Below are positions 1 to 64,000 of a stretch of 64,000 nucleotides of DNA, piece after piece (positions within the stretch are counted from its first letter, which is position 1; the number at the start of each line of letters is the position of its first letter). The position numbers and the translations under genes are program-made. The notes under the pieces are model-generated. The model did not search any database and was not told where the DNA came from. It saw nothing but the letters and a program-made list of their open reading frames with translations. The stretch is from contig JAWOEX010000032.1 of NCBI GenBank assembly GCA_046482545.1, positions 128,001 through 192,000 of the forward strand, written 5' to 3'. Source of the stretch: Candidatus Thorarchaeota archaeon (GTDB taxonomy: Archaea; Asgardarchaeota; Thorarchaeia; Thorarchaeales; Thorarchaeaceae).

Positions 1-47
1 GCTTAGATGAACCAAAAATTTCCTTGAATAAGTAAGGCTCGCAGAAT

Positions 48-98
48 AAAAAAAGTGAGATATTGGTGGCAGTCCACAAGGAGCCACCAGCTATCCTC
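48..98 (-). terminator. Putative hairpin + oligo-U terminator downstream of gabT
   Basis: TGGTGGC/GCCACCA stem (64-89) with flanking extension. The A7 run at 48-54 reads as U7 on the minus strand just after the stem. Confidence 0.5.
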
Positions 99-116
99 TA
101 TGACTTGCTATTGCTG

Positions 117-1472
117 CTACCTCTCCTTAGCCACTTCTTCTAGTGACTCCTCTACTATATTGAAACCCTTAGTTAGCAATTCTTCACGGATATTCAACGC
201 AGGTAGAAAACGTAACACGTTCTTGTGACTTCCTGCACTGATAACCATGGCACCTTTCTTGTGACATGTTTGAATCACATTGTCTCGTATTTCCTTGGAC
301 GGTTCTTTTGTTTCTCTGTCCTCAACGAATTCAATTGCACGCATCATTCCGAGTCCTCGCACATCACCGATGAATGAAAATTGTTCATACCATTCATCCA
401 TTCTCTTTCGCATCAGTTCTCCCATTTCTTGTGCGTGACTAAGGTTCTCTTCAATGATATCTATGGTTTCTAGACCGGCGACACAACTCACCGGGTTTCC
501 GCCAAATGTAGTCCCCAGAGCGCCAGCGTGCAACGAATCAGCAATTTCGTCCTTCATAATAACCGCAGAAAGCGGCAAACCGCCGCCTAGTGACTTTGCA
601 ACCGTAATTATGTCTGGTACAACGTCATGATGCTCCATTCCAAACATCTTTCCGGTTCTGCCTAGACCGGCCTGGATTTCATCATCGATAAACAGGAAGC
701 CATACTCATCGCATATTCGTTTAAGCCCCTGAACAAATTCAGTCGGCGGCACGATGAAGCCACCTTCCCCCTGTACGGGTTCGAGAATCATCGCTGCGAT
801 TTCGTCAGGATCTTCGTGCAGACCTAGGTTGTGTTCCAGATAATCTAGGCATTTCAAGCCGCATTCGGGGTATTCTTCATCGCCAAATGGACAACGGTAG
901 CAATAGGCGGTCGGCACTCTATAGATATTCCAGCTGTTCCTACCCAGTCCTTTCCTGTATGGATTGACACTACCTGTTAGACCAACTGCCATTCGGGTTC
1001 GTCCATGAAAAGCGTATTCGAAAGCAATCAACCGTGCTCTCTGGGTGTACCATATTGCGATCTTCACAGCATTCTCGACGGCTTCAGCTCCGCTGTTGGC
1101 AAGAAAGACCTTCTTGTGGAAATCTCCTGGGGCTATCTCTGCTAGCTTCTCCGCCATGTCTACATATGGGGCATAGCGATTCGTATGCCAGCAGACATGC
1201 ATGTATTTATCCAGCTGCTTTTGGATTTCCTTCATCACACGTGGATGCCGATGGCCAGTGTTAAGCGATGAAATACCTGTAGCGAGGTCTACATACTTGT
1301 TACCATCAACATCCGTCAGTACTGCTCCTTCCCCCTTGGCGATAAAAATGGGAGTTAGGGAGTACAGGGCTTCAGGAACATATTTGTTCGATTTTTCAAG
1401 CAGGTTGGAGGATTTCTTACCGGGTACATCTGAAACTATTTTCGGGGCATCTTCTTCAGACAAAAGGAACAC
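117..1472 (-). CDS. gabT: Class III PLP aminotransferase, 4-aminobutyrate aminotransferase-like
   Basis: Motifs NSGAEAVENAVKIA, AFHGRT, EPVQGEGGF, DEIQAGLGRTG, AKSLGGG (PLP Lys) and TFGGNP. Confidence 0.85.
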   Translation of the reverse strand: MFLLSEEDAPKIVSDVPGKKSSNLLEKSNKYVPEALYSLTPIFIAKGEGAVLTDVDGNKYVDLATGISSLNTGHRHPRVMKEIQKQLDKYMHVCWHTNRYAPYVDMAEKLAEIAPGDFHKKVFLANSGAEAVENAVKIAIWYTQRARLIAFEYAFHGRTRMAVGLTGSVNPYRKGLGRNSWNIYRVPTAYCYRCPFGDEEYPECGLKCLDYLEHNLGLHEDPDEIAAMILEPVQGEGGFIVPPTEFVQGLKRICDEYGFLFIDDEIQAGLGRTGKMFGMEHHDVVPDIITVAKSLGGGLPLSAVIMKDEIADSLHAGALGTTFGGNPVSCVAGLETIDIIEENLSHAQEMGELMRKRMDEWYEQFSFIGDVRGLGMMRAIEFVEDRETKEPSKEIRDNVIQTCHKKGAMVISAGSHKNVLRFLPALNIREELLTKGFNIVEESLEEVAKER

Positions 1473-1691
1473 CTTACAACCTACATATTATTGGGTGGGA
1501 ATTAAGGCTCTCGGTTGAGGAGCTTTTCGGGTTTCAGGTAATAATCTTCACTTTCTCTTTAGGTGCTTTAACCATCAGATTGTGGGTACCAAACCTGTAA
1601 ATGTGCGGCTTGAGTCGATGCCTATTTATTGCGGCCCTTCCTTCTCCTGTCATACTATCGACAAATCCGTGGCGATGGAGACTCTGAACAG

Positions 1692-3209
1692 ATGACTGAA
1701 TACAACAAAATAACTGATGCCGAGGTTAAGAAGCTGGAATCCATATGCGGCGAGGAGTACGTTACCGATAGCGAACCTTTACGTTATAGCTACATGGCTA
1801 AGGGAATCATGGGCTTAGAGGCAGAACTGCCCGAAGTGATTGTTCGGCCAGCCAATGTCGAAGAAGTTGCTGGGGTTCTGCAAGTAGCCAATGATAACCT
1901 GAGTCCGGTAACTCCCGCAGCAGGAGGTTTGAGCGGTGGTTTCGCACTTCCCGCAATAGAACCTGGTGGAATATTGATGGACCTGGCTCGCATGAACCGT
2001 CTGGAAGTAGACACAGAAAACCGGGTGATGGTTGTCGAACCAGGCGTCAAATGTGGTGATGCATGGCGGATCTTCAAGAAGAAATGGCCCGAATGGGCAC
2101 CACCTATTCCGGATGGAGCTCCACCTGGAGCAACTATCCTAGGTGATGCAATTGAACGTGGTTTCTCTCTTGTAACTGCAAGATATGGTCCACAAGCAGA
2201 CATGATTATGGGTCTTGAAGTTGTGCTACCTGATGGTCAGATTTTCCGTACTGGATCTTGGGCGCTTGATGGCGCAAAGGCATATTACAGGTGGGGCATT
2301 GGCCCGAATCCTGATGGCCTATTTCTCGGTTCTCAAGGTTCAATGGGTATAGTGACAAAAGCTGCAGTGAAGATAGTTCCTCATCCTCATCATAAGACCA
2401 TTGTCGCTTATGGTGGAGACAGCTGGGATCACATTGTTGAGCCCGTATGGGAGATAGCCAAACACGAGATGGGCATCTCGGACAATACCGTTATGGTTCA
2501 GGGAGGTAACTGGCCTCTGGTCATGACGAGATGGCCAAAGGGGAACATTCCGGACAATTACAAATTCTATGATAAGATAGGAATTGACGAGTACTGGATG
2601 AACACTGAAATTTGGGCTCATTCCGAGGAAGAGCTCAACTTCACCTTGGAGCGAATTGATGAAATCTACAAGGATTATGAGCTTAGAGAAAACACCAAAT
2701 GTCCGAAGCAGGACCTACATCCAAAGCAAATTGCCTCACGATTGAAGAAACCGAATCTGATAGCCGTTCCTTACGGTCTGTATCAGGCGGGATTCCTGTT
2801 TATCACTTGGTATGTCCCGTGGCTGGAAGCACCTCGGATGATGGAGCAGTACTGTGCAAAGATGGAGGAATACGGCTTCCCGCCAACTATGTGGGTAGCT
2901 TCAATTGATCACGCTAGGCAGGCAATTGTCATGCCTATTCTATGCTTTGACAGCACTGAGGAAGGCATCTACGATAAAATACGGCAATTCAATCTTGAGA
3001 CGACCAAGAGCTTTCTGAAACAGGGGTGGATCAACTACAGACCCGACCCATTTGTTCATGCCCCTGAGACTTTCAGTAAAGCCAAGGATTACTACAAGAT
3101 GCTGGTGAAGTTCCGCAAGGTTCTTGATCCAAACATGATTTTACACCCGGGTCGATTGGCAATCCCATGGGGAACTGTAACTGACTTGCCAAACCCTTTG
3201 GAGGAATGA
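1692..3209 (+). CDS. FAD-binding oxidoreductase (VAO/PCMH/GlcD superfamily)
   Basis: PEVIVRP, GLEVVLPDG, GLFLGSQGSMGIVTK and C-terminal DPNMILHPG. ATG 1692 preferred over TTG 1629. Confidence 0.85.
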   Translation: MTEYNKITDAEVKKLESICGEEYVTDSEPLRYSYMAKGIMGLEAELPEVIVRPANVEEVAGVLQVANDNLSPVTPAAGGLSGGFALPAIEPGGILMDLARMNRLEVDTENRVMVVEPGVKCGDAWRIFKKKWPEWAPPIPDGAPPGATILGDAIERGFSLVTARYGPQADMIMGLEVVLPDGQIFRTGSWALDGAKAYYRWGIGPNPDGLFLGSQGSMGIVTKAAVKIVPHPHHKTIVAYGGDSWDHIVEPVWEIAKHEMGISDNTVMVQGGNWPLVMTRWPKGNIPDNYKFYDKIGIDEYWMNTEIWAHSEEELNFTLERIDEIYKDYELRENTKCPKQDLHPKQIASRLKKPNLIAVPYGLYQAGFLFITWYVPWLEAPRMMEQYCAKMEEYGFPPTMWVASIDHARQAIVMPILCFDSTEEGIYDKIRQFNLETTKSFLKQGWINYRPDPFVHAPETFSKAKDYYKMLVKFRKVLDPNMILHPGRLAIPWGTVTDLPNPLEE

Positions 3210-3265
3210 AATCATGACGGAACATAAGTTTCAAAAAGTAACTAGAGAAAGGAGAACGAATATCC

Positions 3266-4573
3266 ATGACTAGCCTAGAGGAACTACGCGGTATCAATGC
3301 GAGATGCATTCACTGTCGTGCCTGTCAGTATGCTTACGCAGATGAGCCTGATAGAGAAGGCGAAACAGAAGAATACACGGGAATGATGCTATCATGTCCT
3401 GGCGGAAACTTGTATGGCTGGGAAGGCTACTACAACAGTGGTAAAATGTGGATGGCCCGCGCTTATCTCGAAGGCGACTTGGAGCCTAGCCAAGAGATGC
3501 TGGAGGTCATGGAAGCTTGCACTACCTGTGGTCTTTGTGGAGAACAGTGTGAGAACTACATCGACACAGTGGACATCATTGAGGAGCTTAGAGCTGCGAT
3601 TATCGAGGATGGTGTTGAACCGCTTAAGAGGCACAAAGTAATCAATGACAGAGTGCTTGAAGAAGATAAAAGAAATCCTTACAACGAAGCCAGAGATGAG
3701 CGCATCGCGTGGTATGATGGTGAAGTAGATCTCAAAGATGCCAGCGTTGCATATTATGTTGGCTGTACTGGCGCCTACAGGCAGCAAGATATCGCCAAGC
3801 ATACTGCAAATATCTTGAAGAAACTTGATGTCGATTTTACAGTCCTCTCTGATGAGGTTTGTTGCGGTTCGCCTATTTTGCGTACAGGCCAGAAAGACAC
3901 CTTCAAGAAGGTCATGAACGAGAACCTAGGGATGTTCAAGGATTTCGATCTTGTGGTCTTCTCGTGTGCAGGTTGTTATCGGACTTTTCGTGTAGACTAT
4001 CCCAAGCAAAGCGGAGAACCCCTGCCTTTCAAGGTTGCACATACCCTTGACATCGTACATGATATGATTCAGGATGGGGAGCTAGAAATTGAAACTCCGT
4101 ATAATAAGAAAGTCACTTGGCATGACCCCTGCCACACTATACGGCATATCGGCTTGGACATAGAAAAACGGATCCTCGATGAATCTGATAATTGGCTCAT
4201 AGACAGCAGGAAAGCGGCGAAAGCCAAAGAGGCTTGGTACGAGCGACCAAGAGAGGTTATTCGTGCTATTCCGGGGGTCGATTTCAGAGAGATGTACAGG
4301 ATTAAGGGTGACAGCTTCTGCTGCGGTGCTGGAGGCGGGGTGAAGACACAGTTCCCCGATATGGCACTTGCTACAGCCAAGGAACGCGTCAAAGAGGCAG
4401 CTTCGACCGGCGCTGAGGTATTAATGACATCATGCCCCTTTTGTATAACAAATTTTCAGGACGCGATCGCCGCCCTGAAAGAAGAAGAGGAAGAGACCGG
4501 AAAAGATCTGTCAGCTATTGGGTCAAAACTGGAAGTTGTAGAACTACTAGAACTGATGGATCGACTCATCTGA
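3266..4573 (+). CDS. Fe-S protein with two [4Fe-4S] motifs and two CCG domains (GlcF/HdrD-like)
   Basis: CIHCRAC, CTTCGLCGEQC, YYVGC...CCG...CAGC and WHDPC...CCGAGGG...SCPFC. Co-oriented behind the FAD oxidoreductase. Confidence 0.88.
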   Translation: MTSLEELRGINARCIHCRACQYAYADEPDREGETEEYTGMMLSCPGGNLYGWEGYYNSGKMWMARAYLEGDLEPSQEMLEVMEACTTCGLCGEQCENYIDTVDIIEELRAAIIEDGVEPLKRHKVINDRVLEEDKRNPYNEARDERIAWYDGEVDLKDASVAYYVGCTGAYRQQDIAKHTANILKKLDVDFTVLSDEVCCGSPILRTGQKDTFKKVMNENLGMFKDFDLVVFSCAGCYRTFRVDYPKQSGEPLPFKVAHTLDIVHDMIQDGELEIETPYNKKVTWHDPCHTIRHIGLDIEKRILDESDNWLIDSRKAAKAKEAWYERPREVIRAIPGVDFREMYRIKGDSFCCGAGGGVKTQFPDMALATAKERVKEAASTGAEVLMTSCPFCITNFQDAIAALKEEEEETGKDLSAIGSKLEVVELLELMDRLI

Positions 4574-4582
4574 AATAACAAG

Positions 4583-4633
4583 AAAAAAAAAGTAAGCGTT
4601 CGTACCGTAGCTCTACGCTACTGGTATGAACGC
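4583..4633 (-). terminator. Long hairpin + oligo-U between convergent genes
   Basis: GCGTTCGTACC-GTAGC/GCTAC-T-GGTATGAACGC stem (4596-4633). The A9 run at 4583-4591 is U9 on the minus strand. Confidence 0.6.
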
Positions 4634-4642
4634 GCATATTAT

Positions 4643-4981
4643 CTACAATAGCATCAAGATAGCGCCGATAATGACGAGAATTCCGGGCAAACCAGCTCCG
4701 AAAACGTAGAGAAGGATTCCCAGGATTATCATGATTATCCAGTTTTGCCCCATCTTCAGCATGGGGATATTTACTACTCCACTTGTCGCCAATATGACAA
4801 GAGAGATTATAATAACTATGATTCCTATTATTACCGAGCCAAGAATACTTCCTAGACCTAGACCTAAACCAGGAAGTATGCCAAATCCCCAACCCAGGAC
4901 ATCCAGAATTCCGTATAATAGCCCAAGGAGGCCTCCAAGGATAGCCAGAATTTCGCCAAGTCTATTAGTTTGTTTTGTCAT
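4643..4981 (-). CDS. Small Gly/Leu/Ile-rich multi-pass membrane protein, function unknown
   Basis: Almost entirely hydrophobic with about 4 TM segments and many GxxxG motifs. ATG 4981 preferred. Confidence 0.7.
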   Translation of the reverse strand: MTKQTNRLGEILAILGGLLGLLYGILDVLGWGFGILPGLGLGLGSILGSVIIGIIVIIISLVILATSGVVNIPMLKMGQNWIIMIILGILLYVFGAGLPGILVIIGAILMLL

Positions 4982-5083
4982 GTTGTTTCTCTCCAATTAA
5001 TTAATTATTAATTGTAATCCGTAATAAAAATCATTCCACTCTAACAGGTGAAGACTTCGACATTTGCCGGTTCCAACTCAAAG

Positions 5084-5713
5084 TCAGTTACTCTTTTCAA
5101 ATTCTGACAATGCGCCAGATATGTGTAGCCAGTTTACCCCCCAAATCCACAGTATGGCAGATAGTGCCGTCACGATTTCGGGTATAGCCACTCCATCCCA
5201 CGTTTGAGTCCACAAATATACGGAGAGGAATGGCAATAGAAGCGAAATAATAGCAAAGACCCTTGTCGGAGGGAAGCGTAACCAGCCAATTCCGACCGCC
5301 CACATTGCAAACGGGAAGGTAAGGAAGAATCCGACAGAGACAATAAAATGAGTTGGACTAAAATTCTCAGAGAACACACCAATTGCGGTCAAGAAGATAC
5401 ACGAAACAGAGAATATGGCCAGAGCGATTTTCGTTGCCGGTTCTGCTATCTGTTGTAACAAATGTGTTGTGAAGTACAGCATGAGCAAGCCAGTTACTGC
5501 GAGGCCAACATTGAAAATGATAGCCACTTGGAATTGCGATGGCCCAAGGTCAGTTCTAGTATAGTGTCCTAGATCGCTCAATGCATTGCCCATCCATGTG
5601 AATTCCGGAGATAGCAGGATAGCCAAGCCAATACAAGATAGGGAGATGATAGGTGCTACGAATCCTATCTTGTTTGGTACATCTGCATTTCTTATCTGGT
5701 TGACTAGCGACAT
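5084..5713 (-). CDS. DUF998-like membrane protein
   Basis: FTWMGNALSDLG, IFNVGLAVTG and GVFSE...H motifs, with about 6 TM segments. Confidence 0.7.
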   Translation of the reverse strand: MSLVNQIRNADVPNKIGFVAPIISLSCIGLAILLSPEFTWMGNALSDLGHYTRTDLGPSQFQVAIIFNVGLAVTGLLMLYFTTHLLQQIAEPATKIALAIFSVSCIFLTAIGVFSENFSPTHFIVSVGFFLTFPFAMWAVGIGWLRFPPTRVFAIISLLLPFLSVYLWTQTWDGVAIPEIVTALSAILWIWGVNWLHISGALSEFEKSN

Positions 5714-5892
5714 GTCAGCTGTTTACTACATCCGGGTATATAGAGTTTCTACGCGGGTCATCCACATAACTGGACGGCTAGGAGGACACCTCCGGATGCA
5801 AATTGGGATAGTTGAAATCGAAATTAGAGTCAGAGATAAAAGGCGTGCTTCGTAATCTGAAAAGGTATCCATTGATATACTAATTGGGTGAA

Positions 5893-6810
5893 ATGATGAC
5901 AGAACCTGAGATTGAAGATAAGAGACTGACACTGGAAGAAGCTGCTCAGAAGGTTCCCAACGGTTCGGATATGTTTTGGGGGGGTTTTGGTTATCAACGC
6001 CCACCTATTGCTTTTGCGTACGAGCTAGTGCGGCAACAGAAACGCAACATCACAATCCATACATGCGGTTCAGAGGTTGACCTAGAGGTCATGGCTGGTG
6101 CCGGTGTGGCGAACAGATTCGAAATCGCATTCGAGGCGATTGAGGCTCTTGGATTGGGGTACAATATGCGAAGGCGAGTGGCCGAGGGTGCAGTAGAGGT
6201 TGAGGATTACAGTAATCTGGCCATGGCATTACGTTTCTATGGTGGTGCACTCAACGTTCCTTTCATGCCCATCCGGAGTCTCATGGGAACAGACATGGCA
6301 CGTCTCTCTCGCTATCGCGGCGATAAGAAGCTGGCAGTTATTGATTGTCCGTTCACAGGCGAGAAGATTTGCCTTGTTCCTTCTTTACAGCCTGATTTCA
6401 GTATCGTCCACGTTCAACGAGTGGATCGGACTGGTAACGCACAAATTGACGGTATTGTGGGAGAGGATATAGAAGGTTCCAGATGTGGTAAGAAGTTGAT
6501 TGTTCTAGCTGAAGAACTGATAGATGAGTCCGAGGTTAGGGCGACCCCAGATCGGACGAGCATTCCAGCGATGTATGTTGATTACATAGTGATTCTTCCA
6601 TTTGCTGCCCATCCTATGCAATGTCATAATTACTACGATTATGATTTATCGTTCCTGCAGATGTTCCATACGATGAGCAAGACTGAAGAAGGATGGCAGG
6701 ACTACCTAGAGAAATACATACTGGGTGTGGATAATCACATGGAGTATCTGAATCTTGTCGGCTGGGACAGCCTGATGGATCTCAAAGCAAAGAAACCTTG
6801 GGGGTATTAG
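5893..6810 (+). CDS. Family I CoA-transferase, subunit A (glutaconate CoA-transferase alpha-like)
   Basis: GGFGYQRPPIAF, GALNVPFMP, CPFTGE, HVQRVDRTGNAQ and AHPMQCHNYYDYD. Confidence 0.85.
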   Translation: MMTEPEIEDKRLTLEEAAQKVPNGSDMFWGGFGYQRPPIAFAYELVRQQKRNITIHTCGSEVDLEVMAGAGVANRFEIAFEAIEALGLGYNMRRRVAEGAVEVEDYSNLAMALRFYGGALNVPFMPIRSLMGTDMARLSRYRGDKKLAVIDCPFTGEKICLVPSLQPDFSIVHVQRVDRTGNAQIDGIVGEDIEGSRCGKKLIVLAEELIDESEVRATPDRTSIPAMYVDYIVILPFAAHPMQCHNYYDYDLSFLQMFHTMSKTEEGWQDYLEKYILGVDNHMEYLNLVGWDSLMDLKAKKPWGY

Positions 6811-6811
6811 A

Positions 6812-7585
6812 ATGGTAGAATATAGCAAAATAGAGTTTCTAACAGCATGTGCTTCGCGTCACGTTCGAGATGGAGAATTCGTTTTTGGTGGTACTGGATT
6901 ACCACTTCTTGCTGCCCTTTTGGCAAAAGAGACGCATGCCCCTGATTCCAAGCTCATATCTGAAGCTGGTTTCATTGATGCGAGACCGCGAAATGTCCCC
7001 CTCTCAGTTGCTGATTCTCGGTATCACTACGGAAGCTCTGCATCGATTGGTCTCATTGAGACTCTCGGTTTTATTCTACAGGCTGGAAAAGTCGATGTCG
7101 GTTTTCTGGGTGCTGCCCAGATAGATGAATATGGAAATCTGAATACGAGCTACATTGGTGATTACGATAAGCCCAAGGTGAAGTTGCCGGGTAGTGGAGG
7201 AGGGAATGACATTGCTTCTTCAGCGAAGCGGCTGATAATCATGATGACCCATGACAAACGCAAATTTGTCAAAAAACTGGATTATATGACGAGTCCTGGC
7301 CATCTCCAGGGTCCAGGCTCACGGGAGAAATGGTCATTGGTGGGCGGAGGTCCCGAGGTCGTTATTACTGACATGTGCCAGATGGATTTCGACCCTGATA
7401 GTCTGAAAATCCGTTTGAAATCCGTTCATCCTGGGTACGAGATAGAGGATGTTCTTGAGAATGTGATGTTCGACTTGATAGTGCCTGATGATGTTCCCGT
7501 GACCCAAGAACCTACTCAGGAGCAGATAGATATCATGCATCGCCTTGACCCTAATGGTATCTACTTAGGTAAAGGTGCACGCTGA
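6812..7585 (+). CDS. Family I CoA-transferase, subunit B (GctB-like)
   Basis: GTGLP, ISEAG (catalytic Glu position), GFLGAAQIDEYGNLNT and LPGSGGGND. Starts 1 nt after subunit A. Confidence 0.88.
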   Translation: MVEYSKIEFLTACASRHVRDGEFVFGGTGLPLLAALLAKETHAPDSKLISEAGFIDARPRNVPLSVADSRYHYGSSASIGLIETLGFILQAGKVDVGFLGAAQIDEYGNLNTSYIGDYDKPKVKLPGSGGGNDIASSAKRLIIMMTHDKRKFVKKLDYMTSPGHLQGPGSREKWSLVGGGPEVVITDMCQMDFDPDSLKIRLKSVHPGYEIEDVLENVMFDLIVPDDVPVTQEPTQEQIDIMHRLDPNGIYLGKGAR

Positions 7586-7596
7586 TACAATCACAT

Positions 7597-8352
7597 TTGG
7601 AGATTGATCTGTGGTTGCCAGATTTCACACTTGGACAATTCAATGTTGTGTTGTTTGACCTCGACTCTACCATCCTAGATACTGGGAACTACGCATCTCG
7701 CGCAAGCGAGTGGATATTGTGCCAGTCTACCGAACACTGGTCTTCCATTCTTGAGGATTTCATGATGACACTTGTCACGATGTATCATCACGAGATTGCG
7801 GAAATAGCACAGGGCGGACAATTCAAACGTCCCAGCGAGTGTGTAAGAAGTGCTCTAATTTCTGCACTTGCGAAATTTGATATTGAACCCGTTGATCAAA
7901 TTCTTAGAGAAGGTATTGATATGTTCAGAAGGCTCCACATCGAGTATGCCCGCCCTACAGACGGTCTTGTAGACGTACTAGAGTGTCTGCAGAATAACGG
8001 CACAAAGATGGCCGTCATCACAAATACGTTTCAAGGAAATGCAAGAGCCATTCTCAAGAACCTGGACATAGAACACTACTTCTCTGTCATTGCTGATAGC
8101 AGTGATTACAATGCCTTCAAACCTATGCCTGAACCATTTGAATTTGCGATGATGAAGCTCGACGTAACCAAAGAGAATGCTCTTTATGTAGGGGACGAAT
8201 TCTACGCAGATGTTGTCGGGGCAGCTCGAGCTGGGCTTTCCGTTGTTTGGATAAATAACCGGGAAGATTCGTTGAAGGAAAATCTAGAGAAGTATGGTGT
8301 TCGACCAACATTTATTATCAACTCTTTTAGCGAGCTTAAGGAATTAATCTAG
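7597..8352 (+). CDS. HAD-superfamily hydrolase
   Basis: Motif I FDLDSTI, motif II ITN, KP and motif IV VGDEFYADVVGA. Confidence 0.82.
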   Translation: MEIDLWLPDFTLGQFNVVLFDLDSTILDTGNYASRASEWILCQSTEHWSSILEDFMMTLVTMYHHEIAEIAQGGQFKRPSECVRSALISALAKFDIEPVDQILREGIDMFRRLHIEYARPTDGLVDVLECLQNNGTKMAVITNTFQGNARAILKNLDIEHYFSVIADSSDYNAFKPMPEPFEFAMMKLDVTKENALYVGDEFYADVVGAARAGLSVVWINNREDSLKENLEKYGVRPTFIINSFSELKELI

Positions 8353-8467
8353 TAGAATGATTTCTGAATCTGTCCATCTAAATATCCCAATCCTTATTGC
8401 TAAACGAACGAACAAACAATAAATAGTAACCCACTTAACACTACATGGCTAACAAAACAGTAAGGGA

Positions 8468-8926
8468 GTGGTTGTGCTGACCAAGGAAAACGGATTTAGT
8501 GGTCCCATGAAGGCCCGGGCTGATCTAGTAGAGATGCTAATGTGCGACCCTGAAGTCACTGAAGCATTGGTGACTATAATCAAGAGCGAATTGAAAGAGA
8601 TGCAGGAAAGCGATGCCGTTTCTCAAATATCAGGTGCCTTGCATGATGCAGCAACGAGAACAGAAATTGAGAATACCAACCAAAAGAATATCCTCTACTG
8701 GCTCACTCAAACGGGATCGGATGTGAGACAGATGATTTTGGTCCAGACAATCAAATCATTGCTTGAGTATCCGGAGTGTCGGCAACCCACACTCGATGCT
8801 TTGGAGAAGATATCCTCCCGTGAAAATGTGAGTATGGTTATGGAGTGGGTAAACCGGAATATACTGACTCTGGAACAGGCCGTCTATGTGCTTCTATATC
8901 CAGAGGCTTCCTCTGCTCTGCAGTAG
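8468..8926 (+). CDS. Hypothetical helical protein
   Basis: 152-aa ORF with normal composition and a GGAG site upstream. No family recognised. Confidence 0.65.
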   Translation: MVVLTKENGFSGPMKARADLVEMLMCDPEVTEALVTIIKSELKEMQESDAVSQISGALHDAATRTEIENTNQKNILYWLTQTGSDVRQMILVQTIKSLLEYPECRQPTLDALEKISSRENVSMVMEWVNRNILTLEQAVYVLLYPEASSALQ

Positions 8927-8930
8927 GCTA

Positions 8931-9203
8931 TCAGGCGCTCACATCTGGTAGAAACTTTTTGACATGCTTCTCCCAATCTGGTTCAATCTCTAACGCCTTT
9001 TTTGCGCACTCGATTGCTTGTTTCTCTTGTCCAAGCTTGTGATGCAATTTGGCTTTGTAGTACCATGCCTTAGCGAACTCCGGGTCCATCTTGATGGCGT
9101 TTTGATATGCTTCAAGAGCTTCCTCCTCCTCCCCTTTGTTCTCTAGAACCTTTGCCTTGCCAAACCAGTCGTATTCAGTAAAATCTTCCTTCCTAGCAGC
9201 CAT
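8931..9203 (-). CDS. Small TPR-repeat protein
   Basis: W-x-x-K-A...EEALEAYQNAIKMDPEFAKAWYYKA...AIECAKKALEIEP: two TPR motifs. Confidence 0.85.
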   Translation of the reverse strand: MAARKEDFTEYDWFGKAKVLENKGEEEEALEAYQNAIKMDPEFAKAWYYKAKLHHKLGQEKQAIECAKKALEIEPDWEKHVKKFLPDVSA

Positions 9204-9405
9204 GGGTGTTCACTCTGTTTATTACGAATTGAACCTTAATAACTGTGAAGGCAAATGAGATTATCAATTGATTTACCAAAAAGAGTCCTAAAAGCCATAA
9301 TTATCTTTTATGAGAATCTCGGGTGTTAGATAGAAACACGCGGGTTGAGATAGCCTCAAGTAGCGTTTCTTCGAGGTAGAAGTGTCTTCTCGCGTTTGAT
9401 AAACC

Positions 9406-11004
9406 TCAGTAATTGAGAGCATTATATGTAATCTTCCCCCCGAGAACAGTTAACAGGGTCTTGACATTCTTTAGATTCTCTCGGGGTATTTCCAAGGGAT
9501 TCCTATCGAGTACAACTAAATCGGCTAATTTTCCTTTTTCGATTGTTCCTTTCTTTCCCTCTTCCCATCCTGCATAAGCTCCTAGCTTCGTGTAGGCCTC
9601 AATGCCTTCTAGTGGACTGATAGCCTGTTCAGCATGTAGAACCTGTCCGCTATCCGTTTTCCGGGTGACAATCCCGTATATGCCGAGCCACGGGTTTGGC
9701 GAACAGATGGGGCAATCACTGTGACCCGGGGCTGGAATTCCCATCTCTATCAGTATTCGATGGGGCCACATCCATTGCATAGCACTTTTTCCTCTGTTCG
9801 CTTGGTAAGCATCACCCAAGTCATGAATAAAACCGGTTGCAGAAGCATCGATTACACCGAGGTTCTCGAGTCGAGATAGTATAGCAGGTGTAGCATAGCA
9901 ACAATGCTCGATTCTATGGCGATGATCTTCTCTTGGGTTCTCTTGTAGTGCTGCTTCAATTGCATCTAACGCTCTATCAATGCCCCTGTCACCAATCCCA
10001 TCGAGTCCAACTCTAAGACCAGCATCATGTGCCTTCCTTACTCTCTCGGTTATGTCATCTTGGTCGTAGAGAAGAATACCTGTGTTATCTGGCTCACCAA
10101 CATATGGCTCATAGTACGCCGCGGTACGGCCGCTGGTGCTTGTATCGAAAATCCATTCTATTTCTGTAATTTTGAGCCAGTCATCACCAAAGGGAGTTTG
10201 AATTCCCGCATCAATCAGAGCCTCCAGCATTCCCTTAGTATCCCCGGACATGTGGATACAGACTCGCAACCGGAGCCTGCCCTCCCTCCGTAGTTCTTGG
10301 AACGCTCTGAACTCCTTGGCTGTTGTCATTGAGGCATGTATTGTGGTAATCCCAAGAGTCAAGAACTCCTCCATCACCAACTCAAGCCCCTCTTTGTACT
10401 CCTCAAGAGTTGGCTCAGGGGTCTTCTCGTAAACCAGATCCTTTGCCGATTCACGCAAGACTCCAGTAGGTTGACCTTCTGCATCCCTATCGATTTTTCC
10501 ATGCGGAGGATCGGAAGTGTTTTCATCAATCATTGCGGCTTCTAATGCTAGGCTGTTGACTATGCCTATGTGGGCATCTCGCCGCTCGATGTATAATGGA
10601 TTATCGGGTGATGCTCTGTCAAGTTCTTCTAGTGTTGGATATCGGCCAAGCTTCACATCGTCCAAACGGAAACCAAGTACCCATTCGCCTGATGCTGTTT
10701 CGCTAGCTCTTTCCTTTACCCTCTTAAGGAGTTCAGACATAGACGGGGTGTCACAATCTATTCCTGTTTTAGCTATACCATACATACCCGGGTGCATGTG
10801 TGAGTCGATTAGTCCCGGAATCACTGTACGTTGCTGAAGGTCTATGATTCTAGTTTCATCCCCCACTAGCTTTACAATCTCATCATTCGAGCCAACAGCC
10901 TGTATCCTGTCGTCTTTAACGGCGATAGCTTCTGCACTAGGATTGGCTTGAGCAACTGTGACTATGTGACCGTTCGTTAGGCAAAGATCAGCGAAAAAAG
11001 GCAT
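9406..11004 (-). CDS. YtcJ-like metal-dependent amidohydrolase (Amidohydro_3)
   Basis: PGLIDSHMH, RIEH, SDCP and GTIEKGKLADLVVLDRNP. Confidence 0.87.
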   Translation of the reverse strand: MPFFADLCLTNGHIVTVAQANPSAEAIAVKDDRIQAVGSNDEIVKLVGDETRIIDLQQRTVIPGLIDSHMHPGMYGIAKTGIDCDTPSMSELLKRVKERASETASGEWVLGFRLDDVKLGRYPTLEELDRASPDNPLYIERRDAHIGIVNSLALEAAMIDENTSDPPHGKIDRDAEGQPTGVLRESAKDLVYEKTPEPTLEEYKEGLELVMEEFLTLGITTIHASMTTAKEFRAFQELRREGRLRLRVCIHMSGDTKGMLEALIDAGIQTPFGDDWLKITEIEWIFDTSTSGRTAAYYEPYVGEPDNTGILLYDQDDITERVRKAHDAGLRVGLDGIGDRGIDRALDAIEAALQENPREDHRHRIEHCCYATPAILSRLENLGVIDASATGFIHDLGDAYQANRGKSAMQWMWPHRILIEMGIPAPGHSDCPICSPNPWLGIYGIVTRKTDSGQVLHAEQAISPLEGIEAYTKLGAYAGWEEGKKGTIEKGKLADLVVLDRNPLEIPRENLKNVKTLLTVLGGKITYNALNY

Positions 11005-11282
11005 ACATTTCAGATACCCATTTGGAGTTTAACTCTTGCCTTTCTTGTGGCCCTGTGCAAAAAGTCATACCAACATATCGGAGTGACTCATCTTATTGTT
11101 CCTGATTGTTAGGATTCGTGCATTTGAATAGCGAATTGACTACTTATTTTGTCTTCTCACACTGATTCCGGCGACTTTTTACACAGAGCCCTTTCTTGTA
11201 CTGATTCTGACCAATTCCATTGAAAGCCTTTATATCCAACTTACATTGAACTGACGTCTGAGATTGAACCGAGGTCGATTCT

Positions 11283-11675
11283 TTGAATTCACGAAAGATT
11301 CGCGTGCTCATAGCTAAGCCGGGTCTAGATGGCCACGACCGGGGCGCCAAAGTAGTTGCAAGAGCTTTGCGGGATGCTGGCATGGAGGTAATTTATACTG
11401 GCCTGCGACAGACACCAGAGATGATTGTAGAGTCCGCTCTGCAAGAAGACGTTGATTGCATAGGACTAAGTATTCTGAGTGGCGCGCACAATGCTCTCTT
11501 CCCTAAGGTGACCAAGCTTCTGAAAGAGAAAGATGCGGATGATATACTGGTCATTGGTGGGGGTATCATACCTGAGGATGACATCCCTGGTTTGAAGGAT
11601 GCAGGGATTGCTGAGATATTCGGACCCGGTACTCCCTTGGTAGAGATTGCTGAGTACATCAGGTCCCATGTATAG
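11283..11675 (+). CDS. Methylmalonyl-CoA mutase small (B12-binding) subunit
   Basis: [10 protein letters not shown] (DxHxxG), GLSILSGAH and GGGIIP. Confidence 0.93.
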
Positions 11676-11704
11676 TACAGTATCTTATTGATGAGGTAGG
11701 CTAG

Positions 11705-12664
11705 TTGTCTGCTACTAAGTTGGTTAAAGGAGTCCTGAATGGCGAGCAAAGGGCATTGGCACGCTTGATTACCTTGATTGAAAATGAGGAGCCAATTGCC
11801 CAAGACGCCCTTAGTCAGCTGTATGGGCATACAGGTGAAGCTCATATTGTTGGTGTTACTGGGCCTCCTGGGTCAGGTAAGAGTACACTTGTCAACAAAC
11901 TAACAACTGTTTATCGAGACCGGGGCAAAACGCTTGGGATTATCTGTGTGGATCCTTCAAGTCCGTTCTCTGGTGGCGCGCTCCTTGGCGACCGAATTAG
12001 AATGCAGAAGCATACACTAGACGACAAAGTCTTCGTCCGGAGTATGGGAACACGAGGGCACCTAGGAGGGCTCTCAAGGGCAACATCAGATGCTGTTCGT
12101 GCGTTGGACGCTTTCGGAAAAGAAATTGTCATCGTCGAGACAGTTGGTGCTGGGCAGTCTGAGGTAGAAGTCATCGAGATAGCTCATACAGTCGTTGTTA
12201 CGGATGTTCCTGGAAGTGGGGACGACATTCAAGCAATCAAGGCTGGAATAATGGAGATTGCTGACATCTTTGTTGTTAACAAGTCTGACTTGCCAGGTGC
12301 CGATAAGAAGGTAGTTGAGCTCAATGCCATGCTAGACATTGCTCCCGAGGATGAGGAATGGAGACCCCCTGTGTTGAAGACTAACTCGCGAACGGGAGAG
12401 GGGGTTGAACAGCTAGTTGAAAAAATCGGTGAGCATATGCGATATCTGAAGGCAACTGGCCTTCTTGAAGAGAAAGGGCTTGAACGGAGCCGAGAAGAGT
12501 TGGAAGATATCATGGAATACAAGCTAACTCAAGAGCTTCTCGGGAAACTGCGTGGTAGCGCTGAGTACGAGGAAGCCATCACGAAAATTGCGAAACGTGA
12601 TAACGACCCTTACACTATAGCGGAGAAATTGATTGTGAAGTTTCTTGCACAACAGGAGAAATAG
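11705..12664 (+). CDS. meaB: Mutase-associated G-protein chaperone MeaB/ArgK
   Basis: GPPGSGKST, DPSSPFSGGALLGDRIRM, ETVGAGQSE and NKSD. Confidence 0.93.
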   Translation: MSATKLVKGVLNGEQRALARLITLIENEEPIAQDALSQLYGHTGEAHIVGVTGPPGSGKSTLVNKLTTVYRDRGKTLGIICVDPSSPFSGGALLGDRIRMQKHTLDDKVFVRSMGTRGHLGGLSRATSDAVRALDAFGKEIVIVETVGAGQSEVEVIEIAHTVVVTDVPGSGDDIQAIKAGIMEIADIFVVNKSDLPGADKKVVELNAMLDIAPEDEEWRPPVLKTNSRTGEGVEQLVEKIGEHMRYLKATGLLEEKGLERSREELEDIMEYKLTQELLGKLRGSAEYEEAITKIAKRDNDPYTIAEKLIVKFLAQQEK

Positions 12665-14344
12665 GTGGTATCATTGGAGGATGATGAAATAAACCAGCAA
12701 TACAAGGAGTGGCAGGAAGGTCCCGTCAAGAAGACAGTCAATCGGTTTCCTGAGCGGAAGGAGAATTTTTCTACAGACTCAGACATACCCATTAACCGCC
12801 TCTACACACCCATGGACATCAAAGACATTGATTACTCGGAAGACTTGGGGTTTCCAGGACAGTTTCCGTATACGCGAGGGGTCTACACAACCATGTACCG
12901 GGGCAGACTCTGGACCATGCGACAATACAGTGGGTTCGGAACAGCCCAAGAAACCAATCAAAGATTCAAGTTCCTGCTTGAGCAGGGACAGACTGGATTA
13001 TCTGTAGCTTTTGACTTACCAACACAGGTCGGCTATGATTCTGATCATCCTCTTGCAGAGGGCGAAGTCGGTAAGGTTGGTGTGGCAATCGACTCCTTGG
13101 CCGATATGGAAATTCTGTTCGCTGGCATCCCATTAGATGAAGTTAGTACCTCCATGACTATCAATGCTCCTGCAGCCATACTCTTGGCTATGTATGTGGC
13201 ACTGGCAGAGAAACAGGATGTTGCAATGGAGAATCTAAGGGGAACCATACAGAACGACATTCTCAAGGAGTATGTGGCAAGAGGGACATACATCTTCCCA
13301 CCAGAACCGTCAATGCGGTTGATTACCGATGTTTTCGAATATTGTTCAGAACACATGCCCCTCTGGAACACCATTTCAATCAGCGGCTATCATATTCGAG
13401 AAGCAGGCTCAACATCTGTTCAAGAAATAGCCTTCACGCTTGCTAATGGCATTGCCTATGTAGAGGCTGCTCTGGATGCGGGTCTTGATGTTGATAGATT
13501 TGCTTCTCGCCTTTCGTTTTTCTTTGGTTCTCATAGTCGCTTTTTTGAGGAAATAGCCAAGTTCCGTGCTGCGCGTCGTCTTTGGGCTCGCATAATGAAA
13601 GATAGATTTGGTGCCAAGGACGACAAATCATGTAGGTTACGATTTCACACGCAGACAGCTGGTTGTACCCTTACAGCTCAACAACCAGATAATAACATTG
13701 TCCGGGTAACTCTTCAGGCACTCCAAGGTGTGCTGGGCGGAACGCAATCTCTCCACACAAACTCGAGAGATGAAGCCTTGTCACTACCAACTGAAGAATC
13801 TGTCCAGATTGCTCTGAGAACTCAGCAGATTATAGCACATGAAACTGGTGTAGCTGATACAATTGATCCACTGGCAGGGTCTTACTTCGTTGAAACCTTG
13901 ACGAACTGCATAGAAGAAAACGCACGGGAATACCTGCGTCAAATCGATGATATGGGTGGGTCACCAGCAGCAATACAGAAAGGCTTCATTCAGCGAGAAA
14001 TTAGTGAAAGTGCATACAAACATCAACAAGAAGTCGATCACGGCGAGTGTATAGTTGTTGGTGTGAATGAGTTCACCGTAGATGAGGAACAAAAATTCGA
14101 CTACCTGCGTGTTGATCCAGAAGTGGAGCAACAACAGGTACGGCGACTGAAAAAGCTACGTAACAACCGTGATGAAAGAACCGTCAGAGATGCGCTTGAC
14201 AGTCTCCGGAATGCAGCTCGGGGTGATGATAATCTAATGCCTCCAATACTTAGTGCTGTCAGAAGATACGCTACCCTTGGAGAAATCTGTTCTGTTCTTC
14301 GTGATGAGTTTGGCGAATACCAAAGTCCAGAAACAATGAGGTAA
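12665..14344 (+). CDS. Methylmalonyl-CoA mutase large (substrate-binding) subunit
   Basis: [19 protein letters not shown] (Tyr specificity residue), [13 protein letters not shown] (Arg), [12 protein letters not shown] and QSLHTN. The Tyr/Arg pair indicates methylmalonyl-CoA rather than isobutyryl-CoA mutase. Confidence 0.93.
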
Positions 14345-14350
14345 CAGAAG

Positions 14351-14758
14351 ATGAAACCAGAAATGATAGACCACATTGGAATTGCTGTAGAACGCATAGA
14401 GAAGTGGATTCCTTACTATCGGGACACACTCGGAATGAATTATCTTGGTTCAGAGGAGGTTTCGGGCCAAAAGGTGCGTGTCGCCTTTTTTGAGATTGGT
14501 GAGAGTCGAATAGAACTTTTAGAACCCACATCGAAAAAAAGCCCTATTGCACGATTCCTTTCGAAAAGGGGATCAGGCATGCATCACATTGCAGTACGCG
14601 TTGATGATATCGATAACGCCATCGAAGATTTGGTTGTAGATGAAACGAGAATGATTGACAGTAAGGCACGCTCGGGTGCACACGGCATGAAGATAGCTTT
14701 CGTTCATCCAAAATCAACCGGCGGTGTCCTTCTAGAGCTCTGTGAGCATACAGAATAG
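14351..14758 (+). CDS. mce: Methylmalonyl-CoA epimerase
   Basis: IDHIGIAV, IELLEP, GMHHIA and FVHPKSTGGVLLEL. Last gene of the mutase operon. Confidence 0.93.
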   Translation: MKPEMIDHIGIAVERIEKWIPYYRDTLGMNYLGSEEVSGQKVRVAFFEIGESRIELLEPTSKKSPIARFLSKRGSGMHHIAVRVDDIDNAIEDLVVDETRMIDSKARSGAHGMKIAFVHPKSTGGVLLELCEHTE

Positions 14759-14769
14759 ACATGCATGGT

Positions 14770-15807
14770 CTAGCTCAGGACTGCTTTGATTACGTCAGCT
14801 GTTTTGATGATGCCGTCTCTGCTTACCATCCTGTTGGTAACGAATCGTACTCGTGCTCCATATCCGCCGTAGACAAGTACACCCTCCTTTTCTAATGCTT
14901 TAGAGAATTCCATCGAGTTCATATCGTAGGCGCTGAGGTCTACGAAGATGATGTTGGTATCGGGCTCGGTAACAGCCAAATCGGGAATTTCTGACAAGCG
15001 ATCATAGAGCAGTCTTGCGTTCTCATGATCTTTCTTGAGTCTATCAACCATCTTCTCGATAGCAATCAATCCAGGAGCCGCTATGATGCCCGCTTGTCTC
15101 ATACCTCCTCCCAAACGCTTCCTAATCCTGATTGCCTCATGTATGAATTCTTCTGTGCCTGCTATGATTGAGCCAACAGGTGCTGATAGCCCTTTGCTCA
15201 AACAGATTTGAACACTATCAACGGAATCAACAAGTTTTCTTGCGGGCACTCCAAGGGCAACTGCCGCATTGAACAACCGTGCTCCATCGCAATGAACCTT
15301 CAAACCATGTTCACGGGCAACCTTAGCAAGGGCTTCCACTTGCTGAGGTGTTACAACCACACCCCCTGCATAGTTGTGCGTATTTTCAACGACAACTAGC
15401 TGCGACTCGGGATAGTGTGGGTCATCCGCTCTAATTGCTCCCTCCAGAGTTTCTGGTTCGATGTAGCCTTTGTTACCTTCAACCGGTTTCGGGAATAGAC
15501 CACCAAGCGAGGACATTGCTCCTGCCTCGAAGAGGAAGGTATGACTATTCTCCTCAACTACTACCTCACCTCCGCGGGTCGTTTGTCCAAGAAGCGAAAT
15601 TACGTTACCTTGCGTACCTGATGTAACAAGCAAGGCGTCTTCCTTCCCAAGGGTTTTCGCGGCCTTTTCCTGCAGTTCATTTACCACTTCATCCTCGCCT
15701 ATGACATCATCTCCAAACTTCCCAGCTTCATGGGCTTGGACGACTGCATCAATCATCTCATCTGTCGGTTTCGTGATTGTATCGCTTCGAAGATCTATCT
15801 GCAACAT
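14770..15807 (-). CDS. ltaE: Low-specificity L-threonine aldolase
   Basis: IDLRSDT, SGTQGN, ENTHN, HCDGARLFNA, CLSKGLSAPVGS and GGGMRQAG. ATG 15807 preferred. Confidence 0.9.
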   Translation of the reverse strand: MLQIDLRSDTITKPTDEMIDAVVQAHEAGKFGDDVIGEDEVVNELQEKAAKTLGKEDALLVTSGTQGNVISLLGQTTRGGEVVVEENSHTFLFEAGAMSSLGGLFPKPVEGNKGYIEPETLEGAIRADDPHYPESQLVVVENTHNYAGGVVVTPQQVEALAKVAREHGLKVHCDGARLFNAAVALGVPARKLVDSVDSVQICLSKGLSAPVGSIIAGTEEFIHEAIRIRKRLGGGMRQAGIIAAPGLIAIEKMVDRLKKDHENARLLYDRLSEIPDLAVTEPDTNIIFVDLSAYDMNSMEFSKALEKEGVLVYGGYGARVRFVTNRMVSRDGIIKTADVIKAVLS

Positions 15808-15923
15808 GTTCGTTGGAAGGATGAAACCGAGATATAGGTCTGTGGTTTTGCTGTTTTGATAATGCATAAAGGTTATACGCCTTTTTGTGCACAAGCGCGA
15901 TTTTGCAGGGTGGTGCCTAGGAC

Positions 15924-17210
15924 TTGACGGTTGATGATGAACTTGGATACTTGGAAAAAATCAAGCTGTTTCAAAAAGATGCTAAGCTCTACATCTTTTC
16001 GAGAGTTGCAGGCACTCTCGGCTATGGAATCAGCAATGTAATCTTCAATCTGTATATGATAGAAGCAGGTTTTGGAGAAGATTTCCTCGGATTCTTCCTT
16101 TCAATTTCGATGTTTGCAACGGCCGGTATCGCGATTGCTGCTGGCATGATTACTGATCGAAGAAGTAGAAAGCGTACTCTATTGGTCGCGAGCTTTGTAT
16201 CTTTTCTTTCAATAACAATACAATACACCGCACTTCAACCGTATATTCTTCTCTCTTCTCAGGTTCTATTGGGGTTCTCGCAGGCCTTCAGCCAAGTTGC
16301 AATGTCGCCTTACGTTAGTGACATATCTACAGAAAGAGAAAGAGCACATCTATTTGGTTTCAGTGGCGGAATGTCGCTACTTGCGGTACTTGGAGGGAAT
16401 ATATTCGGTGGGTTTATTCCGGGGATGCTGAGAGACTTGGGCCTTGCAGTGAATATTTTCTGGTCCTATCGCTTCACTCTGTGGTTTAGCCTTATTCCCA
16501 TCGGCATTTCGGTTATCGCCCTCATACCGATGACCCCCGATCAACCACAGGAATCTGAACAGAGACTTGGTTTTGAAAACGTAAGGAACTGGGACTTCAT
16601 TGGGAAGTATACCATCGCCACAAGCACAATAGGGCTTGGTGCCGGCGTAATTGTGATGTACTTCAATTTGTATTTCAAGCAGGTATTCCAAGCTGACGAG
16701 GCAACAATCGGTCTGATTTTCGCTATTAATACCATTTTGCTCTCTGCAGGACAATTCTCTGCTCCTGCTCTCGCAGACCGAATAGGCAAAGTAAAGGCAG
16801 TGATTCTTACCGAAGCTCTCTCTATACCCTTCCTACTGATGCTTGGATGGGCACCAATTCTATACATTGGTGTTATAGCGTATGTATCTCGTACAGTTTT
16901 GATGAATATGGCGGGTCCCGTAAGCAACGCTTTCTTCATGGAGGGATTGACTAAAAAAGAACGAGCTACTGCTGTTGGTGTGACGCGCACAGGAGATTCC
17001 TTTGTTCGGGGAGTGGCTGCGATAATTGGTGGATGGCTACTGGCGAAAGGTCTTTACAGGATACCTTATGTACTGGTTTCTGTTCTATACATGCTTGGCG
17101 TTATATTGTTCTATAACTTCTTCAGAGGAAAAGAAGATGAACTGAAGACCATGCGTAAGGCAAAAATACAGCGGGACGAGAAAGCCCCGAAGACTCCTGA
17201 TGTCACATAA
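15924..17210 (+). CDS. MFS transporter
   Basis: About 12 TM segments, with MFS motif A-like AGMITDRRSRK and ALADRIGKVK. Confidence 0.88.
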   Translation: MTVDDELGYLEKIKLFQKDAKLYIFSRVAGTLGYGISNVIFNLYMIEAGFGEDFLGFFLSISMFATAGIAIAAGMITDRRSRKRTLLVASFVSFLSITIQYTALQPYILLSSQVLLGFSQAFSQVAMSPYVSDISTERERAHLFGFSGGMSLLAVLGGNIFGGFIPGMLRDLGLAVNIFWSYRFTLWFSLIPIGISVIALIPMTPDQPQESEQRLGFENVRNWDFIGKYTIATSTIGLGAGVIVMYFNLYFKQVFQADEATIGLIFAINTILLSAGQFSAPALADRIGKVKAVILTEALSIPFLLMLGWAPILYIGVIAYVSRTVLMNMAGPVSNAFFMEGLTKKERATAVGVTRTGDSFVRGVAAIIGGWLLAKGLYRIPYVLVSVLYMLGVILFYNFFRGKEDELKTMRKAKIQRDEKAPKTPDVT

Positions 17211-17286
17211 CCGTCCCCTATAGCTGAATATGAGTTATAACCGGATTTGATGTATCTATTGAAGTCCAGTGTGGGGAATATGTCCA

Positions 17287-18642
17287 ATGCCAGAGGAATC
17301 TGACTTGCTTATGTGTGCACTACAGAATCTTACTGTAGGTGTGGCAGTTCTTGATGGCAAAGGTCGAGTTATTTTTGCCAATGAGATGCTGGCTTCCATG
17401 TTAGATATAGCGCACGATGAACTCAAGGGTTCCACTTTCCCCCACATTGAGGCTTTGGAAAAAACAGCACCCACACAATTCAGGGCTGTAAACCGAGATG
17501 GCGATGAAAGAACACTCATGGCATCCGTATCGCCTATGGAGAGGGACAAGCACGACGTTTCGCCTCTCTTGGTTACCGTTAATGATGTAACAGAACAAAA
17601 GAAGAAAGAATACTCCCTACAACAGATGGTTCATGAGATTGTTTGCTTCCGAAATGTTGCCCAACTCTTTTCGCAAACAGATACACCTCTCGAACATGTT
17701 CTGAATACATTTGTACACATGATTCCAGAGGGGTGGGAGTACCCTAGCATTACTGCTGCTAGCGTTAAGCTTGGAGAAACAGTAGTTAGTTCTGCGAATT
17801 ACGTCGATACCGAATGGAAGCAGACTTCCAAGTTCTCCTATGGAGATGGACTAAACGGCACACTAGAAGTATGTTACCTTGAGAAACAACCTACAGTTGA
17901 TGAAGGCCCATTCAGCAATGAGCAACGGATGCTGATTGAAACCCTTGCGAATGAACTTGAGCGCTATATCCAACGGAAACGAAACGAGGATATCAGGCGC
18001 CAACAGCACCGTGAGCTAGAAACATACTCGAAGTTACTACGTCATGATTTGAGAAATGACCTTTCAGTGATTATTGGGAATCATGAAATCCTTGAAATGC
18101 TCCTCACCTCCCCAGACGAAATGCTGAAGGAAGTGCTGTCTTCTTCGGAAGCTGTATTCGAACGTATGATGAGTCTGCTCAAGGCCTTTGGAAGATCTGC
18201 AGAATCTATCGAACGACATGTTGCCACACTATTACGTGATGTTGCTTCTCAAGCAGAGAGAGCCCATTCGAACATATGTATTGATTTCAACATTGATAAA
18301 GAGGCCAAAGACCTTAGAATTGCTGGAAGTCGGCTTCTTCCGATGGTCTTTGAGAATCTGTTCAGAAACTCGGCTGTGCATGCCGGTGAAAATCCCCACA
18401 TTGATGTAATGTTATCCCGGGAAGGAAACAATGCAAAGATTGTTTTCACTGATGATGGACCTGGAATATCGGAAGAAATACAAGATAGGCTTTTCGAGAA
18501 GGGAGTCTCAACCCGGGGTGGGGGGCTTGGTCTTTATCTTTCAAAGCAAGTTATCGAAGCAACTGATGGCTCCATTGAATTAATGGACTCTAGAGAAGAC
18601 TCAGGGGCTTCTTTTAGAATTCTCGTTCCTATATCAGTATAG
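17287..18642 (+). CDS. PAS/GAF-like sensor histidine kinase
   Basis: PAS (GVAVLDGKGRVIFAN), H-box RHDLRND, N-box ENLFRNS, G1 DDGPGI and G2 GGLGLYL. Confidence 0.88.
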   Translation: MPEESDLLMCALQNLTVGVAVLDGKGRVIFANEMLASMLDIAHDELKGSTFPHIEALEKTAPTQFRAVNRDGDERTLMASVSPMERDKHDVSPLLVTVNDVTEQKKKEYSLQQMVHEIVCFRNVAQLFSQTDTPLEHVLNTFVHMIPEGWEYPSITAASVKLGETVVSSANYVDTEWKQTSKFSYGDGLNGTLEVCYLEKQPTVDEGPFSNEQRMLIETLANELERYIQRKRNEDIRRQQHRELETYSKLLRHDLRNDLSVIIGNHEILEMLLTSPDEMLKEVLSSSEAVFERMMSLLKAFGRSAESIERHVATLLRDVASQAERAHSNICIDFNIDKEAKDLRIAGSRLLPMVFENLFRNSAVHAGENPHIDVMLSREGNNAKIVFTDDGPGISEEIQDRLFEKGVSTRGGGLGLYLSKQVIEATDGSIELMDSREDSGASFRILVPISV

Positions 18643-18695
18643 CCGCACTGACTGTTGGTATGGTACGGGCATTATTAACAGTAGAAATAACCAAA

Positions 18696-19058
18696 TCATT
18701 CAGATACATACTTCTCAATGGCTTCAAAGAGCTGAGCACTACGAATCGGTTTGGTCAGAAAACCCACTGCGCCAGCTTCCATGGCTGCTGGTCTGATCGA
18801 TTCATCAGCGCTAACGAATAGAACTTTGGTGTTGTTATCCCTCTCTAGGATTTCGCGAGTAGCAGCAGCACCTCTCATCACTGGCATACGTTCGTCCATC
18901 AGAATGATATCTGGCTTCTCTTCCAATGCAACAAACTTCTCTACTGCTTCTGCTCCGTTATGAGCATGACCAACGACTTCGTGTCCCCTGAGCTCTATAA
19001 TACGTTCGAGCACTTTGTGAATGAATTTGTCATCATCTACAATCAAAACGCTTACCAT
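18696..19058 (-). CDS. Stand-alone response regulator receiver (CheY-like)
   Basis: LIVDDD, ILMDERMP, VSA and FLTKP. Confidence 0.92.
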   Translation of the reverse strand: MVSVLIVDDDKFIHKVLERIIELRGHEVVGHAHNGAEAVEKFVALEEKPDIILMDERMPVMRGAAATREILERDNNTKVLFVSADESIRPAAMEAGAVGFLTKPIRSAQLFEAIEKYVSE

Positions 19059-19059
19059 A

Positions 19060-20154
19060 TCAGGAATCCCCCGAATCTAAATCACTATCTTGTTCACTAC
19101 GGAGCAGGATAACGAAACTTGCTCCCTTAGTATGATCCCCTTCAACTCGGTCTTCGACTCGGATTTGTCCCCCATAATTTTCCAAAATCTTTTTGACCAA
19201 GGTCAGTCCCAACCCCAGTCCGAGAATACCTTGTCTTTTTCCTCGGATTTCCGCAAAAATTTCATCTTTCTCCTCATCGGGAATACCCGGTCCGCGATCC
19301 TTGATATATATTCGCAAGAAGGGGGTATGAGCGATTTTCTCTATTTCAATGTCTATCTCAACTTCTTCTCTCTGATCAAATTTCATTGAGTTATGTAATA
19401 GTGCAAAGAAAACGTCATCAAGAAATTCATCGGCCATGATGAAGTATTCGTTTTCATTGATGGTTGTATTGAGTTTCATCTCTTTCGTTGGAAAAGTAGA
19501 ATCGACTTCAGCGGCTGTTTCAAGTATGACCTTGCCCAAGTCTCTTACTTGCATGGAATGCCTTTCTTCTTCTATGACCGAAATCTTGCGAACATTCGAA
19601 ACGAGTTTTGAGGCTCTTTCAACCTCTTCGAGTCCCTCGTCTACAATTTCTCTGATATCACTTGACAAATCTGGACGGTGTATAATTAGCTCAAGTGTTG
19701 ACATAATCTCTTGATGAATGTTGGTAAGATCATGTATCATAAGATCCAGCATAAACTCTACCTTTTTCCTCTCATCTTCTACTCTTCTTTCTGCATCTCT
19801 TTTGTCCGAAACATCTCGATAATATCCCTGAGCAGCAACGATTTTAGATCCTGCAAAACGGGGGATGATATTTCCCTCCACAAAAACAAGTTCGCCGTCC
19901 TTAGTGACAAAAATGGAATCGAACCCTGTTACCTTCTCTCCATTCAAAACGGAATCCAGCATTTGCTTGTGTTTTTCTATTACTTCAGGAAAGATTATAC
20001 GATCAATAGTTAAATCGTCGATTTCTTCCTGCGTGTAACCGAGAGTATCTTTCCAAGTTTGATTAACGAATTCAAACGACCCATCAGGTTTTATACTGTG
20101 AATAAGACTAACTGAATCTTCAAGGATGTTCCTATATAGTTGTTCACTATCCAT
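19060..20154 (-). CDS. PAS-domain sensor histidine kinase
   Basis: PAS (FEFVNQTWKDTLGY), H-box HDLTNIHQ, HNSMKF, DRGPGIP and GLGLGLTLV. Ends 1 nt before the receiver gene. Confidence 0.88.
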   Translation of the reverse strand: MDSEQLYRNILEDSVSLIHSIKPDGSFEFVNQTWKDTLGYTQEEIDDLTIDRIIFPEVIEKHKQMLDSVLNGEKVTGFDSIFVTKDGELVFVEGNIIPRFAGSKIVAAQGYYRDVSDKRDAERRVEDERKKVEFMLDLMIHDLTNIHQEIMSTLELIIHRPDLSSDIREIVDEGLEEVERASKLVSNVRKISVIEEERHSMQVRDLGKVILETAAEVDSTFPTKEMKLNTTINENEYFIMADEFLDDVFFALLHNSMKFDQREEVEIDIEIEKIAHTPFLRIYIKDRGPGIPDEEKDEIFAEIRGKRQGILGLGLGLTLVKKILENYGGQIRVEDRVEGDHTKGASFVILLRSEQDSDLDSGDS

Positions 20155-20373
20155 TTTATTTCCAGACTCCTTACGCAGGACGAAAGATTCAATTCTGTTG
20201 AACAAAAATGAGAGTTGAATCTTCCTATTGAATGTTTTTCGTTTACCCTACGTTATATCTACTCATAAAGCGCTCGTTCACACGATAGAAACCGAGTTGA
20301 GTTGGTTCTTACCAACCCCAATTTGGTGGTCATTGTCGGTAACCATGACACTTGCAATATGCAACCTCATTAC

Positions 20374-21204
20374 TTACTTAAAGTACATTGTTCTAGCTCG
20401 CTCCATGATTTGCTCATCAGCTGGAAACACGAGAGGAATTGATGTGAACTCAGTTTCGCAGGGCCTGTTCTTCGCAACATGGAAAACAACTCTGGGGCGC
20501 TTGACATCTTTCGTATGGTCAACTTCGATAACATAACTCCTTCTTGTCTCGGGGCTCTTCCCGTTTGGACTGTGTGCACAGATGCTTCCCTCACGAGGGG
20601 CAGCTCCATGGTCTTTGAGCATGTAGAAGACATCATTAACATCAGCTACATCTTTTACAAGCTCATATCCTCTGTAGAGTCGTTGTACTGAGCTTTCATG
20701 TGTATATGCCTCGGATTTGGATAGTGCTTGCTTGAGAGTGTCTTCAGTATCCAGCATGACATGATGACCTGTTCGAAGGGCCTTTCTTTCAGAGCGTTCT
20801 AAGGAATGGTCACTACCAGCTATCTCGATGACGAGTATGCTGTTGTGGTCTGCCAGTATGAGGTTACCCCACTGATATTTGCGCCCCCCATTCAAGTGGT
20901 TTCTAGTCATCTTCAAACCATCTTCTGCATCCTTGGCAAACATGATTATCTGCTCGGTGAGAAGATCGTAGTTTGGGTCCACTGTCTTGTGGACATGTGT
21001 GCTTGCAGCAGTAAGTCCGTGCCTGTTCACCCCCACAGTTAGACCCGATTGTTTTCCTGTTGCTCTATCCACCCCCCGAATTCCAAAACAGTCGACATCA
21101 TAGAAGAGCGTGTCAGTATGTTCAGCAGTAAGCAAATCCCTGTTCTTGAAAAGCAGCGTCTTCTTCTGATCTGCTAGGACTACGGCACCTGCTAGACTGG
21201 TCAT
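20374..21204 (-). CDS. Ntn-hydrolase-like protein (C45/AAT-like)
   Basis: LLFKNRD, GVNRHGL, GNLILAD and ICAH resemble C45/choloylglycine-type Ntn hydrolases. Confidence 0.6.
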   Translation of the reverse strand: MTSLAGAVVLADQKKTLLFKNRDLLTAEHTDTLFYDVDCFGIRGVDRATGKQSGLTVGVNRHGLTAASTHVHKTVDPNYDLLTEQIIMFAKDAEDGLKMTRNHLNGGRKYQWGNLILADHNSILVIEIAGSDHSLERSERKALRTGHHVMLDTEDTLKQALSKSEAYTHESSVQRLYRGYELVKDVADVNDVFYMLKDHGAAPREGSICAHSPNGKSPETRRSYVIEVDHTKDVKRPRVVFHVAKNRPCETEFTSIPLVFPADEQIMERARTMYFK

Positions 21205-21321
21205 CTGGAACCCCACAGCCTAGTAATTCGATACATGCAAATATAGCTTCTTAGGGTGAAACCGTGCTGAATTCTTGACGAAAATTCTATTTGGAAACAG
21301 ATTGTAGGATTCAGGAGAAAA

Positions 21322-22110
21322 ATGTTTGATTCCCGTGCCATTGTAGATGGCTTAGAAACCAAATACATCAAGCCCAGGTTTCATCATTTCGAAGAAGTGG
21401 ACTCAACGAATGAGACAGCCAAGAATAAAGCCCTGAGCGGCGCAGATTACGGTCTATTCATTGTTGCAGACGAACAGGTAGCTGGAAAAGGCAGGATGAA
21501 CCGAACTTGGGTTTCACCTCCTGGAGGGCTATACTTCTCCGTCTATCTTCAAGCTCCACTTAATGGAACTCCCTCGCCTATACTGGGAATGCTTGTAGCT
21601 TGTGCTACTACTGAGGCTATCCGCCAGGTGACCGGTGTAGATTCAACGATAAAATGGCCCAATGATCTTATGATTGGCGAAAGGAAGGTTGGCGGAATAC
21701 TCTGTGAAGCTATCTCAAGAGACGGCAAAGTCATCGGAGTTGTAGTTGGAGTCGGCATTAATCTGAATACCCGTGTGAGTGGATTATCTGCTAAATTCAG
21801 ATATCCCCCAACTAGTCTAATTGAAGAGACTGGAAAGACCATCTCAAGGGAGGAATTGATGCGAAGCATCCTTATGTCTATTGACAAGCGAATCGGAATA
21901 GTGAAGGATAGACGTTCCTACAACGATACTCTTGAGGAATTGAAATGGCTGAACAGGATTCTCGGTTATCCAGTGGTAGTTCATACGAGAGATGAAACAG
22001 TGGAAGGAACTGCCGTGGATATTCGAGATGATGGCGCATTAGTCGTTGAGACAGCATCCGGAACTCGAAAACCCATAACTATTGGGGATGTTACGAGGGT
22101 GATTCTTTAG
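21322..22110 (+). CDS. birA: Biotin-[carboxylase] ligase (class I, no HTH)
   Basis: VDSTN, QVAGKGRMNRTWVSP, KWPND, KVGGIL and GVGINL. Confidence 0.93.
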   Translation: MFDSRAIVDGLETKYIKPRFHHFEEVDSTNETAKNKALSGADYGLFIVADEQVAGKGRMNRTWVSPPGGLYFSVYLQAPLNGTPSPILGMLVACATTEAIRQVTGVDSTIKWPNDLMIGERKVGGILCEAISRDGKVIGVVVGVGINLNTRVSGLSAKFRYPPTSLIEETGKTISREELMRSILMSIDKRIGIVKDRRSYNDTLEELKWLNRILGYPVVVHTRDETVEGTAVDIRDDGALVVETASGTRKPITIGDVTRVIL

Positions 22111-22276
22111 CCTGCTGAGTGGGGTTACTTGCTCTGTGTCATGTTATTCGTCTCCGCTTTGGCATTTGCATTTCTCGTTCATCTGGGCATTTTGGTTTTA
22201 TCTAGGTTCTCTCGCTTCTTTCATGAGCACATCTAAATATACAGAGATATCTGATTACTTGAGGAGGTAATCTCAG

Positions 22277-23137
22277 TTGGAAGAGTCGACTGTCCTCATT
22301 CCACCCGACAAGCTCATGGAGATGCGAGACCTAATTCTTACAGATGAGCCAGCTTCACAATTGGATACCCGAAGCAAGTATGAAGAATTCAGAATAGCAT
22401 ACTCAGGGGGTACTATCGTAGGGTATAGGACGGGAAAAGTAGTCTCAAATACTCCCAAATGCGCTGCGATGATTTATCGAACGATTCAGAAGATGGAGTT
22501 CGAAGATGCAGCTTATACCCTTACCATTGGCTCCGATGAGGCTGGCAAGGGCGAATGGCTAGGCCCACTTACTGTTGCTGCTGTGGCACTCACTCCGAAT
22601 CAAGCCAAGCATCTCAGAGCCCTCGGAGTATTAGACAGCAAGAAACTTACTCGTCATAAGATTGCACGGAAAGCCCAAGACATCGTAAGTCATTGTCAAG
22701 CGAAACACGTACTTGTTATTTCCCCTCGAAAATTCAATACAATGTTTGCTGATTTCAAGGAGGAGGGCAAGAACCTGAATGATATCTTGGCGTGGGCGCA
22801 CTCAAAGGTAATATCCGAGGTCTACAAATCAACCAGAAACGAATTTGATGATACGAGTATTCGGGTAGTGGTAGACGAATTTGCTCGTGTGAAAACAAGA
22901 TTGCGTCTGGAACAACTCATTGACTTGGATCGAGTAACTCTTGTTCAGAAGCATGGTGCTGAGGACATAATGGCGGTTGCAGCTGCTAGTATTCTTGCCC
23001 GTGATGCGTATGAACTCTGGATTGCGCGGAATTCTGACAAGCTCAAGCTCAATCTTCGCAGTCTGAGTAAGAAAGAAGCGGCGGCTGGGGAAAAAACTGA
23101 CGAATTGGCAAAGTTACATTACATGGATAAGCAATGA
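22277..23137 (+). CDS. rnhC: Ribonuclease HIII-like (type 2 RNase H with N-terminal extension)
   Basis: IGSDEAGKGEWLGPL, GVLDSKKL, LNDILAWAH, VDEF and AVAAASILAR. The N-terminal region has YRTGKVV, like the TBP-like domain of RNase HIII. Confidence 0.8.
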   Translation: MEESTVLIPPDKLMEMRDLILTDEPASQLDTRSKYEEFRIAYSGGTIVGYRTGKVVSNTPKCAAMIYRTIQKMEFEDAAYTLTIGSDEAGKGEWLGPLTVAAVALTPNQAKHLRALGVLDSKKLTRHKIARKAQDIVSHCQAKHVLVISPRKFNTMFADFKEEGKNLNDILAWAHSKVISEVYKSTRNEFDDTSIRVVVDEFARVKTRLRLEQLIDLDRVTLVQKHGAEDIMAVAAASILARDAYELWIARNSDKLKLNLRSLSKKEAAAGEKTDELAKLHYMDKQ

Positions 23138-23174
23138 CTAGGTAGGTAAATCAGTAAATGTGCAATAGCGACCG

Positions 23175-23480
23175 CTATTTGCGAGTTGACTTCACTGTTT
23201 CTCTAATATGCTGAAGCAGATCTGCAATCTCCTCACTGGCGATGGAGTACATTTTCTTCTTCCCATCCCGTCTTGATTTGAGTATACCTGCATCGACAAG
23301 CTGTGTTAGATATGCCGAAACTGTAGACTGTGATAACCCTATCCGAGGGAATATTTCGCATTGACATTCTTCACCTTCAAGCAAATCTTCTACAATTCGC
23401 AATCTGACTGGATTGCTCAATGCCTTGTGAAATTCCACCCGCCGATTTATGAGTCGCTCATCTGATATCAATACTTCCAC
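23175..23480 (-). CDS. arsR: ArsR/SmtB family transcriptional regulator
   Basis: FHKALSNPVRLRI, ECQCEI (CxC metalloid site) and LSQSTVSAYL. Lies directly downstream of acr3. Confidence 0.85.
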   Translation of the reverse strand: MEVLISDERLINRRVEFHKALSNPVRLRIVEDLLEGEECQCEIFPRIGLSQSTVSAYLTQLVDAGILKSRRDGKKKMYSIASEEIADLLQHIRETVKSTRK

Positions 23481-23490
23481 TCTACGCTAT

Positions 23491-24555
23491 CTATTTGGTA
23501 TCGTCCCTTTTTGTTGTTTCTAAAGGTTGTCTCCAAAATCCTTTCTTCCGCAGGTACTTGGCAAGATAGACTAGTCCGAGCATGACAGGAACCTCCCAGA
23601 ATAGTCCCATTGTTGTTCCCAATGCAGCGATTGATCCGACACCATAGATAGACACAGCTATAGCAATTGCGATTTCAAAGTGACTCGAAGAACCGATGAT
23701 GACTGTTATGACTCCTTCTGGATATGCAAGACCTATCTGCCGAGTAATGAGGAGATTATATGTAAGAACAATGCCGAATCCTGCTAACAGAGGAACAGAC
23801 ACCAGAAATAGCAAATCTGGATGTTCGAGCATCACATTACCATTTAGTGAAAATAACACTATGAGAGTAGTCAATAGGGCCACTAGGGCCAAGTTTCCTA
23901 CAGCTGGCCTGTAGGTGTTCTCAAACCATTTTCTTCCTTTCCGTTCGACTAGTAACTTCCGACTGACAACCCCAAGCAGAAGCGGTAATCCTATGAACAA
24001 GAAGGATGAGACTAACAGCAACCATCGATCTATTGGTATATTTGAGAGCCCAGTGAAAAGGGCAACCAGCGGTGCGTAGAATAGAATGATAGTAACGGTA
24101 TTTAGGCTGGTGGTGATTACGTTCTGTTCTTGGTTTCCCTTTGCGAGATATCCCCATACCAATACCATTGCAGTACAAGGACTTGATGTCAACAAGATAA
24201 CCGCCACTATGAGCTGTTCTTGTCCTGGAAGGAGAGCTGTTGCTAGTCCAAATCCCACTAATGGAGCTACAATCCAGTTTGAGAGTAGGGTCAAAATGAT
24301 TGGCTGGGGATTTTTTCCCAATTTCCTTAGTTCAGCAACTTCGAAATTCAACATTGCAGGATACATCATAAGAAACAAACAGATGCCTATTGGGACTGAG
24401 ATATCGCCAATTTGCCATGCGCCAATAGCAACACTGATTCCGGGGAATGCTCGTGAAAGGGCAATTCCTACAATCATACATATAGCGACCCAGATTGGCA
24501 AGTACTTCTCAAAAATTGTGAGTTCCTGCTTTGTTCCTGGTACATCGAGTTCCAT
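23491..24555 (-). CDS. acr3: ACR3 family arsenite efflux transporter
   Basis: FEKYLPIWV, MMYP, NWIVAP, PCTAMVLVW, SSHFEIAIA and EVPVML. Confidence 0.92.
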   Translation of the reverse strand: MELDVPGTKQELTIFEKYLPIWVAICMIVGIALSRAFPGISVAIGAWQIGDISVPIGICLFLMMYPAMLNFEVAELRKLGKNPQPIILTLLSNWIVAPLVGFGLATALLPGQEQLIVAVILLTSSPCTAMVLVWGYLAKGNQEQNVITTSLNTVTIILFYAPLVALFTGLSNIPIDRWLLLVSSFLFIGLPLLLGVVSRKLLVERKGRKWFENTYRPAVGNLALVALLTTLIVLFSLNGNVMLEHPDLLFLVSVPLLAGFGIVLTYNLLITRQIGLAYPEGVITVIIGSSSHFEIAIAIAVSIYGVGSIAALGTTMGLFWEVPVMLGLVYLAKYLRKKGFWRQPLETTKRDDTK

Positions 24556-24592
24556 GGTCTTTCCTCTTCTTGATGATTTGCGGTGTTTTTAC

Positions 24593-24623
24593 ATCGAAAA
24601 ATAGCGATTAGTCAATATATTAA
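24593..24623 (-). promoter_or_regulatory. Putative acr3 promoter: TATA box plus ATCG-N8-CGAT inverted repeat (candidate ArsR operator)
   Basis: Minus-strand TTAATATA at 24616-24623 followed by ATCG(24593-96)/CGAT(24605-08), about 40-50 nt upstream of the acr3 ATG. Confidence 0.4.
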
Positions 24624-25790
24624 GCTTCCCTTGTAAACCCCTTTAGAAGTAAACAATTGGATATCCAAACCAACTACTGGGCAGTTCTGACGATTTGGTT
24701 CCTTCCCTCTAGGATAGCGTATGCTGCAACACTACCCCCGCAGATTGTATATATAGAGGCAAACTCCCTTTTGCCAGCTCTATAGTTACTGTTCCAATCG
24801 GATTAGTATCGGACTGGGGTGATGTAGACTTACTCATTTTTTCCTCCTCAGCAGTTCTCGCATCAACACTCATCATGGATAGACTCGTTGACAGAATTGG
24901 TTTCGAGTTGATAGCAGGTGTGATGGTGGTTCTCATCATTTTGCTCTTTGTCTACACTGACACACCTTACGAAGTCTCTCACGGAAGAACTCTCCTTATC
25001 TTTGCAGTGCCAATTGTGATGGCGGCTTTTCTCATTAGACCGTGGACTTCGGCATTGATTGCCATTCTCAGTTCTGTTATGTCACTGTTTGCAGGCTATG
25101 CTTTGCCAAATATACCCGCTATAGTGACATTTCACATTCTTGCGCTTCTCGTTTGGAATCTCTCTTCCCACCTTGAAGATACGATTGAGCAGCTAGCCAG
25201 CTCGCAAGAACGACTTGAAAACCAGAAGAAGCAGGCAATTCTGTATCTTGACGTTTTTGGACATGATTTTGCTAATAACCTCTAAGCTATCCTATTGGCG
25301 TTGGAATTCATAAAAGCACATTCTACAAGTGAAGAGATTAGACCAGTTATTAATAATGCAATCGACACATTGCATGACAGCAATAGTCTGATTAGAGAAG
25401 CGAAGAAGTTTGAATCCATCAATCAAGGTGAATTGAAGCCTTTTGAGATCTGCAAAACATTGGCGATATGTGTGGACGTTTTCAAGAATGAATATCCTGA
25501 TATTGCTATTGAATCCGAGGGGAACGTATCGGAAGCAGTAGTCAAAGCAGATACGTATGTTGCAGACTTATTCTCAATCCTGCTTGAAAATGCGGTACAG
25601 CATAACCCAAAGCAAAGAAGAACGTCTGGGTGCAAATACAGGAGGAGTGTGGCGGCTATGTAGTATCTATTGCAGATAATGGACCAGGAATACCCGATTT
25701 ACGAAAATCAACTCTATTTGATTTATCACATAGATATGGAGGACTTGGTTTACATCTGGCCAAGCTAATAGTTGACAATTACAGAGAAGG

Positions 25791-26334
25791 CAAGTTTTAC
25801 AAAAATCCTAAAAAATTCGGGTACAAAAGTGTAAGATTTCCTGCAACTCCTCTCCTGACCACAAGGGGAGTTTATTAGGCTCAGTACGGGGCCCCGGTTC
25901 AGTAGGACGAGGCAAGTGGGCTAGTGTTATACACGAGGCACGCGGCCGAAGGCTGTGAGGTGGACTCGTTCCACTAAGCACAAGTTCCCACTCTCCACTA
26001 AAGGAACTCCATCAGGTTCCGGAGTGTCCGCGGCTGTTCACCTTGTCCGTAATGGACCTCCTCAGTTACGGCGACAATGCTGAGGTGGGTGATCATGACC
26101 ACGCCGTGGCAAGAACTGTGGAAGACCTCGCTGTCGCCGGAGTGATGTGGCGGAGTTCGACAGGAGACGATAGCAATGACCGCGGAAGGAATCCCATTCC
26201 TGTGAACGCGGACAAAGCCCCTGCTGACTCACGGGCCTACGGGTACACAGAGGGCGGCAACGCTGGCAGGGGAAGAGTGGAACACAGAAGTTTCAGGCAG
26301 TTGCCAAAACTGTAAGAAACAGGTTATGCAAAGG
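25791..26334 (+). mobile_element. Non-autonomous ~545-bp insertion (MITE-like; IS607/TnpB-derived suspected)
   Basis: Interrupts the kinase HATPase domain, and removal restores the frame. AAGG at both junctions (25787-90, 26331-34). Direct repeat CAAAA(G/C)TGTAAGA at 25824-36 and 26305-17. No transposase ORF. Exact ends ambiguous by a few nt. Confidence 0.75.
25880..26290 (+). ncRNA. Putative structured RNA inside the insertion (omegaRNA-like candidate)
   Basis: GC-rich island with many helices, G-U pairs valid only on the + strand, cUACGg (26237-42) and GCAA (26257-60) tetraloops, and long-range pairings. Boundaries approximate. Confidence 0.55.
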
Positions 26335-26503
26335 TACTATTGCGGTCGAGAATCGGGTTTATGGAGAACCTGGAAAGGGAACCAAATTCCGGGTATGGTT
26401 ACCGGCTCTTGATTCGGGGAAAGACCGGCTTCATGGAACAGCGAGTTAGAAATACTATAAATACTAGAATTCCGATGGATTATGGGGAGATTGCGTTTTA
26501 CAG

Positions 26504-27262
26504 TTGAAAGGATTTGATGATATTGCACTTGCCTATGACCATTCCATAGATTGGGAAACCAGAATTCGTAGAGAGGTTCCGTTCATAGTCGAAATGGCCG
26601 AAGGTGTCAAGGGAAAACGTATACTTGACCTTGCGTGTGGGACAGGGAGACACACAATCGAACTTGACAAACGGGGTGCTAGAGTTACAGGCATTGACAA
26701 CAGCCCGGCTATGATAGACACAGCGAGGGAGATTGCCAAGGAGCAAGGCAGTAACGCTGAATTCGTGGTGGCTGACATGTCGGACATGAAACAGGTGGTA
26801 TCAGACAAATTCGATCTAGTGCTTTGTTTGGGTAATTCCCTTGCATTACTCTCCGATTTCGGAACCATTGAGCAAGTTATGTCAGATGTTCATGACAGAC
26901 TTGTGCCAGAAGGAACATTCTTGTATCAGATACTGAATTTTGAAGAGATTCTGCGTTCGCAGTTCCGATTCATGCAACCCAAGGCCAGGCAATCTAGAGA
27001 CGGCAGTAACGTGGTCTTTTTTCGCTTCTTTACTCATCCTGAAGAGTCTCGATATTCTACTTTGGTGCTTAGTGCCTTTGAAAATGGGGATGATTGGGAC
27101 GTAAGGATGCACACACTCAACGTTTTGCGAATGGATTATTCCATTGTTCGCGTTGTGATGAATCAAGCGGGATTTGAGGTCATCAAGACGTTTTCGTCGT
27201 ACGACGGCTCTCCCTTTGATAGAAGGAATAACAGGAATCTCATTGTCGTTACAAAGAAATAA
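26504..27262 (+). CDS. Class I SAM-dependent methyltransferase (glycine/sarcosine N-methyltransferase-like)
   Basis: ILDLACGTGRH, GIDNS and FDLVLCLGNSLALL. Confidence 0.87.
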   Translation: MKGFDDIALAYDHSIDWETRIRREVPFIVEMAEGVKGKRILDLACGTGRHTIELDKRGARVTGIDNSPAMIDTAREIAKEQGSNAEFVVADMSDMKQVVSDKFDLVLCLGNSLALLSDFGTIEQVMSDVHDRLVPEGTFLYQILNFEEILRSQFRFMQPKARQSRDGSNVVFFRFFTHPEESRYSTLVLSAFENGDDWDVRMHTLNVLRMDYSIVRVVMNQAGFEVIKTFSSYDGSPFDRRNNRNLIVVTKK

Positions 27263-27359
27263 CCGTATATGCGGCAAGTGTTTCGGATGATACTCCCAGA
27301 AGGAAAATAAGCGAGTGGGGGCATAATGAGCGAAACTCTTTCAGTATTGAAGGAAAGGA

Positions 27360-28142
27360 ATGGAGACCACTGTAATGGCGAAGTATGATCTAAAGGGACA
27401 AGCAGCGATTGTAACTGGAGCTTCCGGAGGACTTGGCGAGCAGTTTTGTATTGGACTAGCTGCTTCTGGCGCGGACATAGTTCTTGCTGCCCGTCGAGAG
27501 GAACGACTGAAGCAAATTGCAGAGGACATATCGAGTGAACATCATATTACCGCTCTACCTCTGAAAACTGATGTGACTAAAGAGAGTGATGTCATTCGCA
27601 TGGTTAAATATACTGCTGAGGAACTTGGTACGGTTGACATCTTGATCAATAACGCAGGGGTTTATGTCTTTAAACCTCTCACTGAGCAGACGGTAGAAGA
27701 CTGGCACAAAGTCATTGATGTGAATCTGACATCGACATTTCTGGGGTGTCGCGAAGCAGCTAAGATAATGATTCCCAAAAAAACAGGTTGCATTATTAAT
27801 ATCAGCTCAACTTTTGGCCTTGGAGGGACAGAGTTCCCTGAGGTGGGCTACTATGCTGCAAAGGGTGGAGTTATTGCATTAACCAAAGCTTTGGCGGTGG
27901 AGCTTGGAAAACACAATATCCGAGTTAATTCCATCGCACCAGGGTTCTTCCCAACTGAAATGTCGATTGAAGCAATTACCAATAAAGAAATCCGGGAACG
28001 AGTCATTGAGCCTCGTACTGCCCTACCAATGCTTGCGGAGAATGAGTGGATTAGGGGTGCTGCCTGTTTTCTAGCTAGTGAAGACGCAAAATACGTTACT
28101 GGACACACGCTTGCAGTTGATGGTGGGTGGCTTGCCTTTTAG
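27360..28142 (+). CDS. Classical SDR family oxidoreductase
   Basis: TGASGGLG, NNAG, NISS, YYAAK (YxxxK), NSIAPG and VDGG. Confidence 0.92.
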   Translation: METTVMAKYDLKGQAAIVTGASGGLGEQFCIGLAASGADIVLAARREERLKQIAEDISSEHHITALPLKTDVTKESDVIRMVKYTAEELGTVDILINNAGVYVFKPLTEQTVEDWHKVIDVNLTSTFLGCREAAKIMIPKKTGCIINISSTFGLGGTEFPEVGYYAAKGGVIALTKALAVELGKHNIRVNSIAPGFFPTEMSIEAITNKEIRERVIEPRTALPMLAENEWIRGAACFLASEDAKYVTGHTLAVDGGWLAF

Positions 28143-28543
28143 CCGTGAATAAATCGAGTGAATCGCCCTTCTCACATCTCTGTAACTTGATATCATCAGC
28201 GAGTAGCTGCATCAGTTGCATCGACATGCCATTATTCTGCACATAGACTGCGATTCATCATTCTCACTTTCAAGATATACCCGCTCTTGGGATTTGGTCT
28301 TGGATGATATTATTTCTGAACACATTTCTGTTGAATTTAGTTGGCAAACTGGGGAATTCAATTAATAGTGCTACATAGCCAAATAACCTCTCGTGAAGAA
28401 GGTTAATCCATGTATCGGGTTGGTTTCTCTTAAGGTTCTAATAAGACACGATACATCCTTGGCTCATGGCTTTAGGCTTAGAGTGAATGTTGCAAGTGGG
28501 ACCGCATATCTTGGATTAGGTCACTCACGGAGATAACCGAGCT

Positions 28544-29899
28544 CTATCCCTTGGCTATTACTCCTACATCACCAAACAGAATTGGCGCTCCAATCAGCCT
28601 TTGAAGCACTATCTGTTCACTTGCAATCTGTCGGGCATTCTTAAGCAAATCATAGACATTACCGGATAATGCGAGGCCATGCACTGCTCCCTTCATCTCT
28701 CCATCTTCTATGAGTATTGCTGGGTTTCCAACAACGCTGAAGTCACCAGATTCTGGATTGGAGCTGTGAGCTCCCTGTAAACCTTTGACGAGATACCCAA
28801 ATTCTACTTCGTTGAGAATCTCCTCATAGGTACGGGATCCTGACTCAACTACAACATTGGAAGGCGCAATTTCAACAAGGCCTTGGCGTCGATTTCTACT
28901 GGCATTACCTGTACTTTCGACGCCTCTTCTGTTTGCCCAGTAAGTGTCCCATATGAACGATTGCAGGAACCCGTCTTCGAGAATCGGAGTCTTTTGTCGT
29001 GGTACCCCTTCGTCATCAGCTATTGATGCTCGGATTCCACGAGGATTCGTACCATCATCATACACATTCAGATTCTCTGCCGCGATTTTCTCTCCCAGCT
29101 TGTCGCCAATCTTTGACTTCCCCCTTGTTACATTATCTCCACGAATTGATGGTACAAGTGTGAACTGCAGGAGTTGTCCATAGGCAGATGGATGCATTAA
29201 GACATCATGCTTTCCACTTTTCCCGTTCTCAGTCTTCTTCATTGCTCGAATAGTAGACGTGACATCCTCTACAACGTAGTCCAAATCAAGATCGGGAGAA
29301 CGCTTCATATCAACACAGAATGTCCTCGGCGTCATTCCATTCTCAATCTTGGCGACCGCCGCTAGGAAGGCATAAGCAAGAGAGCCCTTCTCTGAATGTT
29401 CAATCCCGTTTGAATTGGCATACCCAGAATGATAAGCTGAGGTTCCTCCACCAGCTGATGCTGGAATCAACCCCTCTTCTTCTGCACTGCTTCTCGCAAT
29501 CAATTCATTGACATTGTTTACAATTTCTGATGGATTCATGTTCACAATTTCCGAGTTCCACAATCCTTCCACTGAAGGGTACTCCGCTGGAGTGGGTAGA
29601 CTTTCCCATTGTTCGTCAATCGTAGATGCCTTTGCGGCAGCAATCGCCAGTTTTATAGATTCTTCGACAGAATCTTTCGTGGCAATACTTGTGAAGGCTG
29701 CCCCCATCTTCTTCCCTATGTAGATTCTGACGGCAATTTGACTGCCAATGGTTTGGTTAACACTACTCACCTGTCCCATTTCGGCTTCGGCTTCCAATTC
29801 GGATTCATAGTGGGCTTGGATTTCAGCTGCGTCGGCTCCTTTCTTTTCGGCTGTGTTTACTGCATATCTGCACAGTTCTAGAAGCTCTTCTTCATTCAT
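28544..29899 (-). CDS. pmbA: PmbA/TldE family protein
   Basis: DDEGVP, STGNASR and GAHSSNPESGDFS, with no HExxH. Follows tldD. ATG 29899 or 29905 preferred. Confidence 0.88.
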   Translation of the reverse strand: MNEEELLELCRYAVNTAEKKGADAAEIQAHYESELEAEAEMGQVSSVNQTIGSQIAVRIYIGKKMGAAFTSIATKDSVEESIKLAIAAAKASTIDEQWESLPTPAEYPSVEGLWNSEIVNMNPSEIVNNVNELIARSSAEEEGLIPASAGGGTSAYHSGYANSNGIEHSEKGSLAYAFLAAVAKIENGMTPRTFCVDMKRSPDLDLDYVVEDVTSTIRAMKKTENGKSGKHDVLMHPSAYGQLLQFTLVPSIRGDNVTRGKSKIGDKLGEKIAAENLNVYDDGTNPRGIRASIADDEGVPRQKTPILEDGFLQSFIWDTYWANRRGVESTGNASRNRRQGLVEIAPSNVVVESGSRTYEEILNEVEFGYLVKGLQGAHSSNPESGDFSVVGNPAILIEDGEMKGAVHGLALSGNVYDLLKNARQIASEQIVLQRLIGAPILFGDVGVIAKG

Positions 29900-29912
29900 T
29901 TTCATCACCTTC

Positions 29913-31301
29913 TTACTCCTGTCCTCCAAAGGTTATTCCGCCCTCTGAAAAACGGATTTTTGGCCCCCCTGATGCTACATAGGCTGTCTGGCCTTTCCCA
30001 CATCTGCCTAGCTCGTACGGGAAGTCCTCATTTGCAACGCCTTCGATTTTGAAAAGCGAATCAGTAGCGATTCCTGAAATCGAGAGATCTTTGATCGGCT
30101 TCCCCAGTTCTCCATCGACAATCTCATAGGCTTCCTGAATACCAACTTGAAAGCTAGCATTCATCTGGGCTTGCCCCCCTCGGAAATCTGCGCAGTAATA
30201 CCCGAAATCAATTCCTTCAAAAATCTCGTCTGGCGCATAATTGCCTTTCTCGAAGTATGTATTTCTCATCCTGATTATTGGTGGATACAAGTAGCTTTCT
30301 GCACGTGCGTTTCCGGTACATCGCTGCCCGGTTTTGGCAGCATATTCACGGTTCGTCATGAGTTCGTTGAGTACTGAATCCTTGATTATCTCCACTTTGC
30401 TTGGAGGAACTCCTTCCTCGTCATAGGCTTCGGTACCCAGATTATTTGCATCCGTGCCATCATCAATCATATTAACTCCCTCCGCAGCAACAACTTCCCC
30501 AACTTTGCCTGCAAAGGCACTATTGACTGTGAGGTCTGCTTCTGCTAGGTGCCCGAGCGCCTCGTGGGCGAGCACTCCAATTACTCTGGGACCTAGTACG
30601 CAGGGAAAGTAACCTGCCTTGCTCTTCACTCCGTCTAACTGTAGCACGACACGTTTTGCGGCTTCTTCTGCAATCATTTCGGGGGTGGCAGTATTTTCCA
30701 TGAATTCCCATCCCTCATGGGTTGATGCCTCTTCATATCTGGCAGCCGTCAGCTGTGTTCCTTCCTTTCCGCTAATCCATGGATATACCCAGACCAAGAG
30801 TTTTGGCTTCTTGATGCGTGAGCCTTCAGATGTGACAATGAAGGTTTCTCCAGAAATGCTTCTCAGCTTTCCAGTTACCGCGCTGATTCTTTCATCGTAG
30901 TTTCTAGCAGCAGTAGTCAGATCCTTAAGATACTGAATTTTCTCTTCAATCGGAACGTTTTGCGGGTCTCGTTCTATATCCGCTTCAACAGAATCTTCGT
31001 ATGTATCCACTTCAGCAAGCTCGATAGGGTCCCTGCGAGTCATTGCTGCTGCTTTCGCCATAGAGATTGCATCCTCTATGGCTTCATCAAGTTCATCCAA
31101 CTGGCCGGTTGTGACAAAACCCCACGCACCATTAACAAGCACTCTCAGAGCAACACCCTGTTCAATGCGGCGAGTGAGTGCATTGACTCTGCCGTCATCC
31201 ATTTGAATATACTCTACGAAGCTGTTCTCACCGCGCGCTTCAACATACGAAGCGCCCATGCTGGTCCCTTTCTCTATAATCCCATCAAAATGCTCAAACA
31301 A
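29913..31301 (-). CDS. tldD: TldD family metalloprotease
   Basis: HEALGH (HExxxH), YDEEG, TGNARAE, PIIRMRNTY and C-terminal CGKGQ. Confidence 0.92.
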   Translation of the reverse strand: MFEHFDGIIEKGTSMGASYVEARGENSFVEYIQMDDGRVNALTRRIEQGVALRVLVNGAWGFVTTGQLDELDEAIEDAISMAKAAAMTRRDPIELAEVDTYEDSVEADIERDPQNVPIEEKIQYLKDLTTAARNYDERISAVTGKLRSISGETFIVTSEGSRIKKPKLLVWVYPWISGKEGTQLTAARYEEASTHEGWEFMENTATPEMIAEEAAKRVVLQLDGVKSKAGYFPCVLGPRVIGVLAHEALGHLAEADLTVNSAFAGKVGEVVAAEGVNMIDDGTDANNLGTEAYDEEGVPPSKVEIIKDSVLNELMTNREYAAKTGQRCTGNARAESYLYPPIIRMRNTYFEKGNYAPDEIFEGIDFGYYCADFRGGQAQMNASFQVGIQEAYEIVDGELGKPIKDLSISGIATDSLFKIEGVANEDFPYELGRCGKGQTAYVASGGPKIRFSEGGITFGGQE

Positions 31302-31482
31302 ATCAGTCTACTCCACTTCTTACTGGACGGATTTAGCCGGATTACTCATGATAAACGGTTGGTTTAGCGCCGCTTCCATAAGGATGGTCGAGCGCCCATA
31401 AACCATTGAGTATTCATCGCCAATGCATTGGGTTCTCCGCATGGGATGTTGTGCGTTCAATTAATCGAGATTTAGCCCCGAT

Positions 31483-31902
31483 CTAAGGAACCAATATGAA
31501 TGCGACGAGAGCTATGAATAGTATTCCAAGAAGCATCAGGCTGCATCTGTAGCATGATTCATCACCATATTTCTCCTGTTGTAGTCCCGCATAGTATCCT
31601 ATCACCAGGCCAATCCAACAGCTAACCATGATTGCCACACCTGGACCCGTGGGAACAGGAAATGAGGCTTGGGGATAGTCTCTTACAGTAAAAAAGGGCA
31701 AGAGAGCGAACCAAACTACATTGAGAAGAATCGGGATGGCAACCCCCGCGATAGCGGCTCCAAGTAGTAGGTTGGTCATTCTGCTTATACTTATGTACAT
31801 GATACTCAGAGAGATTATCATTCCAATTACCGAAAGAAAAAACGTCATAGCTATTTCCGTTAATCGCATTGGACACGAAACACCCCTAACATAATCTCCC
31901 AC
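31483..31902 (-). CDS. Hypothetical membrane protein
   Basis: About 4 hydrophobic segments. No family recognised. Confidence 0.6.
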   Translation of the reverse strand: MGDYVRGVSCPMRLTEIAMTFFLSVIGMIISLSIMYISISRMTNLLLGAAIAGVAIPILLNVVWFALLPFFTVRDYPQASFPVPTGPGVAIMVSCWIGLVIGYYAGLQQEKYGDESCYRCSLMLLGILFIALVAFILVP

Positions 31903-32053
31903 ACAGTACGTAAATGTTATAGAAATCGTACTTTTTCAACCTTTCGTGATTTCTCATTACTGCCTCACGCTCCCATAACGCGATTTTCCAGGTGACTAGG
32001 AACGTTTAAGTCGCACAATGCTTCAAGCTAGGATATTAGGTGAGGAGGCCTAG

Positions 32054-34663
32054 ATGAGAAGGAACTTTGCCAAGGCTGGACTTTCGCTAGTAGGACCCAT
32101 TGCCCTGATTATCCTGTTGACAATGCCCATAGGACCACTTGCTGGTGGTTTGGGCATAATCCAACCATGGGGCGGGATATTCGATAGCGGAAGAGTTGCT
32201 AACCCTGCAAAAGAGATGACATTGTCTCTTCCTATTCTAGATCAACCTGTGGATGTCCTAATTGATACGTGGGGCGTCCCTCATATCTATGCAGAGAACG
32301 TTAAGGATGCATTTCGTGTTCTTGGATATTTGCATGCCAAAGAACGACTCTTTCAGATGACCCTGCAGAATCACATGGCTGCCGGAAGACTCAGCGAGTT
32401 AGTTGGATCGGTTGCCCTTTCAACTGACAAGTACTACAGGACAATTGGACTTGCAAGGGCCGCTAACAGAACCTATCAGTGGTTCCTTGATCAGAAGCAG
32501 TTTGATTCTGAGGTAGCATATGCTCTAGATTTGGTCAATGCTGAAGTGGCAGGAGTCAATGCTTTCATAGAATCCATGACACAAGCAACCACACCAATTG
32601 AATTCAAGATGCTAGGGATATCTCCCCACAAATGGACTCCACATGATATCTTTCTTTGGAGTAAGATGATGACGTGGGGCTTATCAGGGGGATTCGCCGA
32701 TCTTGAGCGCCAGTTCATCTGGGCGACGACAGAAAATGATACATTATTGCAGGATATGTTTCCGATGGTCTTGCCATATACTGTTCCAATTATTCCCGAG
32801 CAGCATAACTTGAGCTTGGCTAAATTTCCGAATGCACCGGGTGGCTTTCCTGCAACAACCAATCCTCCGAAACAAGTTCAATCAAAACGCTATGATGAAG
32901 ACAGTCTAAGTATCAAGAAACTCACAACGATTCTTGATGCTATTTCAAATGTTGCAGAAGCTCTGGGGCCACAAGAGCTGGTGGGCAGCAATAACTGGGT
33001 TGTTCATGGCAATAGAACGGCTACTGGAAGCCCTCTTCTTGCGAATGATCCGCATTTAGGCCTTCAAGCCCCCTCGCTCTGGTATGAAGCTCATCTTGTG
33101 GTGCCAGGGGCTTTGAATGTTGCTGGCGTTACTCTTCCGGGTCTACCAGGAGTTCTTCTTGGGCACACCGACAGGATAGCTTGGGGGTTCACCAATGTTG
33201 GTGTTGATGTATTGGACATATTCGTTGAGAAACTTAACCCTGATAATCACACTCAGTACTATTACGGTGATGGTTGGAAGAGTTTTGAGCTACTGAATGA
33301 ACCTATAGAAACCAGCGATCAAGGTGTAGTCGATTTTGAGGTTAGAAAATCTGTTCATGGTCCATGTATCGATTCTGCTATTCGTGGATATGAGAACTAC
33401 TCTGCTGACGGCATTAACATGGCTATGAACTGGACTGGGAATGGAGTAACACATGAGATTCTCTCCCTTTCGCTTCTCAATCAAGCCAAGAATATTAGTG
33501 ACTACTATGAAGCAATCTATTGGTGGGACAGCCCTCCCCAAAATATCGTCTATGCTGATGATGAAGGGAATATTGCGATGACGGTGGCTGGGCGCTTTCC
33601 GTTGCGCTCAGGCTATACAGGCGAATTTCCCGTGGAGGCTCTGAATGATTCTGTTGGTATGGTCAGCAATATCCCCTATGCCTGCAATCCTCGGGCCGTT
33701 AATCCATCGCAGGGGTACATCCAGTCATGCAATCAAAGATCTATTGCTCCGACTGAGTATGGTTTTACGTTGCAAGGTTTGTTTGCTGACGGTTATCGGG
33801 GAAGAAGAATTGATGCCCTACTCAATAATGATGATACAGTTACCGTGGAGGAGATGATGCAATTCCAGGCAGATTCTCTTGATGTTACAGCACAAGAGCT
33901 TGTTCCTATCGTTGTTAACGACTGGGATTCTGCTGAAGAATCGAACTCCACTATAGATGCAGCAGTGAGCTGGCTTCGTGACTGGGATTTCGTCATGAAA
34001 ACTGACTCAAAGGCGCCGACGCTGTGGCGATACCTGTTGAACGCCCTTTCCTACGAAGTTTTTGATGAGCTTAGGACTATAGACTCTCGGTTGCGCCTTT
34101 CCCGTAATCCAGTGCTTGAGTATATTCTCAAGGAAAACTGGGCGTATTATTTGGATGATCATGCGACTGGAGATGTCGAAACGCGAGAAACCATGATTGT
34201 CCAATCTCTTCATCGTGCTCTTAATGATATGAAGGAGGACTTGGGTAGCAATCAAAGCAACTGGGAATATGGGCATCAACACATCATTCTCATAGAGCAT
34301 CTGGCAGGATTGACATATATTGGCGGAGGCCCCCACAGAGGATCTGGTTATACACTCAATGCAGCTGGGGGCGGGAGACGTACCGGGTGGGATGCAAGGT
34401 GGGTTGTTCAAGGCGGCCCATCATGGCGCATGGTTGCGGACCTGAGTGACATTTCTCAATCATATGATGTGTATCCCGGGGGTCAAAGCGGAAATATCTT
34501 CAGCCCTCATTGGCGTGACATGTTCGACCTCTGGTATAACTATGATTCAGAAACAGGACACTATGGCTACCATCAGATGTTGTTCTATTCGACAGCTCAA
34601 GATTTCAGGGAAGATGACACTGATGATACACTGATAGAAAGCGAGATCTCTTTTCTAACCTAA
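32054..34663 (+). CDS. Penicillin acylase family (Ntn) protein with N-terminal membrane anchor
   Basis: DTWGVPHIYA, ERLFQM, GSNNWVV (beta-chain Ser nucleophile), ANDPHL, WGFTN and PGGQSG. Confidence 0.92.
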   Translation: MRRNFAKAGLSLVGPIALIILLTMPIGPLAGGLGIIQPWGGIFDSGRVANPAKEMTLSLPILDQPVDVLIDTWGVPHIYAENVKDAFRVLGYLHAKERLFQMTLQNHMAAGRLSELVGSVALSTDKYYRTIGLARAANRTYQWFLDQKQFDSEVAYALDLVNAEVAGVNAFIESMTQATTPIEFKMLGISPHKWTPHDIFLWSKMMTWGLSGGFADLERQFIWATTENDTLLQDMFPMVLPYTVPIIPEQHNLSLAKFPNAPGGFPATTNPPKQVQSKRYDEDSLSIKKLTTILDAISNVAEALGPQELVGSNNWVVHGNRTATGSPLLANDPHLGLQAPSLWYEAHLVVPGALNVAGVTLPGLPGVLLGHTDRIAWGFTNVGVDVLDIFVEKLNPDNHTQYYYGDGWKSFELLNEPIETSDQGVVDFEVRKSVHGPCIDSAIRGYENYSADGINMAMNWTGNGVTHEILSLSLLNQAKNISDYYEAIYWWDSPPQNIVYADDEGNIAMTVAGRFPLRSGYTGEFPVEALNDSVGMVSNIPYACNPRAVNPSQGYIQSCNQRSIAPTEYGFTLQGLFADGYRGRRIDALLNNDDTVTVEEMMQFQADSLDVTAQELVPIVVNDWDSAEESNSTIDAAVSWLRDWDFVMKTDSKAPTLWRYLLNALSYEVFDELRTIDSRLRLSRNPVLEYILKENWAYYLDDHATGDVETRETMIVQSLHRALNDMKEDLGSNQSNWEYGHQHIILIEHLAGLTYIGGGPHRGSGYTLNAAGGGRRTGWDARWVVQGGPSWRMVADLSDISQSYDVYPGGQSGNIFSPHWRDMFDLWYNYDSETGHYGYHQMLFYSTAQDFREDDTDDTLIESEISFLT

Positions 34664-34675
34664 GGAGGCTATGCA

Positions 34676-35092
34676 TTGCGAAAAATCGATGAATCTATTC
34701 CGGAATTGCCGTTTGTTGTAGTTGTTGTTTGCGTACTGATACTTGGAGTACTACTCCAGCTGACTGGGTTATGGATTATGATGCTGCTAGCAGGGGGTAT
34801 TGGATCTCTGTTTTGCCGCAGTCTTAAACGTGCTTTTGCCGCAGGATTTCTTGGTGTTGGAATGGCCTGGACTATACTCTTCGCATATCTCATTCTAGCA
34901 GCTCAAGCCTTGGCTATCGCTGATTTCTTCATTACTTTGCTAGGCCTGAGCGGCTTGGGCTGGCTAGTCATAGTCATCAGCATCATAATTGGTGCGCTAT
35001 TGGGAGGATTTGGAGCTGCACTAGTGAGAGCTCTTGTCGAACTTGTGGATGAAGTAATCGATGGGAGAATGAACACTGAGCACTCGGTTTAG
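34676..35092 (+). CDS. Small membrane protein
   Basis: About 4 TM segments. TTG start behind GGAGG, 12 nt after the acylase. Confidence 0.7.
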   Translation: MRKIDESIPELPFVVVVVCVLILGVLLQLTGLWIMMLLAGGIGSLFCRSLKRAFAAGFLGVGMAWTILFAYLILAAQALAIADFFITLLGLSGLGWLVIVISIIIGALLGGFGAALVRALVELVDEVIDGRMNTEHSV

Positions 35093-35157
35093 CATCAGAA
35101 CAAATGATAAACACATAATCAAACGACATATCCATCAGTAACGGTCAGTGAAGACAT

Positions 35158-35880
35158 ATGCCTCATGAGGAGAGTTGGTATTCAGTAGAATGGTTGGATT
35201 CTGCCAGGAACATTGTCGAATGGACCAAAGAAACCTCCGCAGGAGTTCAAGCAGTTCTTTTGCTCCGTCACTCGCATAGAGAACGACTCAACAACCACAA
35301 GGAAATGATGGGCGCTGGTCTCACTGAACTAGGAAGAAACACCTCCTATGAGATGGGTCGTAGGCTTCAAGTAACCGGCAATGTTCGAATATTGACGAGT
35401 TTCATTTCCCGGTGTTATGAAACAGCTAAACATTTGGCTGAGGGTCTCTCAGAACAAGAGTACACAGTTGACGACATTGATCCACTCCCGGCTTTGGTTG
35501 GCCCAGAAAACGCAATGGATGTGGTTTCACGGGAGCTACATCCCGATGGTGAAAATGTTACTGAATTCGTCAATAATTGGGCAAACGGCGAATATGACAG
35601 GGAAATGGAAAGTTTCGGGAGCTACCTGAAAAGACTTGACGAGGGCATTTTCAAAAACCTGGACTCAATAAAGACTACGGTTACTTCCCTCAATATTACT
35701 CATGACTTAACTCTGATGACCGCAAAGAGAGCTATACTCGGTGAACCACTTAGCCGGTCTAACCGAGAGCCCTACCTTGGTGGCATAGCTATTCGGACTA
35801 GCGATTCGGCGCTAGAAATTCTGTTTGGGAATACAGCGCGAATCTTGAAAAAACAGCGGGACGAACTACTCATTCCTTGA
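35158..35880 (+). CDS. Histidine phosphatase superfamily protein
   Basis: LLLRHS, LTELG, TSFISRCYETA and ITHD. Confidence 0.75.
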   Translation: MPHEESWYSVEWLDSARNIVEWTKETSAGVQAVLLLRHSHRERLNNHKEMMGAGLTELGRNTSYEMGRRLQVTGNVRILTSFISRCYETAKHLAEGLSEQEYTVDDIDPLPALVGPENAMDVVSRELHPDGENVTEFVNNWANGEYDREMESFGSYLKRLDEGIFKNLDSIKTTVTSLNITHDLTLMTAKRAILGEPLSRSNREPYLGGIAIRTSDSALEILFGNTARILKKQRDELLIP

Positions 35881-35917
35881 TTCTGCACTTCATATGAGAT
35901 GATCCTACACTTTTACA

Positions 35918-35986
35918 GCTGAGAGGAAGTAAGGAAGCATCCCCGTCCTGAGACGCTTCCATCCTCTTAGCCAACGAGTGTGTTGG
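35918..35986 (-). terminator. Tandem hairpins between convergent genes
   Basis: GCTGAGAGGA/TCCTCTTAGC outer stem with GGAAGC/GCTTCC inner stem, and an adjacent GCCAAC/GTTGGC hairpin. Confidence 0.35.
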
Positions 35987-35989
35987 CCT

Positions 35990-38572
35990 CTAACTTTGCT
36001 TTTGTCTCCAGTATAGGAGAATCACGATGACAACGATGGCCACGGTTGCAGCTATAATGGCAGCTACCAGCGTGAAATCAGGTGGTGGCGGTGTGGTGGT
36101 AGTTGTCGTTTCAGTTGTAGTGGTTGTAGTAGTGCTAGTTGTGGTTGCTTCATTTTCGACTGAAACGCTTACTTCTATCTCCGCGTAATTACCGGCTTCA
36201 TCATATGCTCGGACAGTGAGGTTGTAATCACCGTCTGATACCGTGGTTGTGTTCCAGTTGTAGAGGAACGGTTCGCTCGTGAAGTTTGTCAAGCTAGTGT
36301 CATCTACATAGATTTCAACTCGGTCGATTCCGCTTCCACTATCGTTCGCTGTGATGTTGATTTGAACTGAATCACTAACGATATCGCCTTCGTTTGGAGA
36401 CACTATTTCTATCTCTGGTGCGATTGTATCCGTAACTGCATAGCTGAAGTAGTCTGAACCATTGAGCAGTGTTGTCGACTTCCCTGATGTATCATTGGCG
36501 GACACATAGAATTCGACAGCAGCGTTGTAGGCTTGTCCTGGAATCGAACCAGTGTACTTAGTATCGCCAAGGTCAGTCATGATGATTGTATTCCAATCCC
36601 CTGAATCAACCCTATAGTGTAGTTTCACCGTATCAGTACCAAGATCATAGACCGATACATTGACCTGTACGGGATTATTGACTTCTGGAGCTGTTGGTGC
36701 GTAGCTGAGTTCAGAAATCTCTGGGGCCGCGTCATTGTACAAGTAGACATCGTCAAACAGAATCTCAACGGTGCCTCCCGTTTCTGAGTAACCTTCAAGA
36801 TTTACTCGGTCAATTGCGGTTTCGGGTGCTGAGCCGAACAACAACTCATAATCTTCAGCGATGTTCCGTTGCATAGTAAACCATTGACCTATGGTATTCC
36901 CATTGGGCAAAATGATGTAGTCATCTACACCCTCCCCTCCAGTTGGATCGCTGCCATTGGCGAAAACATATGCGTATTCTTTATTGTCGGCAAACTCAAT
37001 GATGAGTTGCACCAATTCGTCTACTTGTGAAGTGAATGTTTCAAGTTTCCAGCTCACTTCAAGATAGGTATCTGTTTCATTGTTGAGAGGACGGTAAGCA
37101 CCTTCTTGATCGCCATAGTAGGAGTCTCCATTTTGAATCGTCAGATTAGCGGCTTTGTCCCCATTCAATGCATCATCTGTGACTGTGAAATACGGTTCTG
37201 TACTAGGAAGATTCCAGGCTCGAATCTCTTCACCAACATTAGGCTGATCCTCATAGCCCATGTCGTTTAGTGCTGCGGATTCCAAAACCATATCGTCACA
37301 CAAAACAGAAAGGCGTGAATACTTGTGGCTTGTATACATTCTAAATTCTATTTCTTCAACAACAACCTCACTTGTTTGATTATGAGAGGTGACATCATCC
37401 CAGATGCTTCTGTTGAAGAACGTCCACGTATCAGTAGTATTGAAACCTGTGGGCTCAATTCGAATCAGGTCCGAATATCCATCTACTGGGGATTCTAAAC
37501 CCTGGGCAAGCATGTAATACATGCTGAATTCATCTGTTCCATTTTGAGTATCCACCCGGATAAATGCATAGGTGTAGTTGGATGAACCTTGATAATCGTG
37601 GATTCGCCACCAGAATCGAAATTGATCCTGATTCATATCCGTTAGACGTACATTTGGACGAAATGAGAATCTCGCCTCACTCCCGTTACCGCTCGATGCT
37701 ACTGTAGCGTTGAGAGCATAATCGCCTTCCTTGTGCATATCGGTACGAGCGATATCACCAGCTTCTGATTTGGTCAGCCACCAAGAGCCAATACTTTCGA
37801 AATTGCCATTTTTAGTGCTTCCGGAAACGATTTTGTTTGTACCGTTTACTAAATTAACGTCATCAATGAATACTCGGGTATATGATGAGGTTTCACTATA
37901 TATCTTGAAATCCATATTATTCTGTGAATTGGGGTACACTCCAAATGCAGCAAAGAAGTCCTCTGTGATGTTCCTATCAAAACTCAACCATTCATTCTGA
38001 GTCTGGTTCATTATGGAGTACCATCTACTCGTTGTGTTGCTTATTGTAGAATCGATACCGCTAAGATAGTAATTTAGAGTTGGACCGTGAAATCCATTGA
38101 ACCGCATTTGAAGATAAAAATAATCATAGTCTAGATTGTGATTTTGGTAGATATAATAATCAAAATCGAGTGTCAGATTAACAGGGTTCTCCTGTCCACT
38201 TGGGGTTTGTTGATGGAGATCAGCTTGACTTGGATGCTCGGAATCGATAGCCCTTGCCTGCACGCCCATAGATTGTAAACCCTCATTTACGGGCCAAGGA
38301 GTGTCAGCATACCACATATACCTTTCAGTGCTCCTGTAAGTTTGTATACTTCTTGGAACATGTGGGGTTGTCCAATTCTCGAATCCGTGGTTGGGATTGT
38401 GGTCTGCCGTCCATTCCACTCGACTTAGATTCGTTCCGGATGGAAGATCAGAACTGGTCTTCAATTGAGACTCTATTTCTGCTTGGGGCAATGAATCGTG
38501 AGTTGTCACGCCCAAGAATCCTGAAATCAGCATAATTGCGAATAATGTGAGTGTAAATGCATGGTGACGCAT
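35990..38572 (-). CDS. Cell-surface glycoprotein: three jelly-roll-like repeats, two Ig-like domains, Thr-rich linker, C-terminal TM anchor
   Basis: Signal peptide, repeated N-x-x-FE / W..F.RNI.ED / F.DDV motifs, DTIAPEIEIVSP...YNLTVRAYDEAGN (Big-type Ig), poly-Thr/PPPP, and a hydrophobic tail followed by RQK. Confidence 0.85.
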   Translation of the reverse strand: MRHHAFTLTLFAIMLISGFLGVTTHDSLPQAEIESQLKTSSDLPSGTNLSRVEWTADHNPNHGFENWTTPHVPRSIQTYRSTERYMWYADTPWPVNEGLQSMGVQARAIDSEHPSQADLHQQTPSGQENPVNLTLDFDYYIYQNHNLDYDYFYLQMRFNGFHGPTLNYYLSGIDSTISNTTSRWYSIMNQTQNEWLSFDRNITEDFFAAFGVYPNSQNNMDFKIYSETSSYTRVFIDDVNLVNGTNKIVSGSTKNGNFESIGSWWLTKSEAGDIARTDMHKEGDYALNATVASSGNGSEARFSFRPNVRLTDMNQDQFRFWWRIHDYQGSSNYTYAFIRVDTQNGTDEFSMYYMLAQGLESPVDGYSDLIRIEPTGFNTTDTWTFFNRSIWDDVTSHNQTSEVVVEEIEFRMYTSHKYSRLSVLCDDMVLESAALNDMGYEDQPNVGEEIRAWNLPSTEPYFTVTDDALNGDKAANLTIQNGDSYYGDQEGAYRPLNNETDTYLEVSWKLETFTSQVDELVQLIIEFADNKEYAYVFANGSDPTGGEGVDDYIILPNGNTIGQWFTMQRNIAEDYELLFGSAPETAIDRVNLEGYSETGGTVEILFDDVYLYNDAAPEISELSYAPTAPEVNNPVQVNVSVYDLGTDTVKLHYRVDSGDWNTIIMTDLGDTKYTGSIPGQAYNAAVEFYVSANDTSGKSTTLLNGSDYFSYAVTDTIAPEIEIVSPNEGDIVSDSVQINITANDSGSGIDRVEIYVDDTSLTNFTSEPFLYNWNTTTVSDGDYNLTVRAYDEAGNYAEIEVSVSVENEATTTSTTTTTTTETTTTTTPPPPDFTLVAAIIAATVAIVVIVILLYWRQKQS

Positions 38573-38706
38573 TTTTTGTCTCCTCTTCACGCCCCAATGT
38601 GGTTTCATCTTATATCACTATCCGTTAATACATTCGAATTCTTTTCTTCGAGTTCTTTGGGTGCTACCAAACAACCCGCAAAAACTGTCAGGATTGCTCT
38701 CTTGGT

Positions 38707-39462
38707 CTAGGGCCGAAGTACCTCATACCTTAACCAGACATGACAACCTTTGTCTACATGAGTAGACAGCAACTCTAGTTGAATGGGAAGTTGCTCCTCC
38801 TCCAAATCTGGTGACTGATAAAGAGTTGGCGTATTTGTACCTCCAACCAGCCCCGGCGCAATCTCGATATTCACCTCGTCAATTAATCCAGCTCGAAGGA
38901 GCGCTCCGTTCAGCCTTCCTCCCGCGGTTGAAAGAATGCATTTGACACCAAGTTTCGACTGCAACTTGTTGAAAACTGCTTCTAAATCCACGTGACCATT
39001 ACCGGCAATGAGATACGGTATGTTCTCTCTTCTAAGATACGCCAAATATTCAGGAGGAGTATGAAAGCCAACGAGAATCAGAATATGCCAGCCGGGCATG
39101 TCATCAAATTCCTTCGCCCAGCCTCTCATTCTTCCTCTCCCATCTACAGCTACACACCAACCTGTGCGCTCTTCCGCTTCTGTAACCTCTAAGGGCAAGA
39201 AGTCATCAAAGAGAATGGAGTCATCCATTTCGGTAGGAGGAAGAGGCTTGGGTTCAACATTCTCTGGAAGAAAGGATCCACTCCCCTCCATAATTACTGT
39301 CGGTTCATGGATTGAGAATAGATGACTCTGAACATCGAGTTCTGGTTCGTTCATGAAACTATCGAAGCGGTCATCTCCATCGAACATGGTCTTGTTCGGA
39401 GCTATGGCGACTCTTCCATCTGCTGATGCTACAGTATAGATTACTACTTTCGGTCGGTCCAT
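38707..39462 (-). CDS. RibD C-terminal (pyrimidine reductase/DHFR-like) family protein
   Basis: RPKVVIYTVASADGR, VDGRGR and TAGGRLNGALLRAGLIDEV. Confidence 0.82.
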   Translation of the reverse strand: MDRPKVVIYTVASADGRVAIAPNKTMFDGDDRFDSFMNEPELDVQSHLFSIHEPTVIMEGSGSFLPENVEPKPLPPTEMDDSILFDDFLPLEVTEAEERTGWCVAVDGRGRMRGWAKEFDDMPGWHILILVGFHTPPEYLAYLRRENIPYLIAGNGHVDLEAVFNKLQSKLGVKCILSTAGGRLNGALLRAGLIDEVNIEIAPGLVGGTNTPTLYQSPDLEEEQLPIQLELLSTHVDKGCHVWLRYEVLRP

Positions 39463-39546
39463 CGTCAAATACTCCTCTACAGAAGATGGAGTATCGGTGA
39501 GTTGGAGCATTATATTGTTGATGCTCAATGGAACCGAGTCAGACGA

Positions 39547-40827
39547 TCAGACCTCAGATATAGCGTTCAGAGTGAACTCTATGTCTTCTGCCGAGTGAGC
39601 AAAAGATAGTGCGCCAAGCCCGTGATGGCCGAATACACCTTTCTCAATGAGTTTTGATTGAAATTCGGCAAGACTCTTGCGGTCAAGGAGCTTACCCAGT
39701 TGTTCACTTGTTAATGGTCGGTCTATGCTATCGTTCAATGTGTGGATAAACACAATCGACCCAGTACCGGTAGAAATAGCGGATTGCCCTTTCTCGTCAA
39801 GTATTTCTTTTATTTCTTCCCGAAAGCGGTCTCCCCTATTATTGAGTTTAGAATAGTCATCTTTTCGCTTTTGTAGTTGATTCAGAGCCGTAGACCCTGC
39901 AACCATGGAAAGTGGATGACTTGAAAAGGTACCTCCACCAACCCATCGACCCCCTTTGGCATGAGGGGCAGCCAATTGCATAATGTCTTCTCGACCTCCG
40001 TATGCCCCCAAGTGCATACCGCCGCCTGCGATTTTCCCGAATGTGGCAAGGTCAGGTTCAACGCCAAACAAGTTCAAACCAGCAGAACCAAAGGTCAACC
40101 GAAAACCTGTGATAATTTCATCAAAGATGAGAACTATACCTCGCTTCTCAGTTTCTTCACGAAGATAACTCAAGAATCCATTCCGTGGTGGAAGACCTCC
40201 TCCGGCTCCCAACACTGGCTCCACGATGAAAGCTGAAATATCATCGCCATGGCTTTCTAGCAATCTATCGACGCTTTCCTTGTCATTGTAGTTGAATGTG
40301 ACGCCATTGAACCAAGGGTCATCATCATAAGGGTATTTGATGTGGTAGCCAACCGCGTCATTGCCCCCGTGCCATCCACCAAATGCTTTTGCAACCAATG
40401 GCTTACCAGTGAACATTCTTGCAAGTCGTACAGCATACATTGTTGCTTCCCCACCCGTGCTGCAGAACCGCATTTTCTTAAAGAATGGAATGGCCTCCTG
40501 CATTTTCTCGGCCATTTCCACCTGATGTTCGTTCAATGCTCCAAGGTGGTGGCCGTCTTTTGCTCGATCTACGATGGCTTCTAGGATAGCGGGGTGGTTG
40601 TGACCAAGGATGGCGGAATAGTGAGTTAGCCAATAATCGACATATTCGTTTCCATCCACATCCCAGAGATGAGAGCCTTCACCTCTTGCTATGAATGGAG
40701 GATGTGAATTACATACATCAAGGCCAAACGTTCTGATATTATGATTCACTCCGCCAGCAAACACTTTCAATGCTCGGTCCCATAACTCCTTGGACTTGGG
40801 TGTTAATGATTCGTAGTCTTCAAGCAT
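39547..40827 (-). CDS. Class III PLP aminotransferase, glutamate-1-semialdehyde aminomutase-like
   Basis: WDVDGNEYVD, EATMYAVRLAR, FDEIITGFR, PDLATFGKIAGGG and GTFSSHP. Confidence 0.8.
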   Translation of the reverse strand: MLEDYESLTPKSKELWDRALKVFAGGVNHNIRTFGLDVCNSHPPFIARGEGSHLWDVDGNEYVDYWLTHYSAILGHNHPAILEAIVDRAKDGHHLGALNEHQVEMAEKMQEAIPFFKKMRFCSTGGEATMYAVRLARMFTGKPLVAKAFGGWHGGNDAVGYHIKYPYDDDPWFNGVTFNYNDKESVDRLLESHGDDISAFIVEPVLGAGGGLPPRNGFLSYLREETEKRGIVLIFDEIITGFRLTFGSAGLNLFGVEPDLATFGKIAGGGMHLGAYGGREDIMQLAAPHAKGGRWVGGGTFSSHPLSMVAGSTALNQLQKRKDDYSKLNNRGDRFREEIKEILDEKGQSAISTGTGSIVFIHTLNDSIDRPLTSEQLGKLLDRKSLAEFQSKLIEKGVFGHHGLGALSFAHSAEDIEFTLNAISEV

Positions 40828-40859
40828 GTTCTTATACTCCGTCTTAGTAGATTTACAGA

Positions 40860-41894
40860 CTATTTCTTCTTGTAACGATACTGTGTATTTCTGGGACATC
40901 GAAGGTCTGTCATTGTTATCAGGCCCGGCGGTGCCCCGACTACTAGTGGAATTGCATTCAACATCATGCCAACAGTCCCATAATCGCCCATAACTCCCCC
41001 TTCTATCCGTTGTTTGATTTCTGGACGACCATCAATAACGATATCATCATACTCAGGTGAAGCACCTGCATGAGCAACGAAAACCAGCTTTACAATCTGT
41101 TCACTATCTCGGAGACCTAAAGCTACACTCCTGAGTCCAATCACGCCACCCTTCTTCACTTTGCCAACTGACGTCTCCATGTCCTCATCTGCTAAAACCG
41201 CTTCGGGTGGCATTTCCTTGATTTCATCAAGTGAGATTTTTAGAGCGTTATCTATCATGTATATCGATTCGAGTAATCCCACATGACCTGTGATTTTGCC
41301 TTCCTCAATAGCTTTCTCAAATTCACCTGTTGTCATGCCTGTACCTATCTTCTGTTGGAATGAAGTGCGTCTGGTCTCGGAATCGATGACCCTTGTAATC
41401 TCAAGGGTATTGAATTGGATACATGGTGATGTTAGTACAATGGGTAGAAGATCCATGAGAAAACCGGGATTGATACCTGTACCGAGTACTGTTCTTCCAA
41501 CTTCATCAGCCGAGGAGTCGATTCTCTTAGCTAGTTTCCCGTATCGTTCATACGGAAAAGAGAGTTCCTCACATATTGACACGACATGTAATCCGACATC
41601 CAAACAGGCAAGAATGCTCTTAGCTACCTTCTCCAAATCGGATGATGTTGCTATGAGCACAACATCTGCTGGACGGGATGAAGTTTTTTCAAGAGCTTCT
41701 CTCAGGTCTGAGAAAACGGGTATGTTCTTGCCAACATCACTAGCAATGACCTCTGCTATACTTTTTCCGTGATATTGTGGATTGATATCCACAGCTGCAA
41801 CAAGCTTCAGGTTATCACGTGTAAGCATCTCGGATGCAATAGGTCGGCCGATGTCACCTAAGCCAATCTGTAGAACTCGGAAAGGTCTGGACAT
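40860..41894 (-). CDS. 2,4-diaminopentanoate dehydrogenase (Ord)-like NAD(P)-dependent amine dehydrogenase
   Basis: IGLGDIG Rossmann motif, ICEELSFP, VLGTGINPGFLMD, GHVGLLES and GVMGDYGT. Confidence 0.8.
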   Translation of the reverse strand: MSRPFRVLQIGLGDIGRPIASEMLTRDNLKLVAAVDINPQYHGKSIAEVIASDVGKNIPVFSDLREALEKTSSRPADVVLIATSSDLEKVAKSILACLDVGLHVVSICEELSFPYERYGKLAKRIDSSADEVGRTVLGTGINPGFLMDLLPIVLTSPCIQFNTLEITRVIDSETRRTSFQQKIGTGMTTGEFEKAIEEGKITGHVGLLESIYMIDNALKISLDEIKEMPPEAVLADEDMETSVGKVKKGGVIGLRSVALGLRDSEQIVKLVFVAHAGASPEYDDIVIDGRPEIKQRIEGGVMGDYGTVGMMLNAIPLVVGAPPGLITMTDLRCPRNTQYRYKKK

Positions 41895-41908
41895 AATTGC
41901 ATCAATAT

Positions 41909-42330
41909 TCAGTCGCAACTATAATCTCTTTGGTTCCTTCTGCTGCTGAACTGGAATGAGTTAATCCTTCTCATCATCACAGGGCGCCCTTCACAGAGTT
42001 CACAGGACAATGGCCATTTACCTGCCAGTTGCAGTTCCCTCCTTTCATATTGAAGCCAACTTGCTCCAACTATTATTGCAATCGAGGCAACTAGAGCTGC
42101 TGCAATCGCAGCAATTCCACCAAGAATCAGATTCGCCATAACGACAATACCTAATGAAACCGCAGCTCCGCCAACAAAGGGTAAAAGATTGTGGGATTCA
42201 ACCTTGTTAATGATATATGCTGTTATTGGAGCTTATTGTGCTGCCCCTGCAAGCAACGGTATTTCGAAAACTGAAAGCATATCCCAAACCAATGTAACTC
42301 TTCCAACCAATACGTACAGGAATAAAGACC
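41909..42330 (-). pseudogene. Membrane-protein remnant (possibly a TauE/SafE-like C-terminus) with in-frame TAA
   Basis: Frame reads ...EIPLLAGAAQ*APITAYIINKV...VGGAAVSLGIVVMANL..., with TAA at 42233-35 in frame with ORF 41909-42139. Confidence 0.35.
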
Positions 42331-42364
42331 GAAGGACGCATAAGATTCGAAGCGAATAATTTCT

Positions 42365-44383
42365 CTATTCCTGAACACCCATTTCTTGGAAAACATCCTC
42401 ATCACTAATCTCCTCGATGAAGCGAGAGGGAGTACCAATTTCATCGGACCATCGAGAATCGAGCACTTCCGGATAAGTCAAGAATAGGTAGTCTTTGGCT
42501 CGAGTACAAGCAACATAGAAGAGCCTCCTTTCCTCCTCAATTTCATCTGGTTTGTTAAAGGCCATATGAAAAGGTAGGGCACCTTCAAGGAGCCTGATGA
42601 TATAGACCCCCTCCCATTCCAATCCTTTTGCTTGGTGGATGGTTGAAAGCACAATCTTCTTGGAATCCTCCTCGCTACTCTCTTCTGTGGTTGCCCCGAC
42701 AAGATTATACATTGTAAGAACGTCTGAAAGGAACTCGCCAGGCTCTTCATATCTTGCAGAGAAATTCACCAGTTCATGAAGATCCTGAATCCGCTCATCT
42801 GCATTATCATAGTTTTCTTCCACGATAGGTTGAATAAACTCAATAATCCTCTCAAGAATTACATCCAGAGACGGCAGATCGTCGCTTGATGACTGTGGGA
42901 GGTCTTCTCTGAAGAACTTCTGCACTTTTTGAAGACTTCGCATCCCTGTTTCGTAGACCCTTTTTCCAGCCATAGCAGCGGGCAAGTTAACTCTCACAAA
43001 TCTCGACATAGGCTTATCAGCTTCAAGAACCTCGTCAAGCACCTTGGATGCCGTAACGTCACCTATCCCTCTCTGCATGGTTAGGACTCTCATCCACTGT
43101 ACGGCATCAGAAGGATTGACGATAAGTATCAAGTGAGCCATTGCGTCTTTGATGTGGGCTCTTTCAAAGAATCGCAAGCCGGCTCGCATCTCATATTGAA
43201 TTCCGTAGTTTATGCAGGCTCGCTCGACTTCTAGGGAGTGATACCTTGCTCGGAACAAGATGGCCTGCTCACTTAGGGGTACGCCTTGTTCCTGAAGCTC
43301 AAGTATACGAGAACAGGTTAAATTCGCCTCTTCTCTTACATCCAAACAGGGGGTCAAATAGGGTTTATCTCCTGATTCTCGGGTTGGTTGCAACGTCTTT
43401 TCGAATTGGGACTCATTGTGAGCAATTGAAGCATTGACAAAGTCGAGTATTTCCGGAACGCTCCTATAGTTGCTTTCCAGCCTATATTCCGTTGTACCTT
43501 CATACCGTTCAGGGAATTCCAACATGTGTTTAATCTGAGCACCGCGAAATGAGTATATTGCCTGTGCGTCATCTCCCACTACCATGACCGACTGAGATTC
43601 TGAACTGATCTCCTTCACGATATCCGCCTGTAGTGTATTGACATCCTGATACTCGTCTACAAGTATGTGGTCGAACTGCCTCTTGATTTCGTCTCCAACA
43701 TCATCAGTTCGCAGAAGGTACAGGAAATTTACCAAGAGATCATCGAAATCCATCACGTTCATTTGCCGTTTGCGCACTTGGTAGGCATCAATCATCTTGA
43801 TGATGAAACCTGTTTGCTCCTCGTATCCCGGATAGAACTCCTTCACGACATCCTTAATCTTCTTAGCGAGGTTCAGTGCCTTAGAATAGATATTGACCAA
43901 CTGCGAGGGGCGAGGACGGGCTCTCTGTTCTTCTTCAGGCACGCGCCTACCGACGACCAGCTTCATGAGATCTTCAGCATCTTCTCGGTCAAGGATTGTG
44001 AAATCAGAGGTAAATCCCCATTCCAATGCATCAGCGTTTCTTTTGAGAAAGCGATTACAGATGTGATGGAATGTACCTGCAACAATATGATTGCCTCTTC
44101 CCCCTGTGAGGTACTCAACTCGGCGAATCATATCTTGGGCTGCTTTCTTTGTAAATGTCATCAGAGCGATTGCCTCTGCTGGCGTCCCTTTCTCAAGCAA
44201 CCAAGCAGCTCTATAGGTCAGTACTCTCGTCTTTCCTGACCCGGGACCAGCAATAACAAGTGCAGGCCCTGCTTCATGGGTGACGGCTTCATACTGTTCA
44301 TCATTGAGTTCATCTTTGAAGCGCCTATCCACATCTTCAGGGAGTTGTCGTATTTTGAAGAGCTCTTCCTTCTCTTTCTGCAT
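42365..44383 (-). CDS. uvrD: UvrD/PcrA/Rep family SF1 helicase
   Basis: AGPGSGKT, TFTKKAA, GTFH, VDEYQD, VGDDAQAIYSFRGA, NYRS, STIHQAKGLEW and EERRLFYVACTRA. Confidence 0.92.
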   Translation of the reverse strand: MQKEKEELFKIRQLPEDVDRRFKDELNDEQYEAVTHEAGPALVIAGPGSGKTRVLTYRAAWLLEKGTPAEAIALMTFTKKAAQDMIRRVEYLTGGRGNHIVAGTFHHICNRFLKRNADALEWGFTSDFTILDREDAEDLMKLVVGRRVPEEEQRARPRPSQLVNIYSKALNLAKKIKDVVKEFYPGYEEQTGFIIKMIDAYQVRKRQMNVMDFDDLLVNFLYLLRTDDVGDEIKRQFDHILVDEYQDVNTLQADIVKEISSESQSVMVVGDDAQAIYSFRGAQIKHMLEFPERYEGTTEYRLESNYRSVPEILDFVNASIAHNESQFEKTLQPTRESGDKPYLTPCLDVREEANLTCSRILELQEQGVPLSEQAILFRARYHSLEVERACINYGIQYEMRAGLRFFERAHIKDAMAHLILIVNPSDAVQWMRVLTMQRGIGDVTASKVLDEVLEADKPMSRFVRVNLPAAMAGKRVYETGMRSLQKVQKFFREDLPQSSSDDLPSLDVILERIIEFIQPIVEENYDNADERIQDLHELVNFSARYEEPGEFLSDVLTMYNLVGATTEESSEEDSKKIVLSTIHQAKGLEWEGVYIIRLLEGALPFHMAFNKPDEIEEERRLFYVACTRAKDYLFLTYPEVLDSRWSDEIGTPSRFIEEISDEDVFQEMGVQE

Positions 44384-44569
44384 TCTACAGGCATCCGTCT
44401 ATAGTACAATATGGTGCTGAGTTGAGGTGCGAGATTCGCTTTAAAGAACCTTCACTCGTCGCGTAAGAGTACACCTTTACCGGTTTTAAGTACAAGTCTG
44501 CCCAATTTTAACTACAAGGTTTTCCCAAACAGTAGACCTTTTCTTCATGTTCTTCAATGGTTTGTTGTA

Positions 44570-45505
44570 ATGATACTCCTGAAAAATGAAGATATTACAG
44601 AACTTGTAACTATGGAGGAATGCATTGCGGCTGTTGAGCAGGCATTTCTCAAGGACGCAGAAGGGAAGACAGTCTATCCCTCCAAGAGCCAGTTCATGCT
44701 TCCAACTGACGAATGGCGCTGGTGGGCTTTCATGCCTGTTTATGTTGAAGGTATGGGGGTTGCCTGCAAAGCAGTATGTGATTATCCGCAAAACAAAAAG
44801 AGAGGAAAGCCTACTATCATCGGAACAATATTGCTTGCTGATTCTGAGACCGGTGAAATACAAGCAATCATGGATGGCACTCGTTTAACAGCCTTGAGAA
44901 CCGGAGCGTTGGGAGCAGTCGCTGCGAAGTACTTGTCTCGAAAAGATGCGGTGACTGTTGGTATTGTGGGTTGTGGTATTCAGGCCCGAAAGCAGCTGGA
45001 AGGTTTGACCAACGTAAGGCCAATTACGAGGGCCAAGATTTTCGATCTGAACAGCGATGCCATGGACAAGTTCAAGGATGATATGGCATATCTTGGCATT
45101 GAGATAGAAACATCTGATGCAGAACAGGTTCAGAATGCGGACATTGTGGTAGCTGCTACTCCATCCAAAGAACCCGTCATCAATGGCAACCTCATCGGTC
45201 CCGGAACCCATGTGACTTCAATTGGGGCTCATACACCGGATGCGAGAGAGGTTGATGATAATCTCATTCACAAGTCCAAGATAGTCATTGACTCTGCTGA
45301 TGCCAAAAAATCAGGTGATATTAAGGACTATCACGGTGATCCCATTAAAATTAAGGATGTACTCACGGGTACGGACGTGCGGACAGCTGAAGATGATATA
45401 ACCTTCTTCAAGTCCGTCGGAACAGCTCTTCAGGACGTTGCTGCAGCCAGCCTAGCTTATGAGAAGGCACTGGAGAAAAGAAATGGAATGACAATTGAAT
45501 TCTGA
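44570..45505 (+). CDS. Ornithine cyclodeaminase/mu-crystallin (archaeal alanine dehydrogenase-like) family
   Basis: MP, LTALRTGA, GCGIQA and FKSVGTALQD. Confidence 0.87.
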   Translation: MILLKNEDITELVTMEECIAAVEQAFLKDAEGKTVYPSKSQFMLPTDEWRWWAFMPVYVEGMGVACKAVCDYPQNKKRGKPTIIGTILLADSETGEIQAIMDGTRLTALRTGALGAVAAKYLSRKDAVTVGIVGCGIQARKQLEGLTNVRPITRAKIFDLNSDAMDKFKDDMAYLGIEIETSDAEQVQNADIVVAATPSKEPVINGNLIGPGTHVTSIGAHTPDAREVDDNLIHKSKIVIDSADAKKSGDIKDYHGDPIKIKDVLTGTDVRTAEDDITFFKSVGTALQDVAAASLAYEKALEKRNGMTIEF

Positions 45506-45754
45506 CTCTCGTTTTGGTGTGTGAACGATATACCGCTCTCGGGCTTTTTCCAGCAGGTTAAGCAGGCCGACTTTCAGTCTCAGGGAACCTCTAGGAAAAG
45601 TAAACGAAGGTATCAGTTAACATAACACATCTAAATGTGTGACTCTATTGATTCGGCACGGATATCTCTGTTTTGGCCATCATAGATTTTTCTATTTTGA
45701 ACTTGAGTGAATATAATTTGTCTGTTCAAGATTACAGGACAAACTAGATAACTA

Positions 45755-45794
45755 CGAAAGTTTAAGTATATACGTATATACGTACATACGTATG
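45755..45794 (+). promoter_or_regulatory. Leaderless vapBC promoter with triple TACGTA operator
   Basis: CGAAAG (BRE-like) + TTTAAGTA (TATA, 45761-68), then TACGTA at 45771, 45779 and 45787, running into ATG 45792. Confidence 0.7.
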
Positions 45795-46052
45795 ACAAAG
45801 AGAAAAAAGGTAACTTTGAGTCTAGACGAGGATACCGTAGCAAACATAAGAAATGAACTTCCAACAGGGACGAGCCTTAGCAGCGTCGTTGAGAAATCAT
45901 TGGAAAGTATGTCCTCCAATATGTTCCTGGATGGTCTAGCTTCTGCTCTTGACCTAGAAACGAGAATAATGTCTCCCCGAGAAATTACCAGTAGTAGAAG
46001 AAAGGGTGCAAAGGCCGAAGTGATTATTCGCGAGCTACGAGATGAAGCATAG
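45792..46052 (+). CDS. vapB: Ribbon-helix-helix antitoxin (VapB-like)
   Basis: KKVTLSLD strand + SLSSVVE helix, and C-terminal AEVIIRELRD. Abuts the PIN gene. Confidence 0.75.
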   Translation: MTKRKKVTLSLDEDTVANIRNELPTGTSLSSVVEKSLESMSSNMFLDGLASALDLETRIMSPREITSSRRKGAKAEVIIRELRDEA

Positions 46053-46499
46053 ATGCCGAAGAGCATTTATCTCGATACAAGTGCAGTTGTGAAAAGGTTT
46101 CTCGAAGAAGAGGGAACACAAATAGTTGATTCATTTTTCGAACAGTGTTATGACGAAAAAGCAGAACTAGTTCTTTCCCAATGGAATCTGGGCGAAGCTG
46201 CGGTTGTCTTCAACAAGTATGAGAACCGAAATATCATCCCCAGTGCTGAAGAGTCTTTCATGTTGCTGTATAATGAACTAAGCTTACTTGTTAAACTTGG
46301 ATCAACTCGTATTGTTCCTGTGCTGGGGAAGATTGTAAGCGACAGCATTCCCTTGATTCTCAAATATCAACTGTATATTGCTGATGCTATTCAAATAACG
46401 ACATGTACATCTCAGGAGTGCGATTTATTTGCTACATTTGATGATAGACTGGCCGATATCGCCGAGAATGAAGGGCTTAACGTCTTGAAGAATTCATGA
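46053..46499 (+). CDS. vapC: PIN-domain toxin (VapC)
   Basis: IYLDTSAVVKRF..EEG, E, ADAIQI and FATFDDRL acidic PIN residues. Confidence 0.9.
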   Translation: MPKSIYLDTSAVVKRFLEEEGTQIVDSFFEQCYDEKAELVLSQWNLGEAAVVFNKYENRNIIPSAEESFMLLYNELSLLVKLGSTRIVPVLGKIVSDSIPLILKYQLYIADAIQITTCTSQECDLFATFDDRLADIAENEGLNVLKNS

Positions 46500-46654
46500 A
46501 TAGTGATAATCACCGATGCTTGTCTGTGTCGCTGAAATCAGAGTTCCGTTCGAGGGGTGTTGAATGATGAAATTACTTCTTTGTCAATGTACAATCTTTT
46601 GAACACACTCTTCAAAACATAGAGTCATATTCAAACTTGCATTACTATATTTGA

Positions 46655-47377
46655 GTGATAATCGTGAAGAATTACGAAACTGGTTTAGACAAAGCAGTAA
46701 CAGCTTCTGTGATTGTTGCAGTAGTCGTCATAGCCGGCCTTCTTGCTGTAACGTTCTTACTACCGGGCGGAGAAACACCGCCTCCCAATGGACCAAATGG
46801 GGGTTTTGGCACGAAGGCTGCTGAGTATCTCAATAGCCGTAGAGATGATGTAGTATTCTACTGGATGTGTAATTCCACGTTCGTTAATGAGCGCCTTACG
46901 CAATACTATCAGGAGACCGAACCTGATGCTTTCGTTGATGGGGTCAGAATGTCAAAAGATGCGGAAACTGGCACGATTGAAGTTCTTTTTGCTCCCTACA
47001 GTGCAAACTTAACGGGGACTGGCCAAATGTCACTGGATGCGTGGGCAACCATGAGTGGCTCTCTTGTAGATGACGCAATCGCTCAAATGCCGGATGCTAG
47101 TGATCACCCTGACAACTTTCCGTCCACTTGGCCAGTAGATTTCTACGTGGACATTTTCTTCGATGATAACACATTTTTCTTCATCGGGTACACCGAGTCT
47201 GATCAGATGGTCTTTCTACGTAATGGGACATGGAGCGGAAATCTACGTGAGAATGGGCACCCAGAGATAACAGGACATGCTCAGACTGGGTACTGGTTAG
47301 AAGCGAATGGGTTGATGACAACCCCTATAGACAATTTCTATGATGCGATTACAGCAAATGTTGCATATCCAGAATGA
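46655..47377 (+). CDS. N-terminally anchored extracellular hypothetical protein
   Basis: Hydrophobic N-terminal segment, Pro/Gly linker, and an acidic domain with N-x-T/S sequons. Confidence 0.75.
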   Translation: MIIVKNYETGLDKAVTASVIVAVVVIAGLLAVTFLLPGGETPPPNGPNGGFGTKAAEYLNSRRDDVVFYWMCNSTFVNERLTQYYQETEPDAFVDGVRMSKDAETGTIEVLFAPYSANLTGTGQMSLDAWATMSGSLVDDAIAQMPDASDHPDNFPSTWPVDFYVDIFFDDNTFFFIGYTESDQMVFLRNGTWSGNLRENGHPEITGHAQTGYWLEANGLMTTPIDNFYDAITANVAYPE

Positions 47378-47447
47378 ACCAATACTGAAAAGACCGCCCT
47401 TTTATACTGGGCGCTCCACCTTTTAGTGAAATTGCCGGGCGGAGTCA

Positions 47448-47897
47448 ATGGCAACCGAAGCGGAGGAACAGGAGCTTGTCAGTAAAATGCTCAAGGGACG
47501 AACGATACGCGTCTACTCTCTTCTGCTGACCAACGATAAGCTGGGTGTACGGGAGGTATAAAGAACACTGGGATTTTCAAGTCCCAGTCTTGCCTTGCAT
47601 CATCTAACCAAGTTAAGGAGTTCAGATCTAGGCGATAAGAACGAGCATGGGGAGTACTTCGCAACTGAAATCGTCAAAGTAGGCTCTTTATCCCTGTTTG
47701 TACGGATTGGAAAGGTCTTGCTCCCCCGGTTCATCTTTCTTGCGACTCTGCTGGTGGGAGCACTTGTCAGCTATGCTGTGTTCTTCATACAGTGGCCTGT
47801 CACCGGTGCAGATATCATGTTCATGGGTGTTTGCACCATTTCATTGATTGTCGTGCTTCACGAAAGCCATAGAATCTGGCTCTTAGCACCTTTCTAA
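47448..47897 (+). pseudogene. Archaeal membrane-bound winged-HTH regulator interrupted by TAA
   Basis: LKGRTIRVY...GVREV*RTLGFSSPSLALHHLTKL...GEY...LLPRF + 2 TM. TAA at 47559-61 lies where this family, as I recall it, has Gln (GVREVQR). Confidence 0.75.
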
Positions 47898-48116
47898 CGT
47901 TGCTTTAGAATCTCATGCAGCACCATAAACAACTGCAGGAAAGCTGTAGGTAGGATTACGTGTGTCAGAATTTTTGCACTAATAGTCGATGGACGCTGCC
48001 CAGGGGATTACCTGGATAGCCTCTTCATTTTGACTAGGAAAAAGGAGGGGCATAAGATTCAATAAGTCCAAGCAATCGCTTTTCCAAAGGCATCGAATAA
48101 AGGGATATTGATTAGA

Positions 48117-49664
48117 ATGAAAGACGACCCGTTTGAGAAACTCCATGAAATGCGAAAGAAGGCAAAGCTCGGAGGCGGAAAGAAACGCATTGAACGCCAG
48201 CACGAGAAAGGAAAACTGACCGCTCGTGAACGGATTAATAGGCTTCTTGACCCCGATTCTTTTGTGGAAATTGACGAGTTTGTTGTGCATAGGGAAGACA
48301 AATTCGGCATGGATGAGAAGAAAATACTTGGGGACGGAATAGTCACGGGCTACGGTACGATAAACGGCCGAAAAGTCTTCGTTTTTAGTCAGGATTTCAC
48401 CGTTTTTGGCGGCTCGCTATCAGAAATGTTCGGAAAGAAGATTTGCAAAGTTATGGACCTTGCATTGGAGTCAGGCAACCCTATTATCGGTTTGAATGAC
48501 AGCGGCGGAGCTAGAATTCAAGAAGGAATCAAATCTCTTAAAAGTTATTGTGATGTTTTTAGGAAAAACACACATGCTAGTGGGGTGATTCCCCAGATTT
48601 CTGCTGTAATGGGGCCATGTGCTGGGGGAGCAGTGTACAGCCCTGCTGTAACTGACTTTACTCTGATGGTGAAGGAGACTGCTCATATGTTCATTACCGG
48701 TCCAGAGGTTGTTAAGACCGTGACAGGTGAAGAAATATCGTTTGAAGAACTTGGTGGGGCAATGACCCACGCATCTAAGAGCGGCGTGGCGCATCTGGTA
48801 AGCGAAGATGAAGATCATTGTTTTGACCAAATACGTTCCCTTCTTAGCTTCATGCCTTCCAATAACCTTGAGGATCCGCCCCGCGTTGAGACAGGACACG
48901 CACCTGATGATATCGACGAGTCAATTGACGAAGTGGTGCCCCAAGACCCCAACAAACCATATGATATGCGTGATGTTGTTACAAAGCTGGTAGACAACGG
49001 CGAATTCTTTGAGATACACGAACACTGGGCTCAGAACATGACAGTTGGCTTTGCGAGGTTCGATGGGCGACCAGTGGGCATCGTGGGTAACAATCCTGCG
49101 CATCTTGCCGGCACCATCGATATCGATGCTTCTGACAAATGTTCACGGTTCGTGAGATTCTGTGATGCATTCAATATACCTGTCATAACTTTCATGGATG
49201 TACCGGGGTACCTGCCTGGTACGGAACAAGAATGGGGTGGCATCATCAGACACGGAGCGAAAATCCTCTACGCATTTGCTGAAGCCACAGTGCCTCTCAT
49301 CACGATTATCACTCGCAAGGGCTATGGCGGAGCCTACGATGTTATGAGTAGCCGCCACATTGGTGCGGACTTGGTTTATGCATGGCCTGGCTCTGAGATT
49401 GCCGTTATGGGGCCACAGGGAGCTATCAACATCATCTTCCGGAAAGAGATTAGAGACGCTGAAGATAAGGAAGCAAAGCGCCAAGAGCTCGTGGATGAGT
49501 ACAGAGAAGAATTCGCGCATCCATATGTTGCCGCAGGGCTAGGATACATTGACAAGGTGGTCTTCCCCCGTGAGACGCGACCCCTGATTTGTAAAGGCCT
49601 TGACATTCTGGAAACGAAACGTCAGGATAGACCTCCCAAGAAACATGGCAATATCCCCCTATAG
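48117..49664 (+). CDS. pccB: Acyl-CoA carboxyltransferase subunit (PccB/MmdA/transcarboxylase 12S-like)
   Basis: GKLTARERI, QDFTVFGGSL, DSGGARIQEG, GPCAGGAVY, DVPGYLPG and C-terminal KKHGNIPL. Confidence 0.93.
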   Translation: MKDDPFEKLHEMRKKAKLGGGKKRIERQHEKGKLTARERINRLLDPDSFVEIDEFVVHREDKFGMDEKKILGDGIVTGYGTINGRKVFVFSQDFTVFGGSLSEMFGKKICKVMDLALESGNPIIGLNDSGGARIQEGIKSLKSYCDVFRKNTHASGVIPQISAVMGPCAGGAVYSPAVTDFTLMVKETAHMFITGPEVVKTVTGEEISFEELGGAMTHASKSGVAHLVSEDEDHCFDQIRSLLSFMPSNNLEDPPRVETGHAPDDIDESIDEVVPQDPNKPYDMRDVVTKLVDNGEFFEIHEHWAQNMTVGFARFDGRPVGIVGNNPAHLAGTIDIDASDKCSRFVRFCDAFNIPVITFMDVPGYLPGTEQEWGGIIRHGAKILYAFAEATVPLITIITRKGYGGAYDVMSSRHIGADLVYAWPGSEIAVMGPQGAINIIFRKEIRDAEDKEAKRQELVDEYREEFAHPYVAAGLGYIDKVVFPRETRPLICKGLDILETKRQDRPPKKHGNIPL

Positions 49665-49795
49665 GTATGGAAGGACCCCCTCCTTCCTCGCTTCCTTTGT
49701 CATCTATTGACTTTATACAGTTGATATACCACATACCTGCATTCTAAACTCCTTATCACAAATACCAAAAGGTCAAAACGTGAAATAGACATGAT

Positions 49796-50071
49796 ATGAG
49801 AAAGGAGGTGAAAAAGAAAATGGAGGTAGTTAAACGAAGTGGCGAACGCGAGACTTTCATGCCCGAGAAGATTACCGTGAGCGCGGTGAAGGCAGGAGCG
49901 TCTTATGGTACTGCACGAAGCATTGCAGGTTCAGCCCAATCAGAATTCGAAAGCATTGCAGAGACTGCACAAATCAGAGACTATGTTCTAACAGAGCTTC
50001 GTTCGAGAGGCGAAAAATCTGCAGCTCAGTCTTGGGAGCGTTATGATCAGGAAAAGAAAGGTCGGAAGTGA
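49796..50071 (+). CDS. Stand-alone ATP-cone domain protein
   Basis: VVKRSGERETFMPEKI...T.QIRDYVL.EL: ATP-cone signature. Confidence 0.8.
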   Translation: MRKEVKKKMEVVKRSGERETFMPEKITVSAVKAGASYGTARSIAGSAQSEFESIAETAQIRDYVLTELRSRGEKSAAQSWERYDQEKKGRK

Positions 50072-50706
50072 CCATAGTAATGGATTTGGAGCAACTGCTT
50101 GAGGAAAAAGGGCGGCTGTTTTCGGAAGAACTTGGTATTGATGTGGAGAATGAACCGTTCAAATGGTTCATCGCATCGGTGCTTTTTGGTGCTCGGATTT
50201 CAACCGACATCGCGAAGAGAACCTATCGAGAATATGAGGAAAAGGGTCTTACAACACCAGAAGCCATTGATTCCGCATGGCGCTACACGTTAATTAGAAC
50301 ACATGGAAATGGCGGATACGCAAGATACGATGGCATAACAGCCGACTACATGAAATCCATTTCTGAGAAGATACTCGATGAATATGATGGCGACATAAGG
50401 AATGTAGACCGACAAAGTGATTCGTCTAACGAGCTAAAAAAGAGGCTTGAGGAGTTCGAGGGAGTAGGTCCAGTGACTACTAAGATTTTTCTTCGGGAAC
50501 TGCGAGGAATCTGGCAAAATGCGGATCCGGAGCTAACCGATATTGAAAAGAACGCCGCCAAGGACCTCGGTTTCATTTCTAATGGGGAGAATGCAACTGA
50601 CAAAGTCAAACAATTCTGGCAGGATAGTCGTACTGAAAGATTTGATTTTCGAAATCTACAAGCGGCATTGGTACGGCATGGGCTGAATATCAGAAGGTCC
50701 GAGTGA
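50068..50706 (+). CDS. HhH-GPD superfamily (DNA glycosylase/endonuclease III-like) protein
   Basis: FKWFIASVLFGARIS, GGYARYD and the HhH motif LEEFEGVGPVTTKIFLRE. Confidence 0.78.
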   Translation: MTIVMDLEQLLEEKGRLFSEELGIDVENEPFKWFIASVLFGARISTDIAKRTYREYEEKGLTTPEAIDSAWRYTLIRTHGNGGYARYDGITADYMKSISEKILDEYDGDIRNVDRQSDSSNELKKRLEEFEGVGPVTTKIFLRELRGIWQNADPELTDIEKNAAKDLGFISNGENATDKVKQFWQDSRTERFDFRNLQAALVRHGLNIRRSE

Positions 50707-50768
50707 TGATTCTGTTCATAGGCCTTCCGAAAAGGGTGATTGAATTGTGAGCCTTTCCAAGAAAGCAA

Positions 50769-51980
50769 TTAGAAGTGCTCAATGAGCCATGGCCTAGCTT
50801 TGGGGAACCACTCGTCAAGAAAGTCTGGGGCCTTTTCTTTCAACATACCGAGCTCGAAGAGCTCATCGCACGATAGTGTGCCATACAAAAGACAAGCCAA
50901 ACTACCTATGCTCATTCTGATATCTGGTTTGGACTTGCCTTTCGGTTCAACAGAAAGCTCGCCATTTCGGTTTGTAACCTGAAATGTTTGTGAATTCCAT
51001 TCGAACTGGTCATCAATTACTCCAATTGCTACTGAGCCGCTGTTGCTTACAGAGATGCCATTGAACGCTTCTTCAACATCAACTATTCTTGCCATTGTAA
51101 TAAAGCGAGCCTCTACCCTTGGAATGTTTATTCCTTCTATCCAGTGGTAGTATGTTTGAGAAAGAGGAGTAACCGGCATTCTGACTTCTATTATTTGATC
51201 TTGATGCAATGAAATGAAACTCAGCAAGGCTTTCAGGGCCTTTGGGTTTTTCCACAATATTTCTTGCACATTCATGGTTCCGACCTTATCCCTATTTTCG
51301 AACTGACCATAGCCCTTCTTGCGATATGCGAGATACCCTTCTGGCTCAGACTTCGGCCCATATGCTATTGCAAGATTGCCGTGAAACCAGATTTTGTGTT
51401 CATCCCACCGCTTCTTTGACCGTTTTGCAGCACCATGGGTTCGTGATACCACATGCTCGTGGATTCCTTTGCAGGCCGTCCAGCCTTCTTTGGGGTCTAC
51501 TCTTTCTATTCGATAGTCGGCTAGATTCTTTGAATACACTAGGTCTTTGGGATTGAATGTGAACGTGTACCATGGGGATAACTTCACATAACCCATCGAG
51601 CTGTAGAAGCTATCTTTGAATGGATATAACATGCTCACTGCGTACCCTTCCTCCTGAAGCTCTTTGAGGGATTGCAGCATAATCTCTCTAACGTATCCGA
51701 GACGCCGAGTTTCAGGAGCACTGGCAACCATGCTGACAGCTACCATTTTCTTCCAAGTACCACGCACATTTTGTTCAAGTGGAATCATTCTTGCGTGTGC
51801 ACGAGGTTTACCATCGCTAACGGCAAGGAAGAATTCATTTGAAACATCTATTTCTCTTAGACATTTCCCCATTCTTTCGTCTTCATCTGGTGGTATCGCG
51901 TAGCTATATCGATTCAATTTGATTATGTCTTCAATGTCTTCGGGTTTACCTCGACGCACTATCATGATGCTCATATCCAA
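50769..51980 (-). CDS. Eis-like GNAT acetyltransferase with SCP2-like C-terminus
   Basis: VASAPETRRLG, SMLYPF..FYSSMGY, MARIVDV and C-terminal Phe. Confidence 0.85.
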   Translation of the reverse strand: MDMSIMIVRRGKPEDIEDIIKLNRYSYAIPPDEDERMGKCLREIDVSNEFFLAVSDGKPRAHARMIPLEQNVRGTWKKMVAVSMVASAPETRRLGYVREIMLQSLKELQEEGYAVSMLYPFKDSFYSSMGYVKLSPWYTFTFNPKDLVYSKNLADYRIERVDPKEGWTACKGIHEHVVSRTHGAAKRSKKRWDEHKIWFHGNLAIAYGPKSEPEGYLAYRKKGYGQFENRDKVGTMNVQEILWKNPKALKALLSFISLHQDQIIEVRMPVTPLSQTYYHWIEGINIPRVEARFITMARIVDVEEAFNGISVSNSGSVAIGVIDDQFEWNSQTFQVTNRNGELSVEPKGKSKPDIRMSIGSLACLLYGTLSCDELFELGMLKEKAPDFLDEWFPKARPWLIEHF

Positions 51981-52101
51981 CAGTTTCTTTCGCCTGTCAA
52001 AGGGGTATTTTACTGATTTGCATCAAGCCATCTGAGCACACAATAGCTTACTCAAAGGCCAGATTGGTCAAAACAATATCTCTTTACTCTATTCTCTGGC
52101 A

Positions 52102-52632
52102 TTAGCTGTCTAGCTTGAGCGAGAAGGTTCTTTCGGCTTTCTCAAGCTTTGGTTTGATTACAACTCTGCAGTAGCCCCGGCCCGGGTATTTCTTGTAGTA
52201 GTCTTGGTGATGGTCTTCAGCTGGATAGAACTTCTTTAATGGCCTGATTTCCGTGACTATGGGATTATCGTACTTGCCGTTTTCATTGAGTTCCGTTTTC
52301 TTCTGCTCAGCTTTGCGTTTCTGTTCTTCGTTGTGATAGAATATGGCCGACCTGTACTGAGTCCCGACATCGTTTCCCTGCCGATTCAGGCTTGTCGGGT
52401 CGTGTGTCTCAAAGAATATCTCCAGTAGTTCTTCGTAGCTGATTTCCTCCGGATTGTACTCAATCTGAACTACTTCAGCATGACCTGTATTTCCAGAGCA
52501 CACTTCTTCATATGTTGGATTTTTCACATCTCCGCCGGCATATCCCGAGGTAACGGATTGAACGCCTTTCATCCGCTGGAAGACTGCTTCAGTGCACCAG
52601 AAGCATCCTCCTCCAAATGTAGCTTTTTTCAT
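52102..52632 (-). CDS. msrA: Peptide-methionine (S)-S-oxide reductase
   Basis: GGGCFWCTE, SGYAGG, YEEVCSG.TGHAEVV, HDPT, GTQYRS and AEDHHQDYY. Confidence 0.95.
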   Translation of the reverse strand: MKKATFGGGCFWCTEAVFQRMKGVQSVTSGYAGGDVKNPTYEEVCSGNTGHAEVVQIEYNPEEISYEELLEIFFETHDPTSLNRQGNDVGTQYRSAIFYHNEEQKRKAEQKKTELNENGKYDNPIVTEIRPLKKFYPAEDHHQDYYKKYPGRGYCRVVIKPKLEKAERTFSLKLDS

Positions 52633-52714
52633 ATTAGTAGTATGGTTAATAGTCTTTAACAACTAATGGATACGTGAGCTGCTTCCCTTCTGGCTATCGC
52701 ATTCATCGCTTTTC

Positions 52715-53332
52715 CTATTGCTTTCCTGCAATGTATTCGAGGGTGACCATCCTGTAATCTAAGGTTCTCAGCTCAGTAGTTTTTTTCTCCTTGAGTACTA
52801 TTTCCATCCTGTCAAAATACTGGTCAGGTTCATTCTTCTCATAATAGCTATGAATTGTTGGTTCTCCATGTTCAGTAGATTTCCATTCGCCGGGACCAAC
52901 CTGATCGCCCTCACCACATTGTTGATCGTCTACTGAGAGGAAATTTACGTAAAGGTATCCTGGTGTCTTGAGTACCCTTCTCATTTCTCTCATTGCTTTT
53001 GCTGAATCGGTTTTGGTGAGGTGAAAAATCGAGTTATACGAGTATACGAGACCGAAGCTCTCATTATCGAAAGGAATTTCTCTCATATCTCCGATTTGAA
53101 TATCCAAATCAAGTCCGTGCCGTTCGCAGAATTCACTCGCTTTCTTGACCTGTTCATCGGATATATCGATTCCGTGTGTTTCATAGCCCAATCTATCAAA
53201 TAGCGCCAGTGAAGGACGCAGACCTCCAGCGCCGCAGTCCAGTACAGTCCTGTCAATCTCATTGTCTCTTTCTAATCGTTGAAGGAGGTACAGGAATTTG
53301 TATACGTTGGGAGGAAACAGTGCGTTGTACAT
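52715..53332 (-). CDS. Class I SAM-dependent methyltransferase
   Basis: VLDCGAGG, GIDIS and GDMREIPFDNESF. Confidence 0.85.
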   Translation of the reverse strand: MYNALFPPNVYKFLYLLQRLERDNEIDRTVLDCGAGGLRPSLALFDRLGYETHGIDISDEQVKKASEFCERHGLDLDIQIGDMREIPFDNESFGLVYSYNSIFHLTKTDSAKAMREMRRVLKTPGYLYVNFLSVDDQQCGEGDQVGPGEWKSTEHGEPTIHSYYEKNEPDQYFDRMEIVLKEKKTTELRTLDYRMVTLEYIAGKQ

Positions 53333-53396
53333 ATTGAACGTCGACGTCAGACTCTTCTTTCTAAGTTTTCCCCCTCACACGATTTTCAAATCCAAA

Positions 53397-53418
53397 ATTT
53401 AGAACACATGTTCTAAAT
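53397..53418. promoter_or_regulatory. Perfect 10-bp inverted repeat, candidate transcription-factor operator
   Basis: ATTTAGAACA-CA-TGTTCTAAAT in the divergent spacer upstream of the carboxyltransferase operon. Confidence 0.55.
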
Positions 53419-53507
53419 CAGATGAACAACACGCGCCTCTAGCCAGGCGCTTCGGTTCTGAACAATAGTGCTAAATAGGGTGTTTCGAGCTGTGGGGCGA
53501 GCTGGCA

Positions 53508-55091
53508 ATGTCAAAACTTCAAATCACGGACACGACCCTCAGAGATGCACATCAATCGCTTCTTGCAACGAGGATGCGGACTGAAGATATGCTGCCGATT
53601 TGCGAGGAGATTGACAAGGTGGGCTACTGGTCCCTAGAAATGTTTGGCGGGGCAACATTCGACAGTATGATGAGGTATCTCGATGAAGATCCATGGGAAC
53701 GAGTTGAGAAGCTCCGAGAAGTCATGCCAAACTCCAAATTCCAGATGCTGTTGAGAGCGTCCAATGTCGTTGGATATCATATATACCCCGACGATGTGCT
53801 GGAAGCCTTCGTTATTGAAGCGGTTGACGTAGGTATTGACATATTTCGTATATTCGATGCGCTCAATGATTTACGAAACATGCGCGCGGCCATGGACTTC
53901 GTGAATCGTGAGGGTGGCCACGTTCAGGCAAGCTTCTGTTATACTTTGAGCCCTTACCACAACAATGACAAGTTCGTGGAGATGGCTAAGGACTTGTACT
54001 CGATGGGAGCGGATTCTATTTGCATCAAGGACATGGCTGGACTGATATCGCCCAAGAACGCCTATGAACTTGTTACCTTGCTGAAAGACGACTTGGACAT
54101 ACCCATTCAGCTTCACTCACATAGCACCAGTGGTATGGCTTCTATGGCTTATCTCAAGGCTGCGGAGGCAGGGGTTGATGTGGTTGATTGTGCGATATCG
54201 CCGTTGTCAATGAGAACATCACAGCCGGCCGTAGAATCCATTGTTGAAGCATTGAAGGGGACACCCCGTGATACTGGACTTGATATCAAGCTGCTTTCCA
54301 AAATTGCTGATTACTTCAGAGAGATTTGGGGAAAATACAAGCAATACGAAGGTAGCCTTAAGGGAGTAAACCCACAGGTGCTTCAGTTTCAAATTCCTGG
54401 TGGTATGCTTTCCAATCTTGATAATCAGCTCAGAGAACAGGGAGCTCTTGACCGATATGATGAAGTCTTAGAGGAAGTGCCTAAGGTGAGAGCTGAACTT
54501 GGGTATCCTCCGCTTGTTACGCCATCAAGTCAAATCGTTGGTACCCAAGCCACACTCAACATCATCACTGGTGAACGATACAAGGTCATCCCTCACGAGG
54601 TAAAGCAGTACATCCGTGGTTATTATGGAAGACCGCCTGCGGAAATCGATTCAGAGATTCAGCAGAAAGCCATTGCCGATGAAGAACCACTTGACTGCCG
54701 TCCCGCGGACAAACTAGAACCTGGTCTTCCTAAGGCCAAAGAAGCCTTGAAAGATATTCCACATGAACCTCGGGATGAAGTTTCGTATTCCCTTTTCCCG
54801 CAGTATGCCCTTGAATTCTTGAAACGAAATGCTCAACGTAAAGCTCGTGGAGATATGTCTCCTGAGCTTGAAGCCGCGCTTATTTCAGCCGTTCTTTACT
54901 CCTCTAGGACTGGACCTGGCACAAACAGCAGGAGAGGTACCGGCGAATCATGGGGAATTGAAGGCAGGGCAGATCTCATGGAATCGAGAGCCTCTGCCTT
55001 GACATCCAGGTCTTGGAGTTCTACGAAATCTCCGTGGAGTGCGTATGGAAGGAAACGCATGATGGAATCAAGGAAACGGAGTGATCTATGA
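53508..55091 (+). CDS. Pyruvate/oxaloacetate carboxyltransferase without biotinyl domain (transcarboxylase 5S / OadA / PycB-like)
   Basis: TLRDAHQSL.ATRM, GGATFD, IKDMAG, HSHST, QIPGGM and PPLVTPSSQIVG. No EAMKM domain. Confidence 0.9.
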   Translation: MSKLQITDTTLRDAHQSLLATRMRTEDMLPICEEIDKVGYWSLEMFGGATFDSMMRYLDEDPWERVEKLREVMPNSKFQMLLRASNVVGYHIYPDDVLEAFVIEAVDVGIDIFRIFDALNDLRNMRAAMDFVNREGGHVQASFCYTLSPYHNNDKFVEMAKDLYSMGADSICIKDMAGLISPKNAYELVTLLKDDLDIPIQLHSHSTSGMASMAYLKAAEAGVDVVDCAISPLSMRTSQPAVESIVEALKGTPRDTGLDIKLLSKIADYFREIWGKYKQYEGSLKGVNPQVLQFQIPGGMLSNLDNQLREQGALDRYDEVLEEVPKVRAELGYPPLVTPSSQIVGTQATLNIITGERYKVIPHEVKQYIRGYYGRPPAEIDSEIQQKAIADEEPLDCRPADKLEPGLPKAKEALKDIPHEPRDEVSYSLFPQYALEFLKRNAQRKARGDMSPELEAALISAVLYSSRTGPGTNSRRGTGESWGIEGRADLMESRASALTSRSWSSTKSPWSAYGRKRMMESRKRSDL

Positions 55092-55618
55092 TGAGCCCAG
55101 ATTACTTGCTGGACATTGATGGGCAGGAACATGAAGTAGACATTGACTGTTTGGACGAGGGTGGCCTTCTGGTCGTGAAAGTGGGCTCACAGAGCTTCAC
55201 TCTCAAAGCAGAAGAGGCTGATGAGGGTGGCTGGTCCGTAAATGATACAACGAACAACTATCATCTGAAAATCATAGAGAAATCGGGGAAAAACGCAGTT
55301 GTGGAATTAAATGGTCACGAGTACGATGTAGAGTGGTCCCGAAAGCGAGAGGAACACACATCATCCGCTGCTCGAGCCGAATCGGAGAAATCCACTGAGG
55401 CGGTAGCAGGTGGTGTGTATCCACCCATGCCCGGAACTATAACGGAGGTTCATGTCGACGTTGGAGACGACGTGGAGAAGGGACAAACCGTATGTATTCT
55501 GGAAGCTATGAAAATGTTCAATGAAATGAAGTCTCCTGCAGATGGAACTATTAAGGAACTACATGTGAAAGAGGGCTCCAAGGTCACACCAAACGATTTG
55601 CTTGCTGTCATCGAATAG
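55088..55618 (+). CDS. Biotin carboxyl carrier protein
   Basis: PMPG...LEAMKMFNE biotinylation motif. Overlaps the upstream gene by 4 nt (ATGA). Confidence 0.92.
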   Translation: MMSPDYLLDIDGQEHEVDIDCLDEGGLLVVKVGSQSFTLKAEEADEGGWSVNDTTNNYHLKIIEKSGKNAVVELNGHEYDVEWSRKREEHTSSAARAESEKSTEAVAGGVYPPMPGTITEVHVDVGDDVEKGQTVCILEAMKMFNEMKSPADGTIKELHVKEGSKVTPNDLLAVIE

Positions 55619-55621
55619 AAG

Positions 55622-56797
55622 GTGGCTATACTGCCGAAAGCGTTTGTAACTGGGGCAGGAATGACGCGATTCGGTGTTCTTGAAGATTCAATCACAGAGC
55701 TGGCTGTGAATGCCGCTACTCGAGCGGTTGAGGATTCTGGCTCTATTGGCAAAGATATAGACTACTTGATTATTGGTTCTCAAAATCCTGCTGAATTTAC
55801 GGGAATTGACCACCTATCAACGCTCTTAGCTGATTGTCTAGGTATTGTGCCAGCAGCGGCTACCCGTGTCGAGACAGGACCTTCTTCTGGGGCGAGCGCT
55901 TTCGAAGAGGCATTTGCTCTGGTCAAGGCTGGACTTGCTGATTTGGTGCTTGTCATTGGTGTTGAAAAGATGTCCAAGGTGAATCGGAGTATCGCTTCCC
56001 GTATTCTGGCAAAAATGATGTCCTATGAAAATGAGACTCGATACGGTGCGACACCTGCTGCGTTGGCTGCTATGATGGCACGTCGGTATATGCACGACTA
56101 TGGCGTAACCCGGGAACAGCTGTCCTTGGTTCCGGCCAAGGCCCACCGAAATGGGCACAAGAACCACCTTGCACATTTTCAGAAGGAGATTACAGTTCAA
56201 GAGGTCACCCATTCCAGAAAGGTAGCCGACCCCCTAACACTGTTCGATTGCTGTCCCACTTCCGACGGAGCTGCAGCAGCAGTTGTTGTATCCGAGGAGA
56301 AGGCCCGCGAGTTGAGACTGCTCAAGAGTGCAGCAGAGGTCATAGGGGTAGGTCACGCAACAGACTACCTAGCCGTTCAACATCGCCAGTCGCTTACATC
56401 CATGAGCGCTACGATAGAGGCGGCTGCTCGTGCCTACGACATGGCAAAGATTGAGCCCCATGATGTTGATGTCTGCGAGGTTCATGATGCCTTTTCAGTA
56501 TTCGAGTTAATCAATATGGAAGATCTTGGATTGGCAAATCGGGGAGCTGCAATCCACATGGTGGCAGACGGCACTACTGAGGTGGATGGCAGTCTGCCGG
56601 TGAATCCTACCGGTGGTTTGAAGGCACGCGGCCATCCCACAGGAGCCACAGGCTTAGCACAAATACGAGATGCATTCAATCAGTTGATGATGAAGGCTCC
56701 CGAACAGTTGCAGACTGGCAGCCCCGAAGTGGCCTTGTGTCACAATATCGGCGGATTTGGCAACAATATCGTAGTGACAATCCTAGAACGGCGATAA
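55622..56797 (+). CDS. SCP2-type thiolase-fold protein lacking the canonical catalytic Cys
   Basis: GMTRFG, GVEKM, CCPTSDGAAA, EVHDAF, NPTGGL..GHPTGATG and HNIGG. The nucleophile loop reads VETGPSSG. Confidence 0.85.
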   Translation: MAILPKAFVTGAGMTRFGVLEDSITELAVNAATRAVEDSGSIGKDIDYLIIGSQNPAEFTGIDHLSTLLADCLGIVPAAATRVETGPSSGASAFEEAFALVKAGLADLVLVIGVEKMSKVNRSIASRILAKMMSYENETRYGATPAALAAMMARRYMHDYGVTREQLSLVPAKAHRNGHKNHLAHFQKEITVQEVTHSRKVADPLTLFDCCPTSDGAAAAVVVSEEKARELRLLKSAAEVIGVGHATDYLAVQHRQSLTSMSATIEAAARAYDMAKIEPHDVDVCEVHDAFSVFELINMEDLGLANRGAAIHMVADGTTEVDGSLPVNPTGGLKARGHPTGATGLAQIRDAFNQLMMKAPEQLQTGSPEVALCHNIGGFGNNIVVTILERR

Positions 56798-57035
56798 ATT
56801 CTCGAAAAAGGCCTATTTCACCTGTAGAGTGCTTGGGATTTTCAGCATGCTATTCATCCACATATTTCTTATTAATCTCTTATAACTCTTGATTGTTATA
56901 GAGTGAGCCTACATGATGTTGTGTCATATCCGTCATCATGATGGAGCTATTGGATAGTACTGGTCCTTAATAAGGACAGGCGGTTTAGTGACTACCGATA
57001 GGGAGAACGGCTCTAAAACTGGAGCGAAGAGGAAA

Positions 57036-58199
57036 ATGCCGAAAGGATTAGCGGTACTACGTTGGGATGATGAACTAGGCCCCGTTGTTACTGCCAAAAC
57101 ACCCAAGAAACTACAGCTTGGATTGGATCCAACAACAAGCATGCGGGTGTATGGAATTGCAACATTGGGCGAGACTGAGGAATCACAGAAACCTGGATTC
57201 AGTACCCTGAATTTCGATGAATTCAGAATGGCTGTTTATTATGGCGGTCTGAATATGCATCTAAAAGGTCTTCCTTCCATGGTATTTCTCGTATTGGAGC
57301 CCAGCGAAAATCCAGAGATCTACAAGAATGCTCTTCCTGAAATAGCGACTCAGATTTTCTTGAGCACTGAAGATGACGCCTATGTAGATATGCTTCCTAA
57401 GATGTATAGTCAACTAGCTCGATATACGAAGATGACGTTTGAGCAAAGACAAGCTTCCATTCTCAGCGATGATGTCCGTAGAGAGATACTCCGAACACTC
57501 ATGAGAGACGGAACCATGGAATCTTCGGACCTTGAACAGATAATCCTTGATGAAGTTGGAAAGAGGATTGATGTGGATATGGTTCTTCGCCCCTTGGTGA
57601 AGATGGGGATTATAGCGACTGGTTGGGTTGAAGGATTATCAACTGAAGTCATCTATCTGACGAGGGCAACTCTGCTATTGAGAAGAATCTCACGAAACAC
57701 TATAGCTGCTGTCAAGTCTGGTGCGCTCCCCCAGGATGTTGCAGATAGCTACCTTGAAGCCAGCAGGCGTTACCATCGCGATTATGTTGCCCGTCTACGC
57801 AAGGATTTGACTAAAACGATATGGACCGATGCGGAACAACTGGCTAACTTCATTCTTGATTTTGATGCTCATGACGTGATAGAGATTCTGCGCGAAGGCC
57901 CTCAGCAATTCGAGCACTTGCCTAGCCTGCTTGACATGACAAAATCGCAACTCAAAAAACAGGTGAAGCGTCTCGAACGAGCAAATATCGTATCCACTGT
58001 GAATGACGAGGAGGGTCGGGAACACGTGCTACTGAAAAGCAATCCCGAGGTAGCCACGGTTTATCCGGAATGGCTGATTCAACGTACTGTTGACCAGTAC
58101 AATGAGGAAATCATTCCTAGCAGACAAGCAATACACTATCTTGAGATACTGAAGAAATCACATCCAAGTCAAGCAGCAGCTACAGCGGAGGTTGAGTAG
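57036..58199 (+). CDS. Longin/uDENN-like N-terminal domain fused to two winged-helix domains
   Basis: GLAVLRWDDELGPVV (longin-like strand + GP turn), plus wHTH-like ILSDDVRREILRTL...LVKMGII and DVIEILREGP...LKKQVKRLERANIV. Confidence 0.65.
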   Translation: MPKGLAVLRWDDELGPVVTAKTPKKLQLGLDPTTSMRVYGIATLGETEESQKPGFSTLNFDEFRMAVYYGGLNMHLKGLPSMVFLVLEPSENPEIYKNALPEIATQIFLSTEDDAYVDMLPKMYSQLARYTKMTFEQRQASILSDDVRREILRTLMRDGTMESSDLEQIILDEVGKRIDVDMVLRPLVKMGIIATGWVEGLSTEVIYLTRATLLLRRISRNTIAAVKSGALPQDVADSYLEASRRYHRDYVARLRKDLTKTIWTDAEQLANFILDFDAHDVIEILREGPQQFEHLPSLLDMTKSQLKKQVKRLERANIVSTVNDEEGREHVLLKSNPEVATVYPEWLIQRTVDQYNEEIIPSRQAIHYLEILKKSHPSQAAATAEVE

Positions 58200-58200
58200 A

Positions 58201-61200
58201 ATGAGTAGAAAAACAATTCAAATCGCGTTACTGGTATGCTTAGTAGCAACTTTGTTCCTAGTATCCAATGCTGTCACCCCCACTTATGATGCTTCGATGG
58301 CAGGGAAGACTCCAAGTGGCGAGTCTCTGCGAATCGTTGAGAGTCCTACCCAGATTGCTGGTGAACAGGACGAAGCCAGCTGGTGGAACTCCACATTCCT
58401 TTATCGGAGATATTACAATATCACGGAACCGGGAATCAGTGGTAGGGAATTTTCCCCGGTGCATCTGTACCTGACATTTGAAGATGACCACTGCTATGAT
58501 GGGTCTATCCGTGTAGGTTATTACGAGAGCGGTTCTTGGGAGATGATGCCACTTCAGGTTTGGAATATTACCTATCATCAAGGAACAGATTTCATTCAAT
58601 CTGCAAGTGTCTCTTTCAGAGTTAACGTGACCCAAGGAGCCACTCAGAAAAACTACTATATCTATTATGCAGATGACGATGTAGGTGCTGTTAGCTACCC
58701 TGATTTCTATCCTTTCACTTACACCACTTACACTTACTCTTTGATTAATCTTGTATCCTATTACGATAGCAACAATTACACAGTTGATATGTGGGATGAT
58801 ACAGCAGAAACCTGGGCTAATCCAACAGATGTGGATGCGTACTGGGAAGACAACAAGATAACACCAAATAATGTATCCCATGGAATGCTTGAGAAGTATG
58901 GCCGAGTTCGTTATGAACCAACCGCTGATACTGATACTTACTTCTGGGGGTTTTATAGGATACAGTCCAACTACCCGCTAGCAGTCTCGGTAGGACGAGG
59001 GGATGTAGGAATAGGTAATTCTGCCATGAACGATTGGTTTTCGGGTATGGATGAGCTCGGCCAAGGCCTAGGGACTCATTTCGTAATAGGTGGAGTAGAA
59101 GGGTTTCCTAATGATGACGAGGGAAGATACTGGGTGCAAGCTCATCATAATGATACAGAAGTCAGTATACTGACGAGCTCAGGAAGTGCTGATTCGGGTT
59201 GGTATTTCCATGATAACAGTGAGGTTACTTCTTGGCCAGCAGTGCTAGACGAAGGTGAGTATATTGCGAAGGGGAACGTTCACTACAGTACAGACATGGT
59301 TGTCAATTCATCAACCCCTGTATCCGTACGGTGTGGAGACCATGATGCTACTTATGGACCTCGAGATATAATGGGTTTCTATCCGTCAGTGGACAATCGT
59401 TTGGCTGGGGAGGAGTTCTACACTATAGATATGGGTGACTCCTCTTATGGAACGAAAGTGGTAAACGTGGGCGATGCTTCGTCTACCATTGATGTCTGGC
59501 GGAGAGCTGGTTCATCTAGCTGGACTCAAATAAAGAATGAGTATGTGTTGAATCCGAACGCCAGTTTCGAGATAGGCCCTGGTTCTTCAAGTTCTACTGA
59601 CCCTGAAGACATATTGCATATCAAAGCCAGCAGCGGGAGCAATCTGACTGTTAGGGGTATGTACAAACCTGATGATTTGAGCGATCATGGGGACTGGTGT
59701 CCAACTGTCGGAGGATACAGGTTCGGTACACATTTCAAATTAGAAGGCCTTCAACGGATGAAGTTCTTCATCCAAGCCACAGAAGCTGCTGAAGTAAACA
59801 TAACCGGGTATAATGACGCCAGTTATGAAATTCCTGCTGGGGGGGTCGCTTTCTTCATGCCTCAGTCGTCCTCATACACATTATACCACATTGAATCCAA
59901 TGCTACTATCAGCATAGCCAAGGCTGCTCGTTTCGATACTACATCACCGTATAAACCGTACATGGACCAAGGCTATGGCTGGGCTGTTCCGTGTTATGCC
60001 CCCGAAGGTGATGAAAACGGTCTACAAATCGAATACGGCGAAGAAATCAAGCTGTTTGAGTTTGATATCACAATCAAAGACCTTGATGGATTGCCAATTG
60101 AAGGTGTAACAGTCACTCTTCACAATAGCACGACTGGTGATGTCTGGACCGATGATAATGGTCTAAACCGCACAGGAACAACTGATTCCAATGGCCTTGT
60201 TGTGTTTGAAGGCCTCAACAATGCCACGTACGAAGTCCTTTCAGAAATCGATGCTGCAAGTTGGCTCACGACATCCTACGACCATGTCTGGATCCGCAAT
60301 ACTTCCGACCATTCGATTACTTCCACGGTTACCAGAGTAAACATCACTCTAGACGTGGCCTCGTTTGATATTTACCTTCATGACCTCATGGATGACCCGA
60401 TGAGTGACAACCCCGATGAGGACACAAATCTACGCCTTAACAATGGATCCTCCAATCCCGATGACTACATTGACCAAGGCCAGACCAATTCAACAGGCTG
60501 GGTAAACTTCTACAGAATACCACAGCATGATTACACAGTCTATGCTCGTTACGCGGGATCTCTAGGCTGGTCCTACACGTATACTGATTTGGAAAAATTC
60601 GCTAGCTGGTCAATAACTGCAGATGAATTCAATGGTGGAGGTTTTACTCATGAGTGGACCTTGCCACTGACGACATTGCATCTCGATGTAATCAGCTGGG
60701 ATGACCAAGCAGTTGACAATGCGAAGATTGTAATCGACAATCAGGATGAACCTGGCTACTCCATAACGAAATGGACCCATTCTACTGGTCAATATACCTT
60801 CACGCGTATTGTGAATGGGACTTGGAGTATCGAGGTTAGCAAAGACGATAATTACGATGACACTCCGACTGCCCTTAACGACACGGAATCAGCTACTGAC
60901 CTACAAGGCTACATAGCAAAGACAATTGAACTACCAATAAGTAGAATGAACATTAAGGTTACAACAACCGACGGCTGGACACATCCTGTTGTAAATGCAG
61001 ATGTTAATGTAACACTAGTAAATGGCACGCCTAGCCTTAATCCAATTGCTAGAGGAAAAACCAATGATACTGGTTGGGTTGTGTTCTACTATATTCATGG
61101 GAACATCAGTACGCCATATCCCAATCCTGTATCTTACAACCTTTCGGTAGTTTCGGGGGAACAATCAGAAACTCTTGAAGGAGCCCAGTGTGACTACAAT

Positions 61201-64000
61201 TGGACAGCATATAACTGGGTTCAGATAGATACTCCAACTTACTCCAATGAGTATTCTGAGCTTAATGCTACTCACTATATTGTGAACATTCAATGGGGAC
61301 AGAATTTCACTGATCTAGTTGTCGGTTGGTATGACAAGGATGGCGAAGGCACAACAAGCGAAATCGCCGATCCTACGTGGCTTAACATAACCATCAAGTA
61401 TGAGGGAATAACCTTCTTTGAAGATACCTGGAATGGCTCAGGCACTTGGATTACACGTGCTGGTTCAATCAACTACTCTGTAGTTGTTAATGCCTCAGCG
61501 TGGGGTCTCGATGTTATCGAAGGTCAGTATGAGATGATTGTAACAGCACATTCGGATGCTGGAGATCAAGACGATCCTGCTCCTATGACTATCTATGTAG
61601 ATGTTGCGGCTGCTTCAACCAGTGGAGAATCTGGAAGCGGAACGCTCATCACCGGTAATTATACCGATCATAATTCTCACATGTTCTGGCTCCATGATGA
61701 TACAAACGGCAAGAATGTGTCAGGACTAGATACGTTTAGCTGGAAAGTGAAATCTGGATCGCAAGAAGTATTGACTGGAGACTTGAGCAGTAATGGTGAT
61801 GGAACCTACAGTATTCTAGCCTCAAATCTGAATCAACTGGGTTCTGGATACTACAGCCTAACCGTCACATTAGAAAAACGGAACTACGTCAATCACACGC
61901 TTCTGATTGATTTAGAAGTCTATGACTTGCCTATGTGGGTTTCAGTCGATAGCTACCCTGATTACTCATGGGGTCCATTCTCACATAACATCAGTTTCTA
62001 CTACCGCGTACTATCTGACAATAGTACTCCCGATCTTAGTGACATTTCAGTCAACATCGAATGGATTGACAGTACAACTGGTGACTCATATCTCAACGTC
62101 TCAAAGATTCTCGATACCGAATCTTCAGGAGCAATAAATTACACATTCACTGGCGATTTAGTTCCCGTAGGTAGTTGGGATGTTGTAATTACGTGCCAGA
62201 AGGCGAATTATACCCTTGCGACTTCTTCACCGGCGTCATTTGAAGTATCAGCCGCACCTTCTACGGCGAGTGCAGTCGATTCTGGTCCTATTCTTGCTGA
62301 CTGGGCAAGTGAGGCAGTGTTTCAAGTTGACTACATCAGAACTGCAGACGCTCAGGGTCTTGAAGGTGCAGATATATCCCACAATTGGAATGGCACTTTT
62401 GATGTGGATTATGATGAGAATGGCCGTTATATCTTGACAGTTGGTACCACTGAAGAGTCGGGTAGTTACACAATAGATCTGACTGTATCACGTGCGAATC
62501 ATATGGCGGATTCCGTATCACTAAGTTTGGAAATTCGTGTTCCCTTGACTATCAAGACTGAATACGGATCAACAGAATCCCCACTTGAGGTCTACTGGAC
62601 TCGAACTTTCGATACTGAGATTCGTGTACTAGACAATTCGCGATTCAATACGACGATAACTGACGCTACAGCTTCCTATCATTGGGAATATGGATTCATC
62701 GTAGATCAGACTGGGGACCTCCCACATGTTAGTGGAGGTACATACAGGACGACATTGGATGCACAAGATGCTCTACCAATAGATGATTTGTACACAATCG
62801 AGATTACAGCCGAAAGACCTGGCTCCATGAATACGTCTCGGACCATATACTTGCGAATACTGGAGGTCCCGAACGAGATAGTCCTGAAACAAGATTATTT
62901 TGATAGGTACTACGGAGATACATTGAACATATCATTCTATTGGAACAATACACTCGATAATATTCCAATCTCCAGCCCAAATTCAGCTTGGATAGAGATT
63001 TGGGGTAGGAGTACTAACATAACAACTGGCGTGAATTATGGTAACGGCACTTACAGCTTTGAAGTGGACACTAAATTGCTGGAGATGTACCCCGAATCTG
63101 GTTTCAAGTTGTATACCTTCAAGATAGAAATGAGTGCTGCTGGATACGCAGAATACGAACCTCCCTCCTTGGCTGTCTTGGTGCAGGAAACACCTACAAG
63201 AATGGACGTTGGAGACCTTCCTGCAGTAGAGTGGGGCGAGCCTCTGACAATAAGAGCGAATCTCACCGATACAATTCATGGCGCATTTGTTTGGGAAGAC
63301 GCTGTAGTTGAGCTAGTCTATGGTGACAGGCGGAAAACAATGGAACCCTACCACAATGGGACGTTCTATGTAACCATTGAGACGGAGAATTACTTCTCGG
63401 CACGCGACCAACCATACGATTTGTCAATAGAATACACTCTACCAAACTACGTAGATGGCCATGTTGAATTACAGATTACGGTAAATCCAAAAACAGCGGA
63501 TATTAAAATGGGCACAGTCGAGCTGAGAAATAACACATTCGAGGGTACTTGGTCTGATGAGGTTGGAATTGCTTTTACTGTTCCTGATATAGAGGAGCAA
63601 GCAAATGCAACATACTATTGGCTTGGATTCGAGGAAGTAAATGGTCTTTTCAACTATGATTCCTACTACTCCGAGTACACCGGTACAATAGATACAAGCA
63701 AGGTGCCAGCAGGCGTGCGAACGCTTAGGATTGCTGTGTTCAAGGACAACTACACAATCTCCCCCTTCGACATCGTGATGACACTTAATCCGTTAGAGGC
63801 GGAGATCTCGACAGCTACTACCAGCCTTTTGAAGATCCACACCGTTGAGACAACGGCTGAGCTATCCTTTACACTAACTTACGATGAGAAGATACTGGAT
63901 GCTGCAACAATTCAGTTTGATTGGGGCGGTATACAGAGAACGGCTTCCTTTGTTGAAGGTGAATATGTGTTTGAGTTCAACCCGTCTGTTGAAGACATCG
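58201..64000 (+). CDS. Giant secreted/cell-surface glycoprotein (>1933 aa, 3' end outside window)
   Basis: ATG 58201 with signal peptide MSRKTIQIALLVCLVATLFLVSNA. Frame +1 shows no stop up to the window end, so the ORF track omitted it. Contains WWNSTFLYRRYYNIT, carboxypeptidase-regulatory/Ig-like repeats (DLDGLPIEGVTVTL...TDSNGLVVF) and many N-x-S/T sequons. Confidence 0.88.
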   Translation, partial: MSRKTIQIALLVCLVATLFLVSNAVTPTYDASMAGKTPSGESLRIVESPTQIAGEQDEASWWNSTFLYRRYYNITEPGISGREFSPVHLYLTFEDDHCYDGSIRVGYYESGSWEMMPLQVWNITYHQGTDFIQSASVSFRVNVTQGATQKNYYIYYADDDVGAVSYPDFYPFTYTTYTYSLINLVSYYDSNNYTVDMWDDTAETWANPTDVDAYWEDNKITPNNVSHGMLEKYGRVRYEPTADTDTYFWGFYRIQSNYPLAVSVGRGDVGIGNSAMNDWFSGMDELGQGLGTHFVIGGVEGFPNDDEGRYWVQAHHNDTEVSILTSSGSADSGWYFHDNSEVTSWPAVLDEGEYIAKGNVHYSTDMVVNSSTPVSVRCGDHDATYGPRDIMGFYPSVDNRLAGEEFYTIDMGDSSYGTKVVNVGDASSTIDVWRRAGSSSWTQIKNEYVLNPNASFEIGPGSSSSTDPEDILHIKASSGSNLTVRGMYKPDDLSDHGDWCPTVGGYRFGTHFKLEGLQRMKFFIQATEAAEVNITGYNDASYEIPAGGVAFFMPQSSSYTLYHIESNATISIAKAARFDTTSPYKPYMDQGYGWAVPCYAPEGDENGLQIEYGEEIKLFEFDITIKDLDGLPIEGVTVTLHNSTTGDVWTDDNGLNRTGTTDSNGLVVFEGLNNATYEVLSEIDAASWLTTSYDHVWIRNTSDHSITSTVTRVNITLDVASFDIYLHDLMDDPMSDNPDEDTNLRLNNGSSNPDDYIDQGQTNSTGWVNFYRIPQHDYTVYARYAGSLGWSYTYTDLEKFASWSITADEFNGGGFTHEWTLPLTTLHLDVISWDDQAVDNAKIVIDNQDEPGYSITKWTHSTGQYTFTRIVNGTWSIEVSKDDNYDDTPTALNDTESATDLQGYIAKTIELPISRMNIKVTTTDGWTHPVVNADVNVTLVNGTPSLNPIARGKTNDTGWVVFYYIHGNISTPYPNPVSYNLSVVSGEQSETLEGAQCDYNWTAYNWVQIDTPTYSNEYSELNATHYIVNIQWGQNFTDLVVGWYDKDGEGTTSEIADPTWLNITIKYEGITFFEDTWNGSGTWITRAGSINYSVVVNASAWGLDVIEGQYEMIVTAHSDAGDQDDPAPMTIYVDVAAASTSGESGSGTLITGNYTDHNSHMFWLHDDTNGKNVSGLDTFSWKVKSGSQEVLTGDLSSNGDGTYSILASNLNQLGSGYYSLTVTLEKRNYVNHTLLIDLEVYDLPMWVSVDSYPDYSWGPFSHNISFYYRVLSDNSTPDLSDISVNIEWIDSTTGDSYLNVSKILDTESSGAINYTFTGDLVPVGSWDVVITCQKANYTLATSSPASFEVSAAPSTASAVDSGPILADWASEAVFQVDYIRTADAQGLEGADISHNWNGTFDVDYDENGRYILTVGTTEESGSYTIDLTVSRANHMADSVSLSLEIRVPLTIKTEYGSTESPLEVYWTRTFDTEIRVLDNSRFNTTITDATASYHWEYGFIVDQTGDLPHVSGGTYRTTLDAQDALPIDDLYTIEITAERPGSMNTSRTIYLRILEVPNEIVLKQDYFDRYYGDTLNISFYWNNTLDNIPISSPNSAWIEIWGRSTNITTGVNYGNGTYSFEVDTKLLEMYPESGFKLYTFKIEMSAAGYAEYEPPSLAVLVQETPTRMDVGDLPAVEWGEPLTIRANLTDTIHGAFVWEDAVVELVYGDRRKTMEPYHNGTFYVTIETENYFSARDQPYDLSIEYTLPNYVDGHVELQITVNPKTADIKMGTVELRNNTFEGTWSDEVGIAFTVPDIEEQANATYYWLGFEEVNGLFNYDSYYSEYTGTIDTSKVPAGVRTLRIAVFKDNYTISPFDIVMTLNPLEAEISTATTSLLKIHTVETTAELSFTLTYDEKILDAATIQFDWGGIQRTASFVEGEYVFEFNPSVEDI

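Follow-up and report, generated by a model that had tools for sequence, protein, structure and literature searches.

What interrupted a membrane sensor histidine kinase gene of a Thorarchaeota archaeon, and which enzyme is likely to have moved it there? The gene lies in a 64,000-nt stretch of DNA (the window) of a 3.05-Mb genome, G000. Its reading frame breaks after IVDN, within the ATP-binding domain, and resumes at GTIAVENRV; that the frame is broken had been seen in the initial annotation. Orthologues in two genomes of the same genus (G001 and G002) are intact, colinear and 49–64% identical, with no gap at the insertion site; these uninterrupted genes establish the insertion as real. At this position the orthologues read D-K-Y-D-G-x-I-T-V-E-N-R, with exactly two codons from D-N to G-T, and the interruption has therefore added 547 bp: a 541-bp element plus one 6-bp repeat (Table 1). 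The 544-bp insertion with an AAGG/AAGG boundary that the initial annotation put forward leaves one codon too many relative to the intact orthologues; the two-codon spacing identifies its alternative, a 547-bp boundary, as the true one.

Two further lesions in the kinase, a TAA nonsense codon (25283–25285) and a −1 frameshift near 25614, indicate decay of the gene, whether it came before the insertion or followed it. In a public run, which may be the source sample, contigs cross the two junctions and show no difference. Two more PAS histidine kinases and a response regulator (17269–20205 of the window) are encoded 5–8 kb upstream of the broken kinase.

Table 1. Coordinates of the interrupted gene, of the inserted element and of the complete full-length parents (window positions unless a contig is named)
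Feature	Position	Strand	Remarks
Interrupted membrane sensor histidine kinase pseudogene (host gene)	24875..26449	+	intact orthologues 49–64% identical
Left 6-bp junction core	25780..25785	+	TACAGA; family consensus TCNNGA
Non-autonomous element	25786..26326	+	541 bp; left end + omegaRNA/tnpB tail + right end
Left end	25786..25840	+	83–94% identical to left ends of 8.2–8.3-kb parents
Candidate omegaRNA promoter	25871..25878	+	TATA-like TTTATTAG; retained in most short copies
TnpB omegaRNA scaffold region	25904..26327	+	71–81% identical to parents' tnpB tail + right end
Frameshifted tnpB relic	25934..26141	+	last ~70 codons, overlapping the RNA; residues 471–539 of 544-aa parent
omegaRNA 3' stem	26290..26320	+	GTTTC/GAAAC + CAGTT/AACTG; right-end motif TGTAAGA at 26311–26317
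Right 6-bp junction core	26327..26332	+	TGCAAA; 4/6 to left core, two transitions
Predicted flank-derived guide of the window copy's omegaRNA	26328..26347	+	kinase tail; start deduced from parents' leader guide
Complete parent C28	C28:141692-133385		8.3 kb; 8-bp perfect repeat
Complete parent C20	C20:236754-228517		8.2 kb; 10-bp perfect repeat
Complete parent G001:C133			7.65 kb; 6-bp perfect repeat

Copies, ends and full-length parents

Taken by itself, this insertion is an ordinary, somewhat decayed copy. The BLASTN check that had been proposed for it returned many copies with sharp shared ends: with the addition of a profile, we count 105 fragments in G000, 36 of them near full length. Similarity among the copies is mostly 70–90%, the closest pairs reaching 93–97%; these pairs, together with identical fragments at contig ends, point to recent movement.

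The right ends of the family terminate at ...TGTAAGA-AACAGGTTA, and the left ends begin 9–10 nt before TYTTACA. TGTAAGA is present in 64 of 82 right ends, where it stops 9 nt inside the right core; TYTTACA starts 9–10 nt inside the left core, and the first 4–5 nt of the left end are variable. TGTAA(G/A)A recurs in left ends at +45/46 and +56/57, one helical turn apart, and occurs once at the right end. Short direct repeats in helical phase are a feature of IS607 ends too, and on this point the initial annotation was right. As for the 13-bp direct repeat reported from the window copy, a 12/13 match exists (25824–25836 and 26305–26317), but only its TGTAAGA is family-wide; likewise, a terminal inverted repeat is absent, as had been stated, yet the ends in this genus bear a symmetric one in sub-terminal position (TYTTACA/TGTAAGA). 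The window copy has the sub-terminal TTTTACA (25795–25801) and one phased TGTAAGA (25830–25836), and the second phased motif is absent.

Each end is flanked directly by a hexamer with the consensus TCNNGA. In 23 of 36 complete copies from three genomes the left and right hexamers are the same (shuffles gave a mean of 3.8 and a maximum of 12), and they have their central NN in common in 28 of the 36, compared with 5.3 expected. The repeat is 6 bp long, sometimes 7–11 bp, its extension past 6 bp being weakly above chance (p 0.03–0.07). Each insertion leaves such a TCNNGA-type direct repeat, and precise removal of family copies restores host genes, several other ORFs as well as the kinase. Because a GG near both junctions occurs in just one of the 36 complete copies, the AAGG/GG junction is a coincidence of the window copy. 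For the window copy, the Tyr codon conserved at this place makes TAC-ARA the more likely original target, the transitions having come later.

The central NN also tracks the left-end subtype: it is shared by 60 of 171 close pairs, versus 24.6 expected. Among mismatched core pairs, the left core is the more canonical by 8 to 1, the single exception being a mis-set offset, and position 2 of the right core varies. Either the core is carried by the element, with targets chosen to match, or the large proteins described below differ in preferred hexamer and the cores decayed later. The only close empty alleles, those of G086 and G095 (versus G004), have the left core plus 3 nt in common with the filled site and no right end. 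In other genera the junction core is the same and the end motifs are TGTCAGA; the RNA end is found in 51 of 86 family genomes.

A circle-junction search in G000 found none, a pattern scan of the genome contigs for circle joints yielded chance-level matches only, and the contigs of the public runs examined (contigs only) contained neither an empty allele nor a circle joint. Metagenome contigs gave no circle joint either, a zero of no weight, as the left-end pattern by itself was also without a match there; a search for related loci came back empty too. An internal DNA guide for the core, as in IS608, was rejected: no copy has its own core elsewhere beyond chance. Some copies are arranged in compound structures. 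At G000:C22 202871-204534 a PAS-like ORF and an inner copy are enclosed by an outer left end and a right end far from it; the whole unit has a 9-bp TCGAGAATA repeat and shows that cargo can be carried between such ends. At G000:C20 181316-182445 and at C41 (about 25040-25600), two copies of opposite orientation stand back to back around one common TCAAGA core; these are re-insertions into an existing junction.

A weak TnpB match beside one copy opened the way to a parent, with a 544-aa TnpB whose gene overlaps the element's interior with its 3' end. Elements of 7.6–8.3 kb with the same ends encode a ~550-aa TnpB and, in a divergent ORF, a giant protein of 1400–1960 aa (aCas1, see below). The three complete parents (Table 1) have only the giant and tnpB in common; at most one extra ORF of ~200 aa, with no Pfam match, is present. 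Where seen (L002:7324-7941 (-), L016, L018, L020), that ORF is convergent on the 1400-aa giant subfamily only. G000 contains four full-length copies, all with divergent tnpB, an arrangement also seen in relatives. The short copies are internal deletions of such elements: the window copy is a parent's first ~60 bp fused to its tnpB tail/omegaRNA and right end, and copies so composed now occupy dozens of sites. As the initial annotation had stated, the insert contains no ORF for a transposase. Its expectation that longer relatives would carry tnpA and tnpB held for tnpB; the full-length copies with intact ends have no serine recombinase, and the giant Cas1-fold protein is present instead. We refer to the combination of a TCNNGA junction core, TGTAAGA/TGTCAGA end motifs, a ~550-aa TnpB and no TnpA as the type II chassis.

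The left ends of this genus consistently adjoin the tail of a C28-type giant (seven loci), which is likely to be their cognate enzyme. In the C20 element one giant has been replaced by another, the ends remaining unchanged. A conserved non-coding stretch of ~150 nt reaches from the left end to the giant's stop codon at G000:C28 141480-141620 and at six other loci. One aCas1-TnpB unit (L018:5766-12930) lies between a tRNA-Arg(TCG) and a repeat of this tRNA's 3' part, and tRNA genes also adjoin L003 (tRNA-Gly), L080 (tRNA-Lys) and L020 (a tRNA fragment right after the right end).

The omegaRNA and a proposed leader guide

The element's interior folds better on the tnpB sense strand than on the other (alignment energy −253 vs −220). 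In an alignment with 92% of its cells paired, 22 pairs show two-sided changes in at least three copies, as against 2–8 when the alignment is slid and at most 11 in column shuffles; in the scaffold region, compensatory changes preserve the structure. The RNA of the insert has no Rfam match at E up to 5, which rules out a group II intron, an SRP/RNase P RNA or another known RNA. This structured RNA overlaps the 3' end of tnpB and terminates at the element's right end, the arrangement by which an OMEGA omegaRNA is recognised, and its conserved start lies about 25 nt behind the TATA-like TTTATTAG. The 3' stem of the parents carries a GGTTCACTC loop that is deleted in 23 of 34 short copies, the window copy included. 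In the parent TnpB the RuvC-II is rearranged (D241, E402 and D436, with G at the canonical site) and conserved so in about 120 homologues, a pattern considered probably active (PMC10691335).

The parents contain a second copy of the RNA's 3' arm, between the giant and tnpB, which ends in GGTYAG (loci L002, L005, L078 and others; e.g., G000:C28 about 135210-135330). Since a Shine-Dalgarno-like stretch and a start codon follow immediately, too close for a promoter, we read this second arm as a guide. In 22 of 24 loci the next 10–17 nt repeat the TATA region ~95 nt upstream; the mean match is 12.4 nt, compared with 3.9 nt across loci and a permutation maximum of 6.6. The guide begins right after GGTYAG/GGTTAT, and its target is preceded by CTTMAT, from which a TAM of TTMAT can be read. 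We infer from these sequences that the leader is a short crRNA-like guide that would repress the element's own promoter.

Each leader also pairs with its own element's arm upstream of GTTCACTC more strongly than with those of other elements (−25.2 vs −22.1 kcal/mol, p <2e-5), and the cognate preference persists for the leader's variable part alone (p 2e-5). For this reason the hypervariable stretch before GTTCACTCA, which has been read as a possible guide (PMC10691335), looks from its sequence like an anti-repeat that would pair with the element's 3' arm and the leader RNA, rather than like a guide. TTMAT precedes none of 50 insertion sites, so that flank-derived guides, unlike those of IS605/IS607, cannot home to the empty site; homing of TnpB to empty sites is thereby ruled out. 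Guides with a TAM and at least 10 nt elsewhere in the genome amount to two 10-nt matches among 68, about the chance level, in addition to one own site.

One metatranscriptome covers the element body to a depth of up to 2300, versus 0–4 for the flanks, in contigs that give neither strand nor ends; as a sign of omegaRNA expression this is a weak hint, because the repeat is multi-copy and the contigs show no strand. Genus g6 (L292–L311) has a second kind of tnpB-less RNA module, in which the leader's 5' hairpin (GTAYGAGTTCA...) is fused straight to the omegaRNA start; these stand-alone modules have no clear TCNNGA ends and are set apart from this family.

The giant protein and the search for a transposase

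The giant, with more than 150 representatives at 50% identity, has no match in Pfam. In a structure model (pLDDT 75), a structural aligner returned Cas1 catalytic domains as the top matches of residues 1–230: 3god (Z 13.3, rmsd 3.5, 174 residues aligned), 8flj (Z 12.8), 4n06 (Z 12.5) and the casposase 6opm (Z 10.7), scores that call for care, as Z values near 13 do with helical folds. The match covers the helical domain only, the Cas1 dimerisation domain being absent from the giant, and it was found by the structural aligner only: Foldseek gave only the RecA fold, and the sequence-only tests for Cas1 (PF01867, Pfam and a PDB profile) failed. E101, H174 and R187 are invariant and D184 is acidic in 42 diverse homologues; from fold and motif taken together, E101/H174/D184 would correspond to the Cas1 triad. 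After the Cas1 domain comes a PD-(D/E)xK motif (invariant E358, D371, K397, Q475 and Y479 in model numbering; E-D-[ED]xK-Q-Y), where motifs and weak leads (PF13588, E 0.08; atlas, 0.76) suggest a nuclease domain. Residues 586–880 have a RecA/KaiC fold that lacks the Walker A lysine, i.e., a dead RecA-like domain, and the C-terminal 600 residues gave no match. I-F Cas1 structures are the giant's top fold matches; the parents' right ends (e.g., L005:892-961) have a GTTCACT...TAAGAAA that recalls the type I-F CRISPR repeat, a likeness that may be incidental. aCas1 is reportedly described by Makarova and colleagues (CRISPR J, 2020).

Profiles for resolvases and IS607 TnpA (PF00239/NF033518) have no match in G000, which is 98.9% complete, and no TnpA or resolvase was found in G001, G002, G003, G018 or G023; MAGs can lose multi-copy genes, and a cognate TnpA may be unassembled. 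G000 likewise has no match to the tyrosine recombinase (PF00589) or IS110 (PF02371) profiles, and the parents contain no IS110 DEDD gene. A single IS200-type Y1 transposase (G000:C24 6161-6457), apparently truncated, is not flanked by family ends. IS607 TnpA does abut the 3' end of the giant in G010 (twice), G021 and G022. Elements of this sister chassis, in which the giant rides true IS607 elements (L091, L092, L093 and L129; G010:C18, G021:C7, G022:C123), have GGG...ACAGC...TAGACA left ends, a different right end and a 700–745-aa TnpB only 28% like the parents'. Every intact TnpA inspected from the 86 family genomes stands behind GG-type or other IS607 ends, and none behind type II ends; behind one type II left end (TCTGGA-type) come the decayed C-terminus of an IS607 tnpA and then the giant's tail (L128:2990-3270, G004:C36). 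Among the 51 genomes with the RNA end, aCas1 occurs in 44 and any resolvase domain in 18, counts to be read with the RNA end as part of the aCas1 element itself and with the genomes as kin, not independent; the copy-rich G000–G003, G096 and G101 have no resolvase domain. On the tree, giants of one chassis are mixed among those of the other, and this, with the swap in the C20 element, shows the giant behaving like an exchangeable module. With no intact TnpA behind these ends among those inspected, it is unlikely that an IS607 TnpA acts on them today; complete elements contain one candidate only, the giant.

The insert is a shrunken, non-autonomous offshoot of a Thorarchaeota aCas1-TnpB element built on the type II chassis, and on balance we lean towards the giant as its transposase. 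That role, already proposed for aCas1 in a published survey (PMC10691335, section 9), is somewhat more likely than not, and no firmer than that because the giant also rides true IS607 elements. The initial annotation had called the insert a non-autonomous IS607-like element moved in trans: it is non-autonomous and has to be mobilised in trans, and the IS607 assignment falls, there being no TnpA, no GG and a 6-bp TCNNGA repeat. We hypothesize the following course. The phased end motifs would be bound by the giant from one of the four full-length copies in G000; its PD-(D/E)xK nuclease, its Cas1 domain or both would release the ends, which would then be joined by a Cas1-type transesterification, staggered by 6 nt, to a palindromic TCNNGA site. 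Such staggered integration would duplicate the target hexamer. Given that left core and left-end subtype go together, targets that match the donor core are probably preferred, in a homology-matched exchange, over the duplication of just any TCNNGA. From each copy an omegaRNA could still be made, its guide newly taken from the flank, for a TnpB supplied in trans.

An IS607-type TnpA might instead move the mini-element in trans via the phased TGTAAGA motifs, with serine exchange around the central NN and the giant as mere cargo. This we consider unlikely, even with an array at 11-bp phasing on the left and few motifs on the right, as in IS1535 (PMC6188088), with motifs that by eye resemble the TGTCYA of the IS607-type sister chassis, and with the tnpA relic of G004:C36. 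The giant's presence in true IS607 elements and the link between central NN and left-end subtype, which a requirement for matching donor and target cores would produce, also fit a TnpA. Against it stand the six genomes with neither TnpA nor resolvase, the want of an intact TnpA behind any type II end among those fetched from the 86 genomes, the single GG junction pair in 36, and an identity that spans 6 bp instead of 2, with a variable position 2 of the right core where an element-borne TC would be fixed. As an ancestry of the chassis, IS607 is plausible, given that same relic and the giants in true IS607 elements.

It is less probable again that some other enzyme is at work (a divergent tyrosine recombinase with a 6-bp overlap, a host recombinase or the IS200 Y1), with the giant and TnpB as passengers. 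A 6-bp matched overlap in which mismatches are tolerated and the left core is more canonical would fit overlap exchange, and the genome does have one Y1 transposase and the element a hairpin at its right end; but PF00589 and IS110 are without a match in the genome, the Y1 gene does not have these ends on its flanks, none of the full-length elements contains such a gene, and Y1 elements insert 3' of a fixed motif and leave no repeat. That the copies are dead relics of a lost autonomous element (e.g., an IS607 ancestor), with nothing to move them now, strikes us as very unlikely. The 70–90% similarity of most copies, the 4/6 repeat of the window copy in a gene with two further lesions and the public-run contigs free of empty alleles and circle joints would suit decay; the perfect 8–10-bp repeats around TnpA-less full-length elements, the identical fragments at contig ends, the 97% pairs and the compensatory RNA changes do not.

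A wider reading can be entertained, tentatively and with more doubt than belief: the copies would be the trace of an active, Cas1-catalysed class of transposons outside the casposons, in which an IS607 chassis lost its TnpA to a captured Cas1-nuclease-RecA fusion and came to use a new chemistry with a matched 6-bp TCNNGA core, with a two-RNA TnpB, leader self-repression and a guide library of mini-copies. The tracr-like 3' arm of the omegaRNA might then be displaced, via the GGTTCACTC loop, by the crRNA-like leader that represses its own promoter. This would amount to an array-less CRISPR-like state, and the mini-copies would serve as a scattered library of single-guide RNAs, most of them beyond the reach of the switch.

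Significance and comparison with known systems

Cas1 is thought to descend from a transposase, and to our knowledge casposons are the only tested example of Cas1-type transposition. The mini-copies give base-exact ends, a target (TCNNGA), a natural 541-bp substrate and a record of spread without IS607 TnpA; with ends, target and substrate so defined, transposition by aCas1 becomes directly testable. The leader guide yields TnpB's TAM and guide start without an experiment, and it suggests that a TnpB moving together with Cas1 has a natural crRNA/tracrRNA-like division and represses itself under RNA guidance, a matter relevant to the origins of type V CRISPR. In a lineage close to eukaryote origins, the copies knock out host genes, the kinase and several other ORFs among them. 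In the literature covered, which is incomplete, no publication gives these ends, the TCNNGA core or the leader guide.

The aCas1-TnpB loci of Asgard archaea (Cas1H-Asgard-1/-2) were already predicted to be transposons by Altae-Tran et al. 2023 (PMC10691335), without defined ends. Common to that survey and to our parents are a diverged Cas1-fold giant beside tnpB, flanked by repeats, and a GTTCACTCA motif after a hypervariable stretch downstream of tnpB, a motif deleted in 23 of 34 short copies, including that of the window; the survey gives no ends, target motif or miniature derivatives. So far as the same paper describes stand-alone omegaRNA loci (citing Altae-Tran 2021), these too are effector-less mobilised RNA modules beside effector-bearing copies, and differ from the present family in its three to four dozen full copies, its TnpB with a rearranged RuvC-II and a TAM at 0 of 50 sites.

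With IS607, IS1535 and ISC1926 (PMC6188088) the element shares the lack of terminal inverted repeats, short phased motifs mainly on the left, tnpB/omegaRNA on the right and precise target restoration. It differs in its 6-bp TCNNGA repeat where IS607 has GG without duplication, in the absence of TnpA from three complete parents with intact ends, and in a TnpB TAM, TTMAT, that is not the insertion motif; the sister chassis in the same family is true IS607. The element is thus somewhat like an IS607 mini-element (phased motifs, right-end RNA, mobilisation in trans) and falls outside IS607 on TnpA, GG core and TAM logic. The IS200/IS605- or IS110-type boundary that the initial annotation kept as an alternative is set aside: IS200/IS605 is at odds with the 6-bp repeat, with the lack of a fixed 5' motif and with a Y1 gene that is unlinked, and IS110/IS1111 with the absence of a DEDD recombinase gene (PF02371 against G000, and in the parents).

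Casposons (families 1 and 2; PMC9939771) resemble the element in a proposed Cas1-fold integrase, direct repeats at both junctions and a palindromic target. The element is not one of them, as it has neither PolB nor terminal inverted repeats, only a 7-nt sub-terminal inverted motif. Furthermore, its repeat is 6 bp as against ~15 bp, and its targets are dispersed whereas casposons use one tRNA site; its aCas1 lacks the Cas1 N-terminal domain and is fused to a putative nuclease and a dead RecA fold, and the element carries TnpB.

What the first reader, a model, noticed from the sequence alone, without database searches (positions are those of the whole stretch)
25880..26290. The insertion's cargo is a large, strand-specific structured RNA (candidate omegaRNA-type guide scaffold)
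Seen: helices CGCGGCC/GGCTGTG (25941-57, two G-U pairs), GTGGA/TCCAC (25960-74) and AGTTCC/GGAACT (25983-26008). A 13-bp long-range helix TGTCCGC+GTTCAC (26025-41) / GTGAACGCGGACA (26202-14). A hairpin CCTCAG/CTGAGG whose loop CGGCGACA (26069-76) is exactly complementary to TGTCGCCG (26132-39), a pseudoknot candidate. A junction closed by CCCCTGC/GCAGGGG (26218-72) containing both a cUACGg and a GCAA tetraloop. GTTCCACT (25968-75) is complementary to AGTGGAAC (26276-83). The G-U pairs and tetraloops only make sense on the + strand. Inference: the element lost its proteins but kept about 400 nt of RNA, larger than typical TnpB omegaRNAs. It could load a TnpB/Cas12f-like nuclease in trans, with the right flank (TACTATTGCGGTCGAG...) as guide, so each new insertion would mint a new guide. 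An unrelated ribozyme or IStron-like RNA is the alternative, since precise removal restores the host frame.
Basis: partly seen in the sequence, partly recalled or inferred. Interest (0 to 1): 0.85.

Follow-up and report, generated by a model that had tools for sequence, protein, structure and literature searches.

The report
Asgard Cas1-transposon guide RNA, protein-less copy
This is a 542-base jumping DNA piece, copied about 35 times in a Thorarchaeota genome, that has lost its genes but kept an unusually large (about 430 nt) guide-RNA scaffold of a Cas1-plus-TnpB transposon, a family noted before but whose RNA had not been worked out.

Summary
The RNA is real; about half the listed helices are wrong. 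Window 25786-26327 is a 542-bp non-autonomous element with a 5-bp target duplication and about 35 full copies in this Thorarchaeota genome. Its parent is an 8.3-kb element with the same ends, encoding a 1400-1960-aa Cas1/Cas4/RecA-like protein and a rearranged-site TnpB: the published Asgard aCas1-TnpB family. The true pseudoknot pairs ATGACC (26095-100) with the terminal GGTTAT (26322-27), so the guide starts at 26328. Not an IStron. New against the literature I could read: a second, crRNA-like RNA upstream of tnpB covaries with the scaffold's 3' end and carries a spacer against its own promoter behind TTMAT; relatives sit at tRNA, 16S rRNA and mvhD sites matching their guides, beside replacement, intron-bearing or recoded copies, which suggests homing. 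Loading of the protein-less copies in trans is inferred; their insertion sites lack TTMAT. Other first-stage readers noted this family elsewhere in the same genome, and two of their notes gave the leader-RNA lead.

The parts
25781..25785 (+). Left copy of the 5-bp target duplication (ACAGA), preceded by the T (25780) found 5' of 33 of 36 insertion sites; family consensus T|CNNGA
   Evidence: empty alleles in two genomes of the genus (L161, L162)
25786..25860 (+). Left end: short motifs TYTTACA (25795-801) and TGTAAGATTT (25830-39) in inverted arrangement, shared with the 8.3-kb parent; candidate aCas1 binding sites (inferred)
25871..25878 (+). TATA-like TTTATTAG kept in most protein-less copies; would start a transcript near 25900 (inferred)
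25905..26141 (+). Frameshifted remnant of the tnpB C-terminal tail (aa 461-539, after RuvC-III), overprinted by the RNA
   Evidence: tblastn, 49-51% identity in two frames
25900..26327 (+). About 430-nt omegaRNA-type scaffold; covarying helices 25954-64/25970-80, 25990-96/26021-27, 26038-42/26088-92, 26045-48/26054-57, 26060-70/26075-85, 26131-39/26151-63, 26180-83/26208-11, 26188-92/26196-200, 26218-25/26265-72, 26228-34/26246-52, 26253-56/26261-64. The 5' end is inferred
   Evidence: 58 of 59 supported pairs can form in this copy
26095..26100 (+). Pseudoknot 5' strand ATGACC
   Evidence: covaries with the last six bases of the element
26290..26320 (+). Terminal hairpin GTTTC..CAGTT / AACTG..GAAAC; in this copy the GTTCACTCAC loop of the parent (which pairs with the leader RNA) is deleted; also the DNA right-end repeat
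26322..26327 (+). Pseudoknot 3' strand GGTTAT = end of scaffold = right end of the element
26328..26347 (+). Predicted guide (host flank); first five bases are the right duplication copy GCAAA, two mismatches to the left copy
24875..26460 (+). Interrupted host histidine-kinase gene; besides the insertion it has a stop near 25285 and a frameshift near 25630; intact 390-aa orthologues in two relatives (end coordinate approximate)

Best explanation
A non-autonomous derivative (MITE/PATE-like) of the Thorarchaeota aCas1-TnpB transposon. SHOWN by comparison: same ends and 5-bp duplication as an 8.3-kb parent that encodes a Cas1-Cas4-RecA-like protein and a TnpB with intact rearranged catalytic residues; the cargo is the tnpB-overlapping RNA; the structure is conserved by compensatory change, also among protein-less copies; the scaffold closes with a pseudoknot at the element's last base, which puts the host flank in the guide position; full elements carry a second crRNA-like RNA that can pair with the scaffold's 3' end. 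INFERRED: aCas1 moves the element in trans by casposase-like integration at T|CNNGA; the RNA is transcribed from the TATA-like box and loads TnpB; in the parent the cis guide cuts unoccupied alleles (homing/retention, as for IS605 TnpB) while the leader crRNA steers TnpB to its own promoter with 9-15 nt of pairing (autorepression). The protein-less copies are hitch-hikers that supply extra scaffold; most have lost the leader-pairing loop and so would escape the autorepressing RNA. The guide of this particular copy probably has no cleavable target.
For: 43 BLAST matches, 93 nhmmer hits in the genome. Parent elements L021 and L022 with the same ends and perfect 5-bp duplications. Giant protein: Cas1 catalytic domain Z 13.0, rmsd 3.8, 175 aligned, twelve Cas1-family chains on top including casposase; MGME1/Cas4-like Z 8.9; RecA/KaiC-like Z 6-7; invariant E/H/D. 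TnpB D243, G346, E404, D438 invariant in 41 of 41. Covariation; in 34 protein-less copies stems differ 12% from consensus against 18% for other scaffold positions, and changed stem cells keep pairing 281 times (119 double changes) against 121 breaks. Pseudoknot variants ATGAAC:GTTTAT, ATGATC:GATTAT, CCGACC:GGTCGG, AAGACC:GGTCTT, ACGACC:GGTCGT, GCGACC:GGTCGC; 5.36 of 6 pairs against at most 5.04 in 2000 shuffles. Leader RNA: cognate duplex -22.8 against -19.1 kcal/mol non-cognate, 0 of 10000 permutations; spacer repeats the own promoter over 9-15 nt, 90-101 nt upstream, behind TTAAT/TTCAT in 35 of 38; its end also fits the pseudoknot partner. Homing pattern in relatives. No tyrosine or serine recombinase found in the 99%-complete genome.
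Against: No direct transcript ends or strand; the metatranscriptome signal is from contigs of relatives and only a weak hint. No TTMAT at any of 36 MITE sites (AT in 12) and no excess of TTMAT-adjacent targets for MITE guides. Exact duplications in only 17 of 36 copies (6 more with one mismatch). Related elements are not independent, so permutation values overstate. Structure conservation among MITEs may partly reflect repeated birth from, or recombination with, functional parents rather than selection on each copy. The genome also has IS4/IS5-type DDE and Y1 transposases whose ends I did not compare.
Confidence: 0.8

Rival explanations
1. RNA-guided integration: TnpB loaded with this RNA steers aCas1 to the site matching the guide, and integration at the TAM/protospacer junction regenerates the guide as right flank (a Tn7-independent CAST analogue).
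For: Elements of different genera share guides against the same tRNA, 16S rRNA and mvhD sites; in two fully traced tRNA insertions the junction is ..AT|5-bp duplication = first five guide bases, and the element carries a replacement tRNA (L130, L151); targets of 16S and mvhD guides also follow AT; aCas1 and tnpB are head-to-head across most of the family.
Against: The dispersed copies in this genus insert at T|CNNGA with no shared guide, which fits an integrase sequence preference; TnpB keeps all catalytic residues, unlike Cas12k; cut-and-copy homing by recombination explains fixed sites without guided integration.
Confidence: 0.17
2. Inert relic: the protein-less copies keep the RNA only because the right end and tnpB tail were retained in the founding deletion; the RNA is not used.
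For: Minimal elements without the RNA exist (55-bp palindromes, internal deletions); some copies have decayed to about 80% pairing; guides lack TTMAT targets.
Against: About 35 copies keep the full scaffold, starting just after RuvC-III; stems are more conserved than loops and left end; 119 double changes among protein-less copies; conserved TATA-like box.
Confidence: 0.25
3. Self-splicing IStron-like intron or unrelated ribozyme that hides insertions from host genes.
For: Large, highly structured RNA with tetraloops; this copy lies in sense orientation in a gene.
Against: No Rfam match, group I/II included, in the window or six homologous loci; 28 of 36 copies intergenic, 4 sense and 4 antisense in ORFs; element removal alone does not restore the frame; host gene is a pseudogene; RNA sits at the right end over the tnpB tail, whereas IStron catalytic cores lie at the left end (own knowledge).
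Confidence: 0.03
4. The guide is the hypervariable stretch upstream of GTTCACTCA, as suggested in PMC10691335.
For: That stretch is variable between elements and was proposed as spacer-like.
Against: It covaries with each element's own leader RNA and pairs with the cis 3' arm, i.e. behaves as an anti-repeat; the pseudoknot and the matches to tRNA/16S/mvhD all place the guide after GGTYRG/GGTTAT.
Confidence: 0.05

Closest known systems
aCas1-TnpB loci of Asgard archaea (Cas1H-Asgard-1/2; PMC10691335 section 9, citing Makarova et al. 2020, CRISPR J 3:156, which I could not read)
   Same: Asgard Cas1 variant next to tnpB, flanked by repeats, conserved GTTCACTCA motif downstream of tnpB; proposed there as a distinct transposon family.
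   Different: The readable paper gives no RNA structure, no target duplication, no MITE family, no leader RNA, no tRNA/rRNA targets, and places the guide upstream of GTTCACTCA; my data place it downstream of the pseudoknot end.
IS200/IS605 TnpB omegaRNA and PATE elements (bioRxiv 10.1101/2023.03.14.532601; pseudoknot in 10.1101/2023.11.20.567912)
   Same: RNA overlaps the tnpB 3' end, ends at the right end with a pseudoknot, guide is the flank; protein-less elements encoding omegaRNA used in trans are described.
   Different: Moved by a Cas1-type protein with a 5-bp duplication, not by Y1 peel-and-paste; scaffold about 430 nt, roughly twice typical omegaRNAs (sizes from own knowledge); insertion sites do not carry the full motif seen at the leader target; two-RNA option.
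Casposons
   Same: Cas1-fold integrase, inverted terminal motifs, target duplication, tRNA insertion in some members (own knowledge).
   Different: No polB; Cas1 fused to Cas4-like and RecA-like domains in a 1400-1960-aa chain; 5-bp duplication; carries TnpB and guide RNA.
Type V-F (Cas12f) tracrRNA:crRNA and promoter-targeting autoregulatory RNAs (tracr-L of Cas9, CreR-type; own knowledge, tracr-L cited in PMC8730458)
   Same: Large scaffold with a 3' anti-repeat that pairs with a short repeat-plus-spacer RNA; short spacer against the own promoter.
   Different: Here in a transposon without a CRISPR array; the scaffold also has its own cis guide; only 1-2 repeat-spacer units.
CAST homing (type V-K, I-F)
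   Same: Short guides against tRNA and other conserved genes beside which the element sits.
   Different: No TnsA/B/C/D; nuclease residues intact; guided integration not shown.

Membership tests
TnpB omegaRNA | Located at the right end, overlapping the tnpB 3' end | tested here: met
TnpB omegaRNA | Conserved secondary structure with covariation | tested here: met
TnpB omegaRNA | Pseudoknot with the scaffold 3' end directly before the guide | tested here: met
TnpB omegaRNA | Guide taken from the right flank, matching the empty site | tested here: met
   (by position; two seed mismatches in this copy)
TnpB omegaRNA | TAM present 5' of the insertion site | tested here: inconclusive
   TTMAT at leader target, AT at most fixed-site targets, only T at MITE sites; true TAM not measured
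TnpB omegaRNA | Transcribed, bound by TnpB, directs cleavage | not testable with these tools
   one search gives contigs only
Asgard aCas1-TnpB transposon (Cas1H-Asgard) | Asgard host, divergent Cas1 adjacent to tnpB in the parent | tested here: met
Asgard aCas1-TnpB transposon (Cas1H-Asgard) | GTTCACTCA motif downstream of tnpB; terminal repeats | tested here: met
   parent and most relatives; motif deleted in this MITE copy
Asgard aCas1-TnpB transposon (Cas1H-Asgard) | Placement in group 1 or 2 of the published tree | not tested
   published sequences not in hand
IS605/IS607 element | Y1 or serine TnpA in the parent; no target duplication | tested here: not met
   parent has neither; 5-bp duplication; no serine recombinase found in genome
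IStron (group I intron plus IS) | Group I core; precise removal restores mRNA; sense bias in genes | tested here: not met
Casposon | Cas1-fold integrase with terminal repeats and duplication | tested here: met
Casposon | Family B DNA polymerase gene | tested here: not met
   ORF lists and Pfam of four full elements
CAST-like RNA-guided transposon | Nuclease-dead effector | tested here: not met
   D, alternative E and D invariant
CAST-like RNA-guided transposon | Integration site set by the guide | tested here: inconclusive
   fixed-site elements fit, dispersed copies do not

The most novel reading that the evidence does not exclude
The 430-nt RNA is a tracr-like scaffold of a transposon in which TnpB guides a Cas1-Cas4 integrase to RNA-specified sites (tRNA, 16S rRNA, mvhD), uses exchangeable crRNA-like units for autoregulation, and accumulates one to three repeat-spacer units: an RNA-guided casposon and a living model of a proto-CRISPR type V system.
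Probability: 0.17. Interest if true: 0.95.

Novelty: new variant of a known kind. Interest (0 to 1): 0.74.

Why it matters
The aCas1-TnpB family joins the two mobile-element ancestors of CRISPR (Cas1 integrase and TnpB nuclease) in one element, but its RNA was undefined. This analysis gives a covariation-backed scaffold, the exact scaffold/guide boundary, a candidate TAM (TTMAT, perhaps only AT), element ends, duplication size and a ready set of intact loci, so TnpB activity, aCas1 transposition and any coupling between them become directly testable. A transposon-borne two-RNA arrangement with promoter-targeting would be an intermediate between single omegaRNA and tracrRNA:crRNA systems. Guides against 16S rRNA and tRNA sites that are interrupted by short introns in the carriers may bear on why Asgard tRNA and rRNA genes gain introns.

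Tried and rejected
Rfam: no family in the element or six homologous loci. Single-sequence folding z-scores uninformative. Pfam finds nothing in the giant protein; Foldseek gave only weak Cas1 rows before the wide search. C-terminal half of the giant protein: model pLDDT 70, best Z 5.2 to Cas1 chains over model residues 256-433, a possible second degenerate Cas1 domain, too weak to claim. Complex prediction TnpB(5-452) with aCas1 N-terminal 545 aa: no verdict, score 0.00, not evidence either way. Tyrosine and serine recombinase models for mobility dropped: none found in the genome. My early idea that the guide is the element's own terminal repeat after GTTCACTCAC was rejected by the pseudoknot covariation. 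Search for TTMAT-adjacent genomic targets of 36 MITE guides: no excess. Sigma-70 scan irrelevant for an archaeon. Sequencing runs: two salt-lake metatranscriptomes hold relatives as contigs, depth about 230-1960 inside the RNA against 28 on the left end and 0-4 on flanks in X3, but a DNA run shows the same shape less steeply, so only a weak hint. Makarova 2020 and Altae-Tran 2021 could not be read; supplementary files of PMC10691335 were not checked, so some details may be there. No covariance model or R-scape run; covariation was computed with my own G-test/APC and parsimony scripts.

Full report
Observation. One sequence alone folds no better than shuffles (z 0.15) and Rfam has no match, so the case rests on comparison. 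The region has 43 BLAST matches and 93 nhmmer hits in its own 3.05-Mb genome and homologues in 23 of 36 genomes of the same family, none in the 24 genomes of other families searched. Named records holding a core motif are Thorarchaeota.

Anatomy. The element is 25786-26327 (542 bp). It is flanked by ACAGA (25781-85) and GCAAA (26328-32), a decayed 5-bp duplication. Among 36 copies with both ends, 17 have an exact 5-bp duplication and 6 have one mismatch, consensus T|CNNGA. Two genomes of the same genus have the empty allele, an intact 390-aa histidine kinase; removing the element plus one duplication copy restores the frame, removing the element alone does not. The window gene has two further lesions. 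Of 36 copies 28 are outside long ORFs, 4 sense, 4 antisense, so there is no sign of splicing rescue.

Parent. Two 8.2-8.3-kb elements in the same genome have the same ends and exact 5-bp duplications. They carry tnpB (544-561 aa) and, head-to-head, a 1400-1960-aa gene. This pair recurs across the family. The large protein has no Pfam hit. Its N-terminal model (pLDDT 82) matches the Cas1 catalytic domain (Z 13.0, rmsd 3.8, 175 aligned; twelve Cas1 chains on top, casposase among them), then a Cas4/MGME1-like nuclease (Z 8.9) and a RecA-like fold, with invariant E, H and D at Cas1-like positions. TnpB has the rearranged site described in PMC10691335: D243, G346, E404, D438 are invariant in 41 of 41. 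This is the aCas1-TnpB family of that paper, which noted the GTTCACTCA motif and left the RNA unresolved. The MITE is the left end joined to everything after RuvC-III; the tnpB tail is frameshifted in this copy.

RNA structure. In 100 homologues (mean identity 68%) the top covarying column pairs fall into helices. Their strands pair elsewhere: 25990-96/26021-27 (11), 26038-42/26088-92 (11), 26045-48/26054-57 (24), 26131-36/26158-63 (14), 26180-84/26207-11 (16), 26188-92/26196-200 (16). In 34 protein-less copies alone, stems differ less from consensus than other positions (12% against 18%; left end 24%) and changed stem cells keep pairing 281 times, 119 by double change, against 121 breaks. This copy can form 58 of 59 supported pairs.

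Guide boundary. ATGACC (26095-100) pairs with the last six bases of the element, GGTTAT (26322-27), and both change together across clades (ATGAAC:GTTTAT, ATGATC:GATTAT, CCGACC:GGTCGG, AAGACC:GGTCTT, ACGACC:GGTCGT, GCGACC:GGTCGC). A pseudoknot with the scaffold 3' end just before the guide is the conserved feature of TnpB and Cas12 RNAs (10.1101/2023.11.20.567912). The guide therefore begins at 26328 with the duplicated bases.

Second RNA. Two earlier first-stage notes on this genome pointed to a repeat-like stretch upstream of tnpB. I tested it. About 50 leaders carry a 75-nt cassette whose GAGTGAACTCAACT-type segment is complementary to the same element's hypervariable-plus-GTTCACTC stretch and changes with it (cognate -22.8 against non-cognate -19.1 kcal/mol, 0 of 10000 permutations, kin not independent). 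It ends in a hexamer that fits the same pseudoknot partner and is followed by 9-15 nt that repeat the cassette's own promoter 90-101 nt upstream, behind TTAAT or TTCAT in 35 of 38. The repeats copy non-consensus promoter bases, so they are not just two TATA boxes. I infer a crRNA-like RNA that pairs with the large scaffold and represses its own promoter. The stretch proposed as guide in PMC10691335 is thus better read as an anti-repeat. Most MITEs, this one included, have deleted that loop.

What the guide does. In other genera the bases after the scaffold end match tRNA, 16S rRNA and mvhD genes, and unrelated genomes share the same guides. Two cases are traced fully: insertion into tRNA-Val (CAAAT|CCGGC) and tRNA-Arg (TGGAT|GCCGC) with a 5-bp duplication and a replacement tRNA inside the element. 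Three of four genomes with the 16S guide and an assembled 16S have a 30-nt intron inside the target, against 3 of 19 without that guide (small numbers, related genomes). mvhD genes next to mvhD-guided elements mismatch the guide. This fits an active nuclease that cuts unoccupied alleles, as shown for IS605 TnpB (10.1101/2023.03.14.532601), which also describes protein-less elements encoding omegaRNA. For the MITEs the picture is weaker: none of 36 sites has TTMAT, 12 have AT, 33 have T, and their guides have no excess of TTMAT-adjacent matches. This copy has CAATT and two seed mismatches, so its guide is probably idle.

Expression. Two salt-lake metatranscriptomes hold relatives of the RNA as contigs with much higher depth inside the scaffold than on the left end or flanks, but contigs give no strand or ends and a DNA run shows a similar, flatter shape. 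Weak hint only.

Mechanism. Shown by comparison: ends, duplication, parent, domain folds, intact catalytic residues, RNA structure, pseudoknot, leader pairing. Inferred: transposition by aCas1 in trans, transcription, TnpB loading, TAM, autorepression, homing. Confidence in the overall identity 0.8. RNA-guided integration by aCas1 is not excluded (0.17): fixed-site elements fit it, dispersed T|CNNGA insertions and an intact nuclease argue against it.

Verdict. A new variant of a known kind. The parent family is published and protein-less omegaRNA carriers are known, but the 430-nt scaffold, the corrected guide position, the leader RNA and the homing pattern are not in the papers I could read. 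Interest 0.74.

Noticed in passing
L123 RE tail, L141:~9990-10040, L143 RE tail, L188-L190: Mini-arrays of two scaffold-end-plus-spacer units after the right end (16S 1392 region, 1492 region, 3' anti-SD end; tRNA). Could be nested insertions or Cas1-Cas4 spacer acquisition.
   Followed up: partly
L187-L191 (16S guide tails): The 16S guide is followed by its own partial complement (CCCTGC...GCAGG), a hairpin that could mask the guide; G002 has such a hairpin and an uninterrupted 16S target.
   Followed up: no
L169, L173, L175, L176, L178, L183 (16S rRNA): Short 30-nt introns in Thorarchaeota 16S genes inside the ACGTCCCTGC/TTCTTGC site, and others in the GGAATCCCTAGT site, both of which are guide targets.
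   Followed up: partly
L023, L066/L122, L074/L138, L075/L128, L137, L147: A clade of aCas1-TnpB elements always ends 20-30 nt from the 3' end of tRNA-Gly(TCC) and lacks a clear cis pseudoknot end; several have a second tRNA-Gly fragment at the other side.
   Followed up: no
G000 C28:231783-231837 and C38:49765-49819: About 55-bp palindromic minimal elements made of two right-end arms around GGGTTCACTCACT.
   Followed up: no
L021:6461-8974 (giant protein aa about 1073-1250): Weak structural likeness (Z about 5) to a second Cas1 helical domain, motif LYGNxLFL; the protein may be a single-chain Cas1 pseudo-dimer that lacks the usual N-terminal beta domain.
   Followed up: partly
L080 leader; L074/L138: Leader cassette tandemly duplicated in L080; two tnpB-RNA units in tandem in L074/L138.
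   Followed up: no
L070, L151, L154, L155: tnpB-RNA elements without aCas1 next to tRNA-Leu, tRNA-Val or another tRNA 3' end that their guide matches.
   Followed up: partly
G000 whole genome: No Phage_integrase (XerA-like) match in a 99%-complete archaeal genome with this search; unexplained, may be a search or assembly gap.
   Followed up: no
window 24875-26460: Membrane histidine-kinase pseudogene with a stop and a frameshift besides the insertion; intact in two relatives.
   Followed up: yes
G000 C10:30875, C30:8803, C10:14856, C2:79302: Right junctions with two extra bases (AT) between GGTTAT and the duplication, suggesting imprecise end processing.
   Followed up: no

Follow-up and report, generated by a model that had tools for sequence, protein, structure and literature searches.

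Gene content and organization of the locus

The analysed window comprises 64,000 nucleotides from the genome of a Thorarchaeote (Asgard) that is 98.9% complete. It contains two carboxyltransferases (CTs) of different type, a separate biotin carrier, a biotin protein ligase, a methylmalonyl-CoA mutase cluster and a CoA-transferase (Table 1). All genes named in the first-pass annotation were found to be present and intact. Genome-wide, there is one acyl-CoA CT, one keto-acid CT and one biotin carrier. For comparison, 36 genomes of the same family were surveyed, and all genomes compared are metagenome bins.

Table 1. Features of the locus, with their positions in the window
Feature	Position	Strand	Basis or remark
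Two-subunit family I CoA-transferase, GctAB-like	5884..7585	+	PF01144
B12-binding mutase small subunit, single copy	11283..11675	+	TIGR00640
MeaB GTPase chaperone	11705..12664	+	TIGR00750, over cut-off
Methylmalonyl-CoA mutase large subunit	12665..14344	+	TIGR00641
Methylmalonyl-CoA epimerase	14351..14758	+	TIGR03081, over cut-off
Biotin protein ligase BirA, single copy	21322..22110	+	TIGR00121, over cut-off
Acyl-CoA carboxyltransferase (PccB/MmdA/12S-like)	48117..49664	+	PF01039, E 1e-198
Keto-acid (pyruvate/oxaloacetate) CT core, residues 1-449	53508..54854	+	PF00682 + PF02436
Fused docking tail (putative) of keto-acid CT, residues 450-527	54855..55091	+	conserved in relatives
Biotin carrier, 176 aa	55088..55618	+	PF00364
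Thiolase-fold protein without nucleophile Cys	55622..56797	+	ETGPSSG replaces EAACASG

The CT genes and the mutase do not form a single operon here: a gap of 3.8 kb with five other ORFs, two of which are on the minus strand, separates the keto-acid CT from the acyl-CoA CT upstream of it, and the distance to the mutase cluster exceeds 33 kb. The start codon of the carrier gene overlaps the stop codon of the keto-acid CT gene (ATGA). In three relatives, the two CT genes are separated by 17 bp, and in each of the 23 genomes in which both were scored on one contig they are no more than 24 kb apart. Other Asgard families have the mutase, epimerase, BirA, both CTs and the carrier in one cluster, and in several loci, both Asgard and bacterial, the genes for methylmalonyl-CoA mutase and epimerase are clustered with the CT/carrier trio. 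Salt-lake RNA libraries contain short contigs, mostly at least 99% alike, that cover all three genes and the genes between them; these contigs carry no information on transcription or its level.

The carboxyltransferases and their shared carrier

The acyl-CoA CT has 515 residues when read from the ATG at 48117 and 518 when read from a TTG at 48108. Its best PDB matches are the beta chains of propionyl-CoA carboxylase (PCC; 1vrg, 1xnv), with the 12S structure 1on3 ranking lower (E 7e-179). Glutaconyl-CoA decarboxylase was ruled out as its identity, since PccB-type matches dominate. The gene is single-copy and encodes the only acyl-CoA CT of the genome. The 12S/PccB-type subunit required for a transcarboxylase (EC 2.1.3.1) is present. 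Asp411 occupies the position of D422 in PccB, which has a role in acyl-CoA specificity. This Asp is kept in the aligned Thorarchaeota sequences and suits propionyl-CoA.

The keto-acid CT combines HMGL-like and PYC_OADA domains and, as first described, lacks a biotinyl domain. It matches 5ks8, 2nx9 and 1rqb in the PDB and, as a stand-alone protein, retains the metal and catalytic residues of 5S, with R12, D13, Q16, K174, H203, H205 and T338 invariant among 28 aligned homologues. It is not, however, an orthologue of Propionibacterium 5S. NCBIfam scores place it nearer to the PycB/OadA models than to the 5S model, its score against the 5S family NF008984 (548 bits) is below the cut-off of 827, and a shared clade with 5S was rejected in a tree that took in one 5S row and no archaeal PycB (p-AU 0.0004). 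The Thorarchaeota sequences form one clade (support 99/100); deep nodes lack resolution, and the 5S and Klebsiella OadA rows join on long branches. A single clade of all tail-bearing proteins is compatible with the tree (p-AU 0.30) but not demonstrated by it. Databases name the protein 'pyruvate carboxylase subunit B'.

Fused to this CT is a tail composed of an Ala-rich helix (residues 452-467) and two W-x(3-4)-GR hooks (W482, W510), the hook being duplicated in most Thorarchaeota sequences. Its helices are predicted at low confidence, with pLDDT <50 beyond residue 467, and no Pfam family matches it. In its sequence, the tail resembles the helix plus hook of a BT domain or, alternatively, an epsilon/delta subunit. 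The best non-self matches of its profile are delta/OadG-type ORFs and one biotin carboxylase tail (E 6e-4 to ~2). A similar tail is carried by biotin carboxylase (BC) in BC-bearing Asgards and exists as a free ORF in operons of Bacillota and of the Propionibacterium (5S) type, the latter having a separate 72-aa gene for the helix-hook module between those of 12S and 1.3S. When the tail was compared with this 72-aa ORF by profile, only the last hook aligned (E 0.013, probability 3%). The case for homology of the tail comes down to a short motif, and its statistics are weak.

The carrier comprises an eight-strand BT-like barrel (residues 5-85), a linker and a biotinyl domain with an EAMKM motif, whose Lys142 is encoded at 55511-55513. 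All eight strands are seen in the AlphaFold2 model, and the top Foldseek matches are PCC alpha chains aligned over the full length (E 2.8e-12). The Pfam families ACCA_BT and PCC_BT match weakly, and a wide fold search mostly returned biotinyl domains and barely probed the barrel. No other biotinyl domain was found in the genome, which leaves both CTs to be served by this one domain and a single ligase. None of the three subunits has a membrane segment (highest 19-residue hydropathy 1.5).

Absence of biotin carboxylase and of the sodium-pump subunit

The first-pass annotation had noted that the window lacks BC and the beta subunit of Na+ pumps (OadB/MmdB), and this statement holds for the whole genome. 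Neither PF00289 and PF02785 (BC) nor PF03977 (OadB/MmdB) found a match in it, while the controls were matched, and an Asgard BC used as a query found none either. The genome-wide search for these two proteins, set beforehand as the refuting test for a transcarboxylase, was equally negative in the relatives (BC 0/36, PF03977 0/36). A single PF02786 match was rejected as BC, the protein being the beta subunit of succinyl-CoA ligase (SucC).

BC is thus found in 0/37 genomes of the family, near-closed ones included; the same search detects it in 6 other Asgard genomes. Each CT, by comparison, is present in 33 of the 36 relatives. Among 43 Asgard genomes with an acyl-CoA CT, whose kin are not independent, 35 have the keto-acid CT but lack BC, and 5 have BC but lack the keto-acid CT; one with 9% contamination has both, and two incomplete ones have neither.

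A probable transcarboxylase and its proposed role in propionate metabolism

Two CTs that share one carrier would exchange carboxyl groups. Since those described here have no ATP-using or sodium-pumping partner, an ATP-free carboxyl swap between methylmalonyl-CoA and pyruvate is their most likely function. The gene content and active-site residues are those of a transcarboxylase, and BC and the pump are absent. The initial transcarboxylase-type reading therefore survives the refuting test with its catalytic residues intact, and we consider it probable (roughly 0.8) that the three subunits constitute an ATP-independent methylmalonyl-CoA:pyruvate transcarboxylase. In this soluble enzyme, the acyl-CoA CT would transfer a carboxyl group from methylmalonyl-CoA to biotin or back. 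The one carrier, to which BirA would attach the biotin, would ferry the group between the CTs, and the keto-acid CT would pass it between biotin and pyruvate, giving (S)-methylmalonyl-CoA + pyruvate <-> propionyl-CoA + oxaloacetate without ATP. The usual annotations (pyruvate carboxylase B, oxaloacetate decarboxylase alpha) credit Thorarchaeota with an ATP-using or sodium-pumping enzyme that they cannot build.

The idea is not new, because transcarboxylase-based propionate fermentation in Asgard archaea was already inferred in 2020, when the same gene trio was read in this way (Imachi et al., 2020; PMC7015854). The accessible portions of that paper describe neither the tail/barrel architecture nor the exchange between BC and the keto-acid CT or the missing malate dehydrogenase. 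What differs here from the textbook pathway is the proposed docking design of the subunits, together with the lack of this dehydrogenase. The literature searched, with most subscription journals outside it, contained no report of an assay or structure of an archaeal transcarboxylase. As three soluble subunits are easily expressed, the 2020 inference is directly testable.

The alternative that survives best, although we regard it as improbable, departs from this reading at the pathway level only. It posits a classic Wood-Werkman cycle as in Propionibacterium, made up of transcarboxylase, malate dehydrogenase, fumarase, fumarate reductase, propionyl-CoA:succinate CoA-transferase and mutase. Much of the Wood-Werkman-type route originally proposed is indeed present, including a mutase whose large subunit has the Tyr and Arg specificity residues family-wide (RQYSGF, KEYVARG), the epimerase, CoA-transferases, and genes for a class I fumarase and a TfrAB-like fumarate reductase beside Hdr/Mvh on contig C23; the 2020 study scored Asgard propionate fermentation on these genes. 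However, no LDH/MDH-family gene over cut-off, Ldh_2 or Mqo was found in the genome, and PF02866 is matched in 0/36 relatives, so that the classic cycle is not closed. The CoA-transferase in the window, of which contig C4 carries another copy, does belong to family I, as first stated, but it is closest to glutaconate CoA-transferase (1poi_A, 1poi_B) rather than to a known propionyl-CoA:succinate transferase, and the lone ScpC-like match, a PF02550 protein on contig C33, is weak (E 1.7e-15). With malate dehydrogenase missing, the textbook cycle is not a suitable template for Asgard propionate formation.

Given the missing malate dehydrogenase, oxaloacetate produced by the proposed transcarboxylase would leave via GTP-PEPCK, yielding PEP, or via transamination to aspartate, which aspartase would convert to fumarate and the TfrAB-type reductase to succinate. 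Aspartase scores over a subfamily cut-off, and 30/30 relatives match the aspA model strongly; PEPCK is found in 27/30, and SucCD is present; the aspartate aminotransferase candidate falls below its family cut-off. Neither bacterial PEP carboxylase nor citrate synthase was found in the genome. A candidate for the biotin-independent decarboxylase ScpB was rejected, its crotonase-family matches reaching only ~30%. Flux direction cannot be read from a genome, but we consider slightly more likely than not a net flow from succinyl-CoA via methylmalonyl-CoA to propionyl-CoA, which would yield ATP-free oxaloacetate from pyruvate and, through an ADP-forming acyl-CoA synthetase, ATP. The reverse, in which amino-acid-derived propionyl-CoA would be disposed of with aspartate-derived oxaloacetate, appears less plausible.

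Two further alternatives concern the enzyme itself, and we judge both to be quite unlikely. The CTs share homology with OadA and MmdA, and the tail is like those of MmdD/OadG, as expected if they acted as uncoupled decarboxylases whose carboxybiotin is decarboxylated spontaneously or by a pump unrelated to OadB/MmdB. However, PF03977 is absent from the genome and family, the subunits lack membrane segments, such tails are known from BC and from a transcarboxylase operon as well, and CTs on a common carrier would swap carboxyl groups anyway. Equally improbable is a transcarboxylase whose main CoA substrate is not propionyl-CoA (e.g. acetyl-CoA to malonyl-CoA, or butyryl-CoA), with a possible link to the adjoining Cys-less thiolase-fold protein. 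In almost all Thorarchaeota loci, the gene for this protein comes after that of the carrier, the genome has one acyl-CoA CT only as well as an isobutyryl-CoA-mutase-type paralogue, and the Propionibacterium enzyme takes several acyl-CoAs. The Asp at the PccB-422 position and the clustering of mutase and epimerase with the trio nevertheless argue for propionyl-CoA. Ordinary ATP-dependent propionyl-CoA and pyruvate carboxylases with an unassembled or unrecognizably diverged BC are largely refuted already, because, even though databases call the keto-acid CT a pyruvate carboxylase subunit and every genome is a metagenome bin, the highly conserved BC is detected in other Asgards and not in this family, an Asgard BC query finds nothing, and the predicted docking helix expected from BC already sits on the keto-acid CT.

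Proposed subunit docking and comparison with known systems

The proposed transcarboxylase looks like a PCC-type scaffold in which BC has been replaced by the keto-acid CT. Following the roles described for the BT helix, barrel and hook (PMC5059739, PMC4673880, PMC13612425), the Ala-rich helix of the tail would fill the eight-strand barrel of the carrier, so that the BT domain would be split between two proteins, and the Trp hooks would dock onto the acyl-CoA CT hexamer at the place taken by BC in PCC. A complex prediction with the tail (428-527), the carrier barrel (1-90) and the acyl-CoA CT scored 0.08 (mark 0.32) and counts neither for nor against the model; it contained a single CT chain, whereas known hooks contact a CT oligomer. 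It is tempting to speculate that the transcarboxylase of Thorarchaeota and of some other Asgard lineages arose independently of that of Propionibacterium, by a swap on the PCC scaffold in which the keto-acid CT took the helix and hook from BC, and that they use it in a malate dehydrogenase-free propionate cycle in which oxaloacetate is returned via aspartate, aspartase and a fumarate reductase linked to Hdr/Mvh, although we consider this combined scenario doubtful. If the docking model is true, moving one helix-hook module turns a carboxylase into a transcarboxylase, and the archaeal enzyme offers a simpler scaffold for a holoenzyme structure.

Among known systems, PCC alpha (BC-BT-BCCP), the split BT-like domain of two-subunit pyruvate carboxylase and mycobacterial AccE5 share with the Thorarchaeota proteins an Ala-rich helix, an eight-strand barrel and a Trp hook, followed by a biotinyl domain, as well as a PccB-type CT. 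In Thorarchaeota, by contrast, BC is lacking, helix and hook reside on the keto-acid CT, and the hook is mostly duplicated. The OadGAB and MmdABCD sodium pumps have homologous CTs, a free carrier and a delta-like tail; unlike them, the Thorarchaeota system is devoid of a beta subunit and a membrane anchor. The transcarboxylase of Propionibacterium freudenreichii (12S, 5S, 1.3S) likewise combines two kinds of CT with a free carrier and dispenses with BC and pump, but its carrier has a short N-terminal segment instead of a barrel, and its helix-hook module is a separate gene instead of a fusion. A mutase, an epimerase, an acyl-CoA CT and a stand-alone keto-acid CT, 57-61% identical in related Bacillota loci, are also found in the mmc cluster of Pelotomaculum thermopropionicum, which encodes a propionyl-CoA:oxaloacetate transcarboxylase (Pot; PMC6046458), and in similar clusters of Bacillota. 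These clusters differ in that they include malate dehydrogenase and that their keto-acid CT is tail-less, with the delta-like ORF, where present, encoded separately.

Gene set and distribution

All genes named in the first-pass annotation, which had described a transcarboxylase-like gene set plus a mutase operon and suggested a possible Wood-Werkman-type route, are present in the window as intact open reading frames (ORFs), and BirA, the split mutase, MeaB and the epimerase pass the cut-offs of their family models. Their arrangement is looser than this description implies, since five other ORFs separate the acyl-CoA carboxyltransferase (CT) and keto-acid CT genes and the mutase cluster lies more than 33 kb upstream of them. 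The CoA-transferase counted as part of the set does exist but resembles glutaconate CoA-transferase, and its role in the pathway is hypothetical. The source genome (3.05 Mb) is 98.9% complete, with 2.4% contamination, and the closest named relatives of the keto-acid CT (70-77% identity) stem nearly all from Candidatus Thorarchaeota.

Table. Features of the window and of two further loci in the genome under study (G000; C, contig; L, locus)
Feature	Position	Strand	Remarks
Class III aminotransferase adjoining FAD-binding oxidoreductase and CCG/Fe-S protein	117-4573		Last two: glycolate/lactate dehydrogenase-like pair
CoA-transferase	5884-7585		
Acyl-CoA CT	48117		PccB/MmdA/12S type; family and structure-database matches
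Keto-acid CT	53508		No biotinyl domain; domain and structure-database matches
Biotin carrier	55088		Start codon overlaps stop of upstream gene
Thiolase-fold gene	55622-56797	+	3 nt downstream of carrier; nucleophile Cys replaced (ETGPSSG), both His motifs kept
403-aa gene	56988-58199	+	
Second B12 mutase large subunit	G000 C22:121575-123230 (L152:13405-15237)		~5 kb upstream of window; Phe and Gln specificity residues, isobutyryl-CoA-mutase-like
Fumarase/Hdr/Mvh cluster	G000 C23:1152-15655 (L151)		Split class I fumarase, HdrA, MvhDGA, HdrB-like gene, two fumarate-reductase-type flavoprotein/Fe-S pairs, one TfrAB-like

Profile searches that were positive in control genomes found neither biotin carboxylase (BC; PF00289, PF02785) nor the sodium-pump beta subunit (PF03977) anywhere in the genome, and Asgard BC and OadB query sequences had no match there, so that the transcarboxylase reading survives the genome-wide search. 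Both CTs and the carrier are encoded in one copy each. The carrier contains the only biotinyl domain found in the genome; the next match, a weak one of 136 aa, is read as a glycine-cleavage H protein. Among 36 family relatives, 33 possess the acyl-CoA CT and 33 the keto-acid CT, while BC (0/36) and OadB above the cut-off (0/36) were not found. The presence of both CTs and the carrier, the conservation of catalytic residues and the lack of BC and OadB in the genome and these relatives support the transcarboxylase part of the earlier proposal. Judged from these sequence data, we put the probability that a transcarboxylase-type enzyme is real and family-wide at roughly 80%.

Among the Asgard genomes searched, 43 carry an acyl-CoA CT. 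The keto-acid CT without BC occurs in 35 of them and BC without the keto-acid CT in five; one bin (9% contamination) contains both and two incomplete bins neither, counts that describe a pattern rather than a statistic because kin are not independent. A gap of 17 bp separates the two CT genes in three relatives, and wherever both were scored on one contig (23 genomes) they lie within 24 kb of each other. In three genomes from two other Asgard families, in which BC and OadB were not found, mutase, epimerase, BirA, both CTs and the carrier form a single cluster. A Heimdallarchaeota bin (G060, locus L104; 9% contamination) combines a transcarboxylase-type cluster with a separate BC-carrier pair and OadB with a delta-like gene. 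Three relatives (G001 C61, G010 C53 and G031 C10) show short extra N-terminal keto-acid CT fragments a few kilobases upstream of the full gene, and G031 also several acyl-CoA CT fragments, which represent either partial duplications or assembly artefacts.

Catalytic residues and relationship to 5S

Seven residues of the keto-acid CT (R12, D13, Q16, K174, H203, H205 and T338) are invariant across 28 homologues and align with the corresponding residues of 5S, the keto-acid CT of the Propionibacterium transcarboxylase. Its model scores (PycB domain, 726 bits; OadA, 671; 5S, 548) include a 5S value below the family cut-off of 827 bits, and in our tree the Thorarchaeota sequences form a supported clade, with deep nodes unresolved. 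The protein probably works like 5S without being its orthologue. A single clade of keto-acid CT and 5S was rejected (p-AU 0.0004) in this tree, which contains only one 5S sequence above the cut-off.

In the acyl-CoA CT, as in the other Thorarchaeota sequences aligned, the position of PccB residue 422 is occupied by aspartate (Asp411), which we take to favour propionyl-CoA. The mutase large subunit in the window has the Tyr and Arg typical of methylmalonyl-CoA mutase. Both this type and the Phe/Gln type recur across the family, with two large subunits in nearly all relatives searched; they probably share one small subunit, since the genome encodes only one.

Subunit architecture

The keto-acid CT ends in a tail (residues 450-527) that combines an Ala-rich helix (452-467) with two W-x(3-4)-GR hooks. 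This tail is conserved across Thorarchaeota, further Asgard families and those loci of Chloroflexota and Gaiellales in which both CTs and the carrier are adjacent. The N-terminal part of the carrier has eight predicted strands in the structure model and matches the Pfam BT models weakly; a full-length Foldseek alignment (E 2.8e-12) matches the carrier to the BT-BCCP end of the alpha subunit of propionyl-CoA carboxylase. BT domains consist of an eight-stranded barrel around a helix, plus a hook binding the CT subunit (PMC4673880); the helix is Ala-rich and may be supplied by a chain other than the barrel (PMC5059739). In mycobacterial AccE5, a helix occupies such a barrel and a C-terminal hairpin inserts into the CT hexamer (PMC13612425). 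In BC-bearing Asgards, BC itself ends in a similar helix-hook motif, whereas in Thorarchaeota the motif is located on the keto-acid CT; Bacillota clusters encode it as a free ORF, and in a Propionibacterium-type operon a separate gene of 72 aa, placed between those for 12S and 1.3S, carries it. In a search of 10,184 ORFs, the best-ranked non-self matches of the tail profile include free helix-hook ORFs and the tail of one BC, at weak E-values between 6e-4 and about 2; the profile found no second copy of the tail in the genome. Motif and predicted fold lead us to infer a scaffold of the propionyl-CoA carboxylase type, in which the keto-acid CT would occupy the place of BC.

Chloroflexota and Gaiellales/Actinomycetota bins (L108, L135, L140, L148, L150) share the operon of 12S, tailed keto-acid CT and BT-carrier; in three of these genomes, neither BC nor OadB was found. 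Peptococcaceae-type clusters (L107, L109, L114, L123, L131) comprise mutase, epimerase, 12S-like, malate dehydrogenase (MDH) and keto-acid CT genes, and neither a carrier nor a delta ORF was seen between their two CT genes.

Metabolic context

The proposed Wood-Werkman route does not hold in its classic form: no LDH/MDH-family dehydrogenase, Ldh_2 or Mqo was found in the genome and PF02866 in none of 36 relatives, so that the cycle is not closed. Related Bacillota clusters, in contrast, contain MDH, as does Pelotomaculum (PMC6046458). The genome encodes an aspartase above the NF008909 cut-off, with strong aspA-model matches in 30/30 relatives, and an aspartate-aminotransferase-like protein scoring below the cut-off, which together would link oxaloacetate to fumarate by a bypass. 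Genes for class I fumarase and for a TfrAB-like fumarate reductase adjoin Hdr/Mvh genes. Also encoded are succinyl-CoA ligase, malic enzyme, several ADP-forming acyl-CoA synthetase homologues, homologues of pyruvate kinase and glutamate dehydrogenase, and GTP-PEPCK (27/30 relatives).

The transcarboxylase reaction is near equilibrium. Given that neither pyruvate carboxylase nor bacterial PEP carboxylase was found in the genome, the enzyme would make oxaloacetate from pyruvate without ATP, forming propionyl-CoA. We slightly favour this direction; flow in the opposite one ranks below it and appears rather unlikely.

An Asgard transcarboxylase has already been inferred in print. Imachi et al. (2020) based their scoring of Asgard propionate fermentation on genes for methylmalonyl-CoA decarboxylase, biotin carrier and pyruvate carboxylase, and they named a ligase and carrier associated with methylmalonyl-CoA transcarboxylase (PMC7015854). 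The literature searched, which included few subscription journals, yielded neither an assay of such an enzyme nor a description of how tail and barrel are built, of the exchange of BC or of the lack of MDH. The proposed subunit architecture and the MDH-free context are what is new relative to the known kind.

From about position 58200 to the end of the window, some 5.8 kb lack long entries in the ORF list. The thiolase-fold gene follows the carrier gene in nearly every Thorarchaeota locus, and the cysteine is absent in 29/29 related copies checked; its product may have a non-thiolytic role, possibly of the aldolase or decarboxylase type.
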